Virus record (IMG/VR): IMGVR_UViG_3300013102_000030
Location: 1-64,000 of that record
Source of the DNA: a virus
DNA length: 64,000 nt
Direction: 5' to 3' (one strand)
The translations under genes were made by a program, and so were the position numbers. Positions 1 to 64,000 of the stretch are shown here, piece by piece (position 1 is the first letter of the stretch; each line of letters begins with the position of its first letter). The notes beneath the pieces were generated by a model. It was not told the origin of the DNA. It saw nothing but the letters and a program-made list of their open reading frames with translations, and searched no databases.

Positions 1-48
1 CGGCTGGGAACTCTGTCTCAGGCCAAGCGGTTGCTGGAACGCGGCTAA

Positions 49-91
49 GAAACTTTTGTAAGTTGCGGTGCCGCTCGGACTCTGATAGAGT
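49..91 (+). promoter_or_regulatory. Promoter with inverted box abutting -35
   Basis: GAAACTTTTGTAAG then TTGCGG-17-TAGAGT. Confidence 0.75.
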
Positions 92-124
92 TTGAGTATC
101 AACAGCGATTCCGTAGGAGGAACC

Positions 125-463
125 ATGGCAGTCACACGTTTGTGGGAAGTCGAGAAGAAGGACCGTCGCAAGTTTCAGGGAGCGTACCGACGCGGCTGGA
201 ACTACTCGGACAACACCGACATCCCGAACCATCAGGGACTGGACGGGAACCCGGACTCCGGTATCCTGTACTGGGGCTGGGAGGATGGCTATCTGGACCG
301 TGCCGCTGACCGTGAGTACGGGCACATGATGCAGGAGCACGACCACAACAACCCGGACGAATGCCAAGCCGTAGAAGATCGGCTGCATGCCGCTTGGCTG
401 GCTACCGTGGAGAAGACTCCCGTCGCTCGTCAGGAAGTCGTAGGCGAGTTCAAAGATAAGTAA
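125..463 (+). CDS. hypothetical early protein
   Basis: ORF 92..463; SD AGGAGG before ATG125. Confidence 0.8.
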   Translation: MAVTRLWEVEKKDRRKFQGAYRRGWNYSDNTDIPNHQGLDGNPDSGILYWGWEDGYLDRAADREYGHMMQEHDHNNPDECQAVEDRLHAAWLATVEKTPVARQEVVGEFKDK

Positions 464-512
464 AAGTTGTAAGGGCTGGCCGGTTGACGGCTGGCCCTTA
501 CTGCTATAGACT
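462..512 (+). promoter_or_regulatory. Cassette element (degenerate box, hairpin, promoter)
   Basis: TAAGGGCTGGCCG/CGGCTGGCCCTTA stem; TTGACG-17-TAGACT. Confidence 0.85.
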
Positions 513-541
513 TTGAATACCGAACCAACTAGGAGGAAATC

Positions 542-772
542 ATGTTCAAGAAAATCCTGACCACCACACACCACAACGGTGTGACCACCGAGGATGTTGT
601 GGAGACCGTTGGCCCTGATCATGTCGAAGCGGACATTGCCGCAGAGATTCGGAACCTGCGTCCGATGACGCGGACGTACGGAAGGATTGCTCACGTGGAG
701 AAGACCATGACCACGTTGGTCATCGTCTACACGTCCGGTACCGTGGAGATCTTCCGGTGGGTGGCTGAATAA
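542..772 (+). CDS. hypothetical early protein
   Basis: ORF with AGGAGG SD after promoter. Confidence 0.8.
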   Translation: MFKKILTTTHHNGVTTEDVVETVGPDHVEADIAAEIRNLRPMTRTYGRIAHVEKTMTTLVIVYTSGTVEIFRWVAE

Positions 773-993
773 TGTCAGCACTGAAGCGCATGGTGGCGCG
801 GCTCGATGGCCGGAACAAGCGCACGTCTGCCGGATTCGTTACCACTACAGCGGAACTGGCGAAGATCCTGCCGGAACTCTCCAAGCTGGTATCCGTGTCC
901 GTCATCGAGAAGGAGCGGTATCCGTATCCGGTTGCCAATGAGATCGACATCGAAATCAAATTCAGCTTGACACTGGAGCGGGACAAGCTGTAA
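772..993 (+). CDS. hypothetical protein
   Basis: TAATG stop/start coupling. Confidence 0.7.
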   Translation: MSALKRMVARLDGRNKRTSAGFVTTTAELAKILPELSKLVSVSVIEKERYPYPVANEIDIEIKFSLTLERDKL

Positions 994-996
994 GCT
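963..996 (+). promoter_or_regulatory. Hairpin promoter without box, inside 3' end of upstream gene
   Basis: CAGCTTG/CAAGCTG stem; TTGACA-18-TAAGCT. Confidence 0.7.
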
Positions 997-1030
997 GGTT
1001 CTACCAACAACAACCGTCCTAGGAGGACAA

Positions 1031-1366
1031 ATGCCGCAGACTCTGAATGACATCATCGATCTCTCCATCCAGCCGGAGCTTGACTTCAGCAAGATTGAGG
1101 CGTACGGTTGTCGTATGGCGGGATGCCAGACCGATGGCATCACCATCAACCGCGCAACGGAGTACGTTCTCCGGATCGGTGGTTACCAGCGGAGGGTTTA
1201 CAACTGGGAGCAGTCCGGTGGCAACTCCCGGATGTACGTCAAGACGGGTTGGGGAGAGCGTTCTTTCCTCCCGGAGGAAGCTGTTACGCTTCTGACCTAC
1301 GGCAAGCCGGAGTACGGTACGCTGAAACTCGTGGCACATTCCGTGCAGGTTGCGGATGCCGCTTAG
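1031..1366 (+). CDS. hypothetical early protein
   Basis: ORF; GTCCTAGGAGGAC SD. Confidence 0.8.
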   Translation: MPQTLNDIIDLSIQPELDFSKIEAYGCRMAGCQTDGITINRATEYVLRIGGYQRRVYNWEQSGGNSRMYVKTGWGERSFLPEEAVTLLTYGKPEYGTLKLVAHSVQVADAA

Positions 1367-1378
1367 CTCTGATACTGT
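1350..1378 (+). promoter_or_regulatory. Promoter
   Basis: TTGCGG-17-TACTGT, similar to 63-91. Confidence 0.6.
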
Positions 1379-1405
1379 TTGACTACCAACAACACAGGAG
1401 GAACC

Positions 1406-1693
1406 ATGAGCCAGTCGCACGAAACGATCGAACTGAACATCGAGACCATCCTCACTCTGGACGACCAGAACGAGCCGCAGGCCATCACCGTTTCCGGTAC
1501 CGGGAACATCCCGCGTTCGGCAGTCCGTGCCATTGCGGAGGAAGCGCTGGAGTCCTTCACCGGAAAGGTCTTGCACGAGTACCGTGTGCAGATGTCTCCC
1601 GTTGAGGAATCGGAAGAGGGAACCGTCTTCGAGATCTACAAGAAGCTGACTTTCGGAACCCGTCCACGGGCACCAATGAGCGCTGCGGAGTAG
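1406..1693 (+). CDS. hypothetical early protein
   Basis: ORF 1379..1693; AGGAGG before ATG1406. Confidence 0.8.
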   Translation: MSQSHETIELNIETILTLDDQNEPQAITVSGTGNIPRSAVRAIAEEALESFTGKVLHEYRVQMSPVEESEEGTVFEIYKKLTFGTRPRAPMSAAE

Positions 1694-1701
1694 CTGCCGC
1701 A

Positions 1702-1758
1702 GTTACAAAACTTTCAAAAGGGATCGGGCTTGCGGCTCGGTCCCTTTTGCTGTAGTCT
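1702..1758 (+). promoter_or_regulatory. Cassette element
   Basis: GTTACAAAACTTTC; 15-bp stem; TTGCGG-17-TAGTCT. Confidence 0.9.
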
Positions 1759-1788
1759 TTGATTACCAACAACGGCTAGGAGGCCACC

Positions 1789-2073
1789 GTGAGCGACAAC
1801 TACAACATCAAGATCCAGCGCAAAGACGGCTTTACCCTTCAGGCAGTCCAGAACGTGAGCATCAACACAGCGTGGCGTATCCTGCCGTGGCTCATTGAGG
1901 ATCTGGTTATGCGCGGTGAGGGTAGCGATCCGTCTGCAACCTTGGAGCACATTGCATGCCGTGATGCGGTACGCGATCACTTTGTCCAGCATCCGCACAT
2001 CTGGTTCAACCAGTTGGCAGATACCGGATACGTCTCCCTGTTTGACCTGAGCATCACCATGGACCACAGCTAG
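1789..2073 (+). CDS. hypothetical early protein
   Basis: GTG start with AGGAGG. Confidence 0.8.
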   Translation: MSDNYNIKIQRKDGFTLQAVQNVSINTAWRILPWLIEDLVMRGEGSDPSATLEHIACRDAVRDHFVQHPHIWFNQLADTGYVSLFDLSITMDHS

Positions 2074-2129
2074 TTACAAAACTTTCCTACGGGAGGGAAG
2101 TTGCATCTACGGCTTCCCTCCTGTAGTCT
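2073..2129 (+). promoter_or_regulatory. Cassette element
   Basis: box fused to TAG stop; hairpin; TTGCAT-17-TAGTCT. Confidence 0.9.
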
Positions 2130-2164
2130 TTGATAACCAACCCAAACCGTCCTAGGAGGACAGC

Positions 2165-2668
2165 ATGACCACCTTTTCAGATGACAGCAGCGTTGACGAG
2201 CAGATCGAAAACGTGTACGCACAGGCTACGGATCTCTTCGATCCGGGCACGGTTCTGGACATCGACAACGACGAGTACGCTCGCGGTGTGGTGGAGTTGG
2301 TGACTCGGCTCCTTGGCATGGATGACAAGGAAGATGTTGCGGACATCATCACGGAAAAGCTCAAGCGTCCTGTACCGGAAGACAAGGACATCACGTGGAC
2401 GGATCTTGAACTCCGTCCTAACGGAGAGTTCTACATCGAGCGGCTGAAGGCTTCCACGTCGGAATACTGGCCGTTCCGCGTGGAGCGGTACGATGACATG
2501 GGAGCATGGCGCTTGATCGATGGCACATCGGATGTGCCGATGGCGATCATCCGTCCCGGAACTCAGCACGAATCGTGGCGCGTTACCGTCAACGGCTACG
2601 CGCAGGTCAAGCCGTTTACCAACCTCAAGGCTGCTGTGATCTACGCAGTCGGAGAGTTCAACGGCTGA
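2165..2668 (+). CDS. hypothetical early protein
   Basis: ORF with SD. Confidence 0.8.
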   Translation: MTTFSDDSSVDEQIENVYAQATDLFDPGTVLDIDNDEYARGVVELVTRLLGMDDKEDVADIITEKLKRPVPEDKDITWTDLELRPNGEFYIERLKASTSEYWPFRVERYDDMGAWRLIDGTSDVPMAIIRPGTQHESWRVTVNGYAQVKPFTNLKAAVIYAVGEFNG

Positions 2669-2724
2669 TTACAAAACTTTCTTACAGGGCAGGAGTTGCA
2701 ACAGCGGCTCCTGTCCTGTAGTCT
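2669..2724 (+). promoter_or_regulatory. Cassette element
   Basis: box after TGA; 17-bp stem; TTGCAA-17-TAGTCT. Confidence 0.9.
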
Positions 2725-2755
2725 TTGAGTACCAACCAAGCCGTAGGAGGCAACA

Positions 2756-3226
2756 GTGAAAGACTTTGACATCCGCCGCAAGTTCGTAGGAACCACCGCA
2801 GACGGTGAGCGCGTTTACTTGGATGCTCGCCTTATCTCCTTCACGGGAAGCGAGACCCAGACGGTGGACCACGTGAAGATCACGGAAGGTCAGCGGTTCA
2901 GCATCTCCGGACAGTGTGGACCGGAAGCCACCGGATCGTTTGGGCAGATCGTGGACGATGTCCGCAGGATCACCAAACCGGCAGAGGGTTTGAAGCTGTC
3001 GGATCTCGCGGATCTCGTGGAGATCTGGGAGACCTACCACCTGAACGACATGAAAGCTCTCTGTGAGCATCAGACAGTCAAATGGGAGTACAGCCGTGGT
3101 TACAAGAGCATGGATCTCGCTGGGATCGGTCCTTGCCCTGTCACTGGTTACCGTCCCGGCTCGCTGTGGCTTTACAAGCCGGTTCCGGATTCGGTACTCG
3201 CTCGCGTGCTGGAGATCCTGAGCTAG
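2756..3226 (+). CDS. hypothetical early protein (HLNDM..C.HQ / CP..GY..G motifs, possibly metal-binding)
   Basis: GTG start with SD; Cys/His motifs. Confidence 0.8.
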   Translation: MKDFDIRRKFVGTTADGERVYLDARLISFTGSETQTVDHVKITEGQRFSISGQCGPEATGSFGQIVDDVRRITKPAEGLKLSDLADLVEIWETYHLNDMKALCEHQTVKWEYSRGYKSMDLAGIGPCPVTGYRPGSLWLYKPVPDSVLARVLEILS

Positions 3227-3280
3227 TTACTAAAGTTTCTTAGGAGCGGAGTTGCAATAGCGGCTCCGCTCCTATAGACT
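3226..3280 (+). promoter_or_regulatory. Cassette element
   Basis: GTTACTAAAGTTTC; hairpin; TTGCAA-17-TAGACT. Confidence 0.9.
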
Positions 3281-3308
3281 TTGAGAACCAACCGAACAGG
3301 AGGCCACA

Positions 3309-3524
3309 ATGGCTAAGTTTGTAACCACGATTCCCAACACTCCCTTTCAGCAGCGGATGGCACGCGGCCACCGAATCCGCAACGGGCACGAGTTGGCAGC
3401 GTTGCATGTCAGCGACGATGGGATTCTGTGGCACAAGGTTCGCACGTGCTGTGGTGAGCAGATCCCGGAAACCGTAGAGACGTGGGAGCAGCACACTCCT
3501 ACTCCGGATCGTCCGCAGTTGTAA
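3309..3524 (+). CDS. hypothetical early protein
   Basis: ORF with SD. Confidence 0.75.
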   Translation: MAKFVTTIPNTPFQQRMARGHRIRNGHELAALHVSDDGILWHKVRTCCGEQIPETVETWEQHTPTPDRPQL

Positions 3525-3572
3525 AAGTTTCTTAGGGTAGGAGTTGCAACCGTGACTCCTACCCTGTAAGCT
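3518..3572 (+). promoter_or_regulatory. Cassette element
   Basis: GTTGTAAAAGTTTC containing the stop; hairpin; TTGCAA-17-TAAGCT. Confidence 0.9.
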
Positions 3573-3602
3573 GGTTCTACCAACAAAGCCTAGGAGGGCA
3601 AG

Positions 3603-4073
3603 ATGTCACGGTTTGAAACCGAAGAGGGACGGATCGAAGCAGCTAAGGAAGCTGGACGGAACGTCGCACGGCATGAGATCAAGGATGGCTACGATGAGCC
3701 GCGCAACTGGGATCGGGACGGAGTCCACAACGCGGGAGCGTTTAGCCACCTGTCAGCGGTTGGATTCTCCCGGCTGGGATCTCGGATGTACTCCCAAACC
3801 TTCATCGATGCATACAAGCATGAGTTTGAAAGCCTCTCCAAGGATGTCCCGGAGATCTCCGGAGAGGACGCGCTCGCAACGCTGGAAGGCATGCTAGCGG
3901 CAGAGATCCGCAACGCTGACCAGCTTTCTTACAAGCTCGCAAAAGAGCGAGAGGAATACAAGAAAGATCCGTCGGCGGATACAAAAGCCATCCGCGACAT
4001 GACAGAGATCCGCTACAACAAGGCGGTTCTGAAGAAGCAGGCGCTGAATTTCGCCATTCAGCAGATCCGCTAG
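3603..4073 (+). CDS. hypothetical early protein, helical C-terminus
   Basis: ORF with SD. Confidence 0.8.
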   Translation: MSRFETEEGRIEAAKEAGRNVARHEIKDGYDEPRNWDRDGVHNAGAFSHLSAVGFSRLGSRMYSQTFIDAYKHEFESLSKDVPEISGEDALATLEGMLAAEIRNADQLSYKLAKEREEYKKDPSADTKAIRDMTEIRYNKAVLKKQALNFAIQQIR

Positions 4074-4075
4074 CA

Positions 4076-4132
4076 GTTACAAAACTTTCTTTTAGGAGCG
4101 GAGTTGCATCCGTGACTCCGCTCCTATAGTCT
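4076..4132 (+). promoter_or_regulatory. Cassette element
   Basis: box; hairpin; TTGCAT-17-TAGTCT. Confidence 0.9.
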
Positions 4133-4177
4133 TTACTTATCGGAGCAACCGGCTCCCCTTAGTCCTAGGAGGACAAA

Positions 4178-4501
4178 ATGTCTGAACTCGCTCACCTTCT
4201 CGCTGGTTCCGTTTCGGATGCCAAGGTCACTGAAGCACCAGCCCAGCGGAGCGCAACAGGCTACGGTAGGAAGCTTCCTACTCCCTACATGGTTCGGATC
4301 TCCAACCGCTGGCACCGCGTTTACGTGATGAACTACGGCAACGCTGGTTCTTCCTACGTCGTGATCAACGGCAAAGAGCATTTCCTCTCTCCCGGAGCGG
4401 AGTTGATCGTTGAGACGGTTCGGGACGGCGGAACCGCTCAGGATGCCATCCAGCAGCTTCAGGCATGGCCGGACATCTTCCGTATGGAGGAAGGTCTCTA
4501 A
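4178..4501 (+). CDS. hypothetical early protein (GYG.KLPT.YMV...W.RVY motif)
   Basis: ORF with SD. Confidence 0.8.
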   Translation: MSELAHLLAGSVSDAKVTEAPAQRSATGYGRKLPTPYMVRISNRWHRVYVMNYGNAGSSYVVINGKEHFLSPGAELIVETVRDGGTAQDAIQQLQAWPDIFRMEEGL

Positions 4502-4503
4502 GA

Positions 4504-4559
4504 CTTACAAAAGTTTCCTACCGTAGGGAGTTGCATCCCGTAGCTCCCTACGGTACGCT
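4504..4559 (+). promoter_or_regulatory. Cassette element
   Basis: CTTACAAAAGTTTC; 16-bp stem; TTGCAT-17-TACGCT. Confidence 0.9.
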
Positions 4560-4596
4560 TGATTCATCAGCACAACGAAAGACTTTAGGAGTCGAA

Positions 4597-4839
4597 ATGA
4601 ACAAGAAGACCGCTAGCATCGTCCTTGCAGAGGTTCAGAACTTCGTGGGAGTTACGGAAGGATATTCCGCTCCGCAACTCATGGACAACGACCATGAGGG
4701 ACTTTCGGAAGGTTCATGGTCCATCTGCTTTGAAGGTGGCGGAAACGTGGAGGATTGGGCGCTTCACTTCCGGACAAAGGTTCCCGGAGTTTTCGTTGAA
4801 CCGATCAGTAGCTGCATTCTTGGAGTGCATGACGCGTAG
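4597..4839 (+). CDS. hypothetical early protein
   Basis: within ORF 4465..4839; AGGAG before ATG4597. Confidence 0.8.
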   Translation: MNKKTASIVLAEVQNFVGVTEGYSAPQLMDNDHEGLSEGSWSICFEGGGNVEDWALHFRTKVPGVFVEPISSCILGVHDA

Positions 4840-4848
4840 TCGATGTTT

Positions 4849-4890
4849 TCTGGTTCTGGGATTGACAACCGATCCCAGAGCCGGGATGCT
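4849..4890 (+). promoter_or_regulatory. Hairpin promoter, box degenerate
   Basis: CTGGTTCTGGGAT/ATCCCAGAGCCGG stem; TTGACA-17-GATGCT. Confidence 0.75.
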
Positions 4891-4924
4891 TTTACTACCA
4901 CAAAGCTAGTCCTAGGAGGACACA

Positions 4925-5269
4925 ATGACTGTAGTTCACACTCGCAAGGTTCACGCTGTGAAGCAGGTTCCTTACTCCAACCGGTACGATGTGGAGATGG
5001 TTGGAGGTCCGCTGAACTTCCCGCAGGTTGTTTCTGATGTGGAGGTTTTCAGCAAGTACGTAGGCGGTGGCCGGAGCGTGTGCACAATCCGAGTTCCCAT
5101 GAAAAAGCTTCAGGGAGTCCCGGACTTTCCGTCTCTGACCTCCCGGCAAATGGACGGGATCGCAAAGCGGATCGATGGCCGGTACCGTCTCCAGTACTCC
5201 CAGAGTGGCACGGATTCGGTAGGCCAGCCGGTTTACCTGCGTTCCTACGCATTCAACGCAAACGACTAG
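4925..5269 (+). CDS. hypothetical early protein
   Basis: ORF with SD. Confidence 0.8.
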   Translation: MTVVHTRKVHAVKQVPYSNRYDVEMVGGPLNFPQVVSDVEVFSKYVGGGRSVCTIRVPMKKLQGVPDFPSLTSRQMDGIAKRIDGRYRLQYSQSGTDSVGQPVYLRSYAFNAND

Positions 5270-5280
5270 GAGATCCAGCC

Positions 5281-5550
5281 ATGAGAGCAGAACTCAAGAC
5301 GCGCACGGACACGGTAAAGACTCCCGTAGGGAACGTGCAAGTCAGGCGGTACAGCGCACGCGGTAGCCTCCGTGGAGTCTTCCTAGAGGGCAGGGAGCTA
5401 GGCGAGATCCAAGGGCAAGGGAGGTTTGTCCTAGTCAAGCCGCACAGACGCTACGGGCAGCAGTGGAGGGCAGCTAGCTACGCTGAAGGCATCCGGCAGC
5501 TAGTCAACATTGACGCTCTGGACCATGGGAAAGACAAGGTCTTTCCGTAG
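5281..5550 (+). CDS. hypothetical basic protein
   Basis: within ORF 5080..5550; AGGAG before ATG5281. Confidence 0.75.
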   Translation: MRAELKTRTDTVKTPVGNVQVRRYSARGSLRGVFLEGRELGEIQGQGRFVLVKPHRRYGQQWRAASYAEGIRQLVNIDALDHGKDKVFP

Positions 5551-5605
5551 TTACAAAACTTTCTTAGGAGTAGGGAGTTGCAAAAGCTCCCTACTCTGAT
5601 AGTCT
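5550..5605 (+). promoter_or_regulatory. Cassette element
   Basis: box fused to TAG; hairpin; TTGCAA-16-TAGTCT. Confidence 0.88.
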
Positions 5606-5653
5606 TTACTTATCGCGGTTCGACCGGAGCCGCTGAAGTCCTAGGAGGACACA

Positions 5654-6034
5654 ATGACTGATCACGGATTCATCTCCCTTGGCAAGTTCTCATCCGCACG
5701 GGATTCGATCCTTCACTGGTTGGCAGGTGTGGAGTGGTGCAATGCATCCTCCGGACACGTTGAGGCTCCTACGGGATGGTTTGCCAAGATCTCTTTTCTT
5801 CCGGCAGAGATCCACATCCCAAACACTGAAATCACTTCCGTTCTGGAAGAATGGTTTCAGGATAATCCGGAGGTTACGGACTCTCCGGAACTCCGGAAGG
5901 AACTGGAGGGTTTTTTCATCGTCCGGGAGAACGAACAGGGTTTCGTGTCCGTGGAAGTGTTCCCTACGGAGGCAGCTATGAATGTTGCCTACGGAGCGTT
6001 GGAGGATGCTTTCTCTGAATGGGACGGCGAATAG
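5654..6034 (+). CDS. hypothetical acidic early protein
   Basis: ORF with SD. Confidence 0.8.
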   Translation: MTDHGFISLGKFSSARDSILHWLAGVEWCNASSGHVEAPTGWFAKISFLPAEIHIPNTEITSVLEEWFQDNPEVTDSPELRKELEGFFIVRENEQGFVSVEVFPTEAAMNVAYGALEDAFSEWDGE

Positions 6035-6090
6035 TTACAAAACTTTCTTACCGGCTGGGAATTGCAAGAGCGGTTCCCAGCCTGTAAGGT
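6034..6090 (+). promoter_or_regulatory. Cassette element
   Basis: box fused to TAG; hairpin; TTGCAA-17-TAAGGT. Confidence 0.9.
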
Positions 6091-6126
6091 AGGAACTACC
6101 AACAACCGATGTTCCTAGGAGGAACG

Positions 6127-6477
6127 ATGTACCAGCCGCGTACGCAGTCCAGCAAGTTTCGCAATGAGGATTGCCCTGCTGATGTTCTAGCCATCTATGA
6201 CAACGGCGGAAAGTCCTTTGATCGGTTCACAGTCTTCTATAAGCCTGTTGAGCCTCTGAAGGATCTTAGGGGATGGATTGGCTATCGTGGGATGTCAGAG
6301 CGTCCCAGCAGTCCGCAGGGTTTCGGCATCTATGATGAGATGGAAGCCTACAAGGTAGCACAGTACCGGAACAGGGTTTACCGGGAATCCTTCCAATGGT
6401 CAAAGCTTCCGGAGGAAGTGAAGAGCGTAGTTCGCGCCGATTGTGCGGACATCGTGGAAGCTCGCAAGCAGAAGTAA
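6127..6477 (+). CDS. hypothetical early protein (YDNGG.S.DR.TV...PQGFG motif)
   Basis: ORF 6109..6477; SD before ATG6127. Confidence 0.8.
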   Translation: MYQPRTQSSKFRNEDCPADVLAIYDNGGKSFDRFTVFYKPVEPLKDLRGWIGYRGMSERPSSPQGFGIYDEMEAYKVAQYRNRVYRESFQWSKLPEEVKSVVRADCADIVEARKQK

Positions 6478-6484
6478 GCATTTC

Positions 6485-6512
6485 GGAAGGGGAGCAAACC
6501 GGCTCCCCTTCC
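6485..6512 (+). other. Intergenic hairpin without promoter
   Basis: GGAAGGGGAGC/GCTCCCCTTCC. Confidence 0.6.
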
Positions 6513-6539
6513 TCCCTAACAAGTCCTGAGGAGGACAAA

Positions 6540-6749
6540 ATGGATTACTGGATCAATAAGCGCGGTTTCTCTCTGGTTGGCACTACGGAAGCCGGAGTCT
6601 TTCTAGCTCGGAAGGAACGGGAACGGAAGTTCCTGCTAGTCCGTGAAGACTGGTTCACGGGAGAGCTTCGGCAGTTTACTCCCATAGTCCGAACGGAAGC
6701 GGAAGCGCTTTCCTACCTGTCCAACTCTTCTACCCTTGCAACCGCTTAG
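6540..6749 (+). CDS. hypothetical protein
   Basis: within ORF 6396..6749; GAGGAGG before ATG6540. Confidence 0.75.
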   Translation: MDYWINKRGFSLVGTTEAGVFLARKERERKFLLVREDWFTGELRQFTPIVRTEAEALSYLSNSSTLATA

Positions 6750-6758
6750 GAGCCTGCT

Positions 6759-7052
6759 GTGAAGTCTGTAATAACCTCTCTGGAGCCGAACCGCGAAGAC
6801 GCTACGTTGGGTCTCACTCCCTACGCTGTGACCATCAAAGGATCTCCGGAACCACGCGTCAAGATCGTGGAATCGCGGGACATCACAACGGGCAAGGCTA
6901 CGGTGCGAATCATAGCCATGGCAGCGGCTGGGATGCCTGTCCTAGCGCTTCCCACGCTGGACCAGATCGCTAGGCGGATCTTGCCCGGAGCACGCGTTAC
7001 AGCGCGGCTGCATGGCTCCGCAGCGTTTACTAGGGTTTACGCAGCGGACTAG
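6759..7052 (+). CDS. hypothetical protein
   Basis: GTG start with AGGAG. Confidence 0.75.
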   Translation: MKSVITSLEPNREDATLGLTPYAVTIKGSPEPRVKIVESRDITTGKATVRIIAMAAAGMPVLALPTLDQIARRILPGARVTARLHGSAAFTRVYAAD

Positions 7053-7062
7053 ATCCACAGGA

Positions 7063-7119
7063 CTTACAAAAGTTTCATAACTTCAGGAGTTGCGCCTAAC
7101 GGTGTGACTCCTGTAGTCT
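7063..7119 (+). promoter_or_regulatory. Cassette element
   Basis: box; hairpin; TTGCGC-18-TAGTCT. Confidence 0.88.
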
Positions 7120-7163
7120 TTCTATATCGGTTCAAGGGGAACCGCAGAGCTTAGGAGTTACAA

Positions 7164-7475
7164 ATGTTCGGACACGTTCAGACCACGTTCAATCGCTCGG
7201 AAGTTGAAACGCTGTGCGAGAAGCTGACAGCGGCAGCGGTAGCGCTGGAAATGCTGGCAGAGGATGACAAGATCCTGTTTCATCCCGGATCTACCACCAA
7301 CGGACATGCTCCGGCTTTGAGCGTCTTCAACGCTAACGCGGAAGGTCACCGGAAGGTTGTACGCGTTGATTGGCTCCCTGATTTCAAGATCGGAGACAGC
7401 CGGAACACTGTTGGCCGGATCTTGTCCCCTCTCGTCGTTGGCATGACTGCGGCAGCGGACTTCCTGAATCCGTAG
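7164..7475 (+). CDS. hypothetical early protein
   Basis: ORF with SD. Confidence 0.8.
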   Translation: MFGHVQTTFNRSEVETLCEKLTAAAVALEMLAEDDKILFHPGSTTNGHAPALSVFNANAEGHRKVVRVDWLPDFKIGDSRNTVGRILSPLVVGMTAAADFLNP

Positions 7476-7531
7476 TTACAAAACTTTCCCAGTGTGGCGG
7501 ATTAGGAAATAGTCCGCCACACTGGTAACGT
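7475..7531 (+). promoter_or_regulatory. Cassette element
   Basis: box fused to TAG; 16-bp stem; TAGGAA-17-TAACGT. Confidence 0.85.
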
Positions 7532-7569
7532 AGTACTTACCAAACCGCTTGAAGTTCCTAGGAGGAACA

Positions 7570-7947
7570 ATGAAACTGCATTCCGACAAACTGACCACCG
7601 CTGAAATCCGCGCATGCTTGGAGCGTGCCATTGCTAAGGGCAGGGTTTCGCGTCTGGTGGACTTCTCCGAATTGGCAGAGCGTGGGAGCCGTACGCGTGC
7701 TAACGCGTGGGAGATCCGGCTTGAATGGCTGGGAACGAAAGAAAAGGGAGATGGCCGGAAGTGGACTAACTCCGGTACGCGTGGCAGCGGAGAGGCTGCA
7801 AGCGGTGGCTACGCTGCATTCTGGGATGAGTGGGGCTGGTTCATCTGGGAACTGTACGCGGTAGACTCCGAATTGGTATTCGGACACTACAAAACCGAAA
7901 CGGAGTTTCACGAGATGACTCGTTTCAAGTTCGCGGTGGCTGAGTAG
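7570..7947 (+). CDS. hypothetical early protein
   Basis: ORF 7549..7947; SD before ATG7570. Confidence 0.8.
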   Translation: MKLHSDKLTTAEIRACLERAIAKGRVSRLVDFSELAERGSRTRANAWEIRLEWLGTKEKGDGRKWTNSGTRGSGEAASGGYAAFWDEWGWFIWELYAVDSELVFGHYKTETEFHEMTRFKFAVAE

Positions 7948-8003
7948 TTACAAAACTTTGTTACGGGAGCGGAGTTGCTTAGGTGGCTCCGCTCCTGTAG
8001 TCT
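7947..8003 (+). promoter_or_regulatory. Cassette element
   Basis: box fused to TAG; hairpin; TTGCTT-17-TAGTCT. Confidence 0.9.
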
Positions 8004-8050
8004 TTCTATATCGGTTCAGAGGGAACCGAAAAGCTGACTTAGGAGTCACA

Positions 8051-8458
8051 ATGTCTGAAGGTAAGCAGGTCACAGCGGAAAACCTCAACTCTGTAATGGA
8101 GTTTGATCACGTGCTGCACATTGCTAACGGGATCGCTGAGGATGTCGCGGAATCCTTCTACTTTGAGGTTACCCAGTTCAAACTGGAAGATGGCCGCTGG
8201 GAAACCGAATACATCCTTCCTGAAGGCTGGCAGGTCATGCGTGGCTACACAGGGCAGCATGGCTACAATGGTCCGGACATGCATAACTCTGAGTTCATCG
8301 GCGGTGGCATGGCTAGGGACATTCTGGAGGCTCCCGGCCTGTATGTTGCCCTTGCCATCTCCGCTAGCTGTGGAGGCTTGGAAGATGGCTGTGCAGAAGA
8401 TGACTGCACCTGTGAGGGTGAGGGTTGGGTAGTAGCTTACAAGCTTGACGGCGAGTAG
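8051..8458 (+). CDS. hypothetical early protein (GYTGQ.GY.G..MH.SEFIGG motif)
   Basis: ORF 7958..8458; AGGAG before ATG8051. Confidence 0.8.
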   Translation: MSEGKQVTAENLNSVMEFDHVLHIANGIAEDVAESFYFEVTQFKLEDGRWETEYILPEGWQVMRGYTGQHGYNGPDMHNSEFIGGGMARDILEAPGLYVALAISASCGGLEDGCAEDDCTCEGEGWVVAYKLDGE

Positions 8459-8516
8459 TTACAAAAGTTTCTTAGGAAGGTCCGGAGTTGTAATGACTCC
8501 GGATCTCCTATAGTCT
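8458..8516 (+). promoter_or_regulatory. Cassette element
   Basis: box fused to TAG; hairpin; TTGTAA-17-TAGTCT. Confidence 0.9.
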
Positions 8517-8553
8517 TTACTTATCGGAACAATCCGCTAACTTAGGAGTCAAG

Positions 8554-8886
8554 ATGACTTACGAAATTACCACGTTTGAGCAGTACAACCCTTTCTCCCG
8601 TGTGGCTGATCGTAGCGTGCTGGTGATCGCTGATGAGCACGTGCGTAACTTCCTCTCTCACCTTCCGGAGGAAGCGCAGGAGATCATCCTAGAGGAAGCG
8701 GAGTGCAACGGTGGCACGCGTTTTGTGGGCAAGGATGGCAAGTACAACCACATCAAAAAGCGGATCTCATACGCGGATCTCCGGACTCCTACGGCAGCGG
8801 AGGAAGACGCAGAGTTTGAGGCTCGCCGGATGGCTGTAGAAGACCGGGAAGACCGGGAAGCGTTGCGCGGACGCTGCGGCGACTAA
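8554..8886 (+). CDS. hypothetical early protein
   Basis: ORF with SD. Confidence 0.8.
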   Translation: MTYEITTFEQYNPFSRVADRSVLVIADEHVRNFLSHLPEEAQEIILEEAECNGGTRFVGKDGKYNHIKKRISYADLRTPTAAEEDAEFEARRMAVEDREDREALRGRCGD

Positions 8887-8941
8887 TTACAAAACTTTGT
8901 TACGGCTGGGAGTTGCGCGGATGGCTCCCAGCCTGTAAGTT
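8887..8941 (+). promoter_or_regulatory. Cassette element
   Basis: box after TAA; hairpin; TTGCGC-17-TAAGTT. Confidence 0.9.
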
Positions 8942-8988
8942 TGACTTATCGGTTCAAGGGGAACCGATGAAAGACTTTAGGAGTCAAG

Positions 8989-9468
8989 ATGAGCAAGCTG
9001 GAAATCGGATCGCTGGTCAACGTTGAACTGCTGGCAGCAGGTTGGCACGGAGCGGAAGTTACCGGAGTCTCTGAGGATGGCAAGCTGTACAGCGTGAAGC
9101 TGCTGGAAGCTTCCGATGGCTACGAAGTAGGGCAGGAGCTTGGAGGCTTCCATGTAGATCCTACGGCTGATTACTTTGGAGATGCTGAGGCTCCCAACAT
9201 CAAAGCTGCTGAGGTTTACATCATGCGAGCGGATCGCACTCCGGAGATGTCATGGTGGCAGGCAGGGGAGAGCATCGGAGTTAGCCACTCTGCTAAGTCT
9301 CTTCCGGCCGCTGTAGGCTCCCTGCTGACCTGCTGGGAGGTAGAAGGACGTAGGAGCCGTGGAGAGCACACGGAGACTCCAGAGGCTGCGGCAGCGCTGC
9401 TGACAGGTGGCAGGTACTGGAGCGCTGACAAGCTGGTGACCTACTGGTTCCGGTTCACTGGTCAGTAA
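8989..9468 (+). CDS. hypothetical early protein, possible SH3/Tudor-like N-terminus
   Basis: LEIGSLVNV...W.GAEVTGV....YSVKL pattern. Confidence 0.75.
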   Translation: MSKLEIGSLVNVELLAAGWHGAEVTGVSEDGKLYSVKLLEASDGYEVGQELGGFHVDPTADYFGDAEAPNIKAAEVYIMRADRTPEMSWWQAGESIGVSHSAKSLPAAVGSLLTCWEVEGRRSRGEHTETPEAAAALLTGGRYWSADKLVTYWFRFTGQ

Positions 9469-9525
9469 CTTACAAAAATTTCATAGGGAGTGGGAGTTGC
9501 AATGTGGCTCCCACTCCTATAGTCT
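9469..9525 (+). promoter_or_regulatory. Cassette element
   Basis: CTTACAAAAATTTC; hairpin; TTGCAA-17-TAGTCT. Confidence 0.9.
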
Positions 9526-9571
9526 TTCTATATCGGATCAAGAGATCCGGAAAACAACTTAGGAGATTCAA

Positions 9572-9844
9572 ATGTCTGAAGCAGCAAACCGTGGCGGCGT
9601 TACCCTTACCGGCGCAGCGATTGACTTCTTTTTCATCCGCCGGATCGTCACCGCGTACGAGATGGAAGATCGCGGGATGCGTATGAATCGCGGACCTTCT
9701 GCCCTTCAGCAGACTAAGATGCTGGGATTGGTTCCGGAAAACTCCCGGAGCAAGAAAGCCGGATTGCGTGCGGTGGTTGCCAAGGTTCAGGAGATGATGC
9801 CGAGCTACGAACCTAACGATAACGTGAAGCGGCTCATGGCATAG
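9572..9844 (+). CDS. hypothetical early protein
   Basis: ORF with SD. Confidence 0.8.
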   Translation: MSEAANRGGVTLTGAAIDFFFIRRIVTAYEMEDRGMRMNRGPSALQQTKMLGLVPENSRSKKAGLRAVVAKVQEMMPSYEPNDNVKRLMA

Positions 9845-9849
9845 AGTCA

Positions 9850-9888
9850 GCAGGGAGAGGGACCGGGAAACCGGTCCTTTTCTTTTGC
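9850..9888 (+). terminator. Intrinsic terminator
   Basis: GGACCGG-GAAA-CCGGTCC then T-tract. Confidence 0.85.
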
Positions 9889-9894
9889 CCGTGA

Positions 9895-9942
9895 CTTACA
9901 AAACTTTCTTAGGTTGCGCGGTGGCAGGATCTCCTATAGTCT
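9895..9942 (+). promoter_or_regulatory. Box + promoter without hairpin
   Basis: CTTACAAAACTTTC; TTGCGC-17-TAGTCT. Confidence 0.8.
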
Positions 9943-9986
9943 TTAGGTAGTTAGTTGATAATCCAATAGCGAGAAAAGAGCAGGTC

Positions 9987-10358
9987 ATGGCAACATCCAA
10001 GGAAACCCTGAAGATTGCAGTCAAGATCATGAAGCGGATTCGGCGCTCGTGGGAGATGTACGAAGACGAATGTGCGGAGTACGCAAAGCAAGGCTACCGG
10101 CCTCACTACTGTTTCCACGGTGTGGACCAGTGGACGGACTACGACAACATCTGTGGATGGTGTGAGGAAGTAGGCAACGGCTGGGATTATGTGCAAGCGC
10201 TGAAGCAAGCGCTGGCAGAGGCTGAGGCAGCAGTTGAAGCCAAGCAGAAGCGCGTGGATCTCCTGATCACGGTACAGGTCCAGAAGATGCCTGTAGAGGA
10301 TTGGGGAAAGCTGCTTGAGTGGGCGCATGAGCCACTAGCCAAGTATGACGAATTGTAA
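9987..10358 (+). CDS. hypothetical protein with CxHG/CxxC possible Zn site
   Basis: ORF; YCFHG...ICGWCE. Confidence 0.8.
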   Translation: MATSKETLKIAVKIMKRIRRSWEMYEDECAEYAKQGYRPHYCFHGVDQWTDYDNICGWCEEVGNGWDYVQALKQALAEAEAAVEAKQKRVDLLITVQVQKMPVEDWGKLLEWAHEPLAKYDEL

Positions 10359-10363
10359 GAGAT

Positions 10364-10400
10364 AGGGAGTCAGCCTAACGGTTGGCTCCCTTTTCTTTTT
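10364..10400 (+). terminator. Terminator ending the + array
   Basis: AGGGAGTCAGCC-TAAC-GGTTGGCTCCCT + T-tract. Confidence 0.85.
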
Positions 10401-10550
10401 GCCCTGCGGCTGGTGGTTGGCTGCGGATCTCTGTTGCCTGCCCTGCGCGGCTGTGTGAGCCTCTGAGAGCCTGTTAGGTGGCTGGTGGTGTGGTTGTGCC
10501 TGCGCGTGATTCTGAGCGCTTAGAGAGGCTTCTAGAGGTCCTGCGCTGGG

Positions 10551-10590
10551 ACAAAAGAAATCCCGCTAGCCTGTTGGCTGCGGGATCTCT
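10551..10590 (-). terminator. Terminator ending the - array
   Basis: reverse complement ATCCCGCAGCC..GGCTAGCGGGAT-TTCTTTT. Confidence 0.75.
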
Positions 10591-10606
10591 GGGAGAGGCT
10601 AGAAGG

Positions 10607-10792
10607 CTACTGTGGCAGCGGAAAATCATTGATGCTGCCAACTACCACTAGAGCGGCTGCTAGGAGCGCTGTGGAGGCTGGAGAGGCTTTGAACCGCTGC
10701 CCTGCGCGTCGTGCGCGGATCTCAATACGATCTAGCGCGGTTTCGCGTGCTGCGTGGTCACGTGCTGCGCTGCGTTCTGCTGCTGTCATCAT
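10607..10792 (-). CDS. small protein with hydrophobic C-terminus
   Basis: AGGAG SD directly after a box at 10806-10819. Confidence 0.65.
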   Translation of the reverse strand: MMTAAERSAARDHAARETALDRIEIRARRAGQRFKASPASTALLAAALVVVGSINDFPLPQ

Positions 10793-10868
10793 TGCGGGAT
10801 CTCCTGAAAGTTTTGTAAGTGAGAGGAAGTGAAAGACTCCGGAGCCTTTCGACTCCGGAGCCTTCAGT

Positions 10869-11081
10869 CTAGCGGATGAAACGGACTTCAGACTCTAGGA
10901 CATTGAACGTGTCTCCGGAGGGAATCGCGGTGACTTCCAGAGTGTAGCGTCCCTGCCACGGCTGGCCGTACTCATCAACGCGAAGCTCTCCGGCTGCGGA
11001 CTCCGGAAGTCCCGTGAGAGGGAAGCTAGCGGCGTGGATCTGGACAACGTCACCGATTTTGTAGCTGCGTGCCTTGTTCAT
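10869..11081 (-). CDS. hypothetical SH3-like small protein
   Basis: ORF 10869..11120; AGGAGG before ATG11081. Confidence 0.75.
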   Translation of the reverse strand: MNKARSYKIGDVVQIHAASFPLTGLPESAAGELRVDEYGQPWQGRYTLEVTAIPSGDTFNVLESEVRFIR

Positions 11082-11110
11082 TTTTCCTCCTGAGTGGTTG
11101 GTACCCTCTG

Positions 11111-11166
11111 AGCTTAGCAAAGATCCGGACCTGTTGCCAAGTCCGGACCTTTGTAAGTTTTGTAAC
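11111..11166 (-). promoter_or_regulatory. Cassette element (minus strand)
   Basis: GTTACAAAACTTAC fused to TAG; hairpin; TTGGCA-18-TAAGCT. Confidence 0.85.
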
Positions 11167-11621
11167 TAGATGCTGCTGGTGCTGATGCCGTATGAGGTTT
11201 TGAAAGCGCGAACCGCGAAGTCAGCATTAGGCGTGCGCTGGTTGGTTCCGGCTGCGTAGGTGATCATGTCCCAGATCTGACCTTCACGATGGGCAGGGAC
11301 CACGTTGTAAACGAATCCGGAGTACTTCCGGGAGAGTTCCGTTTCGATCTCTTGCAGTTCTTCCTGCTGGGCTGCGTAGGCTGCGAGATCGGCAGCGGTG
11401 CGCGTTGCGTAGTCGATGGCATCCCGGACGTTGTTACCGTCCCGGATGATGGATTCGAAGATCTCATCAGCGTTAGCTGAGTCGATCAGGGAGAGAGTGG
11501 AGCGAAGCGCAGTTTCGATCTGCCCGTAAACTCCTGCCTGCGGAGCAGTGACTTCCATGGCGTTTGCTGAGAGGCGAGCGGCGTCCAGAGCTTCAGCGAG
11601 TGCGATCAGCTTGTCATCCAT
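11166..11621 (-). CDS. hypothetical early protein
   Basis: ORF with TAGGAG SD. Confidence 0.8.
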   Translation of the reverse strand: MDDKLIALAEALDAARLSANAMEVTAPQAGVYGQIETALRSTLSLIDSANADEIFESIIRDGNNVRDAIDYATRTAADLAAYAAQQEELQEIETELSRKYSGFVYNVVPAHREGQIWDMITYAAGTNQRTPNADFAVRAFKTSYGISTSSI

Positions 11622-11660
11622 TGTGACTCCTAGGTTGGTGCGATTGGTTGGTACAAAGAA

Positions 11661-11717
11661 AGACTATCGGTTCCGGGACCTGTTGGCAAGTCCCGGAACC
11701 TAGGGAACTTTTGTAAC
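11661..11717 (-). promoter_or_regulatory. Cassette element (minus strand)
   Basis: GTTACAAAAGTTC; hairpin; TTGCCA-17-TAGTCT. Confidence 0.9.
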
Positions 11718-11926
11718 TAGAAGATGTGGTTCAGGAGATCCGCAAATTCTTCGTCCGTTGCGTGAATCCATTCCGGCTCCGCTGCCATGCATCCGCTGCA
11801 ATAGTCCGTAGGCTGCGGCCCACGCGTTACAGTCTCGCCTGAAGTGTAAACGTCATCCTGTCCGGAGTGTTCACAGAGGGAATCGTTGCTGTCAGTCTTC
11901 CAGTGGCGTGCAACTCGCTGTGCCAT
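11717..11926 (-). CDS. small Cys/His protein, possible Zn-binding
   Basis: H...SLC...YCSGC; GAGGA SD. Confidence 0.75.
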   Translation of the reverse strand: MAQRVARHWKTDSNDSLCEHSGQDDVYTSGETVTRGPQPTDYCSGCMAAEPEWIHATDEEFADLLNHIF

Positions 11927-11965
11927 GTCTTCCTCTCGCGGTTGATACTTTCAACCTCTGAGACG

Positions 11966-12021
11966 ATTCTAGGGCAGGATCTCCTGATGTGGCAAATCCT
12001 GCCCTAGAAAAGTTTTGTAAC
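11966..12021 (-). promoter_or_regulatory. Cassette element (minus strand)
   Basis: GTTACAAAACTTTT; 16-bp stem; TTGCCA-18-TAGAAT. Confidence 0.88.
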
Positions 12022-12755
12022 TAGTTCGCTGCGGCTGCTGGTTCCGTTGTGACCACCGTTTCCGGCTTGGCTACGTTTGGCGCTGGTTCCGGCTGCTGCT
12101 TGCCAATCTGGCAGAACGTGCCAACTCCTGCCCACGCGTCTCCCAGTTCAAGGCTTGAGCAGATCTCTGCTTGAGTCTTGACGAAAACGTACTGATACGT
12201 GGGATTGATCACAGACCTAACCGCACGGTAGCCATCAGCTACGGGACCGACAGGAGCTAACGTGACGTAGGTATTGGCGAACGTCCCGCGATCCGTGAGA
12301 CCTGAGAGCGCATAGGCTTCCTCAAGTCCGCAAATACGGTTTCCCATCAGCGCACAATCCCAACGCGGATCATCCTCCGGAGTGATCTCCTGCTGTGGTT
12401 CCGTGGTGGCAGGAGCCTCTACGGTGGCCGGTACGGTGGCAGGATCTTCTACCGTGGCAGGAGCCTCAACGGTGGGAACTTCCGTTGCAACTGGAGCAGT
12501 GTATGACAGTTCCGGCTGCGGTTCCGATACGGTTTCGGAGACGGGCTGTGTGGTCTCCTGCGGCTGCGGTTCCGTGGCTGCGGTAGTCGATACGGTGGGA
12601 GCGTCCCACGCTGGCAGGATGGCATCCTGAGAGGCTGAGACAGAGGTCTCTGCTACGGGCAGGATCTCCGCTTCCTGTGGCTGCTGTGCTGTGGCTGCGG
12701 TTGTAGTGGTCAGGGCAAGGGCAAGGATTGCGAGAGGTGCAAGGATGCGTTTCAT
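12021..12755 (-). CDS. exported protein: signal peptide, P/T/E-rich linker, EDDP.WDC..MGN..CG motif
   Basis: MKRILAPLAILALAL...ATA; AAGGAG SD. Confidence 0.8.
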   Translation of the reverse strand: MKRILAPLAILALALTTTTAATAQQPQEAEILPVAETSVSASQDAILPAWDAPTVSTTAATEPQPQETTQPVSETVSEPQPELSYTAPVATEVPTVEAPATVEDPATVPATVEAPATTEPQQEITPEDDPRWDCALMGNRICGLEEAYALSGLTDRGTFANTYVTLAPVGPVADGYRAVRSVINPTYQYVFVKTQAEICSSLELGDAWAGVGTFCQIGKQQPEPAPNVAKPETVVTTEPAAAAN

Positions 12756-12783
12756 TGTGTCTCCTTAGATTGGTGAACCTTAC

Positions 12784-12820
12784 CTGAACAGGGTACCACG
12801 GGATGCGGTACCCTGTCCAG
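12784..12820 (-). other. Intergenic hairpin
   Basis: CTGGACAGGGTACCGC/GTGGTACCCTGTTCAG. Confidence 0.65.
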
Positions 12821-12836
12821 CTTGGATAGTGTTTGG

Positions 12837-13190
12837 CTAAGCGTGCTTGACGATGTCCCAGCGCATGACGTGGTAAGTGTTGGGGAAGTCCAGTGATGCA
12901 AGGGCAAATTCTCCCCTGATGGTTGCCACACTGGAAAGCTGGGATGCGTCGATGGTCCTGCTGTAGCTGAGCATAAGCTCTGTGTCTGATGTGTTCTCAA
13001 CGTGGTTGTCATCGACAGTCTGCCAAACATCCTGCATCAGCACGTCATCCTGTGGTGCGGCCTGCTGCTGTGCCTGCTGTACCTGCTGCGCTGCTGGTGC
13101 CTGTGCTGCCTCTACATGAGCGTTAGTGGTGGCTGGTGCACCAAAGACAATGGCAAGGCTGGCAATGACTGAGATGAGAAAGCTAAGCAT
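12837..13190 (-). CDS. exported protein with signal peptide
   Basis: ORF 12837..13256; GGGAG before ATG13190; MLSFLISVIASLAIVFG. Confidence 0.75.
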   Translation of the reverse strand: MLSFLISVIASLAIVFGAPATTNAHVEAAQAPAAQQVQQAQQQAAPQDDVLMQDVWQTVDDNHVENTSDTELMLSYSRTIDASQLSSVATIRGEFALASLDFPNTYHVMRWDIVKHA

Positions 13191-13227
13191 GATGACTCCC
13201 TGTTGTTTGGGTGGTTCGTTACACATC

Positions 13228-13256
13228 ACATTACACACATAGGACATGAGACACAA
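13228..13256 (-). promoter_or_regulatory. Promoter starting the minus array
   Basis: TTGTGT-17-TAATGT; box at 13309-13321. Confidence 0.6.
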
Positions 13257-13359
13257 GTCAAAGTCTTTGATAGTTCGAATGTGTTTCGTTTTGGTTTGGA
13301 ATGTGAAAGAAACTTTTGTAATCGAACATCAGCGCACATGGCACGTCACATTGCGTAAT

Positions 13360-13402
13360 GAAAGTTTTGTAAGTTGCGGCAGCGGCATGCGGCCTGTAGA
13401 AT
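13360..13402 (+). promoter_or_regulatory. Promoter with inverted box abutting -35
   Basis: GAAAGTTTTGTAAG TTGCGG-17-TAGAAT, same layout as 49-91. Confidence 0.75.
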
Positions 13403-13539
13403 GGATGCGGAGGCATTCTCGAAACAATTGGGGTTGCTTTTGGCGACACAGCACTAGGCTCCTCACAGATTTTAGTAAAAAATACTAAGCATGTACACTT
13501 GTCAACCCCTCCCCTCCCCTCTTGTGCTACAATGATTCC

Positions 13540-13788
13540 ATGAGCAGAACAAACTGGGACGAAGCCCTCAAGTACGTAAGCCCTCTCGACCACTTCAAAG
13601 ACGTGTACGGCACAGACCGAACCGAAGAGGTCATCCTCCAACTCACAAAAGCCGGTGGCACCTTAGCCATCTCCCAAGACAAACTCCACATGTCCGAATA
13701 CTCCTTTGAGTATCTTCAGTCTCTCTTCCAGAAGTGGTACTCCGAGAAGTTGAACTGGCTGGCCGAATCTGGTAAGCTGTCCGGATGA
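13540..13788 (+). CDS. hypothetical protein, probably leaderless
   Basis: TGCTACAAT ends 6 nt before ATG13540. Confidence 0.75.
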   Translation: MSRTNWDEALKYVSPLDHFKDVYGTDRTEEVILQLTKAGGTLAISQDKLHMSEYSFEYLQSLFQKWYSEKLNWLAESGKLSG

Positions 13789-14243
13789 CCCCTGAACAAA
13801 AACTTGCGTCCATCCGCATCTTTGCCGAACGCGCAGTCAAGCAGGACCCCAACGCCTTCCTTAGCGCACAGTGGCTCCTGAACCACATCGACTTCAAGTC
13901 CGCCCCACAGGAAGACACCGACATGGTCTCCCTCATCAAGAAGGACATGCAGCTTCACGCAGCAGACTGTGCGACCAACCAGAAGTCCATCACCCGCGAG
14001 TACAAGGGCTGTACCTGCTGGCTTGAAAACCCGAACGAAGCAGAGTACACTCTTCCTGAGACCACAACGGTCTTCCAGATCAAGCCCCTAGATCCCAGCA
14101 CCAAACTCCCGAAACAGGACTTCACGTCCCGACAGCACGCGCTTGACTGGTTCATGATCAACACAGCCCTTTCCAACGATCCGGACTCGGACGACTACTG
14201 GGGTAACTTCTACGACATCAAAGAAAAGGAAACCCCTGCATGA
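13785..14243 (+). CDS. hypothetical protein
   Basis: ATGA overlap. Confidence 0.8.
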   Translation: MTPEQKLASIRIFAERAVKQDPNAFLSAQWLLNHIDFKSAPQEDTDMVSLIKKDMQLHAADCATNQKSITREYKGCTCWLENPNEAEYTLPETTTVFQIKPLDPSTKLPKQDFTSRQHALDWFMINTALSNDPDSDDYWGNFYDIKEKETPA

Positions 14244-14428
14244 CCCCGGAGCAGAAGCTAGCGGCCATCCAACACGCCCTGAACGAACACAGCATAGAGA
14301 TAAAAGGCGGTCTCCTCATCGAACCCATCGTCTCTACCCGCCTCATTCAGAGCATCCTTGATCAACCCACTGCACAGCCACAACCCACCCGTGTCCGGAC
14401 GAGATCTCTCTCCTTCGGCTTCCACTAA
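14240..14428 (+). CDS. hypothetical protein (MTPEQKLA N-terminus shared with upstream gene)
   Basis: ATGA overlap, AAGGA SD. Confidence 0.75.
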   Translation: MTPEQKLAAIQHALNEHSIEIKGGLLIEPIVSTRLIQSILDQPTAQPQPTRVRTRSLSFGFH

Positions 14429-14441
14429 AGTAAAGGAAAAC

Positions 14442-15044
14442 ATGACAGGCATTGCCTCCTACCTCATCAAGAACGACGACGAGACCCTTGACAAGCTTGA
14501 ATACTTCGGCCTGTCCTATGCGAACCTTATGGAAGCAGGCGTAACCGACGCTGACGCGCTCCGCAAGGTCACTCAGGCGTTCCTTGACACCCTCCCCACG
14601 CTCAGCACCAACCCGCTCCCCAAGACTCCCGAGTCTCCGGTCTCTGACACCTACTTCCATGTCTTCCACAAGTCAATGAACAAGCAGTCCGCCCTCTTCC
14701 CGGACAGCTACAACAGCCACAGAGACGCAGAAGCGGCCCTCGTACGCAACTACTACGACCAGAAGCGCGGCGGCGGTGTTGAACACTTCCTTTCCCTGTT
14801 CGACATCCGCGAGTTCAAGCGCCCCAACGTAACCATCCAAGGCATCACCTTCACCCGAGAGCGCCCCAAGCGCTACGAAATCATCTTCAAGCAGACGCAA
14901 AGGCGTTCCCACCACTACACGAACACCTACGCACGGTATGAAGACGCACAAGCCGTGCTTGATCACGCCTATCCAGCCGTCGCAGCCCACCAGCGCACCC
15001 CTGAAGACCGCTGGAGCAACCTCTACGAGATCCGGAGCATCTGA
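14442..15044 (+). CDS. hypothetical protein with internal duplication
   Basis: ORF 14358..15044; AAGGA before ATG14442. Confidence 0.8.
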   Translation: MTGIASYLIKNDDETLDKLEYFGLSYANLMEAGVTDADALRKVTQAFLDTLPTLSTNPLPKTPESPVSDTYFHVFHKSMNKQSALFPDSYNSHRDAEAALVRNYYDQKRGGGVEHFLSLFDIREFKRPNVTIQGITFTRERPKRYEIIFKQTQRRSHHYTNTYARYEDAQAVLDHAYPAVAAHQRTPEDRWSNLYEIRSI

Positions 15045-15466
15045 TGAAGCAGATTGATCCCGACGACGAAGCCACCTTCAACAAATTCATGACCTTTGCC
15101 CACGCATTTGCGGACATCAAGGGTCTGAATTTCCCCGATGAGTCCATTGAAGAGCATCTTCTCAACGGATTCCTTGACTCCCTGCCCGATGACTCCTGTC
15201 CAGCGGTAGCAGTGTCTACTGAAGCGCCCAAAGTCCACGCAGATACGATGGTTGCGGTAGGCTGGTTCATTGGACTCCGTGACAAACCGCGCAACGGTCC
15301 CGCCATCAAGCTCGGAAAGCTCATTTATGAGACCTATACCGACGCATCAAAGGCCCTTGACAAGGAATTCAACAGAAACGGAGCCACCAACGTCTACCGT
15401 TCCGGCCTCGCACCGTACTCAGAGAGAATCGACTACCAAATTGTCCCCATCTATCGAGCCGTCTGA
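15044..15466 (+). CDS. hypothetical protein
   Basis: TGATG coupling. Confidence 0.8.
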   Translation: MKQIDPDDEATFNKFMTFAHAFADIKGLNFPDESIEEHLLNGFLDSLPDDSCPAVAVSTEAPKVHADTMVAVGWFIGLRDKPRNGPAIKLGKLIYETYTDASKALDKEFNRNGATNVYRSGLAPYSERIDYQIVPIYRAV

Positions 15467-15686
15467 CTTCCCAGAGCCTCCGGAAGCCCCTTCAGAGGCC
15501 GTCAATGCCCAACTTGACGACATTCGGGCGCGTTTCAACGTCCTTCTGCACGGATTTTTCCACGATTCCGACGCAGGAACGCCCATTTACGACCAACTCA
15601 AGAAAGAATACGACGACGAAGAGCGTTTCAACGAACTTCTGGCCTCCGGAGCAACAGAACGCCTCCACTACGGCACTTTTGTCTAA
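15441..15686 (+). CDS. hypothetical protein (TPIYDQL motif); start uncertain
   Basis: 3' part of ORF 15270..15686; TTG15441. Confidence 0.6.
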   Translation: MSPSIEPSDFPEPPEAPSEAVNAQLDDIRARFNVLLHGFFHDSDAGTPIYDQLKKEYDDEERFNELLASGATERLHYGTFV

Positions 15687-15707
15687 CAAATCAACGAAAA
15701 GGAATCC

Positions 15708-16226
15708 ATGACTACCGCAAAATACGACATTCCCGCCATTCTCGCCCTCCCCGTCGAGAAAAACGACCGCCAAGTCACCACCGTGGGCCAATATGTTGCC
15801 ACATCGACCCGAAAGAACCTCCTCAACACGTATTTCTCCCCCTCAGAGCGAGTTTCATGGCGAAATCCCATCCTTGCAGCCCTAGTGAAGGCCCAGATCA
15901 TCACCGGCACCCTCCAGAAGGACGGAAGCCTATACAATGCGAGTGAAGCCCAAGGTCAAGAGGTACTTGAGGCCATCGGAGAGTATCTGATCAAGGCAGA
16001 CTACTCCGCACTCCCGGAAGCACCCGTCATCAAGGAATGGTACGTCGTTGATTTCGACAAGACCTACGGCTCCAACGAAATCACCCTTCAGGAGATCATT
16101 TCCGGCCCCCACACCGAGGAAGAAGCCCGTAAAATCAGGAAGGAAGCGTATTCCACCGGCGCGTACGAGTTTTCCTCCTACGTCCTCCACATTCCCGTCC
16201 CCACTGACCTTCCTAAGAAGGCGTGA
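15708..16226 (+). CDS. hypothetical protein
   Basis: AAGGA SD. Confidence 0.8.
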   Translation: MTTAKYDIPAILALPVEKNDRQVTTVGQYVATSTRKNLLNTYFSPSERVSWRNPILAALVKAQIITGTLQKDGSLYNASEAQGQEVLEAIGEYLIKADYSALPEAPVIKEWYVVDFDKTYGSNEITLQEIISGPHTEEEARKIRKEAYSTGAYEFSSYVLHIPVPTDLPKKA

Positions 16227-16246
16227 TACAATACAATAACCAACCG

Positions 16247-16285
16247 AAACGACATCGCCACATCTGGCGGTGTCGTTTTTTATTT
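16247..16285 (+). terminator. Intrinsic terminator
   Basis: AAACGACATCGCCA..TGGCGGTGTCGTTT + T-tract. Confidence 0.8.
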
Positions 16286-16308
16286 GTGAAGAGAAGGAGG
16301 GTCTCTGA

Positions 16309-16608
16309 GTGGAAAAGATTTTTGAGATCATCAGTACCTCTGGTCCACAAGGCGGGTTCGTGGCAGTTGTTCTCTTGCTTCTTTTCTTTGTTCGTAAACA
16401 GGAAGCTGGAGTCCGAAATGAGATCAACGGATCTCTCCAAAGGCTCCAGACCGAAAACGATGGACTCAGGGCCAAAATCAAAGAACTGAATACGGAAATC
16501 GACACGCAGCGAGAGGAACGAAGAGCGGCTGAAGACCGCGCAGACAAACAAAGACGACGTGCAGAAGCCGCAGAGTCTAAACTAGGAGTAACCGATGTCA
16601 CAGGCTGA
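16309..16608 (+). CDS. membrane protein (1 TM + coiled coil), lysis-cassette type
   Basis: GFVAVVLLLLFFV followed by heptads; AGGAGG. Confidence 0.75.
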   Translation: MEKIFEIISTSGPQGGFVAVVLLLLFFVRKQEAGVRNEINGSLQRLQTENDGLRAKIKELNTEIDTQREERRAAEDRADKQRRRAEAAESKLGVTDVTG

Positions 16609-17497
16609 TGAATTGAAAACGGAAGGGACTGACGGAACATCCGTAGCAGCCCTTGCCGAACGCTTTAAGAGGTCATACCGCTATACCAAGATGGGACTTG
16701 TGGCTCTGCTTCTATTCGGCCTACTGTCTTCCTTTACCTTCTGGCAAGTCAACACTGAGAAAGATATTGCCGTCCAAAACCAACAGGTTCTGTCCCAGTC
16801 GATGGACAAAGATCTCTGCAAGGTCTATCCCGAGACTGAAAGCTGCAAGATCTCCGCTCAGATCAAGGAGTCCCCTACGGAAGCTGTCATCCCGAAGGAC
16901 GGCAAAGACGGTCAGAACGGTAAAGACGGTCAGGACGGAGCCAACGGTACAGACGGACGCGGAGTAACCAAGTTCGATCAGGCCACAGGTAACCTCATTG
17001 TCACCTACACGGACGGACAGACGCAGGATCTGGGACGTATCGTCGGACGGGACGGAGAAAACGGAGCGACAGGAGCCACCGGAGAAAAGGGAGCAGACGG
17101 ACGCGGTATTGTCTCATCCTCCATCGAAGGCGGCGCACTCATGGTCACCTACACAGACGGCTCAGTCCAGAACGCAGGATTCGTCGTCGGCCCCAAGGGT
17201 GACAAGGGTGATCCGGGCCAAACCGGAGCCACAGGAGCGTCGGGAACGGACGGTAAGGACGGTTTGAACGGCCAGAACGGGCTAACTCCTACCGGCATCA
17301 ACTCCGACATCTACGGAACCGTGACAGTCACCTACAATGACGGCTCATCCGCACAGGTCGGCAAGATTATCCTTCCGAACATCGAAATCTTCCAGTGTGT
17401 CGATAACGTCATGACCCTGAAGCTTACCAACGGTCCAGCGCACACAGCACCTGCCGTATGCAGTCTACCACAGGCCATCCCCAACCCACTAAAGTAA
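16595..17497 (+). CDS. membrane-anchored collagen-like protein
   Basis: N-terminal TM; G-x-y runs alternating with G.L.VTYTDG modules. Confidence 0.8.
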   Translation: MSQADELKTEGTDGTSVAALAERFKRSYRYTKMGLVALLLFGLLSSFTFWQVNTEKDIAVQNQQVLSQSMDKDLCKVYPETESCKISAQIKESPTEAVIPKDGKDGQNGKDGQDGANGTDGRGVTKFDQATGNLIVTYTDGQTQDLGRIVGRDGENGATGATGEKGADGRGIVSSSIEGGALMVTYTDGSVQNAGFVVGPKGDKGDPGQTGATGASGTDGKDGLNGQNGLTPTGINSDIYGTVTVTYNDGSSAQVGKIILPNIEIFQCVDNVMTLKLTNGPAHTAPAVCSLPQAIPNPLK

Positions 17498-17506
17498 GGA
17501 ACCACC

Positions 17507-17962
17507 ATGGAACTAGTCCTCGCGGCTACAGCGGTCTTCACGATCCTGCAACCGTTCATCAACGCGTGGATCAACCGCATCAACTGGACACCAAAGCAGA
17601 AGACACTGGTAGCATGGGCGGTAGCTATCGTCATCGGCGCAGGCTACGTCTTCTTCACTGCCGGTATCGGTAGCTGGTACCAGCTATTCCTTGCAGCACC
17701 ACTGATCTTCGGCTACGGTCAGGCAATTCACCAGTTCCTCGTGAAGAACATTGCCACCAAGTTCGAAGCAATCACTGCCAAGGGAAGCGCGGTTATCGCG
17801 CCAGCAGAGAACACCGACAACGCAGAGCTTGTCACGGACAAGACCATCGATCTTCAGGGCGGCTCCGTTACCGTCGAAGCTCCGGTCACCGTGAAGCAAG
17901 CAGATACACCACCACCGACCGATCCAGAACCTCTCAAGAGGGACGAAAACGTAGTCGGATAA
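17507..17962 (+). CDS. putative holin
   Basis: 3 TM segments; charged C-terminus. Confidence 0.65.
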   Translation: MELVLAATAVFTILQPFINAWINRINWTPKQKTLVAWAVAIVIGAGYVFFTAGIGSWYQLFLAAPLIFGYGQAIHQFLVKNIATKFEAITAKGSAVIAPAENTDNAELVTDKTIDLQGGSVTVEAPVTVKQADTPPPTDPEPLKRDENVVG

Positions 17963-17965
17963 CCC

Positions 17966-18000
17966 AAGGGCCGCTCCTCACCGAGCGGCCTTTGTGTTTT
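17966..18000 (+). terminator. Intrinsic terminator overlapping the next promoter
   Basis: AAGGGCCGCTC..GAGCGGCCTT TGTGTTTT. Confidence 0.75.
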
Positions 18001-18020
18001 CTGTGCAACGGTGATACAAT
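17992..18020 (+). promoter_or_regulatory. SigA-type promoter, leaderless
   Basis: TTGTGT-17-TACAAT, ATG 6 nt downstream. Confidence 0.75.
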
Positions 18021-18026
18021 CGACAC

Positions 18027-18338
18027 ATGACAACGAACTACCAACTCCAGACTCCTGAATCCCTCTACGTGCTCATCCAGCACCCGACGCTTTCAGAGTC
18101 TGTCAACGTATACGCAGCAAACCGCTCCGATCTGGAGACCCTGCTTGACAACCTTGAACTTGCCGGTGTGGCTGAAGGCCGGTTCCACGAAGACCTTGAA
18201 ATTGTCGAAGACTCCCTGACCGATGTCGTAGACAACCACGGCAATCAGGTTCCCTTCCTGCTGGAACTGACCAAAGCTGACCTCTCGCTTGCCACCACCT
18301 TTGAGTTCATGAACTTCCTCGGAGTCGTCGCTGAATGA
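18027..18338 (+). CDS. hypothetical acidic protein
   Basis: ORF after leaderless promoter. Confidence 0.75.
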   Translation: MTTNYQLQTPESLYVLIQHPTLSESVNVYAANRSDLETLLDNLELAGVAEGRFHEDLEIVEDSLTDVVDNHGNQVPFLLELTKADLSLATTFEFMNFLGVVAE

Positions 18339-18592
18339 GTGAACTCATTGCCCTACAAATAGCCCGACGCATCCGAGAAGATAGAGCTATGACACAAGTT
18401 ACCACACCCAAGCCTCCCAAGGCACCAAAACCCGAGAAATCCGCCCTTGTCAGGGCATCCATCCTCCTGTTCATCCTTGCACTCGCCTCGCTGACCGTTG
18501 CAGCCTTTGTCGGCTCTGCCTACCTCGCTGTAGGTGCCCTTCTGTGGGGCAGTGGCTCCATCACCGCTGCTGTCCTCTCCCTAAGGGAGTAA
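18335..18592 (+). CDS. membrane protein (2 TM)
   Basis: hydrophobic C-terminal half. Confidence 0.75.
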   Translation: MSELIALQIARRIREDRAMTQVTTPKPPKAPKPEKSALVRASILLFILALASLTVAAFVGSAYLAVGALLWGSGSITAAVLSLRE

Positions 18593-18593
18593 C

Positions 18594-18917
18594 ATGACTG
18601 TAGACGAGTATCTACGCTCCTCTAAGGGAGTACCACCCATCCCTGAGAGATGGACGTGGGAGGTCCAGAAGGCAACGTACACCAAGAAGGACAGCAACAA
18701 CATACCTGTTCAGTACTCGCTATACGACGTGTACATTCTGGATGAGAACAACGACGTACTGAGCAAGCAGACCTACGAACCGATGAGTCAGGATCTCACC
18801 CGATTCCCGATCACCACCAATGAGAACTTCCTGACCGTCGTTCAGGCAACCTACTTCTCCCTGTACAGATCCCGAAAGCCGGATTTGCCGGAACTCCTGA
18901 CACTGCCCAATCTATGA
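18594..18917 (+). CDS. hypothetical protein
   Basis: GGGAG SD. Confidence 0.75.
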   Translation: MTVDEYLRSSKGVPPIPERWTWEVQKATYTKKDSNNIPVQYSLYDVYILDENNDVLSKQTYEPMSQDLTRFPITTNENFLTVVQATYFSLYRSRKPDLPELLTLPNL

Positions 18918-19198
18918 CCAAAGACCTCTACAAGAACTGTACCGACCTCACGGAAGAACTCCACATGGCAAAAGACGAACTCTACATTGACGTGCGCTTC
19001 ACATTCAAGCGCGAAGTTGAATTTGAAGGAGAAGATCCCACCCTCCGGCCTGTTGCCATCAAGCGACACAAGGTCAAGGGGCTGGACGATGACGAGCTAG
19101 ACGGCATCGGAGAGTCCTTCGCGCAGAGTAGCTGGCTTCAGATAGCTTTGGCCCAGATTCCATCTGTCTTGGCGGATAACAACAAGATCAAGCTGTGA
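18914..19198 (+). CDS. hypothetical protein
   Basis: ATGA overlap. Confidence 0.75.
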   Translation: MTKDLYKNCTDLTEELHMAKDELYIDVRFTFKREVEFEGEDPTLRPVAIKRHKVKGLDDDELDGIGESFAQSSWLQIALAQIPSVLADNNKIKL

Positions 19199-19203
19199 GT
19201 TAG

Positions 19204-19232
19204 TTGACAAAAACCCTCTCTTCTGTCATACT
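19204..19232 (+). promoter_or_regulatory. SigA-type promoter
   Basis: TTGACA-17-CATACT. Confidence 0.75.
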
Positions 19233-19265
19233 GATTTTACGCGCACCAACGACAAGGGAGGGGAA

Positions 19266-19502
19266 ATGACCAATCCAGCACCAGAGAAGCCCAAAGAGGG
19301 CATAGAAGGAACCTTTGAGATCAAGGTCTTCCAAGCAGATCGGGCGGCAATGGTCCACACCGAAACGCTGAAGAACAGCAGTGAGATCGAACCTCGCCTC
19401 AAGGACCTGACCAGAGAATACCATCTCGGTACCTACATCACTGTTGCCGACCCCGGAGTCTATATGTACACGGACGGAACCATACACGTGAACAAGATAT
19501 GA
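19266..19502 (+). CDS. hypothetical protein (paralog of 19717..19923)
   Basis: GGGAGG SD. Confidence 0.8.
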   Translation: MTNPAPEKPKEGIEGTFEIKVFQADRAAMVHTETLKNSSEIEPRLKDLTREYHLGTYITVADPGVYMYTDGTIHVNKI

Positions 19503-19720
19503 TCCAACTCCTCAGAGCATACATAGACGGTCGTGTCATTGCGGCGGAAGCTTATGATCATGATGAGCTTCTGCCGCAGCCTGACGTTCCCCCATGGGCA
19601 CGCATGCGCTGCTCTCCCACACCCGTGTGGCAGAGCCGCATGGCACACCTAGCAACCTTTGGCGGGTACGATAAAGTCACCGTCACATCAATCTACCCAT
19701 CGACAAAGAGCACCACATGA
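19499..19720 (+). CDS. hypothetical protein
   Basis: ATGA overlaps at both ends. Confidence 0.65.
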   Translation: MIQLLRAYIDGRVIAAEAYDHDELLPQPDVPPWARMRCSPTPVWQSRMAHLATFGGYDKVTVTSIYPSTKSTT

Positions 19721-19923
19721 AATTCGAATTCAGAGTCTTCCAGAACAACCAATCAGTACCAGTTCACACCGAAGAGTCGGATGTGGAGAACCCAGCACCG
19801 AAATGCCATGAGCTTTCCGTCAAGTTCCACCTTGGCCCTCCCACCTATTCGGTGGATTACGGCTGGCGGTACACTGACGGCTATGTATCTGCTTCACCCC
19901 TAGAACAAGAAAAGGACAAATGA
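19717..19923 (+). CDS. hypothetical protein (paralog of 19266..19502)
   Basis: FE..VFQ....VHTE...HLG...YTDG. Confidence 0.75.
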   Translation: MKFEFRVFQNNQSVPVHTEESDVENPAPKCHELSVKFHLGPPTYSVDYGWRYTDGYVSASPLEQEKDK

Positions 19924-20444
19924 CTTTCCAGATCATCAAGGGCGATCTGTTCGACCCCGCCCACAACTTCAACGCGCTCGCACAGGGTGTCAACACCAAG
20001 GGCATCATGGGCGCTGGCATTGCGGTGCCGTTCCGGGAGAAGTTCCCTCTCATGTACCGTGAGTACATCCAGTGGTGCGCCAAGTACGAGGCCGTTCTTC
20101 CGGGCCTCCTGCACGCCTTCTACGACGTTGACGGTGGAGTCCATCCCTCACGTCCTGCCGTCTACAACCTGTTCTCTCAGGTCCAGCCCGGAAAGGACGG
20201 CTCCTACGCCCTGCTGGAACGCGCCACCTTCCTCATGCTGAAGGAAGCAGAGGATTCTCTCTCAGTCTTTACGGCTTTTGATTCAACCCGTCCTGAAGAT
20301 CCTGACCTGATTGACGGCAAGTTCCGCGTTGGCCTGCCATGGATCGGCTGTGGCATTGCCGGTCTCCAGCGTCACAACGTTGAGCACATCTTCCGCCGAT
20401 ACCTCACCGACTCTGAGGTTGAGTTCACTCTCGTAGAGCAGTAA
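19920..20444 (+). CDS. macrodomain protein (ADP-ribose binding/hydrolase, DarG/TARG1-like group)
   Basis: IIKGDLF; GVN..G.MGAGIA..F..KFP; LP.IGCGIAGL. Confidence 0.88.
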   Translation: MTFQIIKGDLFDPAHNFNALAQGVNTKGIMGAGIAVPFREKFPLMYREYIQWCAKYEAVLPGLLHAFYDVDGGVHPSRPAVYNLFSQVQPGKDGSYALLERATFLMLKEAEDSLSVFTAFDSTRPEDPDLIDGKFRVGLPWIGCGIAGLQRHNVEHIFRRYLTDSEVEFTLVEQ

Positions 20445-20453
20445 GGAAACAGT

Positions 20454-21281
20454 ATGGAACTTTTCTTTGTCCTCTTTTTCCTTGTACTGACCGCAGTGCT
20501 GATCGTGGGCGGGAAGTTCCTCCAAAGCAACCCGCAGATCGTCCAGCGGACAAAGAAGATCCTCCATGCGAACCGCCAGCCGCCCTCTGATCCAGTAGCC
20601 GACCAGAGGGCGCTGGAGACCGCCTTCAAGAACCTCCGGAAGGCCAAGCAGGAGGAACACTACCTGCATCTGAACCAGTGGCAGCAGGTCTATCTCCAGA
20701 ACCTCAAACCGACCGACCCCGAGCGCGTGGCCCTTGAGGTCAAGCGCAACGGAATCAACGTTGAGGAAGCCAAGTTTGTCGTCTCTGCTCCCGCCGACAC
20801 AGAGGAGATCAGCTACTCCCACCGAGTGGTCAAGGGCCTTTCTGTCCTCAGGGGTGAACCCAACAAGCAGTCCCAAACGCTTGCCACCCTGAAGAACGGC
20901 ACCAAGATTCAGATCGATGGATACACCTACGGTGAAAAGATCGGCTACACTGATATCTGGTACCGTATTGACGACAAGAACGGCATCTACGCTACCGCGT
21001 ACATCTGGGCAGGGTCCACAACCCAGCCCGAGCCTAAGGGACTCCCGCGTGTCTTCCCCGAGAACACACCCAAGTCCCCTGCGGCAGTACGTGACCTTGA
21101 GCGCAAGATCGACCTGCTGAACGCTGAGGTTGAGAACAGCCTCCGAAGGACAGCAGGGAAGACCAGCCGTGAAGTCAGGGCTGAGGTCATGTTCGTACCA
21201 CTCAAATCCCCCAAAAGTACTCGATGGGACGCAACTCCCAAAGAGTACATCCCCTCCACTATCCAAAAGGTAATCAAATAA
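20454..21281 (+). CDS. membrane-anchored protein with SH3b-like domain
   Basis: N-terminal TM; LR.EP...S..LATLKNGTKI.I.G......WYRI. Confidence 0.7.
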   Translation: MELFFVLFFLVLTAVLIVGGKFLQSNPQIVQRTKKILHANRQPPSDPVADQRALETAFKNLRKAKQEEHYLHLNQWQQVYLQNLKPTDPERVALEVKRNGINVEEAKFVVSAPADTEEISYSHRVVKGLSVLRGEPNKQSQTLATLKNGTKIQIDGYTYGEKIGYTDIWYRIDDKNGIYATAYIWAGSTTQPEPKGLPRVFPENTPKSPAAVRDLERKIDLLNAEVENSLRRTAGKTSREVRAEVMFVPLKSPKSTRWDATPKEYIPSTIQKVIK

Positions 21282-21293
21282 CGAAAGAGAATC

Positions 21294-21887
21294 ATGAAAG
21301 AAAAACTTATCAAGGCTTACTGGACAGCTTGGCGCTGGCCGGAAGTTCATAGCGACTCCAAGGACGTGATCTGGATCAGCCGCGTCCTCGCTGTTGCCAT
21401 CCCGGTTTTTCTTGTGATTCTGACCTTCCTGATCGGTGTATCAGCCTTTGGTGTCGTCCTGTCCGCCATCATGGCCGGATTTGTCGGTGTCGGGCTGATT
21501 GTCCTCACCGTATCCGCCTTCTACGAGGAATACCCTACAGTGGAAGACTTTGAGGCACGTGAAGCAGCCATCAAGGACTTCTTCATCGGCTTTCCGTCCA
21601 TCACGGACGTTCCGATCATCGAAGATGACGAAGATGAGTGGATCGCGTACGGCCACATCGACAAAACCCTCTTCCTTGATGCCATTGCCCGAGTCATCTT
21701 CCGTGTTACGGAAGACGGAGCACTTGCTGACCGGTTTATCGGCAAGGAAGATCAGGTGGAGTACCTGTACGCCCGTTTCAACAGCCCACAGCAGACGCAC
21801 TGGAAAGACGGCATCACCTTCTGCCACGAGCACTCCACAGACTGCTTCCCCGTTACGAGAATTGAGATACATGAGCCAGACAACTAG
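21294..21887 (+). CDS. membrane protein (2 TM) + soluble domain shared with next gene
   Basis: two hydrophobic helices; GHID motif. Confidence 0.8.
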   Translation: MKEKLIKAYWTAWRWPEVHSDSKDVIWISRVLAVAIPVFLVILTFLIGVSAFGVVLSAIMAGFVGVGLIVLTVSAFYEEYPTVEDFEAREAAIKDFFIGFPSITDVPIIEDDEDEWIAYGHIDKTLFLDAIARVIFRVTEDGALADRFIGKEDQVEYLYARFNSPQQTHWKDGITFCHEHSTDCFPVTRIEIHEPDN

Positions 21888-22209
21888 ACCAATGCGCCCG
21901 ATCACTGAGCGGGACTTCCACGGCTACCCTGAAGAGGTCACAGCCCTTCCCATCTACGAAGAAGACGACGGACAGGTCTTTGGCTGGGGCCATATCGATC
22001 CTGCTGAGTTCGTACTTGCCATTCAGCAGATTGCCAAGTACCATGAACTGGACGACGACTTCTCCGATGTGGAAGGTACCGACATCTCCCACACATACGC
22101 CAAGCCTCACCCGTATCTCACGGATGATGACCTTCAGGGAGACATTGCGTTTGTCCTGTGCGCTGAAGAAGACGAGGGCGCGTTCCCGATCACCTACTTC
22201 CAGCCCTAG
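21871..22209 (+). CDS. hypothetical protein (soluble paralog of upstream C-terminal domain)
   Basis: 3' part of ORF 21499..22209; PI.E.D...GHID...FP.T. Confidence 0.75.
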   Translation: MSQTTRPMRPITERDFHGYPEEVTALPIYEEDDGQVFGWGHIDPAEFVLAIQQIAKYHELDDDFSDVEGTDISHTYAKPHPYLTDDDLQGDIAFVLCAEEDEGAFPITYFQP

Positions 22210-22215
22210 GAAGCC

Positions 22216-22479
22216 ATGGCAGAACGAATCCAACTCCCGATCCCCACCGGAGACCTTCTCCCGGCTCAGGAACGGCTAGAGAACGCTCTCAATGCCATCA
22301 AGAACCGCCTGCTGTACGAAAAAGGCGAGTGGGACCAGATGCTGAGGGAACTCGATATGGGCTTCTGGACCGAGGACTCTCCGGAGCTAGCCAAGCAGCG
22401 GAGCTTCATGCAGGGACTTGACATTGCATGGAGTATCGCTCAGACAGAAGCTGTACGACGAACCGACAGCCCGACCTAA
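22216..22479 (+). CDS. hypothetical protein
   Basis: AGGA SD. Confidence 0.75.
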   Translation: MAERIQLPIPTGDLLPAQERLENALNAIKNRLLYEKGEWDQMLRELDMGFWTEDSPELAKQRSFMQGLDIAWSIAQTEAVRRTDSPT

Positions 22480-22488
22480 GGATACACA

Positions 22489-22911
22489 ATCTCATTAGAA
22501 CTAGTACTGATTCTCTCCCTGCTGGCCCACATGGTGGGGGACTATCTGATTCAGAACCACTGGATGGCCTCTCAGAAGACCTCACAGTGGTTGCCAGCAG
22601 TTGCCCATGGTGTCACGTACGCCATCCCGTTCATATTCATTGTTCCGTCGTGGCCTGCATTGTTGATCATTGCGGGAACTCATATAGTTATCGACCGCTA
22701 CCGACTGGCGCGTCACGTGGTATGGTTCAAGAACCAGCTAGCGCCCAAGGACTTCCGGCCTCTCACTCCGGCACTGAAGACCACCGGATACGCTGAGAGC
22801 ACTCCCGTGTGGCTCTCCACATGGCTGATGATCATTGCGGACAACACGCTCCACCTGATCATCAACACGCTTGCCATCGTATTCCTTGGACACGTCGGGC
22901 TGATGTGGTGA
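22489..22911 (+). CDS. DUF3307-type membrane protein; probable ATC start
   Basis: H..GDY..Q..WMA..K, H...Y, H..IDR, DN..H motifs; conserved His lies upstream of ATG22531. Confidence 0.75.
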   Translation: MSLELVLILSLLAHMVGDYLIQNHWMASQKTSQWLPAVAHGVTYAIPFIFIVPSWPALLIIAGTHIVIDRYRLARHVVWFKNQLAPKDFRPLTPALKTTGYAESTPVWLSTWLMIIADNTLHLIINTLAIVFLGHVGLMW

Positions 22912-23051
22912 TTCATCCACAATGCGAGTGTTGTGCTAAATGTCGTGTACTTCAGGATGAAGAGTGGTGCCTGCAATGTGACTATTACAGTTGCGAGAGA
23001 GGTCCCGACTGCCGGGACGCAACATTTACGGAAGAAGTGTTCAGTGGCTGA
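22908..23051 (+). CDS. small Cys-rich protein
   Basis: GTGA overlap; 8 Cys in about 47 aa. Confidence 0.5.
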   Translation: MIHPQCECCAKCRVLQDEEWCLQCDYYSCERGPDCRDATFTEEVFSG

Positions 23052-23400
23052 CTCCTACGCAAAGAAGGTCAAAGACCTTTGCCACAAGCTCAACATCGAA
23101 CTGGAGGACTACTCCAGCCTCAGTAAGTACGCGGTACGTCTGAAAGCTCCCCAAGGACAGTTGTTACTGTTCGTGGAGGAGAATGAGTACAGAATCTCCA
23201 GAGTTCGTCAGAAGGGTGGACGAAAGGAGCCGTTCTGGAGCCGAGTGTTCGAAGTCGTAGAAGGAGGACTGGTTTCTGCTGAAGAATGGCAGCGGATGGA
23301 TGCCTCATACAGGCGTGAGAAAGAAAAGGGAAGACTCAATCCGGAGTCAACTCACGACACATACGTCAAAGGGTGGTTCACTGGAGTCACGCCAGTTTGA
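23044..23400 (+). CDS. hypothetical protein
   Basis: 3' part of ORF 22933..23400; GTG23044. Confidence 0.7.
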   Translation: MADSYAKKVKDLCHKLNIELEDYSSLSKYAVRLKAPQGQLLLFVEENEYRISRVRQKGGRKEPFWSRVFEVVEGGLVSAEEWQRMDASYRREKEKGRLNPESTHDTYVKGWFTGVTPV

Positions 23401-23425
23401 CACTGAACAAGAAAAGGATTAGACT
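23397..23425 (+). promoter_or_regulatory. SigA-type promoter for NAD operon, near-leaderless
   Basis: TTGACA-17-TAGACT, ATG 9 nt downstream. Confidence 0.8.
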
Positions 23426-23434
23426 CAACACATA

Positions 23435-24343
23435 ATGATTACCTTCAAAGCTAAAGACACATCCGGCGAGAACATCAATTCCGCCCTCCACGAGTTCACC
23501 TTCCCCGCTGGGGAGAAGCACATCAAGCAGACAGAGGATCGGGAGATCCAAGATGTCGAAATCGCCATCTGGCAGCCGACTCCGGACTCCATCCACGATG
23601 ACCTGTTCACACTCGGTATGTGGATGAACTTCATCATCCAGACGGATGTTGAGGTTGCCAAATCCAACTCCTCATTCACTGGTACCCACACCGTTCTGCT
23701 CATGCCCTACGTTCCCGGTGCACGCGCTGACCGTGGAATCCCGTTCGGTCTGGGTACGTACGCAAAGTACATCAATGACCTGATGGTTGACCAGATCATC
23801 ATCTTTGATCCTCACTCCCAGCGTACTCCTGAAGTCCTTCACGGCTTTGATAACCTTACGGTTCTCTACCCTGAAGATCTGTTCGCACTGGGCCACATGG
23901 CTGCTGTCATCAATGGCTACACGGGCATCATTGCCCCTGACAAGGGCGCTGTCCTGCGTGCTGAAGGTGTAGCCAAGGCTGCAAACCTTCCGGTCTACAC
24001 TGCCACCAAGGAACGGGACGAAGCCACCGGTAAGCTCTCCAACTTCAAGATTGAAGGTCTGCCTACTGACGGCACCTTCCTTGTGGTCGATGACATCTGT
24101 GACGGAGGCGGAACCTTCCTTGGTCTCGCTGACGCAGCAGGTCTTGAGAAGAACCAGCTTGACTTGTACGTCTCGCACGGTGTATTCTCAAAGGACGCGC
24201 TGAAGAACCTCAAGGAGAAGTTCGGACACGTCTTCACCACCAACTCCTTTGCTCCCAAGCGGGAACTCAACGACGATGACGAATACCCGATCTACCGTCG
24301 CTTTGATGTGATCCGTCTGATGGAAAGCAAAATCAAGTACTGA
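23435..24343 (+). CDS. ribose-phosphate pyrophosphokinase-like (probable ADPR-PP synthetase, NARP1 Adps type)
   Basis: FP.GE; MPYVPGARADR; DPHS; APDKGA; VVDDICDGGGTF; VSHGVFS. Confidence 0.9.
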   Translation: MITFKAKDTSGENINSALHEFTFPAGEKHIKQTEDREIQDVEIAIWQPTPDSIHDDLFTLGMWMNFIIQTDVEVAKSNSSFTGTHTVLLMPYVPGARADRGIPFGLGTYAKYINDLMVDQIIIFDPHSQRTPEVLHGFDNLTVLYPEDLFALGHMAAVINGYTGIIAPDKGAVLRAEGVAKAANLPVYTATKERDEATGKLSNFKIEGLPTDGTFLVVDDICDGGGTFLGLADAAGLEKNQLDLYVSHGVFSKDALKNLKEKFGHVFTTNSFAPKRELNDDDEYPIYRRFDVIRLMESKIKY

Positions 24344-24507
24344 TGGGCTGGTGGATCGCGCTCAACGTAGTTCTCTACATTGCCGCAGCCGTAACCCAAT
24401 TCGTATTCGGACTGTGGATTGCTGCCCTGATCCTCGTGATCTTGGCCGCACTGCTCACATTGATTCTGTCAGGCGGAACCATCAACGTCTTTGACGCATT
24501 CGACTAA
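24343..24507 (+). CDS. 54-aa two-TM membrane protein (absent from ORF track)
   Basis: TGATG coupling; MGWWIALNVVLYIAAAVTQFVFGLWIAALILVILAALLTLILSGG... Confidence 0.7.
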   Translation: MGWWIALNVVLYIAAAVTQFVFGLWIAALILVILAALLTLILSGGTINVFDAFD

Positions 24508-24523
24508 CTGAAAGGCTATACCA

Positions 24524-26032
24524 ATTACTGCTGATCTTGCTTTCCTCAACCCGCTGCTGGACACCGACTCCTACAAGCTCTCCCACTTCAAGATGTACCC
24601 TGAAGGTCTGGAAGAGGTAGAGTCCAACTTCACGTCCCGAAAGTCCCGTGTTGACGGTGTGGCTCACGTCCTCCAGTTCGGACTTCAGGCATGGCTCGCT
24701 GAGCGTACCCGAGCATGGGATATGTTCTTCTCATCCCCCAAGGATGAAGTCATTGCCGAGTACAAGGAGAACATCTCCACCTTCGTCAATCCCGGTTTCA
24801 CGCTGGAGCACGTGGAAGCTCTGCACGATCTGGGCTACCTCCCGCTCCAGTTCTCACAGGTTCCTGAAGGCACCCTTGTCCCCATCGGTGTCCCGTCCGT
24901 CCTGATCCGCTCCACCCACAAGAAGTTCGCATGGCTGGTCAACTACATCGAGTCCGACCTGTCCGCAGGAATCTGGCACCCGTCCACCGTCGCAACTCTC
25001 GCATGGCGGCTCCGTCGCGTCTTTGAGAAGGCCGCAAAGGAAACCGGTGAGAGCACTGAGGGCGTTGACTTCCAGCTCCACGACTTCTCCTACCGTGGAC
25101 ACGTCAACCGTGCAGCGGCCAAGGCAGCAGGCGCAGCCCATCTGATCTCCTTCAAGGGATCTGATGCTGTTCCGGCTGTGCCGTGGATCAAGCGCTACTA
25201 CCCCGGAGCACAGAACGGCCTGCTTGCAGCCTCCGTTCCCGCTACCGAGCACTCCGTGATGTGCGCCTACGGTCGGGCCAATGAGATTGACGCGTTCCAG
25301 CACCAGCTTGACACGTTCCCCACCGGCATCCTGTCCGTGGTCTCTGACACCTACAGCCTGAAAGATGTCATCACCAAGTTCCTGCCGGAACTGCGTGACC
25401 AGATCATGGGACGTGACGGCAAGCTCGTGATCCGTCCTGACTCCGGTGATCCGGCAGACATCATCTGCGGCACCAACCGCGAGTTCGGTACCAGCGGTGA
25501 CGACTTCTACGCAAAGGGCGCGATTGAAGCCCTGTGGGAGTTCGCTGGTGGTACGATCAACGAAGAGGGCTACAAGGTTCTGGACTCCCACGTCGGCCTG
25601 ATCTACGGTGACGGCATGTACAAGGAGCGCATTGAGGACATCAACGCACGTCTGAAGGCCAAGGGCTTTGCCTCCACCAACTGGGTTGCCGGTATCGGTT
25701 CCTTCTCCTACCAGATGATCACCCGAGACACCTTCGGTTCCGCTGTGAAGGCTACGTTCGTTGTCGTCAACGGTGAAGAGCGCAACATCCAGAAGGACCC
25801 GGAGACCGACGACGGCACCAAGAAGTCCGCTACGGGCCGACTGGCCGTGCTGTCCAAGGCTGACGGTACCCTGTACCTCGTGCAGGAAGCCACGGCTGAA
25901 CAGAGGGCCAACAGCCTGATTCAGCCGGTCTGGGAGAACGGCAAGTTCATCAAGCGCCAGTCCTTCAACGACATCCGCGAGAATGCAAAGCGCTGGACTG
26001 AGATCCTTGAGCGCAACGGCTCGCTTACGTAA
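24524..26032 (+). CDS. nicotinamide phosphoribosyltransferase-like (probable NARP1 Namat type); ATT start
   Basis: LLDTDSYKLSH upstream of ATG24593; HDFSYRG; PATEHSVM; SVVSDTY; IRPDSGDP; IYGDG. Confidence 0.9.
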   Translation: MTADLAFLNPLLDTDSYKLSHFKMYPEGLEEVESNFTSRKSRVDGVAHVLQFGLQAWLAERTRAWDMFFSSPKDEVIAEYKENISTFVNPGFTLEHVEALHDLGYLPLQFSQVPEGTLVPIGVPSVLIRSTHKKFAWLVNYIESDLSAGIWHPSTVATLAWRLRRVFEKAAKETGESTEGVDFQLHDFSYRGHVNRAAAKAAGAAHLISFKGSDAVPAVPWIKRYYPGAQNGLLAASVPATEHSVMCAYGRANEIDAFQHQLDTFPTGILSVVSDTYSLKDVITKFLPELRDQIMGRDGKLVIRPDSGDPADIICGTNREFGTSGDDFYAKGAIEALWEFAGGTINEEGYKVLDSHVGLIYGDGMYKERIEDINARLKAKGFASTNWVAGIGSFSYQMITRDTFGSAVKATFVVVNGEERNIQKDPETDDGTKKSATGRLAVLSKADGTLYLVQEATAEQRANSLIQPVWENGKFIKRQSFNDIRENAKRWTEILERNGSLT

Positions 26033-26243
26033 GGTCCGCTACGATGTACTCCGGAGGGTTCAAGCTCTCCGGAGTGCATTAGCGGCCTACTCAGAACATC
26101 TCAGACGCAAGAACAAGATCACCTACAGCAAGAACATCCCTGAAGGAGACCACATCGTAGGAGATCTGTGGATAAAGACCGATGGTATGCAGATTCACCT
26201 GTGGACCGGCTATCGATGGCGCAGGATGAAGCCTAAAGGTTGA
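26007..26243 (+). CDS. small protein with one tail-fibre-like K.TYS..P..GDLW..W.G..W module
   Basis: ORF 25983..26243; start uncertain. Confidence 0.55.
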   Translation: MSATARLRKVRYDVLRRVQALRSALAAYSEHLRRKNKITYSKNIPEGDHIVGDLWIKTDGMQIHLWTGYRWRRMKPKG

Positions 26244-26268
26244 CAAAACTTCATAAAGGTGGTATGAT
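26240..26268 (+). promoter_or_regulatory. SigA-type promoter of HTH gene
   Basis: TTGACA-17-TATGAT, overlapped by ACAAAACTT. Confidence 0.8.
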
Positions 26269-26289
26269 AGGATAAACTTAGGAGTCATT

Positions 26290-26781
26290 ATGACCAAACA
26301 CAATCTCCCAGAGCTATCCAGAGAAACCATCGAACAGCTAGTGGCCCTCAGAGGGACCAACAAAAGCGAGTTCTACGCGCTGGTATACGCGCTACGGGCC
26401 GCAGGATGGACTCTGAGGGCCATTGCTGTCCCGCTGGACGTATCTCGTACCTGTGTCGATGGCTGGAAGCAGAAATACACGTCCGACACTCCTCTTCCTG
26501 AGGTAGAACCCCTTCCCGTGGTCGCTGTCAAAGACCGCACACACGACACCAAGAAGTTCACCCTCACTGACGAAGAGGCAGCGGAACTGAGAGAGCTTGC
26601 TACGGAAGCATCTCAGGTCCGCAGATTCACGGATGTCAACGCTCCATCCCGAAAGGCGGCAGCGGAACTGGAATCCCTCCTCCTCGCCTACAGCCAGCGC
26701 GGAGCTTCCTACCTTCAGCTAGCCAAGGCGTGCGGGGTATCCCGTACATCCATCACACAACGACTGGACAAGCACAGATAA
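26290..26781 (+). CDS. double helix-turn-helix DNA-binding protein
   Basis: GWTLRAIAVPLDVSRTCV and GASYLQLAKACGVSRTSITQRL. Confidence 0.85.
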   Translation: MTKHNLPELSRETIEQLVALRGTNKSEFYALVYALRAAGWTLRAIAVPLDVSRTCVDGWKQKYTSDTPLPEVEPLPVVAVKDRTHDTKKFTLTDEEAAELRELATEASQVRRFTDVNAPSRKAAAELESLLLAYSQRGASYLQLAKACGVSRTSITQRLDKHR

Positions 26782-27134
26782 TGCCAACAATCGTACTGGA
26801 CATTGAGCCAGCAGCATACTATTCACTGGATCTGTTTCCAGCATCCGTCAATGCCGGTGGACCTGATGGGCCACTTCTAGGAGAGGAATTCCGTGTCATT
26901 GTCACGGACAACTACTTCTATGTCTTCCAAGAGGTTGCAGGACTCCCTGAGATCCTGATCAAAGAGCCTCTGACGCTGTTTGAGGGCACTAACAAGACCG
27001 GATACACTGTCACTACCACCATGAACGTTTACTACGTCCGTAGGGCCGCAAACTGTGGCTGTGGGAACCGTCTCCGTGGCATTACCATCTTCTCCGGAGT
27101 GCCACACCAGTCCTATCTACCGAAACCAAAATAA
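26781..27134 (+). CDS. hypothetical protein (CGCG..L motif)
   Basis: TAATG coupling. Confidence 0.75.
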   Translation: MPTIVLDIEPAAYYSLDLFPASVNAGGPDGPLLGEEFRVIVTDNYFYVFQEVAGLPEILIKEPLTLFEGTNKTGYTVTTTMNVYYVRRAANCGCGNRLRGITIFSGVPHQSYLPKPK

Positions 27135-27143
27135 AGGAACACT

Positions 27144-27359
27144 ATGACAGGAAAGATCCCCCGCTTTGGGGCAGAACTCTTTGGCGGACATGTCGGAACC
27201 GGCACTGCCGTTCAGACCGGCTGTGTCTACTGTCTGCATGCAGGTCTGAAGGCCCCCGCGCTGGATCATGTGACCTACATGTGGGCCGGAACCAGCTATT
27301 GCAGTGACCACCTTCAGGAACACATCTTCAAGACCGCAGGAGCAGCAAATGGCACGTAA
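27144..27359 (+). CDS. small Zn-finger-like protein
   Basis: CVYC...GTSYC..H. Confidence 0.7.
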   Translation: MTGKIPRFGAELFGGHVGTGTAVQTGCVYCLHAGLKAPALDHVTYMWAGTSYCSDHLQEHIFKTAGAANGT

Positions 27360-27651
27360 CCAAGCAGTCACCGGCATCAGCGATTCACTGGCTGTCTACC
27401 GGCTTACAAAGCTGGTCATGGAAGACAAGATCACGGAAGATCTGAGGGACTGGATCTATGACAAGTTCCCTCACGGTTCCAAGGTCCGATACCTCATCAA
27501 TTGCCAATGGTGCGTCTCCGTCTGGGCAGGACTGGCGGTCTTCGGTCTCCGTGCAGTCAACCCCAAGGCAGCAGATCTCCTCTCCGGAGCGCTTGCAGCG
27601 TCTGCCGTTACAGGAATCCTGTACGCAAAGGGAGTTGACCAGCCAAACTAG
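27349..27651 (+). CDS. DUF1360-type membrane protein
   Basis: A.YRLT.LV.ED.IT..LR; L..C.WC.SVW. Confidence 0.75.
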   Translation: MARNQAVTGISDSLAVYRLTKLVMEDKITEDLRDWIYDKFPHGSKVRYLINCQWCVSVWAGLAVFGLRAVNPKAADLLSGALAASAVTGILYAKGVDQPN

Positions 27652-27666
27652 GATAGTGTAGACTCA

Positions 27667-27675
27667 TGGTAGAAT
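27667..27675 (+). promoter_or_regulatory. Extended -10 (late-type) promoter
   Basis: TGGTAGAAT; TGnTAnAAT/TAnACT also at 16224, 38472, 42655, 46412, 48265, 55668, 57179. Confidence 0.55.
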
Positions 27676-27713
27676 TGAAACACTAGTTTTCAATTCAATG
27701 CCGGAGTAGACAT

Positions 27714-29324
27714 ATGTCCATTTTTGATAAAAGAAACTCTTCTCGGGCTTCAGAAGATCTTATTGCGCCACAGCGCTACAATGCTCCCCGATCACTTACG
27801 GCTTCCGCCGCACGTATCGATCTGAAGAACAAGAAAGAGATCGACGCGATCAACAAGCGTCGTCAAACAGACAAGTGGCAGCAAGAGGCGTGGCAGTACT
27901 TTGACCTAATCGGTGAAATTAAGTACTCCGCGAACCTTGTTGCCAATGTCATGTCCAGAGTCAACCTCTACTCCGGATACGTGAACGATTCTTCCACTGT
28001 ACCATCAGACGTTGATGATGTCGAGAGCCTGCCGGAAGGTTTCGCACAGGATGCCAAAGACATCCTCTACCTGCTAGAATCAGGTAACGGCGGAACCTCC
28101 GGCTTGCTTCGTGGTGCAGCCCTGAACCTCTTCCTCGTGGGAGAGTGCTACCTTGTTCACGAACCAGCACGCTTCTCAAAGCACGAGCCTGCTAAGTACC
28201 AGATCCGTTCCATCTCTGAGATCGTCTCCACACAGGGACGTAATGCTCAGGTTGCCATCAAGCCACGCCGCGACTCAAAGCCAGCAGACATGCTTCCGCT
28301 GCCTTCCAACGGCTACATCTCCCGTATCTGGCGCAACCACCCTGAGTACTCTGAAGAGGCTGACTCCTCGCTCAAGGGTGTCCTTGACCTGTGTGATGAA
28401 CTGCTGCTTGTCTCCCGTACCGCGAGCGCTACAGCCAAGTCCCGCCTCAACGGTGGTCTTCTGTTCGTACCGGACGGTCTGTCCAACGTAACCCAGTCTG
28501 AGGGTGGCGAAGAGCTTGACGGCGAAATCGCTCCCATGACCGATGATGTCTCCGACTCCTTTGAAGAAGAGCTTATCGATGCCATGACAACTCCTATCGC
28601 TGATATCTCTTCTGCGTCTGCTGTTGTTCCTCTCGTGGTCCGTGGTCCTGAAGATCTTGGTGACAAGATCAAGCTGATCAAGTTTGAGCGTTCGTTCGAC
28701 CCGCAGCTTGCAGCACGTGCAGACCGCCTCATTGAGCGTATCCTTGCTGGTATCGACATCCCCAAGGATATCGCGGCAGGTATGTCCAATGTCAAGTACT
28801 CAAACGCTATCATCATCGAAGAGCAGCTTTACAAGGCCCACATCGAGCCGCTGATCCTCCTGATTGTGGACTGCCTCACCATCGGCTTCCTCCGTCCCGC
28901 TCTGCGTGCACAGGGATACGATGAGAAGTTTGTGAACCGTGCAGTGGTATGGTATGATCCTTCTGCCATCACTGCGAAGCCTTCCAAGGCTGAATCCGCT
29001 GTCACCCTGTACGGCCTCAAGGCTATCTCTCAGGAAGCTCTGCGTCAGGCACACGGATTCACTGAGGGCGACAAGCCTTCCGATCTTGAGCGCGTACAAC
29101 GTATCGCTGAAGACCGTGGCAACCTAACGGATGCAATGTCCGAAACCCTGCTAAACACCATGATCCCTGAAGACCTGAAGAATCAGGCAAGGGAAGATGC
29201 ACTGGCAGCTTCTGATCCTACCAGCGCCAACGCCCTGCAAAACGCCCTAGGTGGTGACCCAGCGGCAACCGGTGCTCCGGCAGACGGATCTGCTCCGGCA
29301 GAACCAACACCAAGTAATGAGTAA
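27714..29324 (+). CDS. portal protein
   Basis: WQ.EAW..FD.IGE; L.LVGECYL; RIW..HP....ADS; SRL.GG.LFVP; position before head genes. Confidence 0.85.
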   Translation: MSIFDKRNSSRASEDLIAPQRYNAPRSLTASAARIDLKNKKEIDAINKRRQTDKWQQEAWQYFDLIGEIKYSANLVANVMSRVNLYSGYVNDSSTVPSDVDDVESLPEGFAQDAKDILYLLESGNGGTSGLLRGAALNLFLVGECYLVHEPARFSKHEPAKYQIRSISEIVSTQGRNAQVAIKPRRDSKPADMLPLPSNGYISRIWRNHPEYSEEADSSLKGVLDLCDELLLVSRTASATAKSRLNGGLLFVPDGLSNVTQSEGGEELDGEIAPMTDDVSDSFEEELIDAMTTPIADISSASAVVPLVVRGPEDLGDKIKLIKFERSFDPQLAARADRLIERILAGIDIPKDIAAGMSNVKYSNAIIIEEQLYKAHIEPLILLIVDCLTIGFLRPALRAQGYDEKFVNRAVVWYDPSAITAKPSKAESAVTLYGLKAISQEALRQAHGFTEGDKPSDLERVQRIAEDRGNLTDAMSETLLNTMIPEDLKNQAREDALAASDPTSANALQNALGGDPAATGAPADGSAPAEPTPSNE

Positions 29325-29354
29325 GCCCCTCCGACACTGATGGAGCCGTAATAA

Positions 29355-32300
29355 ATGGCATGGAATATCAGCACGGCAAAACGCCGAGCGCTCGTCAAGC
29401 TTCAGCTACGAGATAAGAACGGTCGATGGATCGAAATGGGCGGTGGAGTCAAGTGGTACTCCTCCCGCCTAAAGAAAGTCGTATCTGGTACCGTTGTAGG
29501 TACACAGGGTGAGAACGCCCTTGTCCGACTCCCTAAGGAGAACCCAACACACGAACCAGCACTTGTCTCGGTGCCAGCACGCAGCATTGCTGTAGTTGAT
29601 GCCAAGACGCGTATTTCCATTCCGGGTAAGAACGCCCCTGCGGACGCTACCCCTGAGTTCGAAAAGCCTGAAGCAGTTGGCAAGCTGTCCAAGCCTGCCA
29701 ACGGATTTGTCAAGCCCAACGACCGTCCCGAGGATTGGAAGATCTCTCAGACGGACGATGGCCGTACCTACATCTCCCGTCCTGACGGTGCAGATCTGTA
29801 CTTCCCTGCCCGTAGCCTTGACATCGGTGATGAGATCATTGCTCCGGAAGGCGCTGAAGCATCCAAGCCGTTCTCCATCGGTAAGTCGTGGGGCCGCAAG
29901 AAGGCTGAAGCGGTCAGCACCACTGGCCCGAAGATGGGTACCGTCATCGACATCAACGGTGACCGTTACGCTGTCGTGCAGCTTGCAGACGGTGTTGTCG
30001 TTGACGACCCCAAGCGTCCCGGAGAGAAGACCAACAAGGTTACCGTTGGTCTGTCCAACTCTGTCATCAAGGCAACCGATGGTCTGAAGCAGGCTCTTGG
30101 TGGTGTCTTTGACGACGAAGGCTTCAACGAAAACGACGGCGGCGACGATCAGGAGGTTGACTCATCCGAGGAGGCCAACTCTGATCACGCTGGACGTGAA
30201 GTCCCTGAAGAGGATACCAACCCTGAGGACGATCCTGCTGCTGACGTAGAGGTCGATATCGCTGAGGCTACCAAGGCTGCTGAGCCGGGAACCGACAACG
30301 AAGAAGACGCTCCGATTCGTGAAGAGGAAGATCCTGAAGCCAAGGCTGCTGCTGAGGCCGATCTTGCACGCCGTGTTGCCGAGCATGAAGCAAAGCGCAA
30401 GGAACTGGGAGACCAGTACGACGAAAACGGTCTGACAGCAGACGAAGCCAAGATGGTTTCTGCCTATGACCGCCTTGCTGCCGGTGCCTCCGACCCTGAC
30501 CGTGCCGCAAACTACTTTGACAAGGCCGAAGCTCTCCGTGAAACGGGCAAGAAGCGTCTCGGGGAGTCCAACGACAAGTCCGAGAAGCCTGCTGACAAGC
30601 CCAAGGAGGCCCCTCAGACGGCTCCGGAGCCTGAACAGGAGCGCCAGTCCGACTCTAACGATTTGGAGGCCCCTAAGGAGAAGTCAGAGGCTGAGAAGCG
30701 TTATGACAAGATCACCGATGAGATTCGTTCCATCAAGTTCCCCGGAGAAGATCAGGAACCTGATCTGAATGATCCGCGTCTGAAGGCAGCAGAATCTGCT
30801 GATGACAACGCTGTGGACTCTGAGCGTGAAGGTATCAAGCCCAACACCGATGAGTGGTATGATATGTGGACTTCCACCTATCACTCTGCTCTTGAGGATA
30901 ACAAGGCTGAACAGGACGCGAAGTCTCGCCAGCAGGAACAGGATCAGGCTGTAGAGGAGGACGCGTACGCTGCGGCCTATCACAAGCCTGCCCTCCTGTC
31001 CATCACCACACGCGGAAACACCCGTGGAGAGATGGAGTACTTTGATGAGGTAGCTCGTGAGTCTGAGATCGATCAGGGTTACCACATGGAAGGTAACAAG
31101 TTCATTGTCACCGACCTTGACAAGGCTCAGAAGGCTATTGACAACATCATCGATGTCTGGAATGATAAGCAGGAGTCTGCCCAGAAGGGCGGATACTCTG
31201 CGGAAACCCCTGCAAAGGTCCGTTCGGTCCTTGCTGGCCTTGAAAAGCTGGATGCACAGGTTCGTGAAGCCAAGCGCAACAAGGAAAAGCACGCCTCCCG
31301 CTTTGACGGAAACTACGACATCACGGCTGACCGCCGTCTTGGTAAAGTCCGTCCGGGTGCTGAAGACTCTGACTACGCTGTAGATCGTACCTCCGATGAG
31401 CTTGTCAAGGCAATGCCCATCGGTGGAACCCTTACAGTACATGATCCAGACAACTTCTACTCAGGAATTCCTGTCGTCAAGATCGATGACAACACTTGGG
31501 CACGCCAAAAGGGTGTTGCAAGCCGCGAGTGGGACTTCTTTGACGACTTTGACATGTCCGATGATCTCCTCACAGGTGTCAAGCTTCCGGACAACCCGAA
31601 GAATGACTTCACTGAGAAGGATCTCAACGATGCACGCCGCGCCAAGGAACGCAAGGACCGTGACGACAAGGCGTTCAACGACAACTGGAACGCACATCAG
31701 GAGAAGCTGAAGGCTGAAAGGGATGCAGAGCAAGCTCCTGCCAAGGAAGAGCCAGCAAAGAAGGAACAGGCTCCTCTCACAGAGGGAGACCAGTTCGAAC
31801 TGCCGCTTCCGGGTGTCCAGAAGCAGGGCAAGCGCGAGGACAAGTCTGCTGCCCACAAGAAGACTCTTGACGGTCTGGAAGAGGGTGACCGTGTATCTTA
31901 CACGAACGCCCACGATGAGACTTCCACCTACCAGAAGCACGCTGATGGTACATGGGATCTGCTGGACCCTGAGGATGAGTGGGAGGATCAGTCTCCTCTT
32001 GAAGAGGCTCTGACCTCTGACGAAGTTGCTGCACGTACAAAGCGTGGAGACCTTGAGGTTGCTACTGTAGCAGACCGTGAGGAAGCTGACAGGGAAGAGA
32101 ACTACAAGCGCAGGCTCCGTGGCGACGACTACATGAAGTCCAACCCTGATCCTGTTCGTCGTAAGAACAATGGCGACGAAGGCAAGTCCCAGACTCAGCA
32201 GCAGGCGCAGGATGCCAACTCCGCTGACCAGCCATGGAGTGCTGATGAGATTCAGGGCACTATGCGTGACTGGTTTGACTTTGCTCAGGCTGTCAAGAAT

Positions 32301-35300
32301 GGCGACAACCGCGCCATTGAAACGATGGCTAACAACAAGCGTACCGGTGACGAAGAAACTGATATCATCGTCAACGACAAGGGCCAGCCGTTCGATCTCA
32401 CCCTGACTTACAACGATGACGGAGATCCCGTTGTTCGCTTGAGCAATTTCGATGACTCCAAGGACATCTACGGAGACTTTGAGATTGACAACTCTGTCAT
32501 GCCCAAGCAGCTTGCTACACTCATCCACGAGTCGATCAACGCTGATGATCCCCATGCAGCAGTTGCCGAGCGCAACGGAAGCAACGATCCTGTTGATGAC
32601 CCTTCAGTTGGTCAGAGCTATGAGGTCAGCAGTCACATTGGTGAAGGTAAGAACTACCTTGCCAAGGCTATTGAAGATCACGGTGACTCTGGCATTGTTA
32701 TCAACGGCACCACAGCGGATGTCACTGACCTTGACAAGGCACAGGACTTCCTGCGTGACGCTGTTCTTGACATTCAGGGGAAGATCAGCGATCCTTCCGC
32801 CCGTAAGAACTCCAAGATCGAACTGAACAAGGCTCAGCGCAACCTCAACAAGATACTTGCTGATGTCAACGCCAAGCAGTTCCAGCGCGACGGAGTAACC
32901 CGTCCGCCAAAGTGGATGAGGGACAAGCAGGACTCAACTCCGGCCAAGTCTGAGGATGCCCCTGCTCCTGAAGCGGAGGCTCCCAAGGCTCCGGAAGCTG
33001 CCAAGACCAACGTACCACTGGCTGATCTTGAGAAGCAGGCCAAGGCTGACGGAGACACTGTTCTCTATCACGGTGGTCTGCCTGACGGTACGACTCTCGA
33101 TGACATTGATCTGAACCGCAATGGAGAGCAGCAGAACAAGCGTGGACGCTCATTCGGTGGATTCTATCTCACCGATGAGTCTTCCAAGAGTTGGTCCGAC
33201 GACTACGCCATGAAGCGTAACGGTGTCATGCACGGTTTTGTCATCGACAAGAACGCCCGTATTGACGACCGTGGAAAAGCACAGATTGACCGCCTCTCCG
33301 CAGAAGACCGCGCTGAAGCTGCCAAGACTGCCGATGTCATCAAGGGTAAGGACCTTCTGGGACGCACCCAGTATGTCCTGCTCAACAAGGATGTCATCAA
33401 GGGTGTTGGTGAGACCAACATGAAGGACGACAAGTCCTCTGAGGACTCTGCTCCTGAGGCTAATGCTCCGGAAGCTCCTTCAGCACCTGAAGCTGATGTT
33501 ACGCCTGAGGAGTCCGCTCCTGAGGCTGACGCTCCTGCTCCAGTTGACATTGTCGATCACCTGAACCAGAATGCTGTACTGGGAGATGACGCTGAGCGTC
33601 GTGCTGCTGGCCTGTATCTCGGTGGTGCTCGCTACAACTCTGTCCTACGTGACGCTGCTGAGAACGGTAAAGAGGTTCACCCTCAATTCCAAGATCAGAT
33701 CGATACCCTCACGGGATTCATCGAGAAGCAGCCGGAGTTCGGTCAGGAGACCAAGCTCTACCGTGGAATGAGCCAGAAGTTCCTTCCGGATGCAGAGAAC
33801 CGTGTTGGCGACGTTATCACTGAGCCTGCGTTCCTGTCAACCTCTCTCAAGAGGGATCAGGCTGAACTGTTCTCCGGTGTCGGTGGTGGTGTCCTCATGG
33901 AGATCACTGCACGTCCACAGGACAAGGGCCTTTCGGTCAACATTGCTCAGATGCATGATCAGTCTGACATTCCGGAAGAATACCGTGCTCCTAACGATGT
34001 AACCGCCCGTGAGGCTGAAATCCTCATGAAGCCGGGAACATCCATGCGTATCACGGGTGTTGACGAAGTCAACGGAACTAAGGTTGTCAGGGCTGAGATC
34101 GTAGACGCACCTTCCGACAAGGTAGATGCTGAGATCATCCCTGAAGAAGCTGAGCTTCCTGAGGCTGAAGTCGATACTCCTGCTGTTGATGCTCCTGAAG
34201 ACTCCATCAACTCCCGTGGCCTCACCGATGCTGAGGAAGAAGAGTGGAATCAGGCTGAGATCGATGCTGACGTTGAAGCCCGTGCAGGAGATCCTGACGG
34301 TGTCCAGATGTACAAGGATAAGGCTGATGCCATCCTTCAGCGTGGACAGGACCGTCTCAACGGTGTAGACTCCACTGAGGACTCTTCCGCTCCGGAAGAA
34401 CCAGCAGTTTACACTGAGGGTGGACCCGGACGCGTTCCTTCTCTCAAGGAGACCATCAAGGCGATCCGTGAATCCGGTGTCGAATCCGTTCACATTCCGC
34501 TCAGTGATGCTCCGAAGAAGGACTGGACTCCGGATGAGCTTGAGGCTAAGTTCGACAGGGACGAGAAGAACGGTCTGGGGAACCTCCAGTTCGACGCTCT
34601 TCCTGATGAGTACAAGCGCTACAAGGACTCATCTGCTCCGGCAGATCCGATCAACCTTCCTGAAGAGGCAGCACCAGAAGCATCCGCTCCTGAGACTGCT
34701 CCTGAAGGACCGGCTCCAACTCCGGAACAGCAGGCCAAGCTTGACGAGTACGACCGTCAAATGGACGCTGCTGTAGAGGCTGACGATGACGCAGCGTACG
34801 ACAAGGCATCTGATGCTAAGTACGATCTCATTGACGCAATCCGTAATGGTTCGGCATCCAACGAAAACTCTGATAGTGTTTCAGACATGGAAACCGAATC
34901 TGAACCTTGGGTAAACCCGCTGGATGCACTGGGCATCGAACGACGCACACCTGAAGCGATTGAGGGAGAGAAGTATCCTCCGACTCAGCAGCAGCAGGAC
35001 GTGATTGATGCTGTTCTGGCAGGTCTTGACACGAAGGTTCAGGCTATGGCCGGTACCGGTAAGACTTCCACGCTTGTTGCTCTGTCCCGCCGCCTCACAA
35101 AGGAAGGCAAGAGCGCGATCTACATTGCGTTCAACAAGACAGTTCAGGAAGAAGCTGAAGAGCGCATGAAGGGCCTGAAGGTGGAAGCCAAGACCGGTCA
35201 CGGTACGGCTCACACGTGGGCACGTACCAACATGCCTCACCTGACGACCCGTCTTGCTGGCAAAGATCCGATGTACCCGATCAAGTTCGACAAGAAGACC

Positions 35301-38105
35301 AAGCAGGCAACTGACTGGGCTGACAAGAAGCCGGTTTCCTCTTCACGAGAGATCGCTAACATTCTCGGTGTTGAGAACAACCAGATTCACGAGGACGGTA
35401 CTGGTATTCCGCTCTCCAAGTCCAGTGTTGTTTTGGCTGTCAAGAAGACTGTCGGTTCCTTCCAGCTTAGTGATAAGGATGAGATCCTTCCGGAGCACGT
35501 TCCGGACTCATTTGAAATCGATGAGGCAGACAAGCCGAAGATTGTTGAGTTCGCAAACGCGTACTGGGATGACCTTTCCCGCGAGGATGGTGTGTTCCGC
35601 ATGGAGCACGACACCTACCGTAAGCACTGGGCGCTTTCACGTCCTGACCTCACGGATGGTACCGGTGGCAACAAGGCTGGCGCATCCGTGCTCTACATTG
35701 ACGAGGCTCAGGATACCCCTCCTGTCCTTGCCAAGGTAGTTGCAGACCAGAAGATGCAGAAGGTCATTGTCGGTGACCAGAATCAGGCCATCTACGCGTT
35801 CGCTGAGAACATCGACTACCTCTCTGAGGCAGACGGTGACGTTGAGCTTCCGCTTGACAAGTCATGGCGATTCGGTCCTCAGGTTGCTGACATTGGTAAC
35901 CGCTTCCTCCAGATGCTGGAATCTGACAGCCGTGTTGTCGGTGGTGGCCCTGAGTCCAGCATCGTCTACGGCATGGAGAACGCTGACGCTGTTCTTGTCC
36001 GCACCAACGCTGGTATGATTCAGGTCATCCTTGAAGAGACTGCTCGTGGCCGCAAGGTTGCTGCTCCTCCGGGAACTCGTGCAGATCTGATCCGCATGGC
36101 TGACACGGTCGAGAACCTGCGTGATGGCTGGGCCGGAGAGAATCCTCACGATGATCTCCTTGGGTTCAAGGACTGGAACGAAGTCATGGCAGCGAACGAA
36201 AACGGAGACCGTAGTGTTTCCAAGATCGTGAGCATGTTCGATGAGGGAAGTCCAACCAAGCGTGGAATGATCAAGGACTACCCTGCGTTCCTTGCTCAGC
36301 AGATGTCCAATGTCCGAAAGGCCATTGACAGCCTTGTCATGGAAGTTCCGGAATACCAGAACATCAAGCTTGTCAAGGAAGGTAACCGTACCTACCTTGA
36401 GGGTGCAGACCACCTGACCGGTAACAAGAAGCAGTTCGCGTCATACGACTTCAGCGCAGCCGTTGGTAAGATGAAGTACCCATACGCGGCCAAGCCGAGC
36501 ATGAACTTCATGGAGAAGAAGAAAGCCTACCACGAGGCAGGCGGACTCGGAACCGAAGGCTGGCGATTTGACTCTAGGTCAAAGCGCTACTACACTGATA
36601 GCCCAGAAGTAGCTGCTGGCATCGAGAAGTACTCGGGACAGGGAGACGTTATCGTTTCCACTGCCCACAAGTCCAAGGGTCTTGAATGGGACCGCGTCCG
36701 AATCAGTGATGACTTCCGTGCTCCTTACGAGGACAAGAACGGAGCCATGGTTTGGCCGGAGGATGACGAGTACAAGCTTGCCTACGTAGCCGTTACGCGT
36801 GCTGCCAAGGAACTTGATCCGGGTATTCTGGACTACGTTTTCGCTCACACACAGGAAAACGGTGGAGATCCCAAGAAGAAGCGTTCGATGGAAGATTCCA
36901 CTCCTGCTCCTGAGCAGGTTGAGGAAGAGAACCTTCCGAACAACGTTCCTGAAGAGGTTGCTGCTGAGGAAACAGACGTTCCTGAGGTTGAGGCTCCTGC
37001 CGAGATCCAAGAGAACCCTGAAGCCGATGTAGCTATTCCGGAAACGGAGCCGATGGGCCTCCCAGCCACAGACTACACGGAAGAGGAGTTTGCAAAGCTC
37101 CCTGTTGGAACTCGTATTCCAAGGGGACGCGGAGGCGAGCACCGCAAGGTTGGACCGAACGAATGGGAAAGCTACAACGAAGACGGTACCAAGCTCTCCG
37201 GAGGAACAAATACCGACTGGGTTATTCAGGCCAACGAAGAACTTCAGAAGCCTGCTCCAGTTGAGATTGATGCTCCAGAGATTCCGGAACAGGACGAACC
37301 TGTCATCACTCCGGATCTGGTTGACGCTCCTGAGCCTGTCTCAGAGCCTGATCCTGTACCTGTAGCTCCGGCTCCTGCTCCAACGCCTCCACCGGCTCCT
37401 GAGTTTGACGACGAAGGTCTGACTCCTCAGGAACGCCGCAGGGCTGATGAGCTTGAGCGCTGGATCGCTGAGGTCTACAAGGGCAACGCCCAAGGCAACG
37501 TGACGGCCATGGAGAACGAATTGTTCGACATGCTGGAGCGTGGCGAGAAGCGTATGAATCCGGCTCCTGAGCCTCCTACAGCGGCTCCACCGGCTAGGGA
37601 GACCACGACAACGCCTAAGGGACGCGCACCACGAGGTACGTACACCGATCAGCCTCTGATGGACTCCAGCGGTAAGCAGATCCAGATGGGTGACATGATT
37701 GGACACCCAAGGCTGGGACCGGTAGCAGTGACTGGTTTTGTTCCGCACTCCGGACGTAATACCTTCATTGATCCGGTAACAGGCAAGGAAGCGTCAGTCA
37801 AGGCGGCTAACGTCAAGATCGTCAATGACGTTCCGGACGAAGATATCACCGATATTGTTGGACAGCCCGGAGAGCGCTTCCAAGACCCGGCAACGGGTAA
37901 GAAAGCGTTCTACAACGGAGATGGACAGCCTATCGTGACCGGCCAGCGTGTCGTTGATCCTCGTACAGGACGTACAGGTGTTGTTGTCAGCGTCTATCCG
38001 GGCGCAGACGGCCTAGCCTCTGTCCCGGTTCAATGGGACGACGCTCCTAAGCCTGCCAAGCCAACCCGTGTCAAGGGTATCCTCTTGAAGCTGGCTGGTG
38101 TATAA
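29355..38105 (+). CDS. giant polyvalent head-associated protein: ART-like domain, VIP2-like ADP-ribosyltransferase, UvrD/Rep-like SF1 helicase
   Basis: LYHG..GFYLT; LYRG-FLSTS-REAE; AGTGKT, DEAQD, GDQNQAIY, SWRFG, STAHKSKGLEW, YVAVTRA. Confidence 0.85.
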   Translation: MAWNISTAKRRALVKLQLRDKNGRWIEMGGGVKWYSSRLKKVVSGTVVGTQGENALVRLPKENPTHEPALVSVPARSIAVVDAKTRISIPGKNAPADATPEFEKPEAVGKLSKPANGFVKPNDRPEDWKISQTDDGRTYISRPDGADLYFPARSLDIGDEIIAPEGAEASKPFSIGKSWGRKKAEAVSTTGPKMGTVIDINGDRYAVVQLADGVVVDDPKRPGEKTNKVTVGLSNSVIKATDGLKQALGGVFDDEGFNENDGGDDQEVDSSEEANSDHAGREVPEEDTNPEDDPAADVEVDIAEATKAAEPGTDNEEDAPIREEEDPEAKAAAEADLARRVAEHEAKRKELGDQYDENGLTADEAKMVSAYDRLAAGASDPDRAANYFDKAEALRETGKKRLGESNDKSEKPADKPKEAPQTAPEPEQERQSDSNDLEAPKEKSEAEKRYDKITDEIRSIKFPGEDQEPDLNDPRLKAAESADDNAVDSEREGIKPNTDEWYDMWTSTYHSALEDNKAEQDAKSRQQEQDQAVEEDAYAAAYHKPALLSITTRGNTRGEMEYFDEVARESEIDQGYHMEGNKFIVTDLDKAQKAIDNIIDVWNDKQESAQKGGYSAETPAKVRSVLAGLEKLDAQVREAKRNKEKHASRFDGNYDITADRRLGKVRPGAEDSDYAVDRTSDELVKAMPIGGTLTVHDPDNFYSGIPVVKIDDNTWARQKGVASREWDFFDDFDMSDDLLTGVKLPDNPKNDFTEKDLNDARRAKERKDRDDKAFNDNWNAHQEKLKAERDAEQAPAKEEPAKKEQAPLTEGDQFELPLPGVQKQGKREDKSAAHKKTLDGLEEGDRVSYTNAHDETSTYQKHADGTWDLLDPEDEWEDQSPLEEALTSDEVAARTKRGDLEVATVADREEADREENYKRRLRGDDYMKSNPDPVRRKNNGDEGKSQTQQQAQDANSADQPWSADEIQGTMRDWFDFAQAVKNGDNRAIETMANNKRTGDEETDIIVNDKGQPFDLTLTYNDDGDPVVRLSNFDDSKDIYGDFEIDNSVMPKQLATLIHESINADDPHAAVAERNGSNDPVDDPSVGQSYEVSSHIGEGKNYLAKAIEDHGDSGIVINGTTADVTDLDKAQDFLRDAVLDIQGKISDPSARKNSKIELNKAQRNLNKILADVNAKQFQRDGVTRPPKWMRDKQDSTPAKSEDAPAPEAEAPKAPEAAKTNVPLADLEKQAKADGDTVLYHGGLPDGTTLDDIDLNRNGEQQNKRGRSFGGFYLTDESSKSWSDDYAMKRNGVMHGFVIDKNARIDDRGKAQIDRLSAEDRAEAAKTADVIKGKDLLGRTQYVLLNKDVIKGVGETNMKDDKSSEDSAPEANAPEAPSAPEADVTPEESAPEADAPAPVDIVDHLNQNAVLGDDAERRAAGLYLGGARYNSVLRDAAENGKEVHPQFQDQIDTLTGFIEKQPEFGQETKLYRGMSQKFLPDAENRVGDVITEPAFLSTSLKRDQAELFSGVGGGVLMEITARPQDKGLSVNIAQMHDQSDIPEEYRAPNDVTAREAEILMKPGTSMRITGVDEVNGTKVVRAEIVDAPSDKVDAEIIPEEAELPEAEVDTPAVDAPEDSINSRGLTDAEEEEWNQAEIDADVEARAGDPDGVQMYKDKADAILQRGQDRLNGVDSTEDSSAPEEPAVYTEGGPGRVPSLKETIKAIRESGVESVHIPLSDAPKKDWTPDELEAKFDRDEKNGLGNLQFDALPDEYKRYKDSSAPADPINLPEEAAPEASAPETAPEGPAPTPEQQAKLDEYDRQMDAAVEADDDAAYDKASDAKYDLIDAIRNGSASNENSDSVSDMETESEPWVNPLDALGIERRTPEAIEGEKYPPTQQQQDVIDAVLAGLDTKVQAMAGTGKTSTLVALSRRLTKEGKSAIYIAFNKTVQEEAEERMKGLKVEAKTGHGTAHTWARTNMPHLTTRLAGKDPMYPIKFDKKTKQATDWADKKPVSSSREIANILGVENNQIHEDGTGIPLSKSSVVLAVKKTVGSFQLSDKDEILPEHVPDSFEIDEADKPKIVEFANAYWDDLSREDGVFRMEHDTYRKHWALSRPDLTDGTGGNKAGASVLYIDEAQDTPPVLAKVVADQKMQKVIVGDQNQAIYAFAENIDYLSEADGDVELPLDKSWRFGPQVADIGNRFLQMLESDSRVVGGGPESSIVYGMENADAVLVRTNAGMIQVILEETARGRKVAAPPGTRADLIRMADTVENLRDGWAGENPHDDLLGFKDWNEVMAANENGDRSVSKIVSMFDEGSPTKRGMIKDYPAFLAQQMSNVRKAIDSLVMEVPEYQNIKLVKEGNRTYLEGADHLTGNKKQFASYDFSAAVGKMKYPYAAKPSMNFMEKKKAYHEAGGLGTEGWRFDSRSKRYYTDSPEVAAGIEKYSGQGDVIVSTAHKSKGLEWDRVRISDDFRAPYEDKNGAMVWPEDDEYKLAYVAVTRAAKELDPGILDYVFAHTQENGGDPKKKRSMEDSTPAPEQVEEENLPNNVPEEVAAEETDVPEVEAPAEIQENPEADVAIPETEPMGLPATDYTEEEFAKLPVGTRIPRGRGGEHRKVGPNEWESYNEDGTKLSGGTNTDWVIQANEELQKPAPVEIDAPEIPEQDEPVITPDLVDAPEPVSEPDPVPVAPAPAPTPPPAPEFDDEGLTPQERRRADELERWIAEVYKGNAQGNVTAMENELFDMLERGEKRMNPAPEPPTAAPPARETTTTPKGRAPRGTYTDQPLMDSSGKQIQMGDMIGHPRLGPVAVTGFVPHSGRNTFIDPVTGKEASVKAANVKIVNDVPDEDITDIVGQPGERFQDPATGKKAFYNGDGQPIVTGQRVVDPRTGRTGVVVSVYPGADGLASVPVQWDDAPKPAKPTRVKGILLKLAGV

Positions 38106-38425
38106 TGACCGCAAACTACATAGAAGGGGAATCGATGGAAGAGAACGTTGATGTTGAAGACGGTCTCGGTGATGAAGTTGAGTTCGGACTAGTTCTGGAC
38201 AAAGACGACAAAGCCTTGATGCTGATCAGGACGGATTTTGAGGAGGGGGCCATGTATTACCGGTCTTCCAACTCATGGGTCCAGATTACACCAGACGATG
38301 AGATTCCGCTACTTGATGACTATCCTCTTACGAGGGTGTCAGGAGAAGCGGTCGAGATCTGGGATGCTCATGGAGATCGAACCAAAAATGAGTTCGCTGA
38401 TGTCCTAATGGACGACGTGGACTAA
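38105..38425 (+). CDS. acidic hypothetical protein
   Basis: TAATG coupling (alternative start 38135). Confidence 0.7.
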   Translation: MTANYIEGESMEENVDVEDGLGDEVEFGLVLDKDDKALMLIRTDFEEGAMYYRSSNSWVQITPDDEIPLLDDYPLTRVSGEAVEIWDAHGDRTKNEFADVLMDDVD

Positions 38426-38433
38426 CCTAACAC

Positions 38434-38468
38434 GAGAAGCCCGTGATGTCAATCATCACGGGCTTCTC
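38434..38468 (+). terminator. Hairpin terminator
   Basis: GAGAAGCCCGTGATG..CATCACGGGCTTCTC. Confidence 0.75.
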
Positions 38469-38530
38469 TCATGGTATACTTGTAGCTAACTGTAAAATTT
38501 TGTAGGGGTCTGGAGTTCCAACACTCCCGC

Positions 38531-41032
38531 ATGACCTATCCTTGGAAGGCGAACACTTTGGCAAACGACTACCACTGGAGAAGCACCAAAGCCAAGAAGC
38601 AACTCAGAGACCGATTTGGACGCTGGATCTCCCTTGGAGCCAAAGTCCGTTACCGTGGAGACGGTGCAGAGCAGTCAGGTACTGTTACCAGTGTTGTAGA
38701 TGGTAAAGCGTACATCGACCAGAAGAACCGTGACGGATCTGTCACGCAGAAGATTCTTCCTGCAAGCGCCATCCGTGTTCTTGCTTCTAAGGCTACGCTT
38801 CCCCCTGACGGCAAGCGCATCAAGGCCGACAAGTTCTCTAAGGCTCTCAATTCTGATGACTTCAAGTCCATCATGGAAGAGCACGGAGAAGCTGTAATCG
38901 AGCGCAAGGACGGCTATTCTCTTGCCGCGTCCTACGAGTCCAACGAATTCGAAGACGAAGCACAGGGCACGGACAATCAGGTCAAAGACGGCTCAGAGCC
39001 AACCCAAGAGGAAGAGCGCTCACGTAAGCCTTCCAGCCCTGTTGTCTACCAGCTTTTCGCTCCCGCAGGCCGCAGCCTTGGTCTCTACGGTGAGGACGCT
39101 AAGGATGACTTTGACCAGATGGCCGATGAGGAGATCTTTGGTGACGCTAAGCGTGCCGATGCTCCTGTTCCGGGAACTGGTCCTGCTCCGGGTGCCGGAG
39201 GTCAGGAAGCTGAGACCGCTCCTGTCGTGACCGCATCGGGTGAGCAGAAGCCTTACCGTGTTCCTGAGGCTGTCAAGGCTGAGATCCAGAGCACACTAAA
39301 CTCCCACGACTGGGCCTTTGCCGTCGATGAGCTTCAGGTTGCAACCCGTCTGGCAAATGACGATACTGTATCGTTGGAAGACGTAAAGTGGGTTCACCAG
39401 TTCTTTGCTGACCGCTCTATCGATGAGCGTATCCGTGGTGGATTCAAGGGCCGCAAGTGGGCTTCAAAGATCGTAGAAGAGCCTTCCGCAGAGTTCTCCA
39501 TCCGCGAGGATGCAGATCTGGGACACCCTAAGTACACCTTTGATGACGATGTCATGGCATACTTTGCTGTCGGCAGGGATTCAGGATCTACCCTAGTTCA
39601 CAGCATGCTTGCTGTAGACTATGAGACCGGAATCGTATACTCTTGGAGTGACGAAGGCTTTGCTGTTGTCGAAGGTCTTGACATTCAGGATGTCGATGAG
39701 CCACAGCTTATCCCCATCGATGAGATGACCGCAGATTCCTTTGCTAAGTGGATCGACTGCAAGACTGGTGAAGACTTTGACATTCTGGACACAGATCCGG
39801 AAGAGCGCAACCTGTTCACGCTGGCTGATTCTGAGATAGACTATGAAGAACTTGACCGTACTTTCAGCATCATTGCTGCCGGTCAGGTTGGTGACGGTGA
39901 ATATACACCTGTTGAGCGTTCTCAGAACGCCAAGCAGCAGCGTCGTGGAGCCGGTGGAAAGTTTGGTGAGACTCCGGACCAGCCTGAAGCTCCAGCACAG
40001 GAAGCCGCTGTCAAGAAGGCACGCCTTCCAGTCGCACTTCCGCTGGTTCCGAATCCTGCTGCACGTATCGCGGAGTGGCTAGCCACTGCTGCTGAAGCAC
40101 CTGTCGTAGCGGCTGCTGAGCCTGTAGCGCCCGTAGAAGAGCCGACAGCAGACAGCCCTAACCCAGAGTACACTGAGGAAGATCAGGCCGTTGAGGACGC
40201 TGCTACAGGTCCAACAGATGAGGCTCTGTACTTCGCTATCGTTGACGAGGTTGACAAGTCAGCCGTCATGGATGCTATCGCCATCGTCAAGGTTCAGGGA
40301 GCACCTTCCGCGTACATCCGTTCTCAGATGACATGGCAGGCCAGCCCTGACACTCTCACGATCCTTCAGGGAGCTACACCGCCTCCTGTGGTTGAGCTTG
40401 ACGTACCCGAACCTGTCAAGACCGTTCTGTCACAGATTGACGCTCACGATCAGGGCAAGGATACCACTCCAGCACCTACTGCTGAAGAGGCTCCACAGGC
40501 GGGTGAGGTCCCAATTGCGGCTTCCGGATACTCTCTGGCTGATGGCTCATATGCTATTATTGATACACTATCACTAAGAGATGCTGTTGTAGCCGCTGGT
40601 GCCGCTCCCGACATCCTTGTCAAGGCCCACATCCGTAAGCGTGCCCGTGCTCTGAACCGTATGGACCTAGTTCCTGCCGACTGGAGGCAGTTCACTCTTG
40701 CCGAAATTGGAGAGATCTCCGCTGCTGAGACTGTCTACGGTGAGTTTGGTGAGATCATTGTCGCATCCGGTGTTCCCGGAATTGCCGACACTCCATCTGA
40801 CTTCAAGAACGTTGCCAAGCTCAAGGCTTACTGGAAGCACGGCAAGGGAGCGCTCAAGATCCGCTGGGGAACTCCGGGAGACCTGACACGCGCCCACAGG
40901 CACCTGTCTAAGTACGTCGGACCACAGAGGGCATGGGGACTCGCTCAGCGCCTGCACCAAGAACTTTTTGGAGTGAGCAACATTACTCACGACCGCGCAA
41001 CAGGGCAGTACGTCCCGAGAAGAAAGAAATAA
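38531..41032 (+). CDS. multidomain head-associated (minor capsid/morphogenesis) protein
   Basis: QLRDRFGRW N-terminus; HIRKRARAL..P.DW and YW..G.GA.KIRWGTPGD modules typical of actinophage head loci. Confidence 0.7.
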   Translation: MTYPWKANTLANDYHWRSTKAKKQLRDRFGRWISLGAKVRYRGDGAEQSGTVTSVVDGKAYIDQKNRDGSVTQKILPASAIRVLASKATLPPDGKRIKADKFSKALNSDDFKSIMEEHGEAVIERKDGYSLAASYESNEFEDEAQGTDNQVKDGSEPTQEEERSRKPSSPVVYQLFAPAGRSLGLYGEDAKDDFDQMADEEIFGDAKRADAPVPGTGPAPGAGGQEAETAPVVTASGEQKPYRVPEAVKAEIQSTLNSHDWAFAVDELQVATRLANDDTVSLEDVKWVHQFFADRSIDERIRGGFKGRKWASKIVEEPSAEFSIREDADLGHPKYTFDDDVMAYFAVGRDSGSTLVHSMLAVDYETGIVYSWSDEGFAVVEGLDIQDVDEPQLIPIDEMTADSFAKWIDCKTGEDFDILDTDPEERNLFTLADSEIDYEELDRTFSIIAAGQVGDGEYTPVERSQNAKQQRRGAGGKFGETPDQPEAPAQEAAVKKARLPVALPLVPNPAARIAEWLATAAEAPVVAAAEPVAPVEEPTADSPNPEYTEEDQAVEDAATGPTDEALYFAIVDEVDKSAVMDAIAIVKVQGAPSAYIRSQMTWQASPDTLTILQGATPPPVVELDVPEPVKTVLSQIDAHDQGKDTTPAPTAEEAPQAGEVPIAASGYSLADGSYAIIDTLSLRDAVVAAGAAPDILVKAHIRKRARALNRMDLVPADWRQFTLAEIGEISAAETVYGEFGEIIVASGVPGIADTPSDFKNVAKLKAYWKHGKGALKIRWGTPGDLTRAHRHLSKYVGPQRAWGLAQRLHQELFGVSNITHDRATGQYVPRRKK

Positions 41033-41035
41033 GCC

Positions 41036-42565
41036 GTGAAGATTATGCCTAAGCTTGATGAAGATCTCATCAAGTCCCTAGATTATTCGGAAGCCATGGT
41101 GGCATCAGCAGCAGCGTCTGCACGCCTCCTAGCGGAAGAAGAGGGAACCGAGTTCGGTCCTCTCAATGTTTCCGCTGTTGAGTCATCTGGCTCTCGCTTC
41201 ATTATCCCTCTCGCTGTGCCTGAAGAGCTTGCCTCAGGTGATGAACGTTCCTTCAAGAAGAACTCTATCACAACCCGTGAGCTTCCGCTACCCCTGATGT
41301 GGCAGATCAAGACCGGAAACGGTCACGATGGCTCTGTAGTTGTTGGACGCATTGATTCGGTCGAGCGTCTTGACAACGGACTGGGAAATGTGCGTGGTGT
41401 CTTTGATGTCGGTCCCTTTGGCCGTGAAGCTGAGCGCATGGTTCGTGGAGGATTCCTCAGGGGAGTCTCCGTTGACCTTGACAAGTTTGAAGCTGAGGTA
41501 GAAGAGCAAGTCTTTGATACCAAAGAAGAGGCTGAAAAGGCCGCAAAGAAGAACTCCATCAAGAATGAAAAGATCGTAGTCGAATCTGCACGACTGATGG
41601 GTATCACTATCGTACCAAAACCAGCATTTCAGGAGTGCTTTATCATGATTGAAGAAGAGCCATCTCTGGATTTCGAAGAGGCACCCCTGCCTGAAGGAAT
41701 CTACGAGGAGACACCGGAAGACTTTGAGTACCAGTTGGCTGCTCTAGCCGCTTCCGCAGCACCTATCGTACCACCTAAGGCTTGGTTCAAAGATCCCGGC
41801 CTGACACAGGCTACACCACTCACCATCACAGATGAGGGCAAGGTATTCGGACACATTGCATCGTGGACGACTTCCCACATCGGTATGGGCCGTGGTGTCA
41901 AGCCTCCTCGCTCAGCATCCAAGTACGCATACTTCCGCACAGGAGAGCTTCGCACGGATGAAGGTGACATTCAGGTTGGACAGCTAACTCTAGCCGGTGG
42001 ACACGCTTCCCTGCAAGCTTCCGCTGAAGAAGCAGTCAAGCACTACGATGACACAGCATCTGCCGTTGCAGACGTTATCGCTGGTGAAGACGCGTTTGGT
42101 ATCTGGGTAGCTGGAGCGCTCCGTCCCGATGTTACACCATCTCAGATTCGTGCGTTCCGTGCATCATCCCCATCAGGTGACTGGAGGCCCATCAATGGCC
42201 GTCTGGAGCTTGTTGCTGTATGTCAGGTAAACGTACCCGGATTCCCGATTGCACGCGCTATCACAGCCTCAGGAGGCGTTCCCGGAGCACTTGTTGCTGC
42301 CGGTGCAGCGTATCTTGCTGAGCTTCGTGAGAGCACAAAGATTGAAGATCTGGAAAGCCGCATCAACAAGATTGAAAACTCAACACTTTCTGCCGACGTT
42401 GCTGCTGTTCGTAACCGTATGTCTGCTGTACTGGCTTCCCGTGATGCTGAACTAGCATCCAAGGCTGAAGCTGCACGTCAGCGTATGGCTGCATTTACAC
42501 AGAAGAAGGCCGAGACTGAGCTATCCGCCAAGGTGGAAGCTCTTCGCGCTCGCTTCAACCGATAA
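41036..42565 (+). CDS. capsid maturation (prohead) protease
   Basis: PLPLMWQ...GHDG.VVVGRI; RGVSVD; SGDWR; VNVPGFP. Confidence 0.85.
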   Translation: MKIMPKLDEDLIKSLDYSEAMVASAAASARLLAEEEGTEFGPLNVSAVESSGSRFIIPLAVPEELASGDERSFKKNSITTRELPLPLMWQIKTGNGHDGSVVVGRIDSVERLDNGLGNVRGVFDVGPFGREAERMVRGGFLRGVSVDLDKFEAEVEEQVFDTKEEAEKAAKKNSIKNEKIVVESARLMGITIVPKPAFQECFIMIEEEPSLDFEEAPLPEGIYEETPEDFEYQLAALAASAAPIVPPKAWFKDPGLTQATPLTITDEGKVFGHIASWTTSHIGMGRGVKPPRSASKYAYFRTGELRTDEGDIQVGQLTLAGGHASLQASAEEAVKHYDDTASAVADVIAGEDAFGIWVAGALRPDVTPSQIRAFRASSPSGDWRPINGRLELVAVCQVNVPGFPIARAITASGGVPGALVAAGAAYLAELRESTKIEDLESRINKIENSTLSADVAAVRNRMSAVLASRDAELASKAEAARQRMAAFTQKKAETELSAKVEALRARFNR

Positions 42566-42569
42566 GGTC

Positions 42570-42596
42570 AGAGGCCCCTCTCCGGAGGGGCCTTTT
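42570..42596 (+). terminator. Intrinsic terminator
   Basis: AGGCCCCTC-TCCG-GAGGGGCCT TTT. Confidence 0.8.
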
Positions 42597-42774
42597 GCCG
42601 TCTATCACAAGCATGACTGCTTGTCAAACTTTTTACGCACATGCCTAAAAATCGTGATACAATAGAGTCATACTTTTAAAGCTTGGTCATATAGATGGCT
42701 GACCTTCTGCCGCAGGACTAATTATTTCGCTGAACCGCTCTGGTTCACCCTAATCATAAACAAAGGAGGGACTT

Positions 42775-44763
42775 GTGGATTCCATCCGTGAAAATCTTGA
42801 TCGTCTAGCCGATCTTAGCCCGGAAGAACTACAGGCTCTACAGGAATCGATTGCAACCGAGTTCGGTACGCTTTCTGATTCCGTTGGAGACAGCCCGACT
42901 CGTGACGCTGTTGACGCTATGAACGAACTCGCTGATGCCAACGACGTTGTCGCCGGAGAGCAGGCTCGTAGAGTAGCAGAGGCAGAAGAACTGGCAACTG
43001 CCGCAGAAGCTGCCATCTCCCGTTTCAAGGGGGATGAAGGTGCCACTGAAGAAGAGGCTCCCGTTGAGGAACTAGCCGCAGAGGGAACACCAGAAGAGGA
43101 AAAGAAGGAAACTCCTGAAGAGGAGAAGTCCGAACCAGCCCCTGCTGAAGGAACCCCTGAGGAAGAGACTGAAGAGTCTCCTGAAGAGGCAGACGCAGAA
43201 AAGAAGAAGAAGGATCTGGAGAAGTTCTCAGAGACTGAAATCGAAGAAGCGTCCGAACCTGTAGTTGAAGCTGTAGCTGAGTTCTCAGCATCAGAACCAG
43301 TTGAAGCACCAGTTGCTGAAGCTGTCGCTGAAGAGCCAGTCGAGTCTGAAGCCGCTATCGAAGAAGCTCCGGAGGCTGAAAGCGCCACCGAAACCCCCAT
43401 TGAAACAGTAGCAGAAGTTGCTACAGAAGATTCTACCACAGAAAGTTCGGAGGAACCTGTGACTGCCTCTAACACACCAAATGAGCTTGCATTCGAAGCT
43501 CCAGCAGAACTACGTCCTGCATCTCTCAAGGTCTCTGCTCCGGTAACCATTACCGCTGGTGCTGACCTTCAGGGTATCACAGCAGGTGCTGAACTGTCCA
43601 GCCTCAAGGAAGTTGCTCAGGCGCTTCTTTCCCGTAAGCACGGCATGGGCCGCACTTCCGGTGGCGACGGCGAACAGCACACTGTTGCTACCTTCTCCAC
43701 GTCCTTCCCTGACAACCGTATGCTCTTCAGCAATGACGTTGAGGGTAACCGCGCAAAGATCAACGCTGTTGTTTCTCCTGAAGCAATCGTTGCTGCCGGT
43801 GGTCTTACCGCTCCGGTTGAGACTTCTTGGGACATCTTTGAGCTTGGCGAGACCTCTGTCCGCCCCGTCAAGGACGCTCTTGCGGTCTTCGGTGCTGATC
43901 GTGGTGGCCTTCGCTTCATGACCCCACCGCTGCTCTCTGACCTTGAGGGCGCTGTCTCCGTATGGACCATGCAGGATGACATCGACGCTGCCTCCCCAGA
44001 CGGCCCGAACCCTGTCAAGCCATGCCTCCGTGTTGCAGCCGGTACTGAAGTTACCGTCTACACCGACGCTATTCCGCTCTGCCTTACCTTCGGTAACCTA
44101 GGCGCTCGCGCTTACCCTGAGCTTGTCCAGCGTCACACCGAGCTTGGAATGGTTCAGCACGCACGTTTCGCTGAGATCCGCCTGCTTACCCGCATTGGTG
44201 CTCTCTCCACCCCAGTTACCGCTGACGCTGAACTTGGCGCTGCTCGTGACATCTTCGTCCAGCTTGAGCAGGCTGCTACAGCTTACCGCTCACGCTACCG
44301 CCTTGATCCTAAGGTTCCGCTCCGCGTACTCTTCCCTGAGTGGTTCAAGAACGCGCTCCGCGCTGACCTGACCAAGCAGCTTCCGGGTGACGGACGCGAC
44401 GGTACCTTCAACCTGGGCGAAGCCGAGATCAACAAGTGGTTCGCTACTCGTAACATCAACGTTTCATGGTTCATCGATGGCGAAACAGGCCAGATCTTCG
44501 GTGAGCAGGCTCCGGGTGCACTTCTCGGATTCCCCAAGGAACTGATCTGGTACCTCTTCTCTGAGGGCACCTTCGTATTCCTTGAAGGCGGTGTGCTTGA
44601 CCTCGGACTCGTCCGTGACTCAACACTCAACGGCACCAACGATTACAAAATCTTCCTTGAGACTTTTGAAGGCGTTGCAAAGGTCGGTGTAGAGTCCCTA
44701 CGCGTTACCTCCAAGCTCGCAATCAAGGGTTCTAGCTCCGGCACCACAGCGGTCGCAGGCTAG
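42775..44763 (+). CDS. major capsid protein with N-terminal acidic scaffold domain
   Basis: Glu/Ala-rich N-terminal about 230 aa; AAGG..AP.E..WD; RGGLRF; KPC; GNL..RAYPEL; LDLG.VRDSTLN.TNDY..F.E.FEG. Confidence 0.9.
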   Translation: MDSIRENLDRLADLSPEELQALQESIATEFGTLSDSVGDSPTRDAVDAMNELADANDVVAGEQARRVAEAEELATAAEAAISRFKGDEGATEEEAPVEELAAEGTPEEEKKETPEEEKSEPAPAEGTPEEETEESPEEADAEKKKKDLEKFSETEIEEASEPVVEAVAEFSASEPVEAPVAEAVAEEPVESEAAIEEAPEAESATETPIETVAEVATEDSTTESSEEPVTASNTPNELAFEAPAELRPASLKVSAPVTITAGADLQGITAGAELSSLKEVAQALLSRKHGMGRTSGGDGEQHTVATFSTSFPDNRMLFSNDVEGNRAKINAVVSPEAIVAAGGLTAPVETSWDIFELGETSVRPVKDALAVFGADRGGLRFMTPPLLSDLEGAVSVWTMQDDIDAASPDGPNPVKPCLRVAAGTEVTVYTDAIPLCLTFGNLGARAYPELVQRHTELGMVQHARFAEIRLLTRIGALSTPVTADAELGAARDIFVQLEQAATAYRSRYRLDPKVPLRVLFPEWFKNALRADLTKQLPGDGRDGTFNLGEAEINKWFATRNINVSWFIDGETGQIFGEQAPGALLGFPKELIWYLFSEGTFVFLEGGVLDLGLVRDSTLNGTNDYKIFLETFEGVAKVGVESLRVTSKLAIKGSSSGTTAVAG

Positions 44764-44818
44764 TCAAAATCATATCAGTAAAAGTAGCTGGACTCAGAAT
44801 TAATCAGTAAGGAATCAC

Positions 44819-45688
44819 ATGGCACGCAGTAACACAACCCTAGTCCCCACAGCGGGACTTGAGGTCGCCCCCTTCGGTATTCTGAGTCCAGCTACCACTA
44901 CGTACAACGAAAGTGAAAGCTTCTGGACTTCAGGGATCACCTATGAAGCGGCAGATGCTGGTGTAGTGGTAAAGAACGGTTCCATCTTCGGAATCGGCTC
45001 TGCCACTGACGTAACTGTTATTGATAACACGGACGACAAAGAGCACTTCAAGATCTACTTCCCGTTTGACATTCAGGCATCCGTCAAGGTTTCCACTATG
45101 GGAACCAACCCGGATGATGTTGAGGCAAGCGCGAAGAATGCTCTTGACATCGTGACTCAGAAGGCCATTGAGGCGGAATTCTGGGACGGCGGGATCGCAA
45201 GTTCTCTAACATCTGACAATAATAACAGATGGCTTGCTTCGGCACAATCTGTAGATGTCACCCCAACTCCGGGAACCGGTGTGAAGGTTCAGTATGGTCT
45301 GGCTCTTCTGGAGCAGGCCATTGCAAACGCATCCATCGGATTCCAAGGAGTCATCCACGCTCCTAGAGATGTCGCATCAGCGCTCCGTCTGGAGGCTGAC
45401 GGCAAGACCCTCAGGACCAGCCTTGGCACTCCCGTAGTGGCCGGTGTCGGATACTCAAAGAAGGGTCCGAACGGTCAACCAGCAGCGGCAGGCAAGGCAT
45501 GGATGTATGCCACAGGCCCTGTATCAGTCCGCCTCGGACCAACAACAGTTACCCCACAGAAGCTCAATCAGGCAGTGAACATTCGTATCAATGAGATCGA
45601 ATACTACGCTGACCGTCCCGCAGCAGTTACTTGGGCTACCACTGACTCGTACGCAGTACTCATTGATCTAACACTAGATTACGCATAA
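44819..45688 (+). CDS. putative minor capsid/decoration protein
   Basis: follows MCP; G.IHAP, T.LGTPVVAG.GY, W.YATGPV. Confidence 0.55.
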   Translation: MARSNTTLVPTAGLEVAPFGILSPATTTYNESESFWTSGITYEAADAGVVVKNGSIFGIGSATDVTVIDNTDDKEHFKIYFPFDIQASVKVSTMGTNPDDVEASAKNALDIVTQKAIEAEFWDGGIASSLTSDNNNRWLASAQSVDVTPTPGTGVKVQYGLALLEQAIANASIGFQGVIHAPRDVASALRLEADGKTLRTSLGTPVVAGVGYSKKGPNGQPAAAGKAWMYATGPVSVRLGPTTVTPQKLNQAVNIRINEIEYYADRPAAVTWATTDSYAVLIDLTLDYA

Positions 45689-45702
45689 TTAGGAGATAAA
45701 CC

Positions 45703-46344
45703 ATGGCTCAAGACAACGCTTCCGCAGTAGCGGGTGTGGCGATCCGTCTAACAAGACTGGATGCAGCCGGAGCACCCGTAGTCGGAGCAAGCGCATCATA
45801 CGTTACCAAGAAGTTCGTCTCTCTTGGTTTCACCCCAGAATACGAGACTGGTGAAGAGTTTACCACCAAGGCAGCAGACGGGTCAACCTGTGCTACTTGG
45901 CGCTCCCCAGATACTCTCAAGCGTGTTACACTGAGCATTGCTCTCTGTGACCCCGATCCCGAGTTCACCGAAATGATTGCCGGTGGTACTCTACTCTCCG
46001 CAGGCGGAAAGTCTGTCGGTTGGAAGGCCCCACTTGTTGGTGTCGATGCTACACCTAACGGTGTTGGTATTGAAGTTTGGGCTATTGCGAACATCGGTGG
46101 CCGTCAGGCTGCTGTGAACCCATACTGGCAGTTCGTCTTCCCATACGCACAGATGCACATGGCTGGAGAGCGTGCAATCCAGAACGACCTTATGGCTACA
46201 AGCTTTGAAGGTTGGGCTGTTGGAAACGCCAACTTCGGAGACGGCCCTGCCGCTCCACTGTGGCCGTTCGCCTCTGACGCTCCAGTTGCTTACGCACGTA
46301 CCACTTCCATCCCTGCGGGAACTGGCTACCAAGCTGTAACGTAA
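45703..46344 (+). CDS. major tail protein
   Basis: G..IR.TRLD..G; E.GEE...K.ADG..C; LC.PDP; .EVW; synteny. Confidence 0.8.
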   Translation: MAQDNASAVAGVAIRLTRLDAAGAPVVGASASYVTKKFVSLGFTPEYETGEEFTTKAADGSTCATWRSPDTLKRVTLSIALCDPDPEFTEMIAGGTLLSAGGKSVGWKAPLVGVDATPNGVGIEVWAIANIGGRQAAVNPYWQFVFPYAQMHMAGERAIQNDLMATSFEGWAVGNANFGDGPAAPLWPFASDAPVAYARTTSIPAGTGYQAVT

Positions 46345-46362
46345 GTTACAACCACATAAATA

Positions 46363-46403
46363 CCACTGGCTGGTCTCTTCGTTGAGGCCAGCCAGTCGTG
46401 TTT
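46363..46403 (+). terminator. Intrinsic terminator
   Basis: ACTGGCTGGTCTC..GAGGCCAGCCAGT. Confidence 0.75.
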
Positions 46404-46446
46404 GTAGCCTATGATATAATTGGAAGAAGCGAACATTGGAGACTAA

Positions 46447-47133
46447 ATGACTAACCTTTGGATTAGTGCATCCGAAACTATAGACCCTGCGGGTCCATAC
46501 TCACAGTCTGCCGTTGAATTTGCCAGCTTGATTCTGTTCAAACTCTCTGCTGAAAAATACACCGGGATTCATACCACCACTGAGGTCTACTCCTCAGATG
46601 CTGGGTTGTCAGTTGCAGTCACTCCCGCTCTGGTTGGCGGCAACATCTACAACCTCCCGAGATCCTATGACGGAGTCCGTAACCTAAGGCTACGGCACAG
46701 CCCTGTCCGATCCATCCAGAGTGTCGAATATATGGGAGCACTTCTTGATCCCAGTGAGTACAGCCTACGGAACAACGCCTATATCGTACGGAAGCAGTCC
46801 CTTCCTTGGGTACTGGATTCCCTCACCGAACTGTCCATCACATACACCTACGGAACTCCTCCTCCTTCAGCAGGGAAACGCGCAGCACTGAGGCTCGCCA
46901 ATGAATTCATCCTAGCTGATATGGGATCTCCTGAGTGTGCCCTTCCTGAGCGTGTCTCATCTGTCTCCCGTCAGGGTGTACAGGTGAACTTTGACACCAG
47001 TGACTTTCTTCAGAACGGAAAGGTCGGCATCTATGAAGTTGACCTTTTCCTTGCCGCAGTAAATCCTAACAAGGCCAAAAAGAGGCCCAAAGTCTTCTCG
47101 GTAGACAGACCGAGAGGAGAAAGAGTAAACTAA
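46447..47133 (+). CDS. head-to-tail adaptor
   Basis: TY.YG..PP..G..AA..LA.E; C.LP.RVSSVSRQGV; G..EVD.F...VNP. Confidence 0.8.
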   Translation: MTNLWISASETIDPAGPYSQSAVEFASLILFKLSAEKYTGIHTTTEVYSSDAGLSVAVTPALVGGNIYNLPRSYDGVRNLRLRHSPVRSIQSVEYMGALLDPSEYSLRNNAYIVRKQSLPWVLDSLTELSITYTYGTPPPSAGKRAALRLANEFILADMGSPECALPERVSSVSRQGVQVNFDTSDFLQNGKVGIYEVDLFLAAVNPNKAKKRPKVFSVDRPRGERVN

Positions 47134-47402
47134 TGAGCGATATCGATCCTTATGCACCAGTGTACCCCGTAACCGAATACGCCAAGGAATTCAAGAAGGA
47201 AGAGGCGGAAGCCCCTGCTCCTAAGGTTGAAGCCCCTGCTGAGCCAGAAGTACAGGAACTACAGGTTCCCGATAGCTCAGCCAAGGATGTCCTTGCATGG
47301 GTTGGCGAAGATGTAGACCGCGCCAAGGCTGCTCTTTCTCATGAAGAAGACAACCAGAAGCGCTCCACACTCATCACCAAGCTCAACGCCATCATCGACT
47401 AA
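47133..47402 (+). CDS. small virion-module protein
   Basis: VL.WVG.D..RA..AL..E....RSTL. Confidence 0.7.
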   Translation: MSDIDPYAPVYPVTEYAKEFKKEEAEAPAPKVEAPAEPEVQELQVPDSSAKDVLAWVGEDVDRAKAALSHEEDNQKRSTLITKLNAIID

Positions 47403-47420
47403 TAACAATCTGAGGAAGCT

Positions 47421-47972
47421 ATGATCAATCCTTTGGAATTCGTAGAAATAGCTGACCTCCTCATGGATACCATCGTTTCCACATATGCAGATCACGGGGT
47501 ACCGCTTCCAACGAAGCGGTACCTCGCTGTTGGTGGTATCGGTGAAACTGCCCACAACTGTGAGCAGGTAACCGTTTCCTTTGAGCAGGGCTATTCCGGC
47601 CTCCCCGGAAATCAGGCACAAGAGCCTGCAAAATGCAATACCCCGAGAAGCGCCGTATTCATCGTTGAAGTTGTTCGGCACGTTCCGACCATCAACTCCA
47701 ATGCTACCATCCCGGAGACCCTGACACCAAGCCGTTACCCCATCGTGAACGCTAAGGTTGCACTGGTTCCGGATGACAAGCAGTCGGATGTCGCACGAAC
47801 GCAGATGAAAGACGCAATGCTCCTGCTGGATGCTGGCATGAGAGCCGCTGACAACCAGCTAGGAGGCGCTATGGTGGACGTAAGTGCCGGAAGCCTATCC
47901 GGAGACTACCAAGCCATGATTCTGTCCGTTACAGCCACTGCTGTGACCAATACGGTTGAGTTTGGTCTGTAA
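47421..47972 (+). CDS. putative tail terminator
   Basis: synteny; size. Confidence 0.55.
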   Translation: MINPLEFVEIADLLMDTIVSTYADHGVPLPTKRYLAVGGIGETAHNCEQVTVSFEQGYSGLPGNQAQEPAKCNTPRSAVFIVEVVRHVPTINSNATIPETLTPSRYPIVNAKVALVPDDKQSDVARTQMKDAMLLLDAGMRAADNQLGGAMVDVSAGSLSGDYQAMILSVTATAVTNTVEFGL

Positions 47973-48352
47973 TGAAATGGGTAATGGATCATGCAGCATA
48001 CGAGCGGATGGTCAACCATCCCGATGAAATGGTGGGACGCTATCTTACCATCGTTGCTGCCAAGCTCAAGATCCTTGCCAAAGCGCAGGCCGGATACAAA
48101 ACCGGAGCGCTACGCAACTCCATCAACTACCGCGTGGTAAATAGCGGTGGTGGATTGGTTGCTTTCGTGGGATCTGACAACCGAGTTGCCTTCATGCATC
48201 ATGAGGGAACGCGCCCCCACATCATTGCCGCGAGACGTGCCCAAACATTGAGGTTTTATTCTCGTGGTAGAATAGTGTATGCAAAAGTTGTGCGTCATCC
48301 CGGTACAAGACCTAACAAGTACCTGACGGATAACCTACGAAAAGTCATCTGA
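47972..48352 (+). CDS. neck/tail completion protein (HK97 gp10-like)
   Basis: TG.LR.SI; H.EGTRPH.I; V.HPGT.PN.YL. Confidence 0.7.
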   Translation: MKWVMDHAAYERMVNHPDEMVGRYLTIVAAKLKILAKAQAGYKTGALRNSINYRVVNSGGGLVAFVGSDNRVAFMHHEGTRPHIIAARRAQTLRFYSRGRIVYAKVVRHPGTRPNKYLTDNLRKVI

Positions 48353-48384
48353 CGCAATACGAAATAACGACACAGGAGCCACAC

Positions 48385-48732
48385 ATGGCCGCTTCACGCA
48401 AAATCAAGTCCTTCGCCGCCCCAGTTGCCGAAACTGAGGAAACCGTTGTAGAACCCATTGAGTTCGACGTAGCCGGAGAGACTGTTGAGGCACTGGGAGA
48501 AGTTCCCGGAGCCGTACTCCTTGACTTTATCGCCAATTCTGGCAGCGATAGCTCCTCCGATACTGCTAGCGCAATCAACACTTACCTCAAGGACTCCTTT
48601 GATGAGGAAAACGGTAAGAAGTTCCAGAAGATCATTCGTGACCCCAAGAACAAGGTCAAGATTGAGCACCTTTCTGAAATCGTAGCACACCTTGTGGAGG
48701 AACGCGCCTCGCGCCCTACGGCAGCGTCCTAG
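48385..48732 (+). CDS. tail assembly chaperone (G-type)
   Basis: position before tape measure; ends SRPTAAS. Confidence 0.75.
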   Translation: MAASRKIKSFAAPVAETEETVVEPIEFDVAGETVEALGEVPGAVLLDFIANSGSDSSSDTASAINTYLKDSFDEENGKKFQKIIRDPKNKVKIEHLSEIVAHLVEERASRPTAAS

Positions 48733-49052
48733 CAGTAGGACGCGATTTTCTGAAGTGGTGGTCGTATATTGACGGCCACCACCTCCGTAAAGGGGTCGAT
48801 CTGTTGAAACTCTTCCAGACTCTGGATGAGTACAGGTCTTTCAATATCATAGACGATATCCTAGTCGAAGAGGCTATACGGGATGCGGAAGTGCACGATT
48901 CTTTGACCAAGATTCGAAAGCACCTTGACAAATCATACCTCATGGAGGCAGACGACTCACCGTATAAGGACATTGAGGGATACATTCCCGGTGTCTATGA
49001 CGAAGCAACCGACGAAGGATTTGGCGGTTGGGGAATAGCACCGATGCAGTAA
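48717..49052 (+). CDS. tail assembly chaperone extension (GT-type), probably via -1 frameshift
   Basis: -1 frame open from 48678 to 49052; no SD at TTG48804. Confidence 0.6.
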   Translation, partial: YGSVLAVGRDFLKWWSYIDGHHLRKGVDLLKLFQTLDEYRSFNIIDDILVEEAIRDAEVHDSLTKIRKHLDKSYLMEADDSPYKDIEGYIPGVYDEATDEGFGGWGIAPMQ

Positions 49053-49066
49053 ACTAGGAGACCGCT

Positions 49067-52000
49067 TTGGCAATCATTGGATCAGCTTATGTTGATATCC
49101 GCGCTCTAGATCGTAATCTACAGCGCGACATTGACGACGCAATGAAGAAGGTCAAAGACCCGATCATTGAAATCAAGGCCGAAGTTGACCTAGAACCTGT
49201 CCGCAGAAAGATTGCGGAACTGCGTGCTGAACTCAAGAAAAATCCTCTCAAGGTAGCAGTTGAAGTTGACGACTCACACGTTGTTGACAAGCTCGCGGAA
49301 GCTCACCAGCTTTACGAGGACAACCCGCTTCACTCGGTAGCAACTGCCGATACATCCCAGATGCACACCGCCCTGCAAGCCGTCCGTGAGACGTACAGGG
49401 AGATGCCCTCAACCGTTACTGCCAATGCTAACACAGCTAGGGCTGAGGCGCAACTCTCTGTACTCTCACGACGCAGGCGAGTCAGCATCATTCCGGATAT
49501 CGAGATCCCGGAAGACTTTCAGCAAGCCTTCAGAGGCATCGGATACTCCATCATGGGTGCCATCCCTGCTGACAAGGTCAGGGCCTCTATTACTGGCATC
49601 CTAGCCAACTTTGAATCACTCCTGCTCACAGGTGCCAAGGTTGCAACGATGTTCGGCTCTATTGCCGCGTCCGCCCTCACAGCCAGTGCCAACGTTCTCA
49701 CAGTCGGAGCCGACGTTACTAAGGTCGTCGGACTCCTCTCTGTTGCGCCTGCTGTCATGTCCGCTTTCGGTGTGGGTGTGGCCTCTATGGTTATGGGGTG
49801 GAAGGACTTTGCAGGGGCACTTGATGAGGACCCCAAGAAGGCTTCCAAGGCACTTGCCAAGCTTCCGAAAGAAGCACAGGCTGCTGCACTGTCTCTGAAG
49901 GGCCTAGGATCAGAACTCCGTAAGTCCTCACAGGCTGAGTTCTGGAAGACTATGGGAACGTCCATTCAGGACTTCATGAAGCCTGCCTTTGACAGGATCA
50001 AGGAAGGATTCCAAGGATCTTCCCGTGAGTCAGCCAAGTTTGTAACAGGCGCTCTCAAGTCTTTCCAAGAATTTGCGGAAAAGGGTAACCTTGATGTAGT
50101 GTTCGGTAACATCAACAAGGGCCTCGCTGCTGCCTCCGGCGCTGCAAAGCCATTCTTTGATGCCCTAGGAACTATCACCCTTGTTGGCTCCAAGCACCTT
50201 GAGCGCTACGGGACCAACCTCACTAACCTTGCCACCAAGTTCGATGCTTGGGCCACCCGTGTCTCCCAGAGTGGAGAGATGAACACGTGGATCACTCAGG
50301 CCGAAGCGAACATGAAGAACCTGTGGTCTATCACCACATCTGCCGTTGATGTCTTTGAGGGTCTTTCGCACGCTGCCGCAAAGGCAGGAGGCAAGAGCCT
50401 AGCTGACCTCAACAACGGCATGAAGAACTTCGCCGGTCTAATCAACTCTGAGCCGTTCCAGACTAAGCTGGTGACGGTCCTTGAGGGTGCCCGTGCTGGT
50501 ACACAAGCTCTCAGTGAAGGCTTCAAGGACATCAAGGATGTCGTCAGCAAGGGTTCTGTAGCTCTCTCCGGATTCCTACACCTTGCAGGACAGGTTGGCG
50601 GTAAGCTCTCCTCCAACATTGCTGCAATGTTTGATGGAACGGACTTGGGCGCAGGTATCATCAATGCCATGGCTGGCGCTCGCAAGGCCATGGAAGACAT
50701 GAAGCCTGCCTTCAAGGACGTTGGAAAGATCATCGGTGATATCGGTGATATCGCTGGTGTTCTGTTTGTCAACATGGCTCCGGGCTTTGTCAAGCTTACC
50801 TCTACTCTACAGCAGGTAATTGAAGCGCTCAAGGATGGCATCATGGATGTCATCCCGGTCTTCAACATCTTCATTCAGAACATCCTTGAAGTTATCGCTC
50901 CAATTGTTGTCGGAGTCGCTAAGGCTGTCGGTGGACTTCTGGAAGGCTTCGCTGCCTTGCCAGAGGTTCTACGCAATGTTATCATGGGCTTTGGTCTTTT
51001 CCTAGCCGTCCTGAAGTTCCTTGACCGTCCGCTGAAGAACTCGGTCAGCCCTCTTCAGAAGATGAAGGACGGGATTACTAACCTTCGTGACTCACTGTCT
51101 CAGAAGTGGAACACAAATCCGTCACTAGGCGCTGTCAGGACAGCTTTCTCCGGACTCGCCGGATCAGCGTCTGTGGCTGTCGGTGCTGTAGGCAACGCCT
51201 TCAGGCAGATGGCTTGGATGACTCAGCACACTGCTGCTGCCATCGGTGAAGGATTCAAGAAGTCCTTCAGCCAGCTTGGCGATCAGATGAAGAAACTCGC
51301 GGCTCCTGCCAAGGAGTTCGCTTCCATGATGCGTGCTGCCATGGGAGAAGCGCTCTTCCCTCAGGAAGTCCGTGATGGCTTCCGTCAGGTCGGCTCAAAG
51401 CTCATGGAAGTTGCCCGTATCTACACGGGATACTTCACCGCTGCCAAGGACAAGATTGCTGCCATCGGCAAGTCCATTGCCTCTGTCTTCCCTGCAAGCC
51501 TCCTAGGACCGGCTCTCAAGGCCCTTCCGGGAGAAGTAGCTAAGACTCTTGCCTACGCTGGTCAGAAGGTCGCTGACGGCATTGCAAACGTTGCCAAGAC
51601 CATTGCTGGTCCTGCTGTTGGCTACGCTATGCAGAAGATGAAGGATGTCATCTCCACTCAGGCTCTTTACGCTTCCAAGCACCTTGAGAGCATTGGAAAT
51701 GGTATTGGAGCGGCTGTAAACGCCATCAAGGCTGCTCCAGCGGCAATTGCTTCTGCTGTCGGAAGCATGGCTGCAAAAGCCGGTGCTGCGTTCAACACCA
51801 TCCGTGAAGGAATGGCTAAGGCATTCAACGCTGGTGTGCTTGCTGCTGCTGTTCACCCGCTGACTGCTCCGTTCGTAACAATGGCAGATGCTGCACTGAC
51901 AGGTGCAAAGACTGCCCTTGGACACGTCCAGAACATGGCTAAGAACATCGGTTCCGCCATCAACACCATGACGGTACCTGCTCGTGCTGCGTTCTCCAGC

Positions 52001-54823
52001 ATTGCTGTTGCTGCCAGCATACAGGCTGGTGTTATGGCTGACAAGTTCAAGAACGCTGCTGAACGAATCGGTGGAAACATCTCAGCCGCGTTCCGTAACG
52101 CTGGTGCAGATCTCTCCAACGTAGCCTCCAACATGACAGCATCACTGGGCCGTGGGTTCTCCGGAATGGGAACGTTCGCGTCCAACGCTGCATCACAGGT
52201 CACCGACACCATGCGTCGTGCTGGCTCCGCTGTCGCTGAAAATTTCAAGCCTGCTGTCGAAGCGGTCAAGGGACACTTCTCCGGAATCGCCTCTGCGGTT
52301 CGAATCGCTGCTGCCCCTATTGCAGACCTTGGAAGGTCCGCTGGGACTGCTGCTGGCGCTGTAGGACAGCTAGCCGGTGCTACCGCAAAGTGGGCCGGTA
52401 GCGGCCTCCTGAGCGCTCTTGGTGGTGGCTGGGGTCTGGCAATTGCCGGAGCTACAGCCGCGATTACTGCCATTGCTGATGCACAGGCAAAGTCCAAGGC
52501 CCGTATCGATGCGTTCTCGGATTCTCTGGACAAGCAGACCGGTAAGATGACTGGTCTGACCAAGAGCCTGATGCTGAAGTCACTCTTTGACGGCAACACT
52601 GATGCTTGGGATGACTTTGTTCGTGGCTTCGTCCAGAGGTCAAAGTCTGTTACTGAGACTCTTAGTGACCTCAAGGTGGACACCAAGAAGTACTATGACA
52701 CCATGTCTGATCCCGGTGCCCGTGATAAGTACCTCAAGGGTATGGGAGAGGTTATCAATAACCTCAGGACCGGTAAGCAGACTTCCAAGGAGCTTGCCGA
52801 ATCCCTAGACATGAGTGCAGACGCGCTCACGGGTCTAAGCATCAAAGATGCTAACGGAATGGCTAACTCTCTTGAGCACGCGAAGACCAAGGCCGAAGAT
52901 ATGGCTAAGGAACTTCAGAGGGCTGAAGAGCAGACTAAGCTGGTAGCAAAGGTGACTGGAGTCAACTCTGCTGAAGCTGCTATTCTGTCCAAGAACTATG
53001 ACATCCTCGCAAGCTCTACCAGCAGTGTATCAGACAAGTTCAGTGCACTCAAGGAGAACATGCGTCTTGTCGGTTCCGATCAGGAGAAGGCAAACCTCGG
53101 ACAGAAGGGTTACCAGCAGTCTCTGCGCGACACCAAGAGCCGTATCGAAGACATCGTAAAGGCCAACGAAGGAATCCTCCTTCCAAGCCTCTTTGAGGTT
53201 GGTAAGGGCTTTGACTTCACCAAGCAGGCCGGTGCGGATCTGCACTCTGCTCTTGAGATTCAGGTTGACGGTATTCAGCAGCTTGGCGCTGAGGCTATCA
53301 ACAAGGCTCTTGCAGAAGGCAAGAAGGGTGAAGAGGTCCAGAGGGCCGCGCTGACTGCAATGCAGCCTGCCATCGACGCTCTGCGCCAGAACCTGAAGGA
53401 TCTCGGATTCAACCCCGAGCAGATTCAGGGGATCATCGACACCTTCAACTTGGTTCCTAAGGATATCAAGTCTTCTATCTCGGTGCAAGGTGCTGAAGAG
53501 GCCATGCGTCAGGTCGGTGCGCTCAAGATTGCTACTGACCTGTTCGTAAAGGGTGACTACGAAGCCACCCTGAAGGTTCTTCCGGATCAGGCTAAGGCTG
53601 CTATCGAGAAGGCCACAGGTATTGCCAACGGCTTCAAGGATGGCAAGTACGAAGCCATGCTGAAGGTGCTTGACTCTACTGAGGGTGGACGTACAGCCGC
53701 TCTTGCTAAGCTTATGACGGTGGTTGACGGAAAGTACGATGCTGAACTTACAGCATTGAACCTTACCGGACCAGAGGTTGAAGCTGCCAAGAAGGCCGGA
53801 GACGACTTCGGTAAGCAGACCTTCACTTCCAAGATGGACTCAGATAACGCTGCGTTCCTTGACGCTAAGAAGAAGGCTGATGAGGAAGGACGACTGTTCT
53901 CTGAGGTCACCTACTCCTCCAAGATGGCGGCAGATTACTCGCTGTTCACGCAAGCCAAGGGTGCAGCAGACGCAGCGGGTCAAGGATTCCAAGGAACGAC
54001 CTACACATCCAAAATGGACTCCGACACTGCTGCCTTTGAACGACAGAAGGCCATTGCCAACGCAGGCGGTAACGTCTTCGCGGGCACAAACTTCAAGTCA
54101 ACCATTGACGCGAACAATAGCCCCTTCATGGCTGTCCACAACAACGCAACCATCACAGGTACCACGTTCGGCCAGAAGACATTCAAGACCAACCTTGATG
54201 CAAATGATAATGCATCTAGGAAGATCGACAATGTTGATAGCAAGAAGATCGGTGACAAGTCCTTCAACATCTTTGCTTTCATTGATGACAACGTGAGGAA
54301 CATTGCCCGTGGTCTTGGAATCCAGCTTGCACATGGTGGTATCATTAATGGAGCAGGAGTTCAGACTTACGCTAACGGTGGCATCACGCTTCCTAAGGTG
54401 AATGCATACGCTGGCGGTGGATTTGAGAACCACGTAGCTCAGATCTCTCGCGGACAGACTCCGTTTAGAGTGTGGAGTGAGCCGGAGACCGGTGGCGAGG
54501 CATACATTCCTTTGGGCAAGATGAAGCGCCCCCGCTCGCTGAAGATTCTCGATGAGGTAGCCGATATGTTCGGATTCACTCTTGTCAAGAAGCTTTCGTT
54601 TGCTAGCGGTGGAATCATGAAGTCGGTTCAGCCTAACACATCTTCACCGTTCAGCGCAAGGGCTAAGTCTGAGGCATACGTCATGTCCGCACCAGCTACT
54701 CCTGCATCGGGAACGGCAACCATCGTAAACTACAACGTCCACCCGTCACAGGGACTCGATGAGAAGCAGATCGCAAAGGCTTCCATGGATGAACTGTACT
54801 GGAGACTTTCCACTAGTATTTAG
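49067..54823 (+). CDS. tape measure protein
   Basis: 1918 aa Ala/Gly-rich helical; IGSAYVDI N-terminus; EPETGGEAYIPL C-terminus. Confidence 0.92.
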   Translation: MAIIGSAYVDIRALDRNLQRDIDDAMKKVKDPIIEIKAEVDLEPVRRKIAELRAELKKNPLKVAVEVDDSHVVDKLAEAHQLYEDNPLHSVATADTSQMHTALQAVRETYREMPSTVTANANTARAEAQLSVLSRRRRVSIIPDIEIPEDFQQAFRGIGYSIMGAIPADKVRASITGILANFESLLLTGAKVATMFGSIAASALTASANVLTVGADVTKVVGLLSVAPAVMSAFGVGVASMVMGWKDFAGALDEDPKKASKALAKLPKEAQAAALSLKGLGSELRKSSQAEFWKTMGTSIQDFMKPAFDRIKEGFQGSSRESAKFVTGALKSFQEFAEKGNLDVVFGNINKGLAAASGAAKPFFDALGTITLVGSKHLERYGTNLTNLATKFDAWATRVSQSGEMNTWITQAEANMKNLWSITTSAVDVFEGLSHAAAKAGGKSLADLNNGMKNFAGLINSEPFQTKLVTVLEGARAGTQALSEGFKDIKDVVSKGSVALSGFLHLAGQVGGKLSSNIAAMFDGTDLGAGIINAMAGARKAMEDMKPAFKDVGKIIGDIGDIAGVLFVNMAPGFVKLTSTLQQVIEALKDGIMDVIPVFNIFIQNILEVIAPIVVGVAKAVGGLLEGFAALPEVLRNVIMGFGLFLAVLKFLDRPLKNSVSPLQKMKDGITNLRDSLSQKWNTNPSLGAVRTAFSGLAGSASVAVGAVGNAFRQMAWMTQHTAAAIGEGFKKSFSQLGDQMKKLAAPAKEFASMMRAAMGEALFPQEVRDGFRQVGSKLMEVARIYTGYFTAAKDKIAAIGKSIASVFPASLLGPALKALPGEVAKTLAYAGQKVADGIANVAKTIAGPAVGYAMQKMKDVISTQALYASKHLESIGNGIGAAVNAIKAAPAAIASAVGSMAAKAGAAFNTIREGMAKAFNAGVLAAAVHPLTAPFVTMADAALTGAKTALGHVQNMAKNIGSAINTMTVPARAAFSSIAVAASIQAGVMADKFKNAAERIGGNISAAFRNAGADLSNVASNMTASLGRGFSGMGTFASNAASQVTDTMRRAGSAVAENFKPAVEAVKGHFSGIASAVRIAAAPIADLGRSAGTAAGAVGQLAGATAKWAGSGLLSALGGGWGLAIAGATAAITAIADAQAKSKARIDAFSDSLDKQTGKMTGLTKSLMLKSLFDGNTDAWDDFVRGFVQRSKSVTETLSDLKVDTKKYYDTMSDPGARDKYLKGMGEVINNLRTGKQTSKELAESLDMSADALTGLSIKDANGMANSLEHAKTKAEDMAKELQRAEEQTKLVAKVTGVNSAEAAILSKNYDILASSTSSVSDKFSALKENMRLVGSDQEKANLGQKGYQQSLRDTKSRIEDIVKANEGILLPSLFEVGKGFDFTKQAGADLHSALEIQVDGIQQLGAEAINKALAEGKKGEEVQRAALTAMQPAIDALRQNLKDLGFNPEQIQGIIDTFNLVPKDIKSSISVQGAEEAMRQVGALKIATDLFVKGDYEATLKVLPDQAKAAIEKATGIANGFKDGKYEAMLKVLDSTEGGRTAALAKLMTVVDGKYDAELTALNLTGPEVEAAKKAGDDFGKQTFTSKMDSDNAAFLDAKKKADEEGRLFSEVTYSSKMAADYSLFTQAKGAADAAGQGFQGTTYTSKMDSDTAAFERQKAIANAGGNVFAGTNFKSTIDANNSPFMAVHNNATITGTTFGQKTFKTNLDANDNASRKIDNVDSKKIGDKSFNIFAFIDDNVRNIARGLGIQLAHGGIINGAGVQTYANGGITLPKVNAYAGGGFENHVAQISRGQTPFRVWSEPETGGEAYIPLGKMKRPRSLKILDEVADMFGFTLVKKLSFASGGIMKSVQPNTSSPFSARAKSEAYVMSAPATPASGTATIVNYNVHPSQGLDEKQIAKASMDELYWRLSTSI

Positions 54824-54831
54824 GCTAAGCA

Positions 54832-55698
54832 ATGTATTTGAAAAATGACAGAATCGTAGTGACGCTCAATGATAAGCTGCTGTTCAAATCCTATAAATCA
54901 GCCGAGCAGGCTGGTCAATACATTCTAGACCCTACCGCTCTGACGGGATGGGACGACGGATCAGCTACCAGAAGGTCAGCTACCGCCCGTCCCGTCAGTA
55001 ACGGTGACTTTGTGGAACCTCACACCATTGCTGCCCGTCTGATTGCCATCTCAGGAACTGCGGTGGCAACCAGTCGCGGAGAGCTTCAGCGCATGAGGGA
55101 CAACCTCATGGGGATGTTCGGTGAAAGGGACTATGTCTCAATCAAGGTGGAGACGGGTGCGTCTACACGATATTCTACGGTAGGTCCCGAGAACACACCA
55201 TCATGGGTACAGCTAGGGGATACCTTCGCTGCCTTCAGAATGGAACTGTACGCCCCTAACCCCTTCATTTATGGAGAGGAGAGGAGGGCTACCCTTGGTG
55301 CGACAACAAGCGCTGGCGGTGGTCTGAAGTATACCTTGACATACCCTCTGAACTACAATCCTCTGGATGTTTCTGTCTACGCCCCGCAGATTGTCAACAA
55401 CGGAAACACTCCTTCGTGGCCCAAGTTTATTGTGACTGGTGACTACACTGCTGGATTCACAATCACCGATGGATGGGACAAGAAGGTCACATACACAGGT
55501 GCTGTTACTCGTAGCTCTCCGGTAGAGATCGATATGGAGCGAGGAGTCGCACTTCAGAACGGTAACGACCGATCCGTGTACCTCTCAGATCGCCAGTGGT
55601 TCTCCATTCCGGCACAGGATTCACTTCTCCCACAGTTCAAGCCCACACAGGCCGCTTCAGGCTGGTGTGATATAATTTATAGAGATACTTTTATCTAG
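54832..55698 (+). CDS. distal tail (Dit-like) minor tail protein
   Basis: L.GWD; AP.P..YG; N.GN.PSWP; directly after TMP. Confidence 0.75.
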   Translation: MYLKNDRIVVTLNDKLLFKSYKSAEQAGQYILDPTALTGWDDGSATRRSATARPVSNGDFVEPHTIAARLIAISGTAVATSRGELQRMRDNLMGMFGERDYVSIKVETGASTRYSTVGPENTPSWVQLGDTFAAFRMELYAPNPFIYGEERRATLGATTSAGGGLKYTLTYPLNYNPLDVSVYAPQIVNNGNTPSWPKFIVTGDYTAGFTITDGWDKKVTYTGAVTRSSPVEIDMERGVALQNGNDRSVYLSDRQWFSIPAQDSLLPQFKPTQAASGWCDIIYRDTFI

Positions 55699-55716
55699 AA
55701 AAACGAGGAATGACAT

Positions 55717-56625
55717 ATGACTTCAGGTTGGGGCGTTGATGCCACACTAAACCAAAGCGGCGGTGTAACATCTGGAACTACATCCGCAGATGTTCGTAGA
55801 GTCTGGGGCGGACTCTACTCTAAAGGAGTTATCAGCGGACTGACAGTCACACGCAGCGCAAACTCCATGCAGTACACTGTATCATCCGGTGTCGCTGCTG
55901 TTCCTATGGCTACAGGTGAGATCGTCATGGTCCCTGTTGATCAGACCACTGTAACCGCTCAGTCTGCTCCCGCTTCAGGTAGCCGTCTTGACGTAATCTA
56001 CGTTCAGCAGAGGACTCCGGCAAACGGTGACTCCAACGTCCTTGTTGGTGTTCTTGCCTTCCCAAACAAGGACTCGGTCATTCTTCCCGCGAACTCTCTG
56101 GAGATCGACCGATACACTACATCTGCTGGACAGATCAGCACAAATGCGTCTGTCCGTTACGGCAACACTGCTTATTCTATCCCATACGGTGGTACTTTGG
56201 GAAATCTGCACTACTGGCAGAACAAGTACGATGGTGATCTCTCCAACAACCTGCTCCGTGAGGGGTACGGAACGTTCTGGCTTCCAACAGACCGCAGAGT
56301 CCGATTCCAGTACAGTGTAGTCCTGAGTGCACGAAATGCTGCTGGATTCGATCAGGGTAGGTACTGTGAGTACGGCTATCTCTTCAGGTCAGAAGAACTC
56401 GGTGGAGACTTCGTCCTACACACCACTCCGGGACTTCACCAAGCATGGTCAACCTATCAGTTCGAATCCACCACAATTCTCCCGCAGGGATGGAACACCG
56501 TCTCAATCGGTGGCCTGCGAATCGTTGGTCCGGGAACTGCATGGCAGCACTACGGAACTGATACACAAGGCTTTGGCCGTCGTGGTGGGGAATTCATGGT
56601 AGATGACCTTGGACCGGCTGAATAA
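55717..56625 (+). CDS. minor tail protein
   Basis: GL.V......YTV.SG.A; AP.SGSR.D.IY. Confidence 0.7.
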   Translation: MTSGWGVDATLNQSGGVTSGTTSADVRRVWGGLYSKGVISGLTVTRSANSMQYTVSSGVAAVPMATGEIVMVPVDQTTVTAQSAPASGSRLDVIYVQQRTPANGDSNVLVGVLAFPNKDSVILPANSLEIDRYTTSAGQISTNASVRYGNTAYSIPYGGTLGNLHYWQNKYDGDLSNNLLREGYGTFWLPTDRRVRFQYSVVLSARNAAGFDQGRYCEYGYLFRSEELGGDFVLHTTPGLHQAWSTYQFESTTILPQGWNTVSIGGLRIVGPGTAWQHYGTDTQGFGRRGGEFMVDDLGPAE

Positions 56626-57740
56626 TGTGGTCGGCCTATCTTTTCAAGATGACGACAGGCCAGATTGGACCAAGGCTCGCCTTTGAGTCCATGGACTGGT
56701 CCATTGAACTCAATGGAACCGAATCCATCAATATGAGGCTCCGAAAGAGTGAGCTTCCGGATTCTGACCTCAACTACTGGCTTTCCCCATGGTGGGCAGG
56801 AATCGTCCTCATGTGGGACGACAAACCAGTAGTTGGTGGTCCCATCCTAGCACGTCCCTCTGAAACTTTCGACTTTGTCACCATCTCGTGCGGAGGAATC
56901 CGATCCATCCTTGCCAAGCGGCAGATGTTCCCTGACTACAGGGAAAACTGGGATCAGATTTCGAAAGAGTATATCCATTTCTACAATGAATCCCTTGGAA
57001 GCATTGCCAGAAAGGTCGTCCGCATGGGCCTTCAGAGGCGCAGCGGCGGTCCACTTCCAATCAGCTACCCACAACCAGATGTGGTCGGAGGGCACGAAAG
57101 AACCTACCAAGGATTCAACGTTGCCAACACAAATATCGATGACGTTCTGACCAAGCTCTCCAACGTCATCGATGGACCTGATATAATGTTTAAACCAAGG
57201 ATTTTGCGTCCGGGGATGTTGACATTTGATATGTGGACCGGCACAGATGCGGAACCACGAATTGCTCAGAGGTTCACTCCGGTCTGGGATACTACCCCTG
57301 AAAAGGGATCAGTTTCGGATATGAACGTGATCACCACCGGAACCTACCAAACCAGCCGTGTTTACGCGATTGGTACAGGTCAGGATGAAGGGACGATGAT
57401 CAAGGTTGCTGAAGATTTCCGATACACCAGTCAGGATTATCCGATGCTTGAGACCTCCTTCAGTGACGGAGGAAGCAGCGAGAACCCAGATGTTGTCTGG
57501 AGTCACGCTAAAGCTAACCTAGACGCAAACATCGGTCCACTGAGAGAGATCCAGATGACTGTCCGTGGTGACACAGAGATTCCGTTTGGAGAGTTCTGGC
57601 CGGGAGATCTCGTAGAAGTAATTACAAAGGGATGGATCACCCTCCCTGATGGGAAGACTCAGATGAGACTTCTCAGCCTGACTGGGGATCACACAGCAAA
57701 CGTGAAGGTTAGCCTCCAAGAAGAGGCTAGATTCGCATAA
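56625..57740 (+). CDS. minor tail (hub/Tal-like) protein
   Basis: WS.ELN; L.PW..G.VL.WD; GGPI; L.KLSNVIDGPDI.F.P. Confidence 0.75.
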   Translation: MWSAYLFKMTTGQIGPRLAFESMDWSIELNGTESINMRLRKSELPDSDLNYWLSPWWAGIVLMWDDKPVVGGPILARPSETFDFVTISCGGIRSILAKRQMFPDYRENWDQISKEYIHFYNESLGSIARKVVRMGLQRRSGGPLPISYPQPDVVGGHERTYQGFNVANTNIDDVLTKLSNVIDGPDIMFKPRILRPGMLTFDMWTGTDAEPRIAQRFTPVWDTTPEKGSVSDMNVITTGTYQTSRVYAIGTGQDEGTMIKVAEDFRYTSQDYPMLETSFSDGGSSENPDVVWSHAKANLDANIGPLREIQMTVRGDTEIPFGEFWPGDLVEVITKGWITLPDGKTQMRLLSLTGDHTANVKVSLQEEARFA

Positions 57741-57758
57741 ACGACACATGAGGCAGTA

Positions 57759-60700
57759 ATGGAAGTAAGACGCATTGGACCTGAGACGGGACTTGTCCGC
57801 GAACTCAAGGATCTCCGCAAGAGAATCCAAACACAAGAGACCCGCCCAGCGGGTAAGCAGGTCATCCGCGAGACGCTGACGACTGTAGATCCCGATACTG
57901 GGGTCAAGACCATCTTCGGTGAACTTCCTGATGGTTCCTTTGGCATCCAGCCATTTGTCTACGACATCACTCCTCCTCCTGTAGCCACGACTCCCATTGT
58001 GTCTGCAAAGCCGGGAGTCATTTCTGTGTCTTGGGATGGTCTCTTCGCCAATAACGGAGAGCTCCCCCGAGACTTCGAATGTGTGAACATCATCGGCCAC
58101 AAGATGAATGGTACCACAACTGTCTCCTCCAAGCCAGTCGGTACCATTCGTCGTCCCCTTGACTTCACCTACCTTCAGCAGGACGTTATCCCTGTCGGTG
58201 AGACATGGCAGTTCTCTCTTGAGGCTGAGGACTACAACGGAAACCTAGCACAGTGGAGCGCTAGAAGCGCCTCTGTGACCATGGAATCGGTTGTGTCGGA
58301 TGCTGGGGTCAATGCTGCTCTGGAAGCCCTTCAGGATGCCACAGACACCGCCCAGCAGGCCGCTGACACTGCTCAGGGTGCTGCAAATACTGCCCAGCAA
58401 GCCGCTGACGATGCTGCACAGGCTGCAAGTGACGCGGCTGGTATTGCTGCGTCCAAGTCCAAGGTACTTATCCAGTCAACTGCACCTGCTGCTGCCGACC
58501 AGAACGCCAACGTCCTGTGGATCGACACCACCAACGGAGGCAACACCCCTAAGCGCTGGAGCAACAACGCATGGGTAGTTGTCACTGACAAAGTTGCAAC
58601 GGATGCTGCTGCTGCGGCTGCTGCTGCCCAGTCCAAGGCTGACACTGCTTTCAACAATGCTGCTTCGGCTGCTCAGGCTGCTGGTAATGCACAGACAACT
58701 GCTGACGGCAAGAACTCTTCATACTACCTGCCATCTGCTCCTGCTGGAACTGGCTTCAAGGTTGGTGACCAGTGGTTCGACACTGCCAACAACTATAGAC
58801 TAAAGGTTTGGAGCGGAAGCGCATGGGTTACGGCTCAGGACGCATTCCTTGCTCAGCAGACCGCTGACTCCAAGTCACTTGTCTACACTCAGGCAACTGT
58901 TCCTCCGGTTTCGGCCCGTCTCGCTACCACTGTATGGTACGACACTTCTCTTGGCCTTGATAAGGTTGTTCAGAAGTACTGGGACAGCGCTTCAAGCTCT
59001 TGGAAGCCTCTTGCTGACAAGACTGCCACGGATGCCGCTGCCGTCGCTGACTCCAAGGGCGAGACCATCTACTCAGACACTGAGCCTGCTGCGGCCAAGC
59101 GCCTCCCACAGAACACATGGGTTGACACCACTGGCGGCATCAACATTGTCAAGCGCTGGGACGGAAACGCATGGGTTGTAGCTGCTGACTCCCGTATTGC
59201 CTCTACTGCTACTGCGGTAACCGCTGCCCAAAAGTCAGCCGATGACGCTGCTGCATCTGCCGCAGCCAAGAGCGTTGTCTACACTCAGTCGGTCACTCCC
59301 CCTGTCTCTGCACGTCTTCCTCAGACTGTCTGGAATGACACCAGCCTAGGTCTAAACAACGTTGTTGTCAAGTACTGGGACGGAAACGCTTGGACCGCAA
59401 TGGCGGACAAGGTTGCCACTGACGCTGCTGCTGTCGCTGCCGCAAAGACCAAGACCTACTTCCAGCCTAACCAGCCATCCAACACAGGCAACACCACAGG
59501 TGATCTCTGGTTTGATACAGATGACCTGAACAAGCCGTACGTATGGAACGGATCTGCATGGACTCTAGCACAGGATGCTACAGTCAACAAGTCCCTGTTC
59601 AGCACTTTTGCAACGGACATCGACAACACCAAGCCCAACAAGTGGATGTTCACTCGGTACAACAAGACCATGCCGAGCAACACCACTGTTCCGACGTACC
59701 TTGATATCGCTGGTCTCGCCGGAACATCTACACTTGTAGATGACGGAACCAACCTTGTCAACACCGTTGGTGACAACTACGTTGGGCAGCTTCGCACCAT
59801 TGTATACCTCTCTGCGGGTAAGACAATTGCCGTCACTGCTACACACGATGACGCTGCTCAGATCCTCGTGGACGGCACTACTGTCTACTCTAAGGGTGCA
59901 TACACTCAGAACTCCCCCATCAGCTTCACAATGTCCGCTGGATGGCACGTACTGGATCTTCTCTGGACTGAGATCACAGGTGGAGATGGTTGGTTCGCAA
60001 TCTCTCCAACCTTCTCATCTCAGGTCACCAACATGTATGCTCCGGTGGCCCTGTCATCCCTCTCTGCTGCGGTAACTGCTGCCCAGAGTTCAGCAGACAC
60101 AGCTATGGCCGCACAGTCCTACTCTCTGAACGCCAGCTTTGATGACTGGACAGCGACTTACCCAACCGGATACAATTTCTGGTCAGGTACAGCAGTCAAG
60201 GAAACTTCCATTGTCCGTCGTGCACCTTATGCACTTCGTTTCAACGTAGCAGATGCCACCGCCCAACACGGTGTATCTTTCAGCAGCATCCTTAGCCATG
60301 CTCCAAACCTTGAGTACTTCACAGTAGAGATTGACCTCTACCTTGTATCTGGTACTCTTGATGGATCAGGTATGATTCTTGACTGGTCTGGAGCCGGTGC
60401 ATCCAATAACCGTACCCAGATCAACTTTGTCAGTGCCATCACTTCCCCGGTTACCGGAAAGTGGTACAGGGTTCAGCAGGTGCTTCGCCGTCCTGCGAAC
60501 TTCACCGGTACATGGACAAACATGTCTGGATACCTCATGGGCCAGTGGTCAGGTCACGGTACTGGTGCTGCTAAGAACATCATCTTTGACTGGTTCAACA
60601 TCCGTCCGTCCTCCGTGGAAGAAATCCTTGCCTTCGGAGCACCAGCAGATGCACAGGCCAAGGCTACTGCCGCCCAGACTGCTGCTATTAGTGCTGCCGC

Positions 60701-63700
60701 AACAGATGCTACCAGCAAGGCGAACCAAGCCAAGGCTGATGCTATCGCCTCTGCCGCGTCTGATGCTACTGTAAAGTCCGACAACGCCAAGATCTCAGCG
60801 ATCAGCGTTGCTGCTACCGCCGCACAGGCTAAAGCGGATGCTGCTCAAGCTGCTGCTATCTCCGCTGCTGCCACTGACGCTACCAACAAGGCTAACACGG
60901 CTCAGCAAGCCGCAATTGACGCGTCTCAGGTAAAGATTGATCAGGTTTGGGCTGCTGCTCGATCCTACATCAACCCTGCCACAAGCACAACCGGTATTGT
61001 TGCCAAGCAGGGGCCTATCCCTAGTGTCGTGACCTCCGTCAGCGCCATGGGTGGCAAGGCTCTTCAGAAGAGCGGCGGAGTCAGCGGTTGGTGGGAAGAT
61101 ACTAACGGAAAGCAGGCATACGATCCTACAGCGGTCTACCGTTTCAGCACCCGAATTCGTGTCACGTCTCCGTCTGTATCTACCGCTGGTGGTGGATTCT
61201 ACTGGGGCCTCGTAGGTCTTGCAGATGACAAGACAACTTACGTCAACACATCGGGAGCCAACTCCTACAGCAGCCAGCAATGGGTAACGCAGAACGCTAA
61301 GCCTGCCACAACTGGTGACTGGGTTGATTACGTAGTCTACTACAAGGGTGTCTCTACAGGCAACCCAACCGGAGCCGGAACTGTTCTGGACCCTCGCACG
61401 GTTCAGGCAAATACCAAATACTTCATGCCCGGAATGATCCTAGACTACGCCAACGGTACTGGAACATGGGAAATCTCCCACTGGTCCGTTGATGTCATCG
61501 ATCAGGCTGGATACCAAGCTCTCGTAGACGCTGCCAAGGCAAAGACTGATGCCATTGCTGCCGCTGCTGCTGACGCTACAACAAAGGCTAACGCTGCCCA
61601 ACAAGCAGCAATCACTGCTGCTGCTACAGACGCTGCAAACAAGGCTTCAGCGGCCCAGCAAGCGGCCATTGATGCTGCTGCCGCTGACGCTGCTGCTAAG
61701 GCCGCACAAGCCCAGCAGGCGGCTATTGATGCTGCCGCTCTGGATGCACAGGCTAAGGCCGATGCTGCTGAGCAGGCTGCTATTGATGCTGCCGCCATTG
61801 AGGCTCAGCTAAAGGCTGACGGAGCCGAACAGGCTGCTATTGATGCTGCTGCAACTGATGCTGCTGCCAAGGCTGCTGCCGCGCAACAGGCCGCTATTGA
61901 TGCTGCTGCACTGGATGCAACTGCTAAGGCCACACAGGCTAAGACAGACGCGATCACGGCTGCTGCAACGGATGCTCAGACTCGCGCTACACAGGCTAAG
62001 GCTGATGCTATCTCTGCTGCGGCACTGGATGCAACTGCTAAGGCTGACGCGGCTCAGATGGCTGCTATTCAGGCGCAGGCTTACCAGCTAAACCCATCGT
62101 TTGAAGACTGGACCGGAACCATTCCGGCCAGCTACACAACATTCGTCACCAACCCGACAAAGGAAACCACAACTGTACGTACAGGCAAGTACGCTGTACG
62201 CTTCAACTGCACAGATACTACCACACAGCGAGGACTTCAGTTCAACGCTGCGCTGGCGCACGCCCCTTACTTTGAATACCTGACCGTAGAGCTTGATGTC
62301 CGTCTTGACTCAGGATCTTCCTTCGGCGGTGCCGGTGTCCTCGTAGACTGGGGAGGCATGACCGGTGGAAACCGTGCCACGATCTCTCTTGCCACGGAAA
62401 TCCCTGCACCTGTTGTCGGTAGATGGTACCGCATGGTCAAGGTCATCCGCAAGCCTGCTACGGCTACCGGTACCTTCACCAGCTACTCCGCATGGCTCAT
62501 GGGTCAGTACGGAACCGGTATGGGAACTCAGGCAGTCAAGAACGTCATCTTTGATTGGATCAACGTACGCCCTGCTACAACTGAAGAAATCACTGCTTAC
62601 GGAACCCCTGCAAGCATTCAGTCCCTATCCGATGTCGTCAGTACCAAGACCAAGTCTTGGTACCAGCCGGGTCAACCTCCGCTTACCGGAAACACAACTG
62701 GTGACCTGTGGTTTGACACTGATGACAACAACAAGGTCTATATCTGGAACGGCACTTGGGCTGTCGCTTCTGACCAACGTATCGAGTCCCTGAACACTTC
62801 TGTTTCTTCCATTCAGACAACTGCAAATGGCAAGAACAAGGTGATCTACTCCACCAGTGCTGCATCCGGAACAACCGGATACGTGGCTGGTGATACATGG
62901 TTCCAGCGTGACGCTTCCAACAATATCATTGGTCAATGGGAATTCACAACCTCATGGCAGGTCCGCAAGCTGGATGACGCTATGGTTGCGAACCTCAACG
63001 CTGCCAAGATCATTGCTGGTACACTGGATGCTCAGCGTATCGGTGCAAACAGTCTTTCTGCTGGTAAGCTCATGGTTTCGGATATGGAAGAGCTTATTCC
63101 TAACCCGTTCTTCCACCCTAACGGTGAGCCAGTTCAGGCTGCTGCCGGTACAGTCGTCTCAACTGCTTCCTCTGAGGTCTCTGCGGGTGCTCCTTACCCA
63201 TACGCTATCAAAATCTCAGCACGAGATAACCATCCGTTTGCTACGCCTAACATTGCTGTGCGCCCCGGTGATCAGTTCTACATGGAGGCGTGGGTTTGTG
63301 CAGCACCGACAACTACCCGTCAGTTCAATTTCTACATCTTCGGATCAAGTGTACCGGTTGGTAGCCTCTCTGCCAAGTTCGCTTCCGGACAGGCTGTAAC
63401 TGGAACATGGGTCAAGAAGACCTACTCCTTTACTGTACCACTGAACGCAACCTACACCTACATCAAGCCTGTCCTTCAGGTTGAGACTATTGGTGGAGAT
63501 ACTTCCGACAAGTGGGTTTGGTACGTCACCGGCTGGTCTATGCGTCGAAAGAACACCGGAGAGCTTATTGTTGACGGTGCTATCAAGGCCGGATCTGCTA
63601 TCATTGATAACCTCGCGGTTAGCAATGCCCAGATTGCTGACCTTGCCATCAGCACTGCCAAGATTCAGATCCTCGCGGTAAAGACTGCTCAGATTGATGA

Positions 63701-64000
63701 CCTTGCTGTTACGGATGGCAAGATCACCAGCCTCAACGCTGGTAAGATCACTGCCGGATATCTTGATTCCAAGGTCATTGCTGCTGGTTCCATCAAAGCT
63801 GATAAGCTTGACGTTACTCTCGGTGGACTGAACCTTGTTGCCAACTCCTCCTTTGAAGTTGACAGCAACAACGATGGACTGGCAGATAACTGGAACACAT
63901 GGGCACGTGGAGCGGGAGACGCTAGCCGTACTTTCGCTAACACACGCCCTGCCGGTCTGTTCCCCGGATCAACCTACGCTCAACGTGTTACGTCCAACAA
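57759..64000 (+). CDS. giant tail fibre/adhesin, partial (>2000 aa, runs off window)
   Basis: ATG57759 MEVRRIGPETG; same frame open wherever read, to 64000; not in ORF track, consistent with no stop; Fn3-like start, W-rich modules, coiled coils, CBM-like domains. Confidence 0.85.
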   Translation, partial: MEVRRIGPETGLVRELKDLRKRIQTQETRPAGKQVIRETLTTVDPDTGVKTIFGELPDGSFGIQPFVYDITPPPVATTPIVSAKPGVISVSWDGLFANNGELPRDFECVNIIGHKMNGTTTVSSKPVGTIRRPLDFTYLQQDVIPVGETWQFSLEAEDYNGNLAQWSARSASVTMESVVSDAGVNAALEALQDATDTAQQAADTAQGAANTAQQAADDAAQAASDAAGIAASKSKVLIQSTAPAAADQNANVLWIDTTNGGNTPKRWSNNAWVVVTDKVATDAAAAAAAAQSKADTAFNNAASAAQAAGNAQTTADGKNSSYYLPSAPAGTGFKVGDQWFDTANNYRLKVWSGSAWVTAQDAFLAQQTADSKSLVYTQATVPPVSARLATTVWYDTSLGLDKVVQKYWDSASSSWKPLADKTATDAAAVADSKGETIYSDTEPAAAKRLPQNTWVDTTGGINIVKRWDGNAWVVAADSRIASTATAVTAAQKSADDAAASAAAKSVVYTQSVTPPVSARLPQTVWNDTSLGLNNVVVKYWDGNAWTAMADKVATDAAAVAAAKTKTYFQPNQPSNTGNTTGDLWFDTDDLNKPYVWNGSAWTLAQDATVNKSLFSTFATDIDNTKPNKWMFTRYNKTMPSNTTVPTYLDIAGLAGTSTLVDDGTNLVNTVGDNYVGQLRTIVYLSAGKTIAVTATHDDAAQILVDGTTVYSKGAYTQNSPISFTMSAGWHVLDLLWTEITGGDGWFAISPTFSSQVTNMYAPVALSSLSAAVTAAQSSADTAMAAQSYSLNASFDDWTATYPTGYNFWSGTAVKETSIVRRAPYALRFNVADATAQHGVSFSSILSHAPNLEYFTVEIDLYLVSGTLDGSGMILDWSGAGASNNRTQINFVSAITSPVTGKWYRVQQVLRRPANFTGTWTNMSGYLMGQWSGHGTGAAKNIIFDWFNIRPSSVEEILAFGAPADAQAKATAAQTAAISAAATDATSKANQAKADAIASAASDATVKSDNAKISAISVAATAAQAKADAAQAAAISAAATDATNKANTAQQAAIDASQVKIDQVWAAARSYINPATSTTGIVAKQGPIPSVVTSVSAMGGKALQKSGGVSGWWEDTNGKQAYDPTAVYRFSTRIRVTSPSVSTAGGGFYWGLVGLADDKTTYVNTSGANSYSSQQWVTQNAKPATTGDWVDYVVYYKGVSTGNPTGAGTVLDPRTVQANTKYFMPGMILDYANGTGTWEISHWSVDVIDQAGYQALVDAAKAKTDAIAAAAADATTKANAAQQAAITAAATDAANKASAAQQAAIDAAAADAAAKAAQAQQAAIDAAALDAQAKADAAEQAAIDAAAIEAQLKADGAEQAAIDAAATDAAAKAAAAQQAAIDAAALDATAKATQAKTDAITAAATDAQTRATQAKADAISAAALDATAKADAAQMAAIQAQAYQLNPSFEDWTGTIPASYTTFVTNPTKETTTVRTGKYAVRFNCTDTTTQRGLQFNAALAHAPYFEYLTVELDVRLDSGSSFGGAGVLVDWGGMTGGNRATISLATEIPAPVVGRWYRMVKVIRKPATATGTFTSYSAWLMGQYGTGMGTQAVKNVIFDWINVRPATTEEITAYGTPASIQSLSDVVSTKTKSWYQPGQPPLTGNTTGDLWFDTDDNNKVYIWNGTWAVASDQRIESLNTSVSSIQTTANGKNKVIYSTSAASGTTGYVAGDTWFQRDASNNIIGQWEFTTSWQVRKLDDAMVANLNAAKIIAGTLDAQRIGANSLSAGKLMVSDMEELIPNPFFHPNGEPVQAAAGTVVSTASSEVSAGAPYPYAIKISARDNHPFATPNIAVRPGDQFYMEAWVCAAPTTTRQFNFYIFGSSVPVGSLSAKFASGQAVTGTWVKKTYSFTVPLNATYTYIKPVLQVETIGGDTSDKWVWYVTGWSMRRKNTGELIVDGAIKAGSAIIDNLAVSNAQIADLAISTAKIQILAVKTAQIDDLAVTDGKITSLNAGKITAGYLDSKVIAAGSIKADKLDVTLGGLNLVANSSFEVDSNNDGLADNWNTWARGAGDASRTFANTRPAGLFPGSTYAQRVTSN
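60645..60925 (+). repeat. 19-aa (57-nt) coiled-coil repeat block 1
   Basis: AI.AAA.DA..KA..A..A about x5. Confidence 0.8.
61548..62072 (+). repeat. 19-aa (57-nt) coiled-coil repeat block 2
   Basis: AIDAAA.DA..KA.AAQQA x9. Confidence 0.85.

Follow-up and report, generated by a model that had tools for sequence, protein, structure and literature searches.

A phage gene for a predicted nicotinamide ADP-ribose transferase (Namat) of the NARP1 pathway very probably starts at an ATT codon

The NARP1 pathway, which consists of the enzymes Adps and Namat, is a known anti-defence pathway by which phages reconstitute NAD+ (bioRxiv 10.1101/2024.02.11.579819; PMC12774641). The crystal structure of SpbetaL1 phage Namat shows a nicotinamide pocket formed across the dimer, to which the partner subunit contributes Asp13', in the lining of the pocket, and Tyr15', which is stacked against the ring of nicotinamide and faces Phe189 on its other side (PMC12774641). 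The clamp-helix motif of Namat is defined in the literature as G-S-X-phi-X-phi-X-phi-T-R-D, while the equivalent of the clamp in human NAMPT is a longer GSGGG.. version. In NARP2, as in Vibrio phage KVP40, a NAMPT/NadV enzyme is combined with NMNAT; this pathway requires the NMNAT partner and uses PRPP.

Genes initiated at AUH codons are likewise a known class. They include infC and pcnB of E. coli and infC of Streptomyces, where a near-cognate AUH codon follows a good Shine-Dalgarno sequence at normal spacing; infC lies close behind the stop codon of the upstream cistron (UAA GGU AUU), has its odd codon in several lineages and is routinely mis-annotated (PMC5472188, PMC3592434). The infC codon has been shown to take part in feedback control by IF3 and has been kept over very wide distances. 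In S. aureus, cvfC1 (AUU), ccpN and citZ (AUA) have conserved non-canonical starts with strong Shine-Dalgarno sequences, which were mapped by Ribo-RET and reporters and give about 10% of the output of AUG (PMC13009471). More generally, published reporters place the output of AUU at roughly 10-25% of that of AUG; in E. coli, AUU is 6-8 times below AUG, and a position just behind a translated cistron doubles the output (PMC3592434). A literature search of limited reach on conserved AUU starts in phage genes found no paper.

The gene described here lies in a window of 64,000 nucleotides, taken from the start of a complete phage genome of 174 kb in IMG/VR. The relatives of this genome include Arthrobacter phages Atuin, with 77% identity in this region, and the group of Racecar, Mimi and Talia1610, with 72%; the last two match the query no differently from Racecar. 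The gene (24524..26032, plus strand; 502 aa plus stop) contains the Pfam domains NAMPT_N and, further on, NAPRTase, and the NAMPT_N match begins at residue 15 of the stop-to-stop translation, i.e. 5' of the first Met. Its top match among solved structures is 9W5W/9W5X, the Namat of phage SpbetaL1 (E 4e-128), while human NAMPT is matched only at about 1e-69. The alignment to 9W5X shows that DSYK, HDFSYRG, GSDAVPA, ATEHSVM and IRPDSGD are all kept, and with them the catalytic core (Asp13', Tyr15', Phe189, Arg192, Asp215, the catalytic His, Arg306 and Asp308). The clamp reads GSFSYQMITRD, which has the right length and fits the motif at 9/11 positions; positions 3, 7 and 8 are Phe, Met and Ile, respectively, position 7 being aromatic (Tyr/Phe) in the consensus.

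Upstream of this gene, at 23435..24343 on the plus strand, lies a PRPP-synthetase-like gene (Pfam Pribosyltran) with distant matches to ribose-phosphate pyrophosphokinases, which would be the Adps-like first member of the NARP1 pair and which precedes Namat in all five related genomes tested. The complete 174-kb genome gave no match to NMNAT (PF01467, CTP_transf_like) in a search that was positive in 14/14 control genomes. Assignment to NARP2 or to classical NAMPT salvage was set aside, given the lack of an NMNAT partner and the presence of an Adps-like neighbour instead. The top structural match to SpbetaL1 Namat, the Adps-like gene upstream and the missing NMNAT together argue, on sequence grounds, for the name Namat, which denotes the second of the two enzymes of the NARP1 pathway, in preference to classical NAMPT; the 502-aa product is predicted to be the nicotinamide ADP-ribose transferase of that pathway. 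An earlier sequence-only reading of this DNA had called the gene NAMPT-like, a description that is right for the fold, as shown by the two Pfam domains, and is refined here to Namat.

The locus resembles the NARP1 loci of Bas63 and SpbetaL1 in its two-gene layout, enzyme family, catalytic core and lack of NMNAT; it differs from them in having an ORF for a 54-aa membrane protein between Adps and Namat, an ATT start and the clamp Met. With the NAMPT/NadV plus NMNAT system of KVP40 it shares a homologous NAMPT fold and the nicotinamide pocket, but it has an Adps-like neighbour and no NMNAT match in the genome.

The reading frame of Namat is closed upstream by an in-frame TGA (24509..24511, plus strand). 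The codons that follow are AAG GCT ATA(24518) CCA ATT(24524) ACT GCT GAT CTT GCT TTC CTC, and then AAC CCG CTG(24554) CTG(24557) GAC ACC GAC TCC TAC AAG CTC TCC CAC TTC AAG ATG(24593). No ATG, GTG or TTG is in frame within 24512-24592, the only near-cognate codons before ATG 24593 being ATA, ATT and the two CTG; a Shine-Dalgarno site, GAAAGG (24510..24515, plus strand), stands 8 nt before the ATT (24524..24526, plus strand). All this had been noted in the sequence-only reading, together with the family motif LLDTDSYKLSH upstream of the first ATG, and sequence and translation bear it out; the motif belongs to the conserved block N-P-L-L-x-T-D-S-Y-K-L-S-H, which sits there.

Residues that the enzyme needs are encoded downstream of ATT but before the first ATG. 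The codons GAC TCC TAC (24566..24574, plus strand) specify Asp15 and Tyr17, counted from ATT, which align to residues 13 and 15 of 9W5X and are therefore the equivalents of Asp13' and Tyr15' of SpbetaL1 Namat. Codon usage was compared among 12 non-identical close loci from the Asn of NPLL through the codon before the ATG of the window. Every third position in these 15 codons (N-P-L-L-x-T-D-S-Y-K-L-S-H-x-x) is variable, while 12/15 residues are invariant, and the invariant serines alternate between TCN and AGY codons. Free third positions combined with fixed residues indicate that the stretch upstream of the first ATG is translated and under purifying selection at the protein level.

For the start codon itself, 26 related loci from IMG/VR were considered, plus Atuin and Racecar, 16 of them being close relatives (65-79% protein identity). 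In the close loci the homologous start codon is ATG in six lineages (L004/5, L006, L007/8, L009/14, L010 and L011/12), TTG in one (L019) and ATT in five (the window, Atuin, the Racecar group and the IMG/VR contigs L003 and L013). It precedes NPLL by 4-5 codons (by 8 in the window, which carries a 12-nt insert after ATT ACT), and in each close locus a GAAAG-type site (TAAGGA in the TTG locus) is present 6-12 nt upstream of it. All five ATT lineages have a perfect GAAAGG, with a spacing of 7-9 nt and a pairing energy of -7.2 to -9.6 kcal/mol, and no canonical start was found in the open upstream frame of the window, Atuin, L003 or L013. Since ATT 24524 occupies the exact position that is taken in sister phages by ATG or TTG with a Shine-Dalgarno site, it is very probably the start of the Namat gene. 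A non-canonical start is indeed required, as had been proposed, and ATT is by far the best candidate, being kept in five lineages and homologous to ATG or TTG elsewhere. The conservation that had been expected of it in homologues was found in part: ATT recurs with its Shine-Dalgarno site in the five lineages, and is replaced by ATG in six and by TTG in one.

In a maximum-likelihood protein tree, the ATT loci fall into two subclades, each of which also includes an ATG lineage, and Racecar (ATT) has its nearest neighbour in L019 (TTG); the end branches of the ATT lineages measure 0.04-0.26 substitutions per site. This mixture argues that the codon changed repeatedly in place, i.e. that the start was switched several times among ATG, ATT and TTG at a fixed position. 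Because ATT is not universal, and sister phages use ATG or TTG, its recurrence is no demonstration of selection for a weak codon as such.

The strength of the proposed ribosome-binding site was estimated from pairing energies. Between the 17 nt upstream of the codon and a generic actinobacterial 16S 3' tail, taken from general knowledge, the pairing energy is -7.2 kcal/mol at ATT 24524, against a median of -6.7 for 60 long ORFs of the window and of -3.0 for random positions, 7.6% of which pair as well as the ATT. The GAAAGG at ATT is of ordinary strength among the ribosome-binding sites of this phage. As a hexamer, GAAAGG has only 10 occurrences on the plus strand, most genes of the phage having (T)AGGAG(G)-type sites, and it was rejected on this count as the general ribosome-binding site of the phage; the argument for ATT thus rests on the pairing energy and not on the hexamer. 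Masking of the start region by RNA structure was also considered and rejected, the initiation region folding worse than shuffled sequence (z = +1.2).

In the window, the small ORF between the two enzymes (24343..24507, plus strand; 54 aa) is predicted to encode a two-helix membrane protein. Its ATG overlaps the stop of Adps (TGATG), and its TAA lies 16 nt before the ATT. A promoter-like sequence, TTGACA-17-TAGACT (23397..23425, plus strand; 10/12 consensus matches), precedes the operon, and no comparable site was seen between it and the ATT. Given the TGATG overlap and the position of the sole strong promoter-like site upstream of Adps, the three cistrons look translationally chained. The same ORF is present in Racecar, L003, L013 and L019, i.e. 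in all the ATT and TTG lineages except Atuin, and is absent from every ATG lineage; there, Namat follows Adps by 3-61 nt or comes after a different small ORF. In all carriers the ORF ends in ..FD* (..LD* in L019), 13-16 nt before the start of Namat. That ATT and TTG mostly stand 13-16 nt behind this ORF suggests translational coupling. In Atuin the ATT is found 60 nt after Adps, without the small ORF and behind a promoter-like TTGACG-17-TAGACT, so that coupling cannot be essential. The link between weak start and small ORF perhaps represents two or three independent events, the lineages being related and their branching order unresolved.

On these grounds initiation may be pictured as follows. 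The GAAAGG sequence would position the ribosome on ATT 24524, which would be read by the host initiator tRNA as a near-cognate start; the weak codon would reduce the output of Namat relative to Adps, and in most lineages ribosomes that end translation of the small membrane ORF 13-16 nt upstream could aid initiation by translational coupling. We infer that ATT is a working but weak start, with an output partly sustained by coupling, and the figure of about 10% of AUG from S. aureus is the best quantitative guide to its probable output.

Namat would thus add a further, well-supported case to the known class of AUH-initiated genes. Like infC and pcnB of E. coli and infC of Streptomyces, it combines a near-cognate AUH codon with a good Shine-Dalgarno sequence at normal spacing, and like infC it follows closely on an upstream stop, has its codon in several lineages and is mis-annotated. 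Unlike infC, it is a phage anti-defence gene, known from sequence, whose ATT alternates with ATG and TTG among close relatives. The strong Shine-Dalgarno sequence and the conserved non-canonical start are shared with cvfC1, ccpN and citZ; in those genes the start was mapped experimentally, while here it has been derived by comparison of sequences.

Near-cognate starts in this clade of phages appear not to be confined to Namat. The whole genome was screened against four relatives for homology running 5' of the first canonical start, and candidates were checked singly; a first conservation screen was full of shadow ORFs, which were filtered by hand, and a genome-wide tally of the codons at predicted starts is noisy from internal Met, Val and Leu, so the cases given here are those checked individually. 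An HNH-like gene of 94 aa (129722-130006 of the phage's own genome) has the codon-position pattern of coding sequence, and its start is ATC in this genome (G000) and in Atuin, where it sits in a 343-bp unannotated gap, ATT in G001, ATA in L071 and ATG in G002/L072. In the window, a DUF3307 gene starts at ATC 22489, behind AAGGA plus 6 nt and 9 nt past the upstream stop. Its start codon is also ATC in G001, and most of about 40 distant homologues have ATG or GTG at the same position, 13 codons before an H-x-x-G-D motif. The start codon of a 55-aa ORF differs among four genomes (ATG, GTG, CTG and ATT at the same position) and always follows a GGAGG-type site. A near-cognate start is probable for the CCA-adding enzyme, which has CTG in this genome and in Atuin (CTGA, overlapping the upstream stop) and ATG in G001. 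At least three, and probably four, unrelated genes of the clade therefore appear to start at ATC, ATT, ATA or CTG.

The sequence-only reading had also suggested that NAD recycling may be tied to the state of translation initiation in the host through IF3, a tie that is only possible. Stated fully, the ATT would be an evolved sensor: IF3 would repress Namat, and its output would rise when the fidelity of host initiation falls. This adds to the ATT start and does not replace it. In its favour, repression of non-canonical starts by IF3 is documented for E. coli and for an actinobacterium, Streptomyces, which has an ATC start in its own infC (PMC5472188), and the ATT of Namat persists in five lineages, over the end branches given above, always with a perfect GAAAGG. 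Against this, ATT has given way to ATG or TTG in sister phages on at least two occasions in what is a shallow clade, and the phage encodes no IF3 (no IF3_C match in its genome). Moreover, since near-cognate starts occur also in the HNH-like, DUF3307 and 55-aa genes and probably in that of the CCA-adding enzyme, the weak start is not a trait of NAD metabolism in particular. The ATT is expected to be sensitive to IF3 like any AUU start, with no indication of its use as a signal, and we consider the sensor unlikely.

In a wider form of the same idea, the weak start would not be a product of drift but a device that sets dosage or timing in the NARP1 operon and, more generally, in this clade of Arthrobacter phages. 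Host IF3 and a dependence on upstream translation would keep down the output of Namat and of a few other genes with AUH or CUG starts; a drop in initiation fidelity, brought about by infection or by an abortive defence that depletes NAD+, would release them, and the codon would in this way sense the state of the host. Such a device appears distinctly improbable.

Returning to the ATT start itself, it might be argued that the ATT lineages have lost their start codon and that the gene is decaying, a weak start being conceivably the first step to gene loss, or that one of the other near-cognate codons in frame, ATA 24518 or CTG 24554/24557, is the true start. Decay is at odds with a 502-codon frame that is intact in five diverged lineages, where changes are predominantly synonymous, the N-terminus included. 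ATA 24518 is separated from the Shine-Dalgarno site by just 2 nt, pairs at -3.7 kcal/mol and is absent from relatives; the two CTG codons have no Shine-Dalgarno site, and are CTC or CTT in relatives. Taken together, these possibilities are very unlikely.

Translation from ATG 24593 (24593..24595, plus strand; Met24) would give a protein of 479 aa. It is the first canonical start in frame, the point at which ORF calling on the window begins the gene, and GenBank likewise annotates gene 63 of Atuin from the downstream ATG. Yet this ATG has no Shine-Dalgarno site (+0.3 kcal/mol by the estimate used above), and the equivalent codon is CAG in Racecar and L019. Furthermore, the 23 codons 5' of it are strongly constrained and specify the Asp and Tyr that make up one half of the nicotinamide pocket. 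We judge that ATG 24593 is not the start, and give its use hardly any credence.

An error of sequencing or assembly concealing a true ATG, conceivable in a metagenome-derived viral contig, is practically negligible, since ATT is found in five independent assemblies, including two independently sequenced groups of cultured phages (Atuin; Racecar) and two more metagenome contigs, which makes a base-calling error very unlikely.

Two further candidates were rejected. Fusion with the upstream small ORF, or a frameshift from it, is contradicted by TAA and then TGA, which close both frames, and by Atuin, which does not have the ORF. A phage-encoded initiator for AUH codons was sought among the tRNAs, of which the genome encodes 30; the tRNA-Ile(GAU) has a paired 1-72 end and lacks the three anticodon-stem G-C pairs, and by these features it is an ordinary elongator, which leaves the phage with no private initiator.

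The value of the ATT start appears to lie mainly in correct annotation and in a tractable system for the study of start-codon turnover. ATG, TTG and ATT interchange at a single start within a shallow phage clade where a small upstream ORF is gained or lost, which makes a useful comparative case, and Atuin and its Arthrobacter host, both in culture, offer a workable system in which to establish the share of start codon and coupling in the Adps:Namat ratio. As regards annotation, surveys of NARP1 that use called proteins inherit wrong N-termini, and cloning from database models would lead to expression of a crippled Namat, or to the HNH-like gene being missed, this gene being missing altogether from the annotation of Atuin. 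That gene callers would truncate the enzyme had been foreseen, and they do mishandle it, in both directions. Gene 63 of Atuin, as deposited in GenBank, is 19 residues short at the N-terminus, the Asp/Tyr pair being among those lost, whereas records of the Racecar type are extended to an upstream TTG: gene 71 of Racecar is annotated from a TTG within the small ORF, 30 nt before the ATT, where no ribosome-binding site precedes it.

Among other genes of the same phage clade that may start at near-cognate codons (ATC, ATT, ATA or CTG), the DUF3307 membrane-protein gene of the window (22489-22911, + strand) seems to begin at ATC 22489. This codon is preceded by AAGGA with a spacing of 6 nt, and the TAA of the upstream ORF lies 9 nt before it, while the earliest ATG, at 22531, is located downstream of transmembrane helix 1. 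The start position is 13 codons upstream of the H-x-x-G-D motif; the homologue in G001, a relative of the phage, carries ATC at the matching codon, and among approximately 40 more remote homologues, most use ATG or GTG at this position.

In the complete 174-kb genome of the phage, outside the window, a conserved gene for a 94-aa Cys/His (HNH-like) protein (129722-130006; 722-1003 of the genomic stretch L067) has its earliest canonical start only at codon 77. The codon at its start position is ATC, with GAAAGG and a spacing of 8 nt ahead of it; in the relatives, the start codon is ATC in Arthrobacter phage Atuin, where the gene falls in a 343-bp gap devoid of annotation (135505-135847), ATT in G001, ATA in L071, and ATG in G002 and L072. 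Similarly variable is a conserved small ORF of about 55 aa, whose single start position is occupied by ATG in the phage genome (132865), GTG in Atuin (138657), CTG in the related Arthrobacter phage Racecar (140208) and ATT in G001 (57389), preceded in all four genomes by a GGAGG-type site.

The tRNA nucleotidyltransferase gene (PolyA_pol family; 114564-115391 of the phage genome, 564-1388 of stretch L068, also outside the window) probably starts at CTG. A strong Shine-Dalgarno site (-9.8) lies ahead of this codon, which in Atuin shares bases with the stop codon of the preceding gene (CTGA); G001 has ATG at this position. However, because the Racecar and G002 genes start about 30 codons further downstream, the assignment is ambiguous. 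The phage genome also encodes 30 tRNAs at 84-105 kb, among them a putative 82-nt tRNA-Met(CAT) (97762-97843, outside the window) called by ARAGORN, which is atypical in having an unpaired 1-72 end, a T stem of 4 bp and an additional arm.

Two conserved overlapping ORFs (window 48334-49049, + strand) suggest a programmed frameshift, of the kind used for tail-assembly chaperones, rather than a start-codon problem. The second (48678-49049) lacks a canonical start across 42 codons, and its conservation begins at the first residues in all five genomes.

As for Namat, the NAMPT-like gene, a 12-nt insert (24530-24541) adds four codons directly after ATT ACT compared with all relatives, leaving the distance from the Shine-Dalgarno site to ATT unaltered. 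Three kilobases upstream of the NARP1 (NAD+-reconstitution) operon, a macro-domain protein (19920-20444, + strand) is consistent with an ADP-ribose theme. At window positions 1-9000 (+ strand), small genes follow one another in series with near-identical ribosome-binding regions (CCTAGGAGGAC.. or CTTAGGAGTC..).

Follow-up and report, generated by a model that had tools for sequence, protein, structure and literature searches.

A gene in the head module of a 174-kb soil-actinobacterial phage encodes a giant protein of 2916 aa (320 kDa) that is probably a phage-type polyvalent protein, one that would be taken up into the prohead and delivered to the host along with the phage DNA. Polyvalent proteins are recognized by two or more disparate activities in one polypeptide, and the giant protein combines ADP-ribosyltransferases (ARTs) of two clades with an SF1 helicase. 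The phage portal/terminase head-morphogenesis context that accompanies such proteins was found here and at four related loci. A preliminary description of this DNA had assigned the protein to the polyvalent, head-cargo class. The two ARTs, the helicase, and the placement in the class held on sequence, fold, and gene order; no MuF domain was detected.

Gene locus and head-module context

The giant gene (29355..38105, + strand) was analyzed within a window of 64,000 nucleotides, corresponding to positions 1 to 64,000 of IMG/VR record IMGVR_UViG_3300013102_000030, and consists of 2916 codons without an internal stop. Its ATG lies 30 nt past the stop codon of the portal gene and is preceded by the sequence GGAG, 9 to 10 nt to the 5' side. 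The portal gene (27714..29324, + strand), directly upstream, was identified by its match to phrog_776 (E value of 1.4e-97), and its counterpart in Arthrobacter phage Atuin, gp70, is annotated as a portal. Two ORFs of 106 and 833 aa separate the giant gene from the head maturation protease gene (41036..42565, + strand), which matched phrog_18402 and related families and whose Atuin counterpart, gp75, is annotated as a capsid maturation protease. The major capsid protein gene (42775..44763, + strand; phrog_777, E value of 2.4e-80) follows. The location between portal and protease, as originally described, was therefore correct.

The gene order of portal, giant gene, small ORF, ORF of approximately 800 aa, protease, and capsid is the same in the window, in Atuin, and in three metagenomic relatives, and the adjacency of the giant gene to the portal gene is kept in relatives, including the isolated phage Atuin. 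In addition, the 833-aa head-module protein (38531..41032, + strand) has an N terminus resembling that of the giant protein (BLASTP E value of 9e-6). Searches with BLASTP and phmmer detected the leader-like sequence on this second head-module protein in three genomes, namely, the window, Atuin, and the genome L006.

Architecture of the giant protein

The protein is laid out like beads on a string: a basic leader comes first, and the enzyme cassettes behind it are kept apart by strongly acidic P/E/A/D linkers and by a repeat named GLT, which is present three times. The long acidic P/E/A linkers noted in the preliminary description were confirmed; P, E, A, and D together make up 50 to 71% of the linkers, and the whole protein has a pI of 4.6 and a net charge of -220. 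Self-BLAST of the giant protein found no long internal repeats, and its small beta domains showed no detectable kinship to one another. Searches of the protein with Pfam returned neither an MPTase nor an LPD domain.

The N-terminal leader module (29355..30089, + strand; aa 1 to 245) is basic (pI 9.6) and is predicted to form small SH3-like beta-barrels of the KOW/Tudor type. No other part of the family is conserved as strongly: many columns of the leader are invariant, and in the 54 giant relatives it always begins at residue 1. The AlphaFold (AF2) model of the leader (pLDDT of 75) is a string of small beta-barrels, with fold matches to KOW/Tudor domains (VIA Z scores of 7 to 8.8; Foldseek E values of >1e-3), a generic small beta-barrel fold from which a function is not readable. 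MuF had no Pfam match in the whole protein at an E value of ≤1 or in aa 1 to 245 at an E value of ≤10, a search that a very divergent MuF within the approximately 1000 matchless residues could escape. The preliminary description had missed that the N terminus carries a different conserved leader in the place of MuF.

The GLT repeat is approximately 55 aa long, lies at cassette borders, and occurs in 90 copies over 45 proteins. The copies in the giant protein, all on the + strand, are located at 30414..30575 (aa 354 to 407), 34203..34370 (aa 1617 to 1672), and 37401..37571 (aa 2683 to 2739). The repeat was not found in the remaining ORFs of the window, and this confinement to the giant ORF indicates that it is not a tag common to capsid, scaffold, or protease. 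PT-VENN, the sole match of the repeat, was rejected as its identity, with an E value of 0.13 that is below significance.

Two globular regions precede the enzymes, and neither had a match in Pfam, PHROG, or Atlas. The first (30792..31589, + strand; aa 480 to 745) is conserved in Atuin gp71 and contains a "VTDLDKAQ" unit that is duplicated at approximately aa 1096 to 1140 (internal duplication E value of 9e-5), and the second (32172..32879, + strand; aa 940 to 1175) was found in 12 relatives. The C-terminal module (37635..38102, + strand; aa 2761 to 2916) comprises two small beta-rich domains that appear SH3-like by sequence pattern and is conserved in 35 relatives. Scans against Pfam and PHROG returned nothing significant for the leader, the C-terminal module, or the GLT repeats.

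Family of giant proteins with interchangeable cargo

At least 54 giant proteins with the common N-terminal leader were identified. Their ends are fixed, and their enzyme cargo is swapped or reordered. The preliminary description had missed that neither the helicase nor the ARTs are obligatory and that this cargo is shuffled within the larger family. A wider search for the leader among longer proteins yielded six only, mostly truncated giants. Arthrobacter phage Atuin encodes a homologue, gp71, at the same locus, which shares the leader, both ARTs, the GLT repeats, and the helicase with the window protein at identities of 54 to 70%, depending on the block. The two proteins differ in that the first ART directly follows the leader in Atuin gp71 (at approximately aa 405 to 641), whereas it follows the two matchless regions in the window protein. 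Further homologues are encoded by phages Mimi, Racecar, and Talia1610 and, like Atuin gp71, are annotated as "DNA helicase" in databases; a literature search found no study of Atuin, Mimi, or Racecar. Some distant relatives contain SNF2 and methylase modules. One distant UvrD-bearing relative, located directly after a Phage_portal gene, carries an N-terminal HK97-type prohead protease domain together with ArdC-N and MPTase-PolyVal, which are hallmark polyvalent domains.

These features bear on whether the protein is head cargo or, instead, a multi-enzyme that stays in the cytoplasm late in infection, unpackaged although its gene belongs to the head operon, where it would modify proteins of host or phage and process DNA in replication or packaging. 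The latter reading, which we consider rather unlikely, draws on the fact that gene position by itself is no proof of packaging, on T4 ModA and ModB, which are ARTs that are not packaged (PMC5512222), and on the failure to find MuF or another known head-anchoring domain. However, portal adjacency is strict across distant relatives with different portal families, the prohead protease is fused to the protein in one lineage, the fixed leader is common to another head-module protein, and the combination of fixed ends with variable cargo is typical of delivered effectors.

ADP-ribosyltransferase domains

The first ART (ART1; 33015..33404, + strand; approximately aa 1217 to 1356) is a compact H-Y-[E/Q] ADP-ribosyltransferase domain with the fold of diphtheria toxin, exotoxin A, and PARP. 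Its AF2 model has a pLDDT of 94.5, and the top Foldseek matches are all exotoxin A, cholix, PARP, or tankyrase with a probability of 1.0; the fold matches of the model are ART catalytic domains only, diphtheria toxin among them. The key residues are H1239, Y1271, Y1284, and Q1339 (nt 33069 to 33371). Together with the fold, the His on strand 1, the Tyr on strand 2, and the acidic residue or Gln on strand 5 that characterize the H-Y-[EDQ] clade were all found. The ART-like domain proposed from the letters alone at approximately 33050 to 33420 is thus supported by AlphaFold and Foldseek, with H1239, Y1271, and Q1339 in place.

ART1 is a mobile domain with 156 representative homologues at an E value of ≤1e-3, and the H and Y motifs of the family profile align to those of diphtheria and chelona toxins. 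The His is present in 158 and the Tyr in all of 161 family sequences, and the third position is occupied by Glu in 109, Gln in 47, and Asp in 1. The window copy had no match in Pfam even at an E value of ≤10, and 17 of 40 small stand-alone homologues matched ART-PolyVal (PF18760; best E value of 1.7e-7), which places ART1 in ART-PolyVal only transitively. The preliminary description had missed that the catalytic position of ART1 is occupied by Gln, whereas Glu is the residue in most relatives; with Gln there, ART1 may have little or no catalytic activity. An alignment of ART1 to a chain of the pre-ejectosome of cyanophage A4 (Z score of 6.7) was not used as evidence, as the A4 paper describes no ART there.

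The second ART (ART2; 33537..34100, + strand) is a VIP2/Alt-type ADP-ribosyltransferase of the R-S-ExE kind. It matched the Pfam family ADPrib_exo_Tox (PF03496) at aa 1412 to 1576 with 34.9 bits, above the cut-off of 23.4, and its catalytic signature is intact (R1470, S1495-T-S, and E1553-A-E1555), in agreement with the R-STS-ExE VIP2-like domain previously placed at approximately 33600 to 34110. ART2 aligns to Vis toxin, Lmo0066, and Tre1, and it matched phrog_832, "RNA polymerase ADP-ribosylase," with an E value of 2.5e-6. The Arg and Ser are retained in 16 of 16 relatives and the catalytic Glu in 14 of 16. The two ARTs of the giant protein belong to different clades.

Helicase domain

A UvrD/FBH1-like SF1A helicase (34935..36839, + strand; aa 1861 to 2495) follows the ARTs. 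The Pfam models UvrD-helicase (PF00580) and UvrD_C (PF13361) both matched above their cut-offs, PHROG 1967, "DNA helicase," matched with an E value of 7e-78, and the helicase region alone had human FBH1 as its sole match among PDB sequences (E value of 1.9e-28). Motifs Q, I, Ia, II (DEAQD), III, IV, V, and VI were all found intact, which bears out the full SF1 motif set reported earlier at approximately 34970 to 36810, and all 62 complete copies share the same motif residues. No match to a methylase or SNF2 domain was found in the giant protein.

Wherever the cassettes are present, all three enzymes have kept their catalytic residues, which argues for selection on activity and against a mainly structural role, in which the protein would be an internal component of the head, such as an inner core, a DNA spool, or an ejection-pressure element of a large capsid, with the enzymes as dispensable passengers. 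The constant parts (the leader, GLT repeats, acidic linkers, and C-terminal module) are non-enzymatic, the helicase and ART2 are both missing from many relatives, the negative charge is extreme, and the genomes of the lineage reach 130 to 194 kb, all of which would suit a structural component; on balance we regard a mainly structural role as unlikely, and it is compatible with, not opposed to, delivery into the host. It is very improbable that the helicase serves the phage itself in replication/recombination or repair and became fused to ARTs by accident of gene order: it is the sole UvrD-family match in the 174-kb genome, where no DnaB_C match was found, and its homologues in Atuin, Mimi, and Racecar are annotated simply as "DNA helicase," but the cassette is missing from many family members at the same locus, two SF2 helicase genes are located elsewhere in the genome, and it is most similar to the helicase modules that other giant polyvalent proteins carry, some of them actinobacterial with SNF2 and methylase modules, at approximately 40% identity versus approximately 29% to stand-alone phage UvrD-type helicases.

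Proposed role of the giant protein

As a packaged polyvalent protein, the polypeptide would be made with the head proteins and loaded into the prohead, where the leader would dock the chain in the role that MuF plays elsewhere and the head protease may cut it, and it would be released into the host together with the DNA. After ejection, ART2 would, like T4 Alt, mono-ADP-ribosylate host proteins on arginine, and ART1 may act on a different target or by an altered chemistry because of the Gln in place of Glu. The helicase could load on the entering genome and strip host proteins from it or otherwise shield or pull in the DNA, as proposed for packaged helicases of the P1 DarB type. The steering of RNA polymerase to early cassette promoters, suggested in the preliminary description, is not supported and is a pure analogy with T4 Alt. 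Several points speak against the packaged reading. A chain with a net charge of -220 is not obviously favorable beside DNA, and a helicase of 70 kDa, once folded, could pass a tail channel only by unfolding or by release in some other way. The Gln of ART1, the approximately 1000 residues without an assignment, and the failure to detect MuF, MPTase, or LPD domains weigh on the same side.

A broader idea, possible but doubtful, is that the leader and GLT repeats form a hitherto undescribed scaffold for delivery and cassette exchange in large actinobacterial phages, analogous to the pre-toxin junction motifs of polymorphic toxins. Interchangeable enzymes would be loaded into the capsid through it, and one of them, an injected UvrD/FBH1-like motor, would work on the incoming genome as a novel type of anti-defense or DNA-entry device.

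The first minutes of infection are decided by injected phage proteins, and to our knowledge very few of these have been studied, namely, T4 Alt, the P1 Dar proteins, and the N4 virion RNA polymerase (vRNAP). In the family described here, exchangeable enzymes occur naturally on a single proposed delivery scaffold, and a harmless soil bacterium, Arthrobacter globiformis, is the host of at least four isolated relatives. Should packaging be confirmed, the way in which a 320-kDa chain reaches and leaves the capsid, the role of a packaged SF1 helicase on incoming DNA, and the targets of two different ART chemistries would become testable, and the database annotation "DNA helicase" for these genes would be corrected.

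Comparison with known systems

Polyvalent proteins and head-packaged ARTs have been described previously (PMC5512222, PMC9503650). The giant protein shares with the phage-type polyvalent proteins (Iyer et al., 2017; PMC5512222) a giant multidomain organization with unrelated enzymes, a location beside portal and other head genes, an ART of the H-Y-[EDQ] kind, tied to ART-PolyVal through its relatives, and variable architectures, as well as the prediction of packaging and injection. It differs from them in that MPTase, LPD, and MuF domains were not detected and the cargo is framed by a KOW/Tudor-like leader and GLT repeats. Moreover, the polyvalent survey reports UvrD-type SF1 helicases only for a small number of proteins from actinomycete plasmids, where the context is conjugative (PMC5512222), whereas the one reported here sits in a phage head-module protein.

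Among individual systems, T4 Alt is likewise an R-S-ExE ART made with late/head proteins; however, it is a single enzyme of approximately 75 kDa with a T4-type capsid-targeting mechanism, whereas ART2 is one among the cassettes in a chain of 320 kDa. The Dar proteins of phage P1 lie on the inner capsid wall and exit with the DNA (PMC12810830). Among them is the large protein DarB, which is packaged in the head and shields incoming DNA (PMC5512222). It resembles the giant protein in having a helicase module, but that module is an SF2 (SWI2/SNF2) helicase joined to an N6-adenine methylase; in the giant protein the helicase is of the SF1A (UvrD/FBH1-like) type, and no methylase was found. In MuF-fused ART toxins and proteins of the SPP1 gp7 type, an effector is carried on a head-anchoring N-terminal domain beside the portal, and in the giant protein MuF is replaced by the predicted string of beta-barrels. 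The giant protein is best read as a variant of the known polyvalent proteins, and the family with its KOW/Tudor-like leader in place of MuF, the GLT repeats, and the shuffled cargo extend the preliminary description.

Location and general features of the giant gene

The giant gene (29355..38105, + strand) lies in a virus record of 174,136 bp that was judged complete. Its reading frame is uninterrupted over 2916 codons and starts 30 nt past the stop codon of the gene preceding it, with GGAG located 9 to 10 nt 5' of the ATG. The portal gene (phrog_776, E = 1.4e-97) is directly upstream, and two ORFs (106 and 833 aa) are directly downstream, followed by genes for the head maturation protease (phrog_18402 and relatives) and the major capsid protein (phrog_777). 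The preliminary description of a 2916-aa ORF between portal and protease is thus upheld, with two additional genes intervening. The encoded protein (320 kDa) has a pI of 4.6 and a net charge of -220, and the long acidic linkers rich in P, E, and A described at the same time consist of 50 to 71% P+E+A+D.

ADP-ribosyltransferase and helicase domains

Two ADP-ribosyltransferase (ART) domains, ART1 with YHG and GFY motifs and the VIP2-like ART2 with an R-STS-ExE signature, and a full superfamily 1 (SF1) helicase motif set had been proposed, and each was recovered by the present searches. ART2 (aa 1412-1576) matched Pfam ADPrib_exo_Tox at 34.9 bits (cutoff, 23.4) and can be aligned with arginine-specific Vis toxin, Lmo0066, and Tre1, in which the catalytic positions correspond to R1470, S1495-T-S, and E1553-A-E1555 of ART2. 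It also matched the PHROG "RNA polymerase ADP-ribosylase" (E = 2.5e-6).

ART1 (aa 1217-1356) was examined separately because the window's own copy had no Pfam match. An exhaustive search retrieved 156 representative homologues, about one-third of which are stand-alone proteins of 120 to 230 aa and half of which lie inside proteins of >1000 aa. PF18760 (ART-PolyVal) was matched by 17 of 40 small homologues, and the YHG and GFY motifs of the family profile align with those of diphtheria and chelona toxin. The AlphaFold model (pLDDT 94.5) returned ART catalytic domains only, namely, those of exotoxin A, cholix, diphtheria toxin, PARP, and tankyrase (Foldseek probability 1.0, TM ~0.55; VIA Z 7.7 over 131/140 residues). 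Family members share an invariant His and Tyr; at the third catalytic position, 109 copies have Glu and 47 have Gln, and the window copy has Gln (Q1339). The homologue matches, toxin alignment, and predicted fold identify ART1 as a bona fide member of the ART fold, of the H-Y-[E/Q] type. In classical toxins, Gln at the third catalytic position lowers transferase activity, as in diphtheria toxin E148 and PARP1 E988 variants.

The ART1 model also aligned to residues 941-1604 of chain B of PDB 9k3a, the pre-ejectosome of cyanophage A4 (Z 6.7, 111 residues). The paper on this structure makes no mention of ADP-ribosylation, and the solved ejection-protein complex may hold an unremarked ART-like fold.

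The helicase (aa 1861-2495) scored above the cutoffs of both Pfam UvrD-helicase and UvrD_C and matched PHROG 1967 (E = 7e-78). When this region alone was searched against the sequences of solved structures, the sole match was human FBH1 (E = 1.9e-28). The SF1 motif set is complete and is identical in 62/62 complete copies of relatives.

Distribution and modular organization of the family

A length-matched search yielded 82 giant proteins (1843-4947 aa) possessing the UvrD module, the N-terminal leader, or both. Variable extras among them include ADPrib_exo_Tox, NUDIX, ArdC-N, MPTase-PolyVal, an HK97-type protease, SNF2, methylase, RNase T, and a kinase-like domain. In the module map, the ends stay constant and the cargo is shuffled: only 4 proteins combine ART1, ART2, and the helicase, many members have no helicase, and ART1 lies at aa ~405-641 in gp71, the homologue from Arthrobacter phage Atuin (194 kb), versus 1217-1356 here. 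Atuin gp71, which is annotated as "DNA helicase," carries the same ART2 and helicase, and homologues also occur in phages Mimi, Racecar, and Talia1610. Atuin and three metagenomic contigs retain the order HTH, DUF1360, portal, giant, small ORF, ~800-aa ORF, protease, and capsid; the small DUF1360 protein (27304-27651, E = 2e-12) is encoded just 5' of the portal gene in the window and in 3/3 related contigs examined.

P0016 (L006 4086-14759), a 3557-aa sibling, shares the leader, ART1, ADPrib_exo_Tox, and UvrD with the window protein and also has a weak PI3/PI4-kinase-like match. P0075 (L008 7001-17110), a distant UvrD-bearing relative of 3369 aa, directly follows a Phage_portal gene of a different portal family. 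Its N terminus is an HK97-type prohead protease domain (Peptidase_S78), after which come ArdC-N, MPTase-PolyVal, and UvrD modules. This portal adjacency and domain content link the lineage with the interior of the head and with the published polyvalent class. A second protein of >2600 aa is encoded two genes beyond P0075.

Leader and junction repeats

The leader (aa 1-245) is the only basic part of the giant protein (pI 9.6). No other part of the family is as well conserved, dozens of alignment columns being invariant, and 54 giant relatives carry it at residue 1 irrespective of cargo. It was modeled (pLDDT 75) as a chain of small beta-barrels, the first of which resembles KOW/Tudor domains (Z 7-8.8), a common fold that carries little functional information. 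Pfam detected no MuF domain in the giant protein. The N terminus (aa 17-100) of the 833-aa protein (38531-41032) resembles the leader (BLASTP E = 9e-6), and such an N terminus is found on the ~800-860-aa protein two genes downstream of the giant gene in the window, Atuin (gp74), and the L006 relative. Its C terminus matches phrog_6439, for which no function is annotated. The 833-aa protein may be another cargo or ejection protein that is loaded by means of the same signal.

A repeat of ~55 aa, here called GLT, occurs in three copies, at aa 354, 1617, and 2683 (30414-30575, 34203-34370, and 37401-37571). Across 90 copies in 45 relatives, the consensus is YNEnGLTp.E...G.xR, with G, L, T, E, G, and R conserved at 89-99%. 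The repeats lie at the borders of exchangeable cassettes, and the blocks conserved between the window protein and Atuin gp71 terminate just past them. GLT had no significant family match (the sole match was pre-toxin PT-VENN, E = 0.13), and neither it nor the leader is matched by a Pfam or PHROG model. Residues 246-1215 outside the first GLT (~1000 residues) likewise had no significant Pfam or PHROG match; a short "VTDLDKAQ" unit is duplicated in the N-terminal half (30972-31334 and 32577-32879, pairwise E = 9e-5).

Neighboring genes

A phosphoribosyltransferase-like gene (23435-24343) and a NAPRTase/NAMPT-family gene (24593-26032) are located just upstream of the head module and occupy the equivalent position in Atuin (gp62/63) and on the contig that encodes relative P0014. 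A phage with predicted injected NAD-consuming ARTs also has NAD salvage genes nearby. A 174-aa ORF (19920-20444) matches the Macro domain at the Pfam cutoff (E = 1.1e-4, 22.6 bits versus 22), which makes it a candidate ADP-ribose eraser encoded by this genome. A 300-aa ORF (16595-17497) with collagen triple-helix repeats and a Rib-like segment probably encodes a fibre or decoration protein.

Proposed role and comparison with known systems

The giant protein is fairly likely to be head cargo of the polyvalent type described by Iyer et al. 2017 (PMC5512222). On this reading it would be synthesized late, its leader would bring it into the prohead, the head protease might cleave it, and it would be released together with the DNA. 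In the host, ART2 may act on host-protein arginines as T4 Alt does, ART1 may have another target or altered chemistry, and, if the packaged DarB of P1 is a guide, the helicase may operate on the genome as it enters. Dar proteins of P1 have been observed at the inner wall of the capsid, exiting together with the DNA (PMC12810830). We infer every step beyond synthesis with the head proteins, and a late enzyme that is never packaged is a rather unlikely reading of the same gene. There is a slim chance that the chain is an acidic, mainly structural core with the enzymes as passengers. Within the family the helicase is optional cargo, and two SF2 helicases are encoded elsewhere in the genome; a replication helicase is therefore an unlikely reading. 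The earlier idea that RNAP is steered to early promoters, drawn from the Alt analogy, gained no support.

The polyvalent class itself is already known. However, the UvrD-type helicases reported by Iyer et al. 2017 are confined to a few actinomycete plasmid proteins, whereas here one is found in a giant phage protein, and a 2022 survey of viral NAD-ADPr systems makes no mention of an ART-SF1 helicase fusion. The NAD gene pair resembles the NARP1-type NAD reconstitution pair. In contrast to MuF fusions, which have a MuF leader, the giant protein has a KOW/Tudor-like one, and this leader and the GLT junction repeat distinguish it from the published description of polyvalent proteins.
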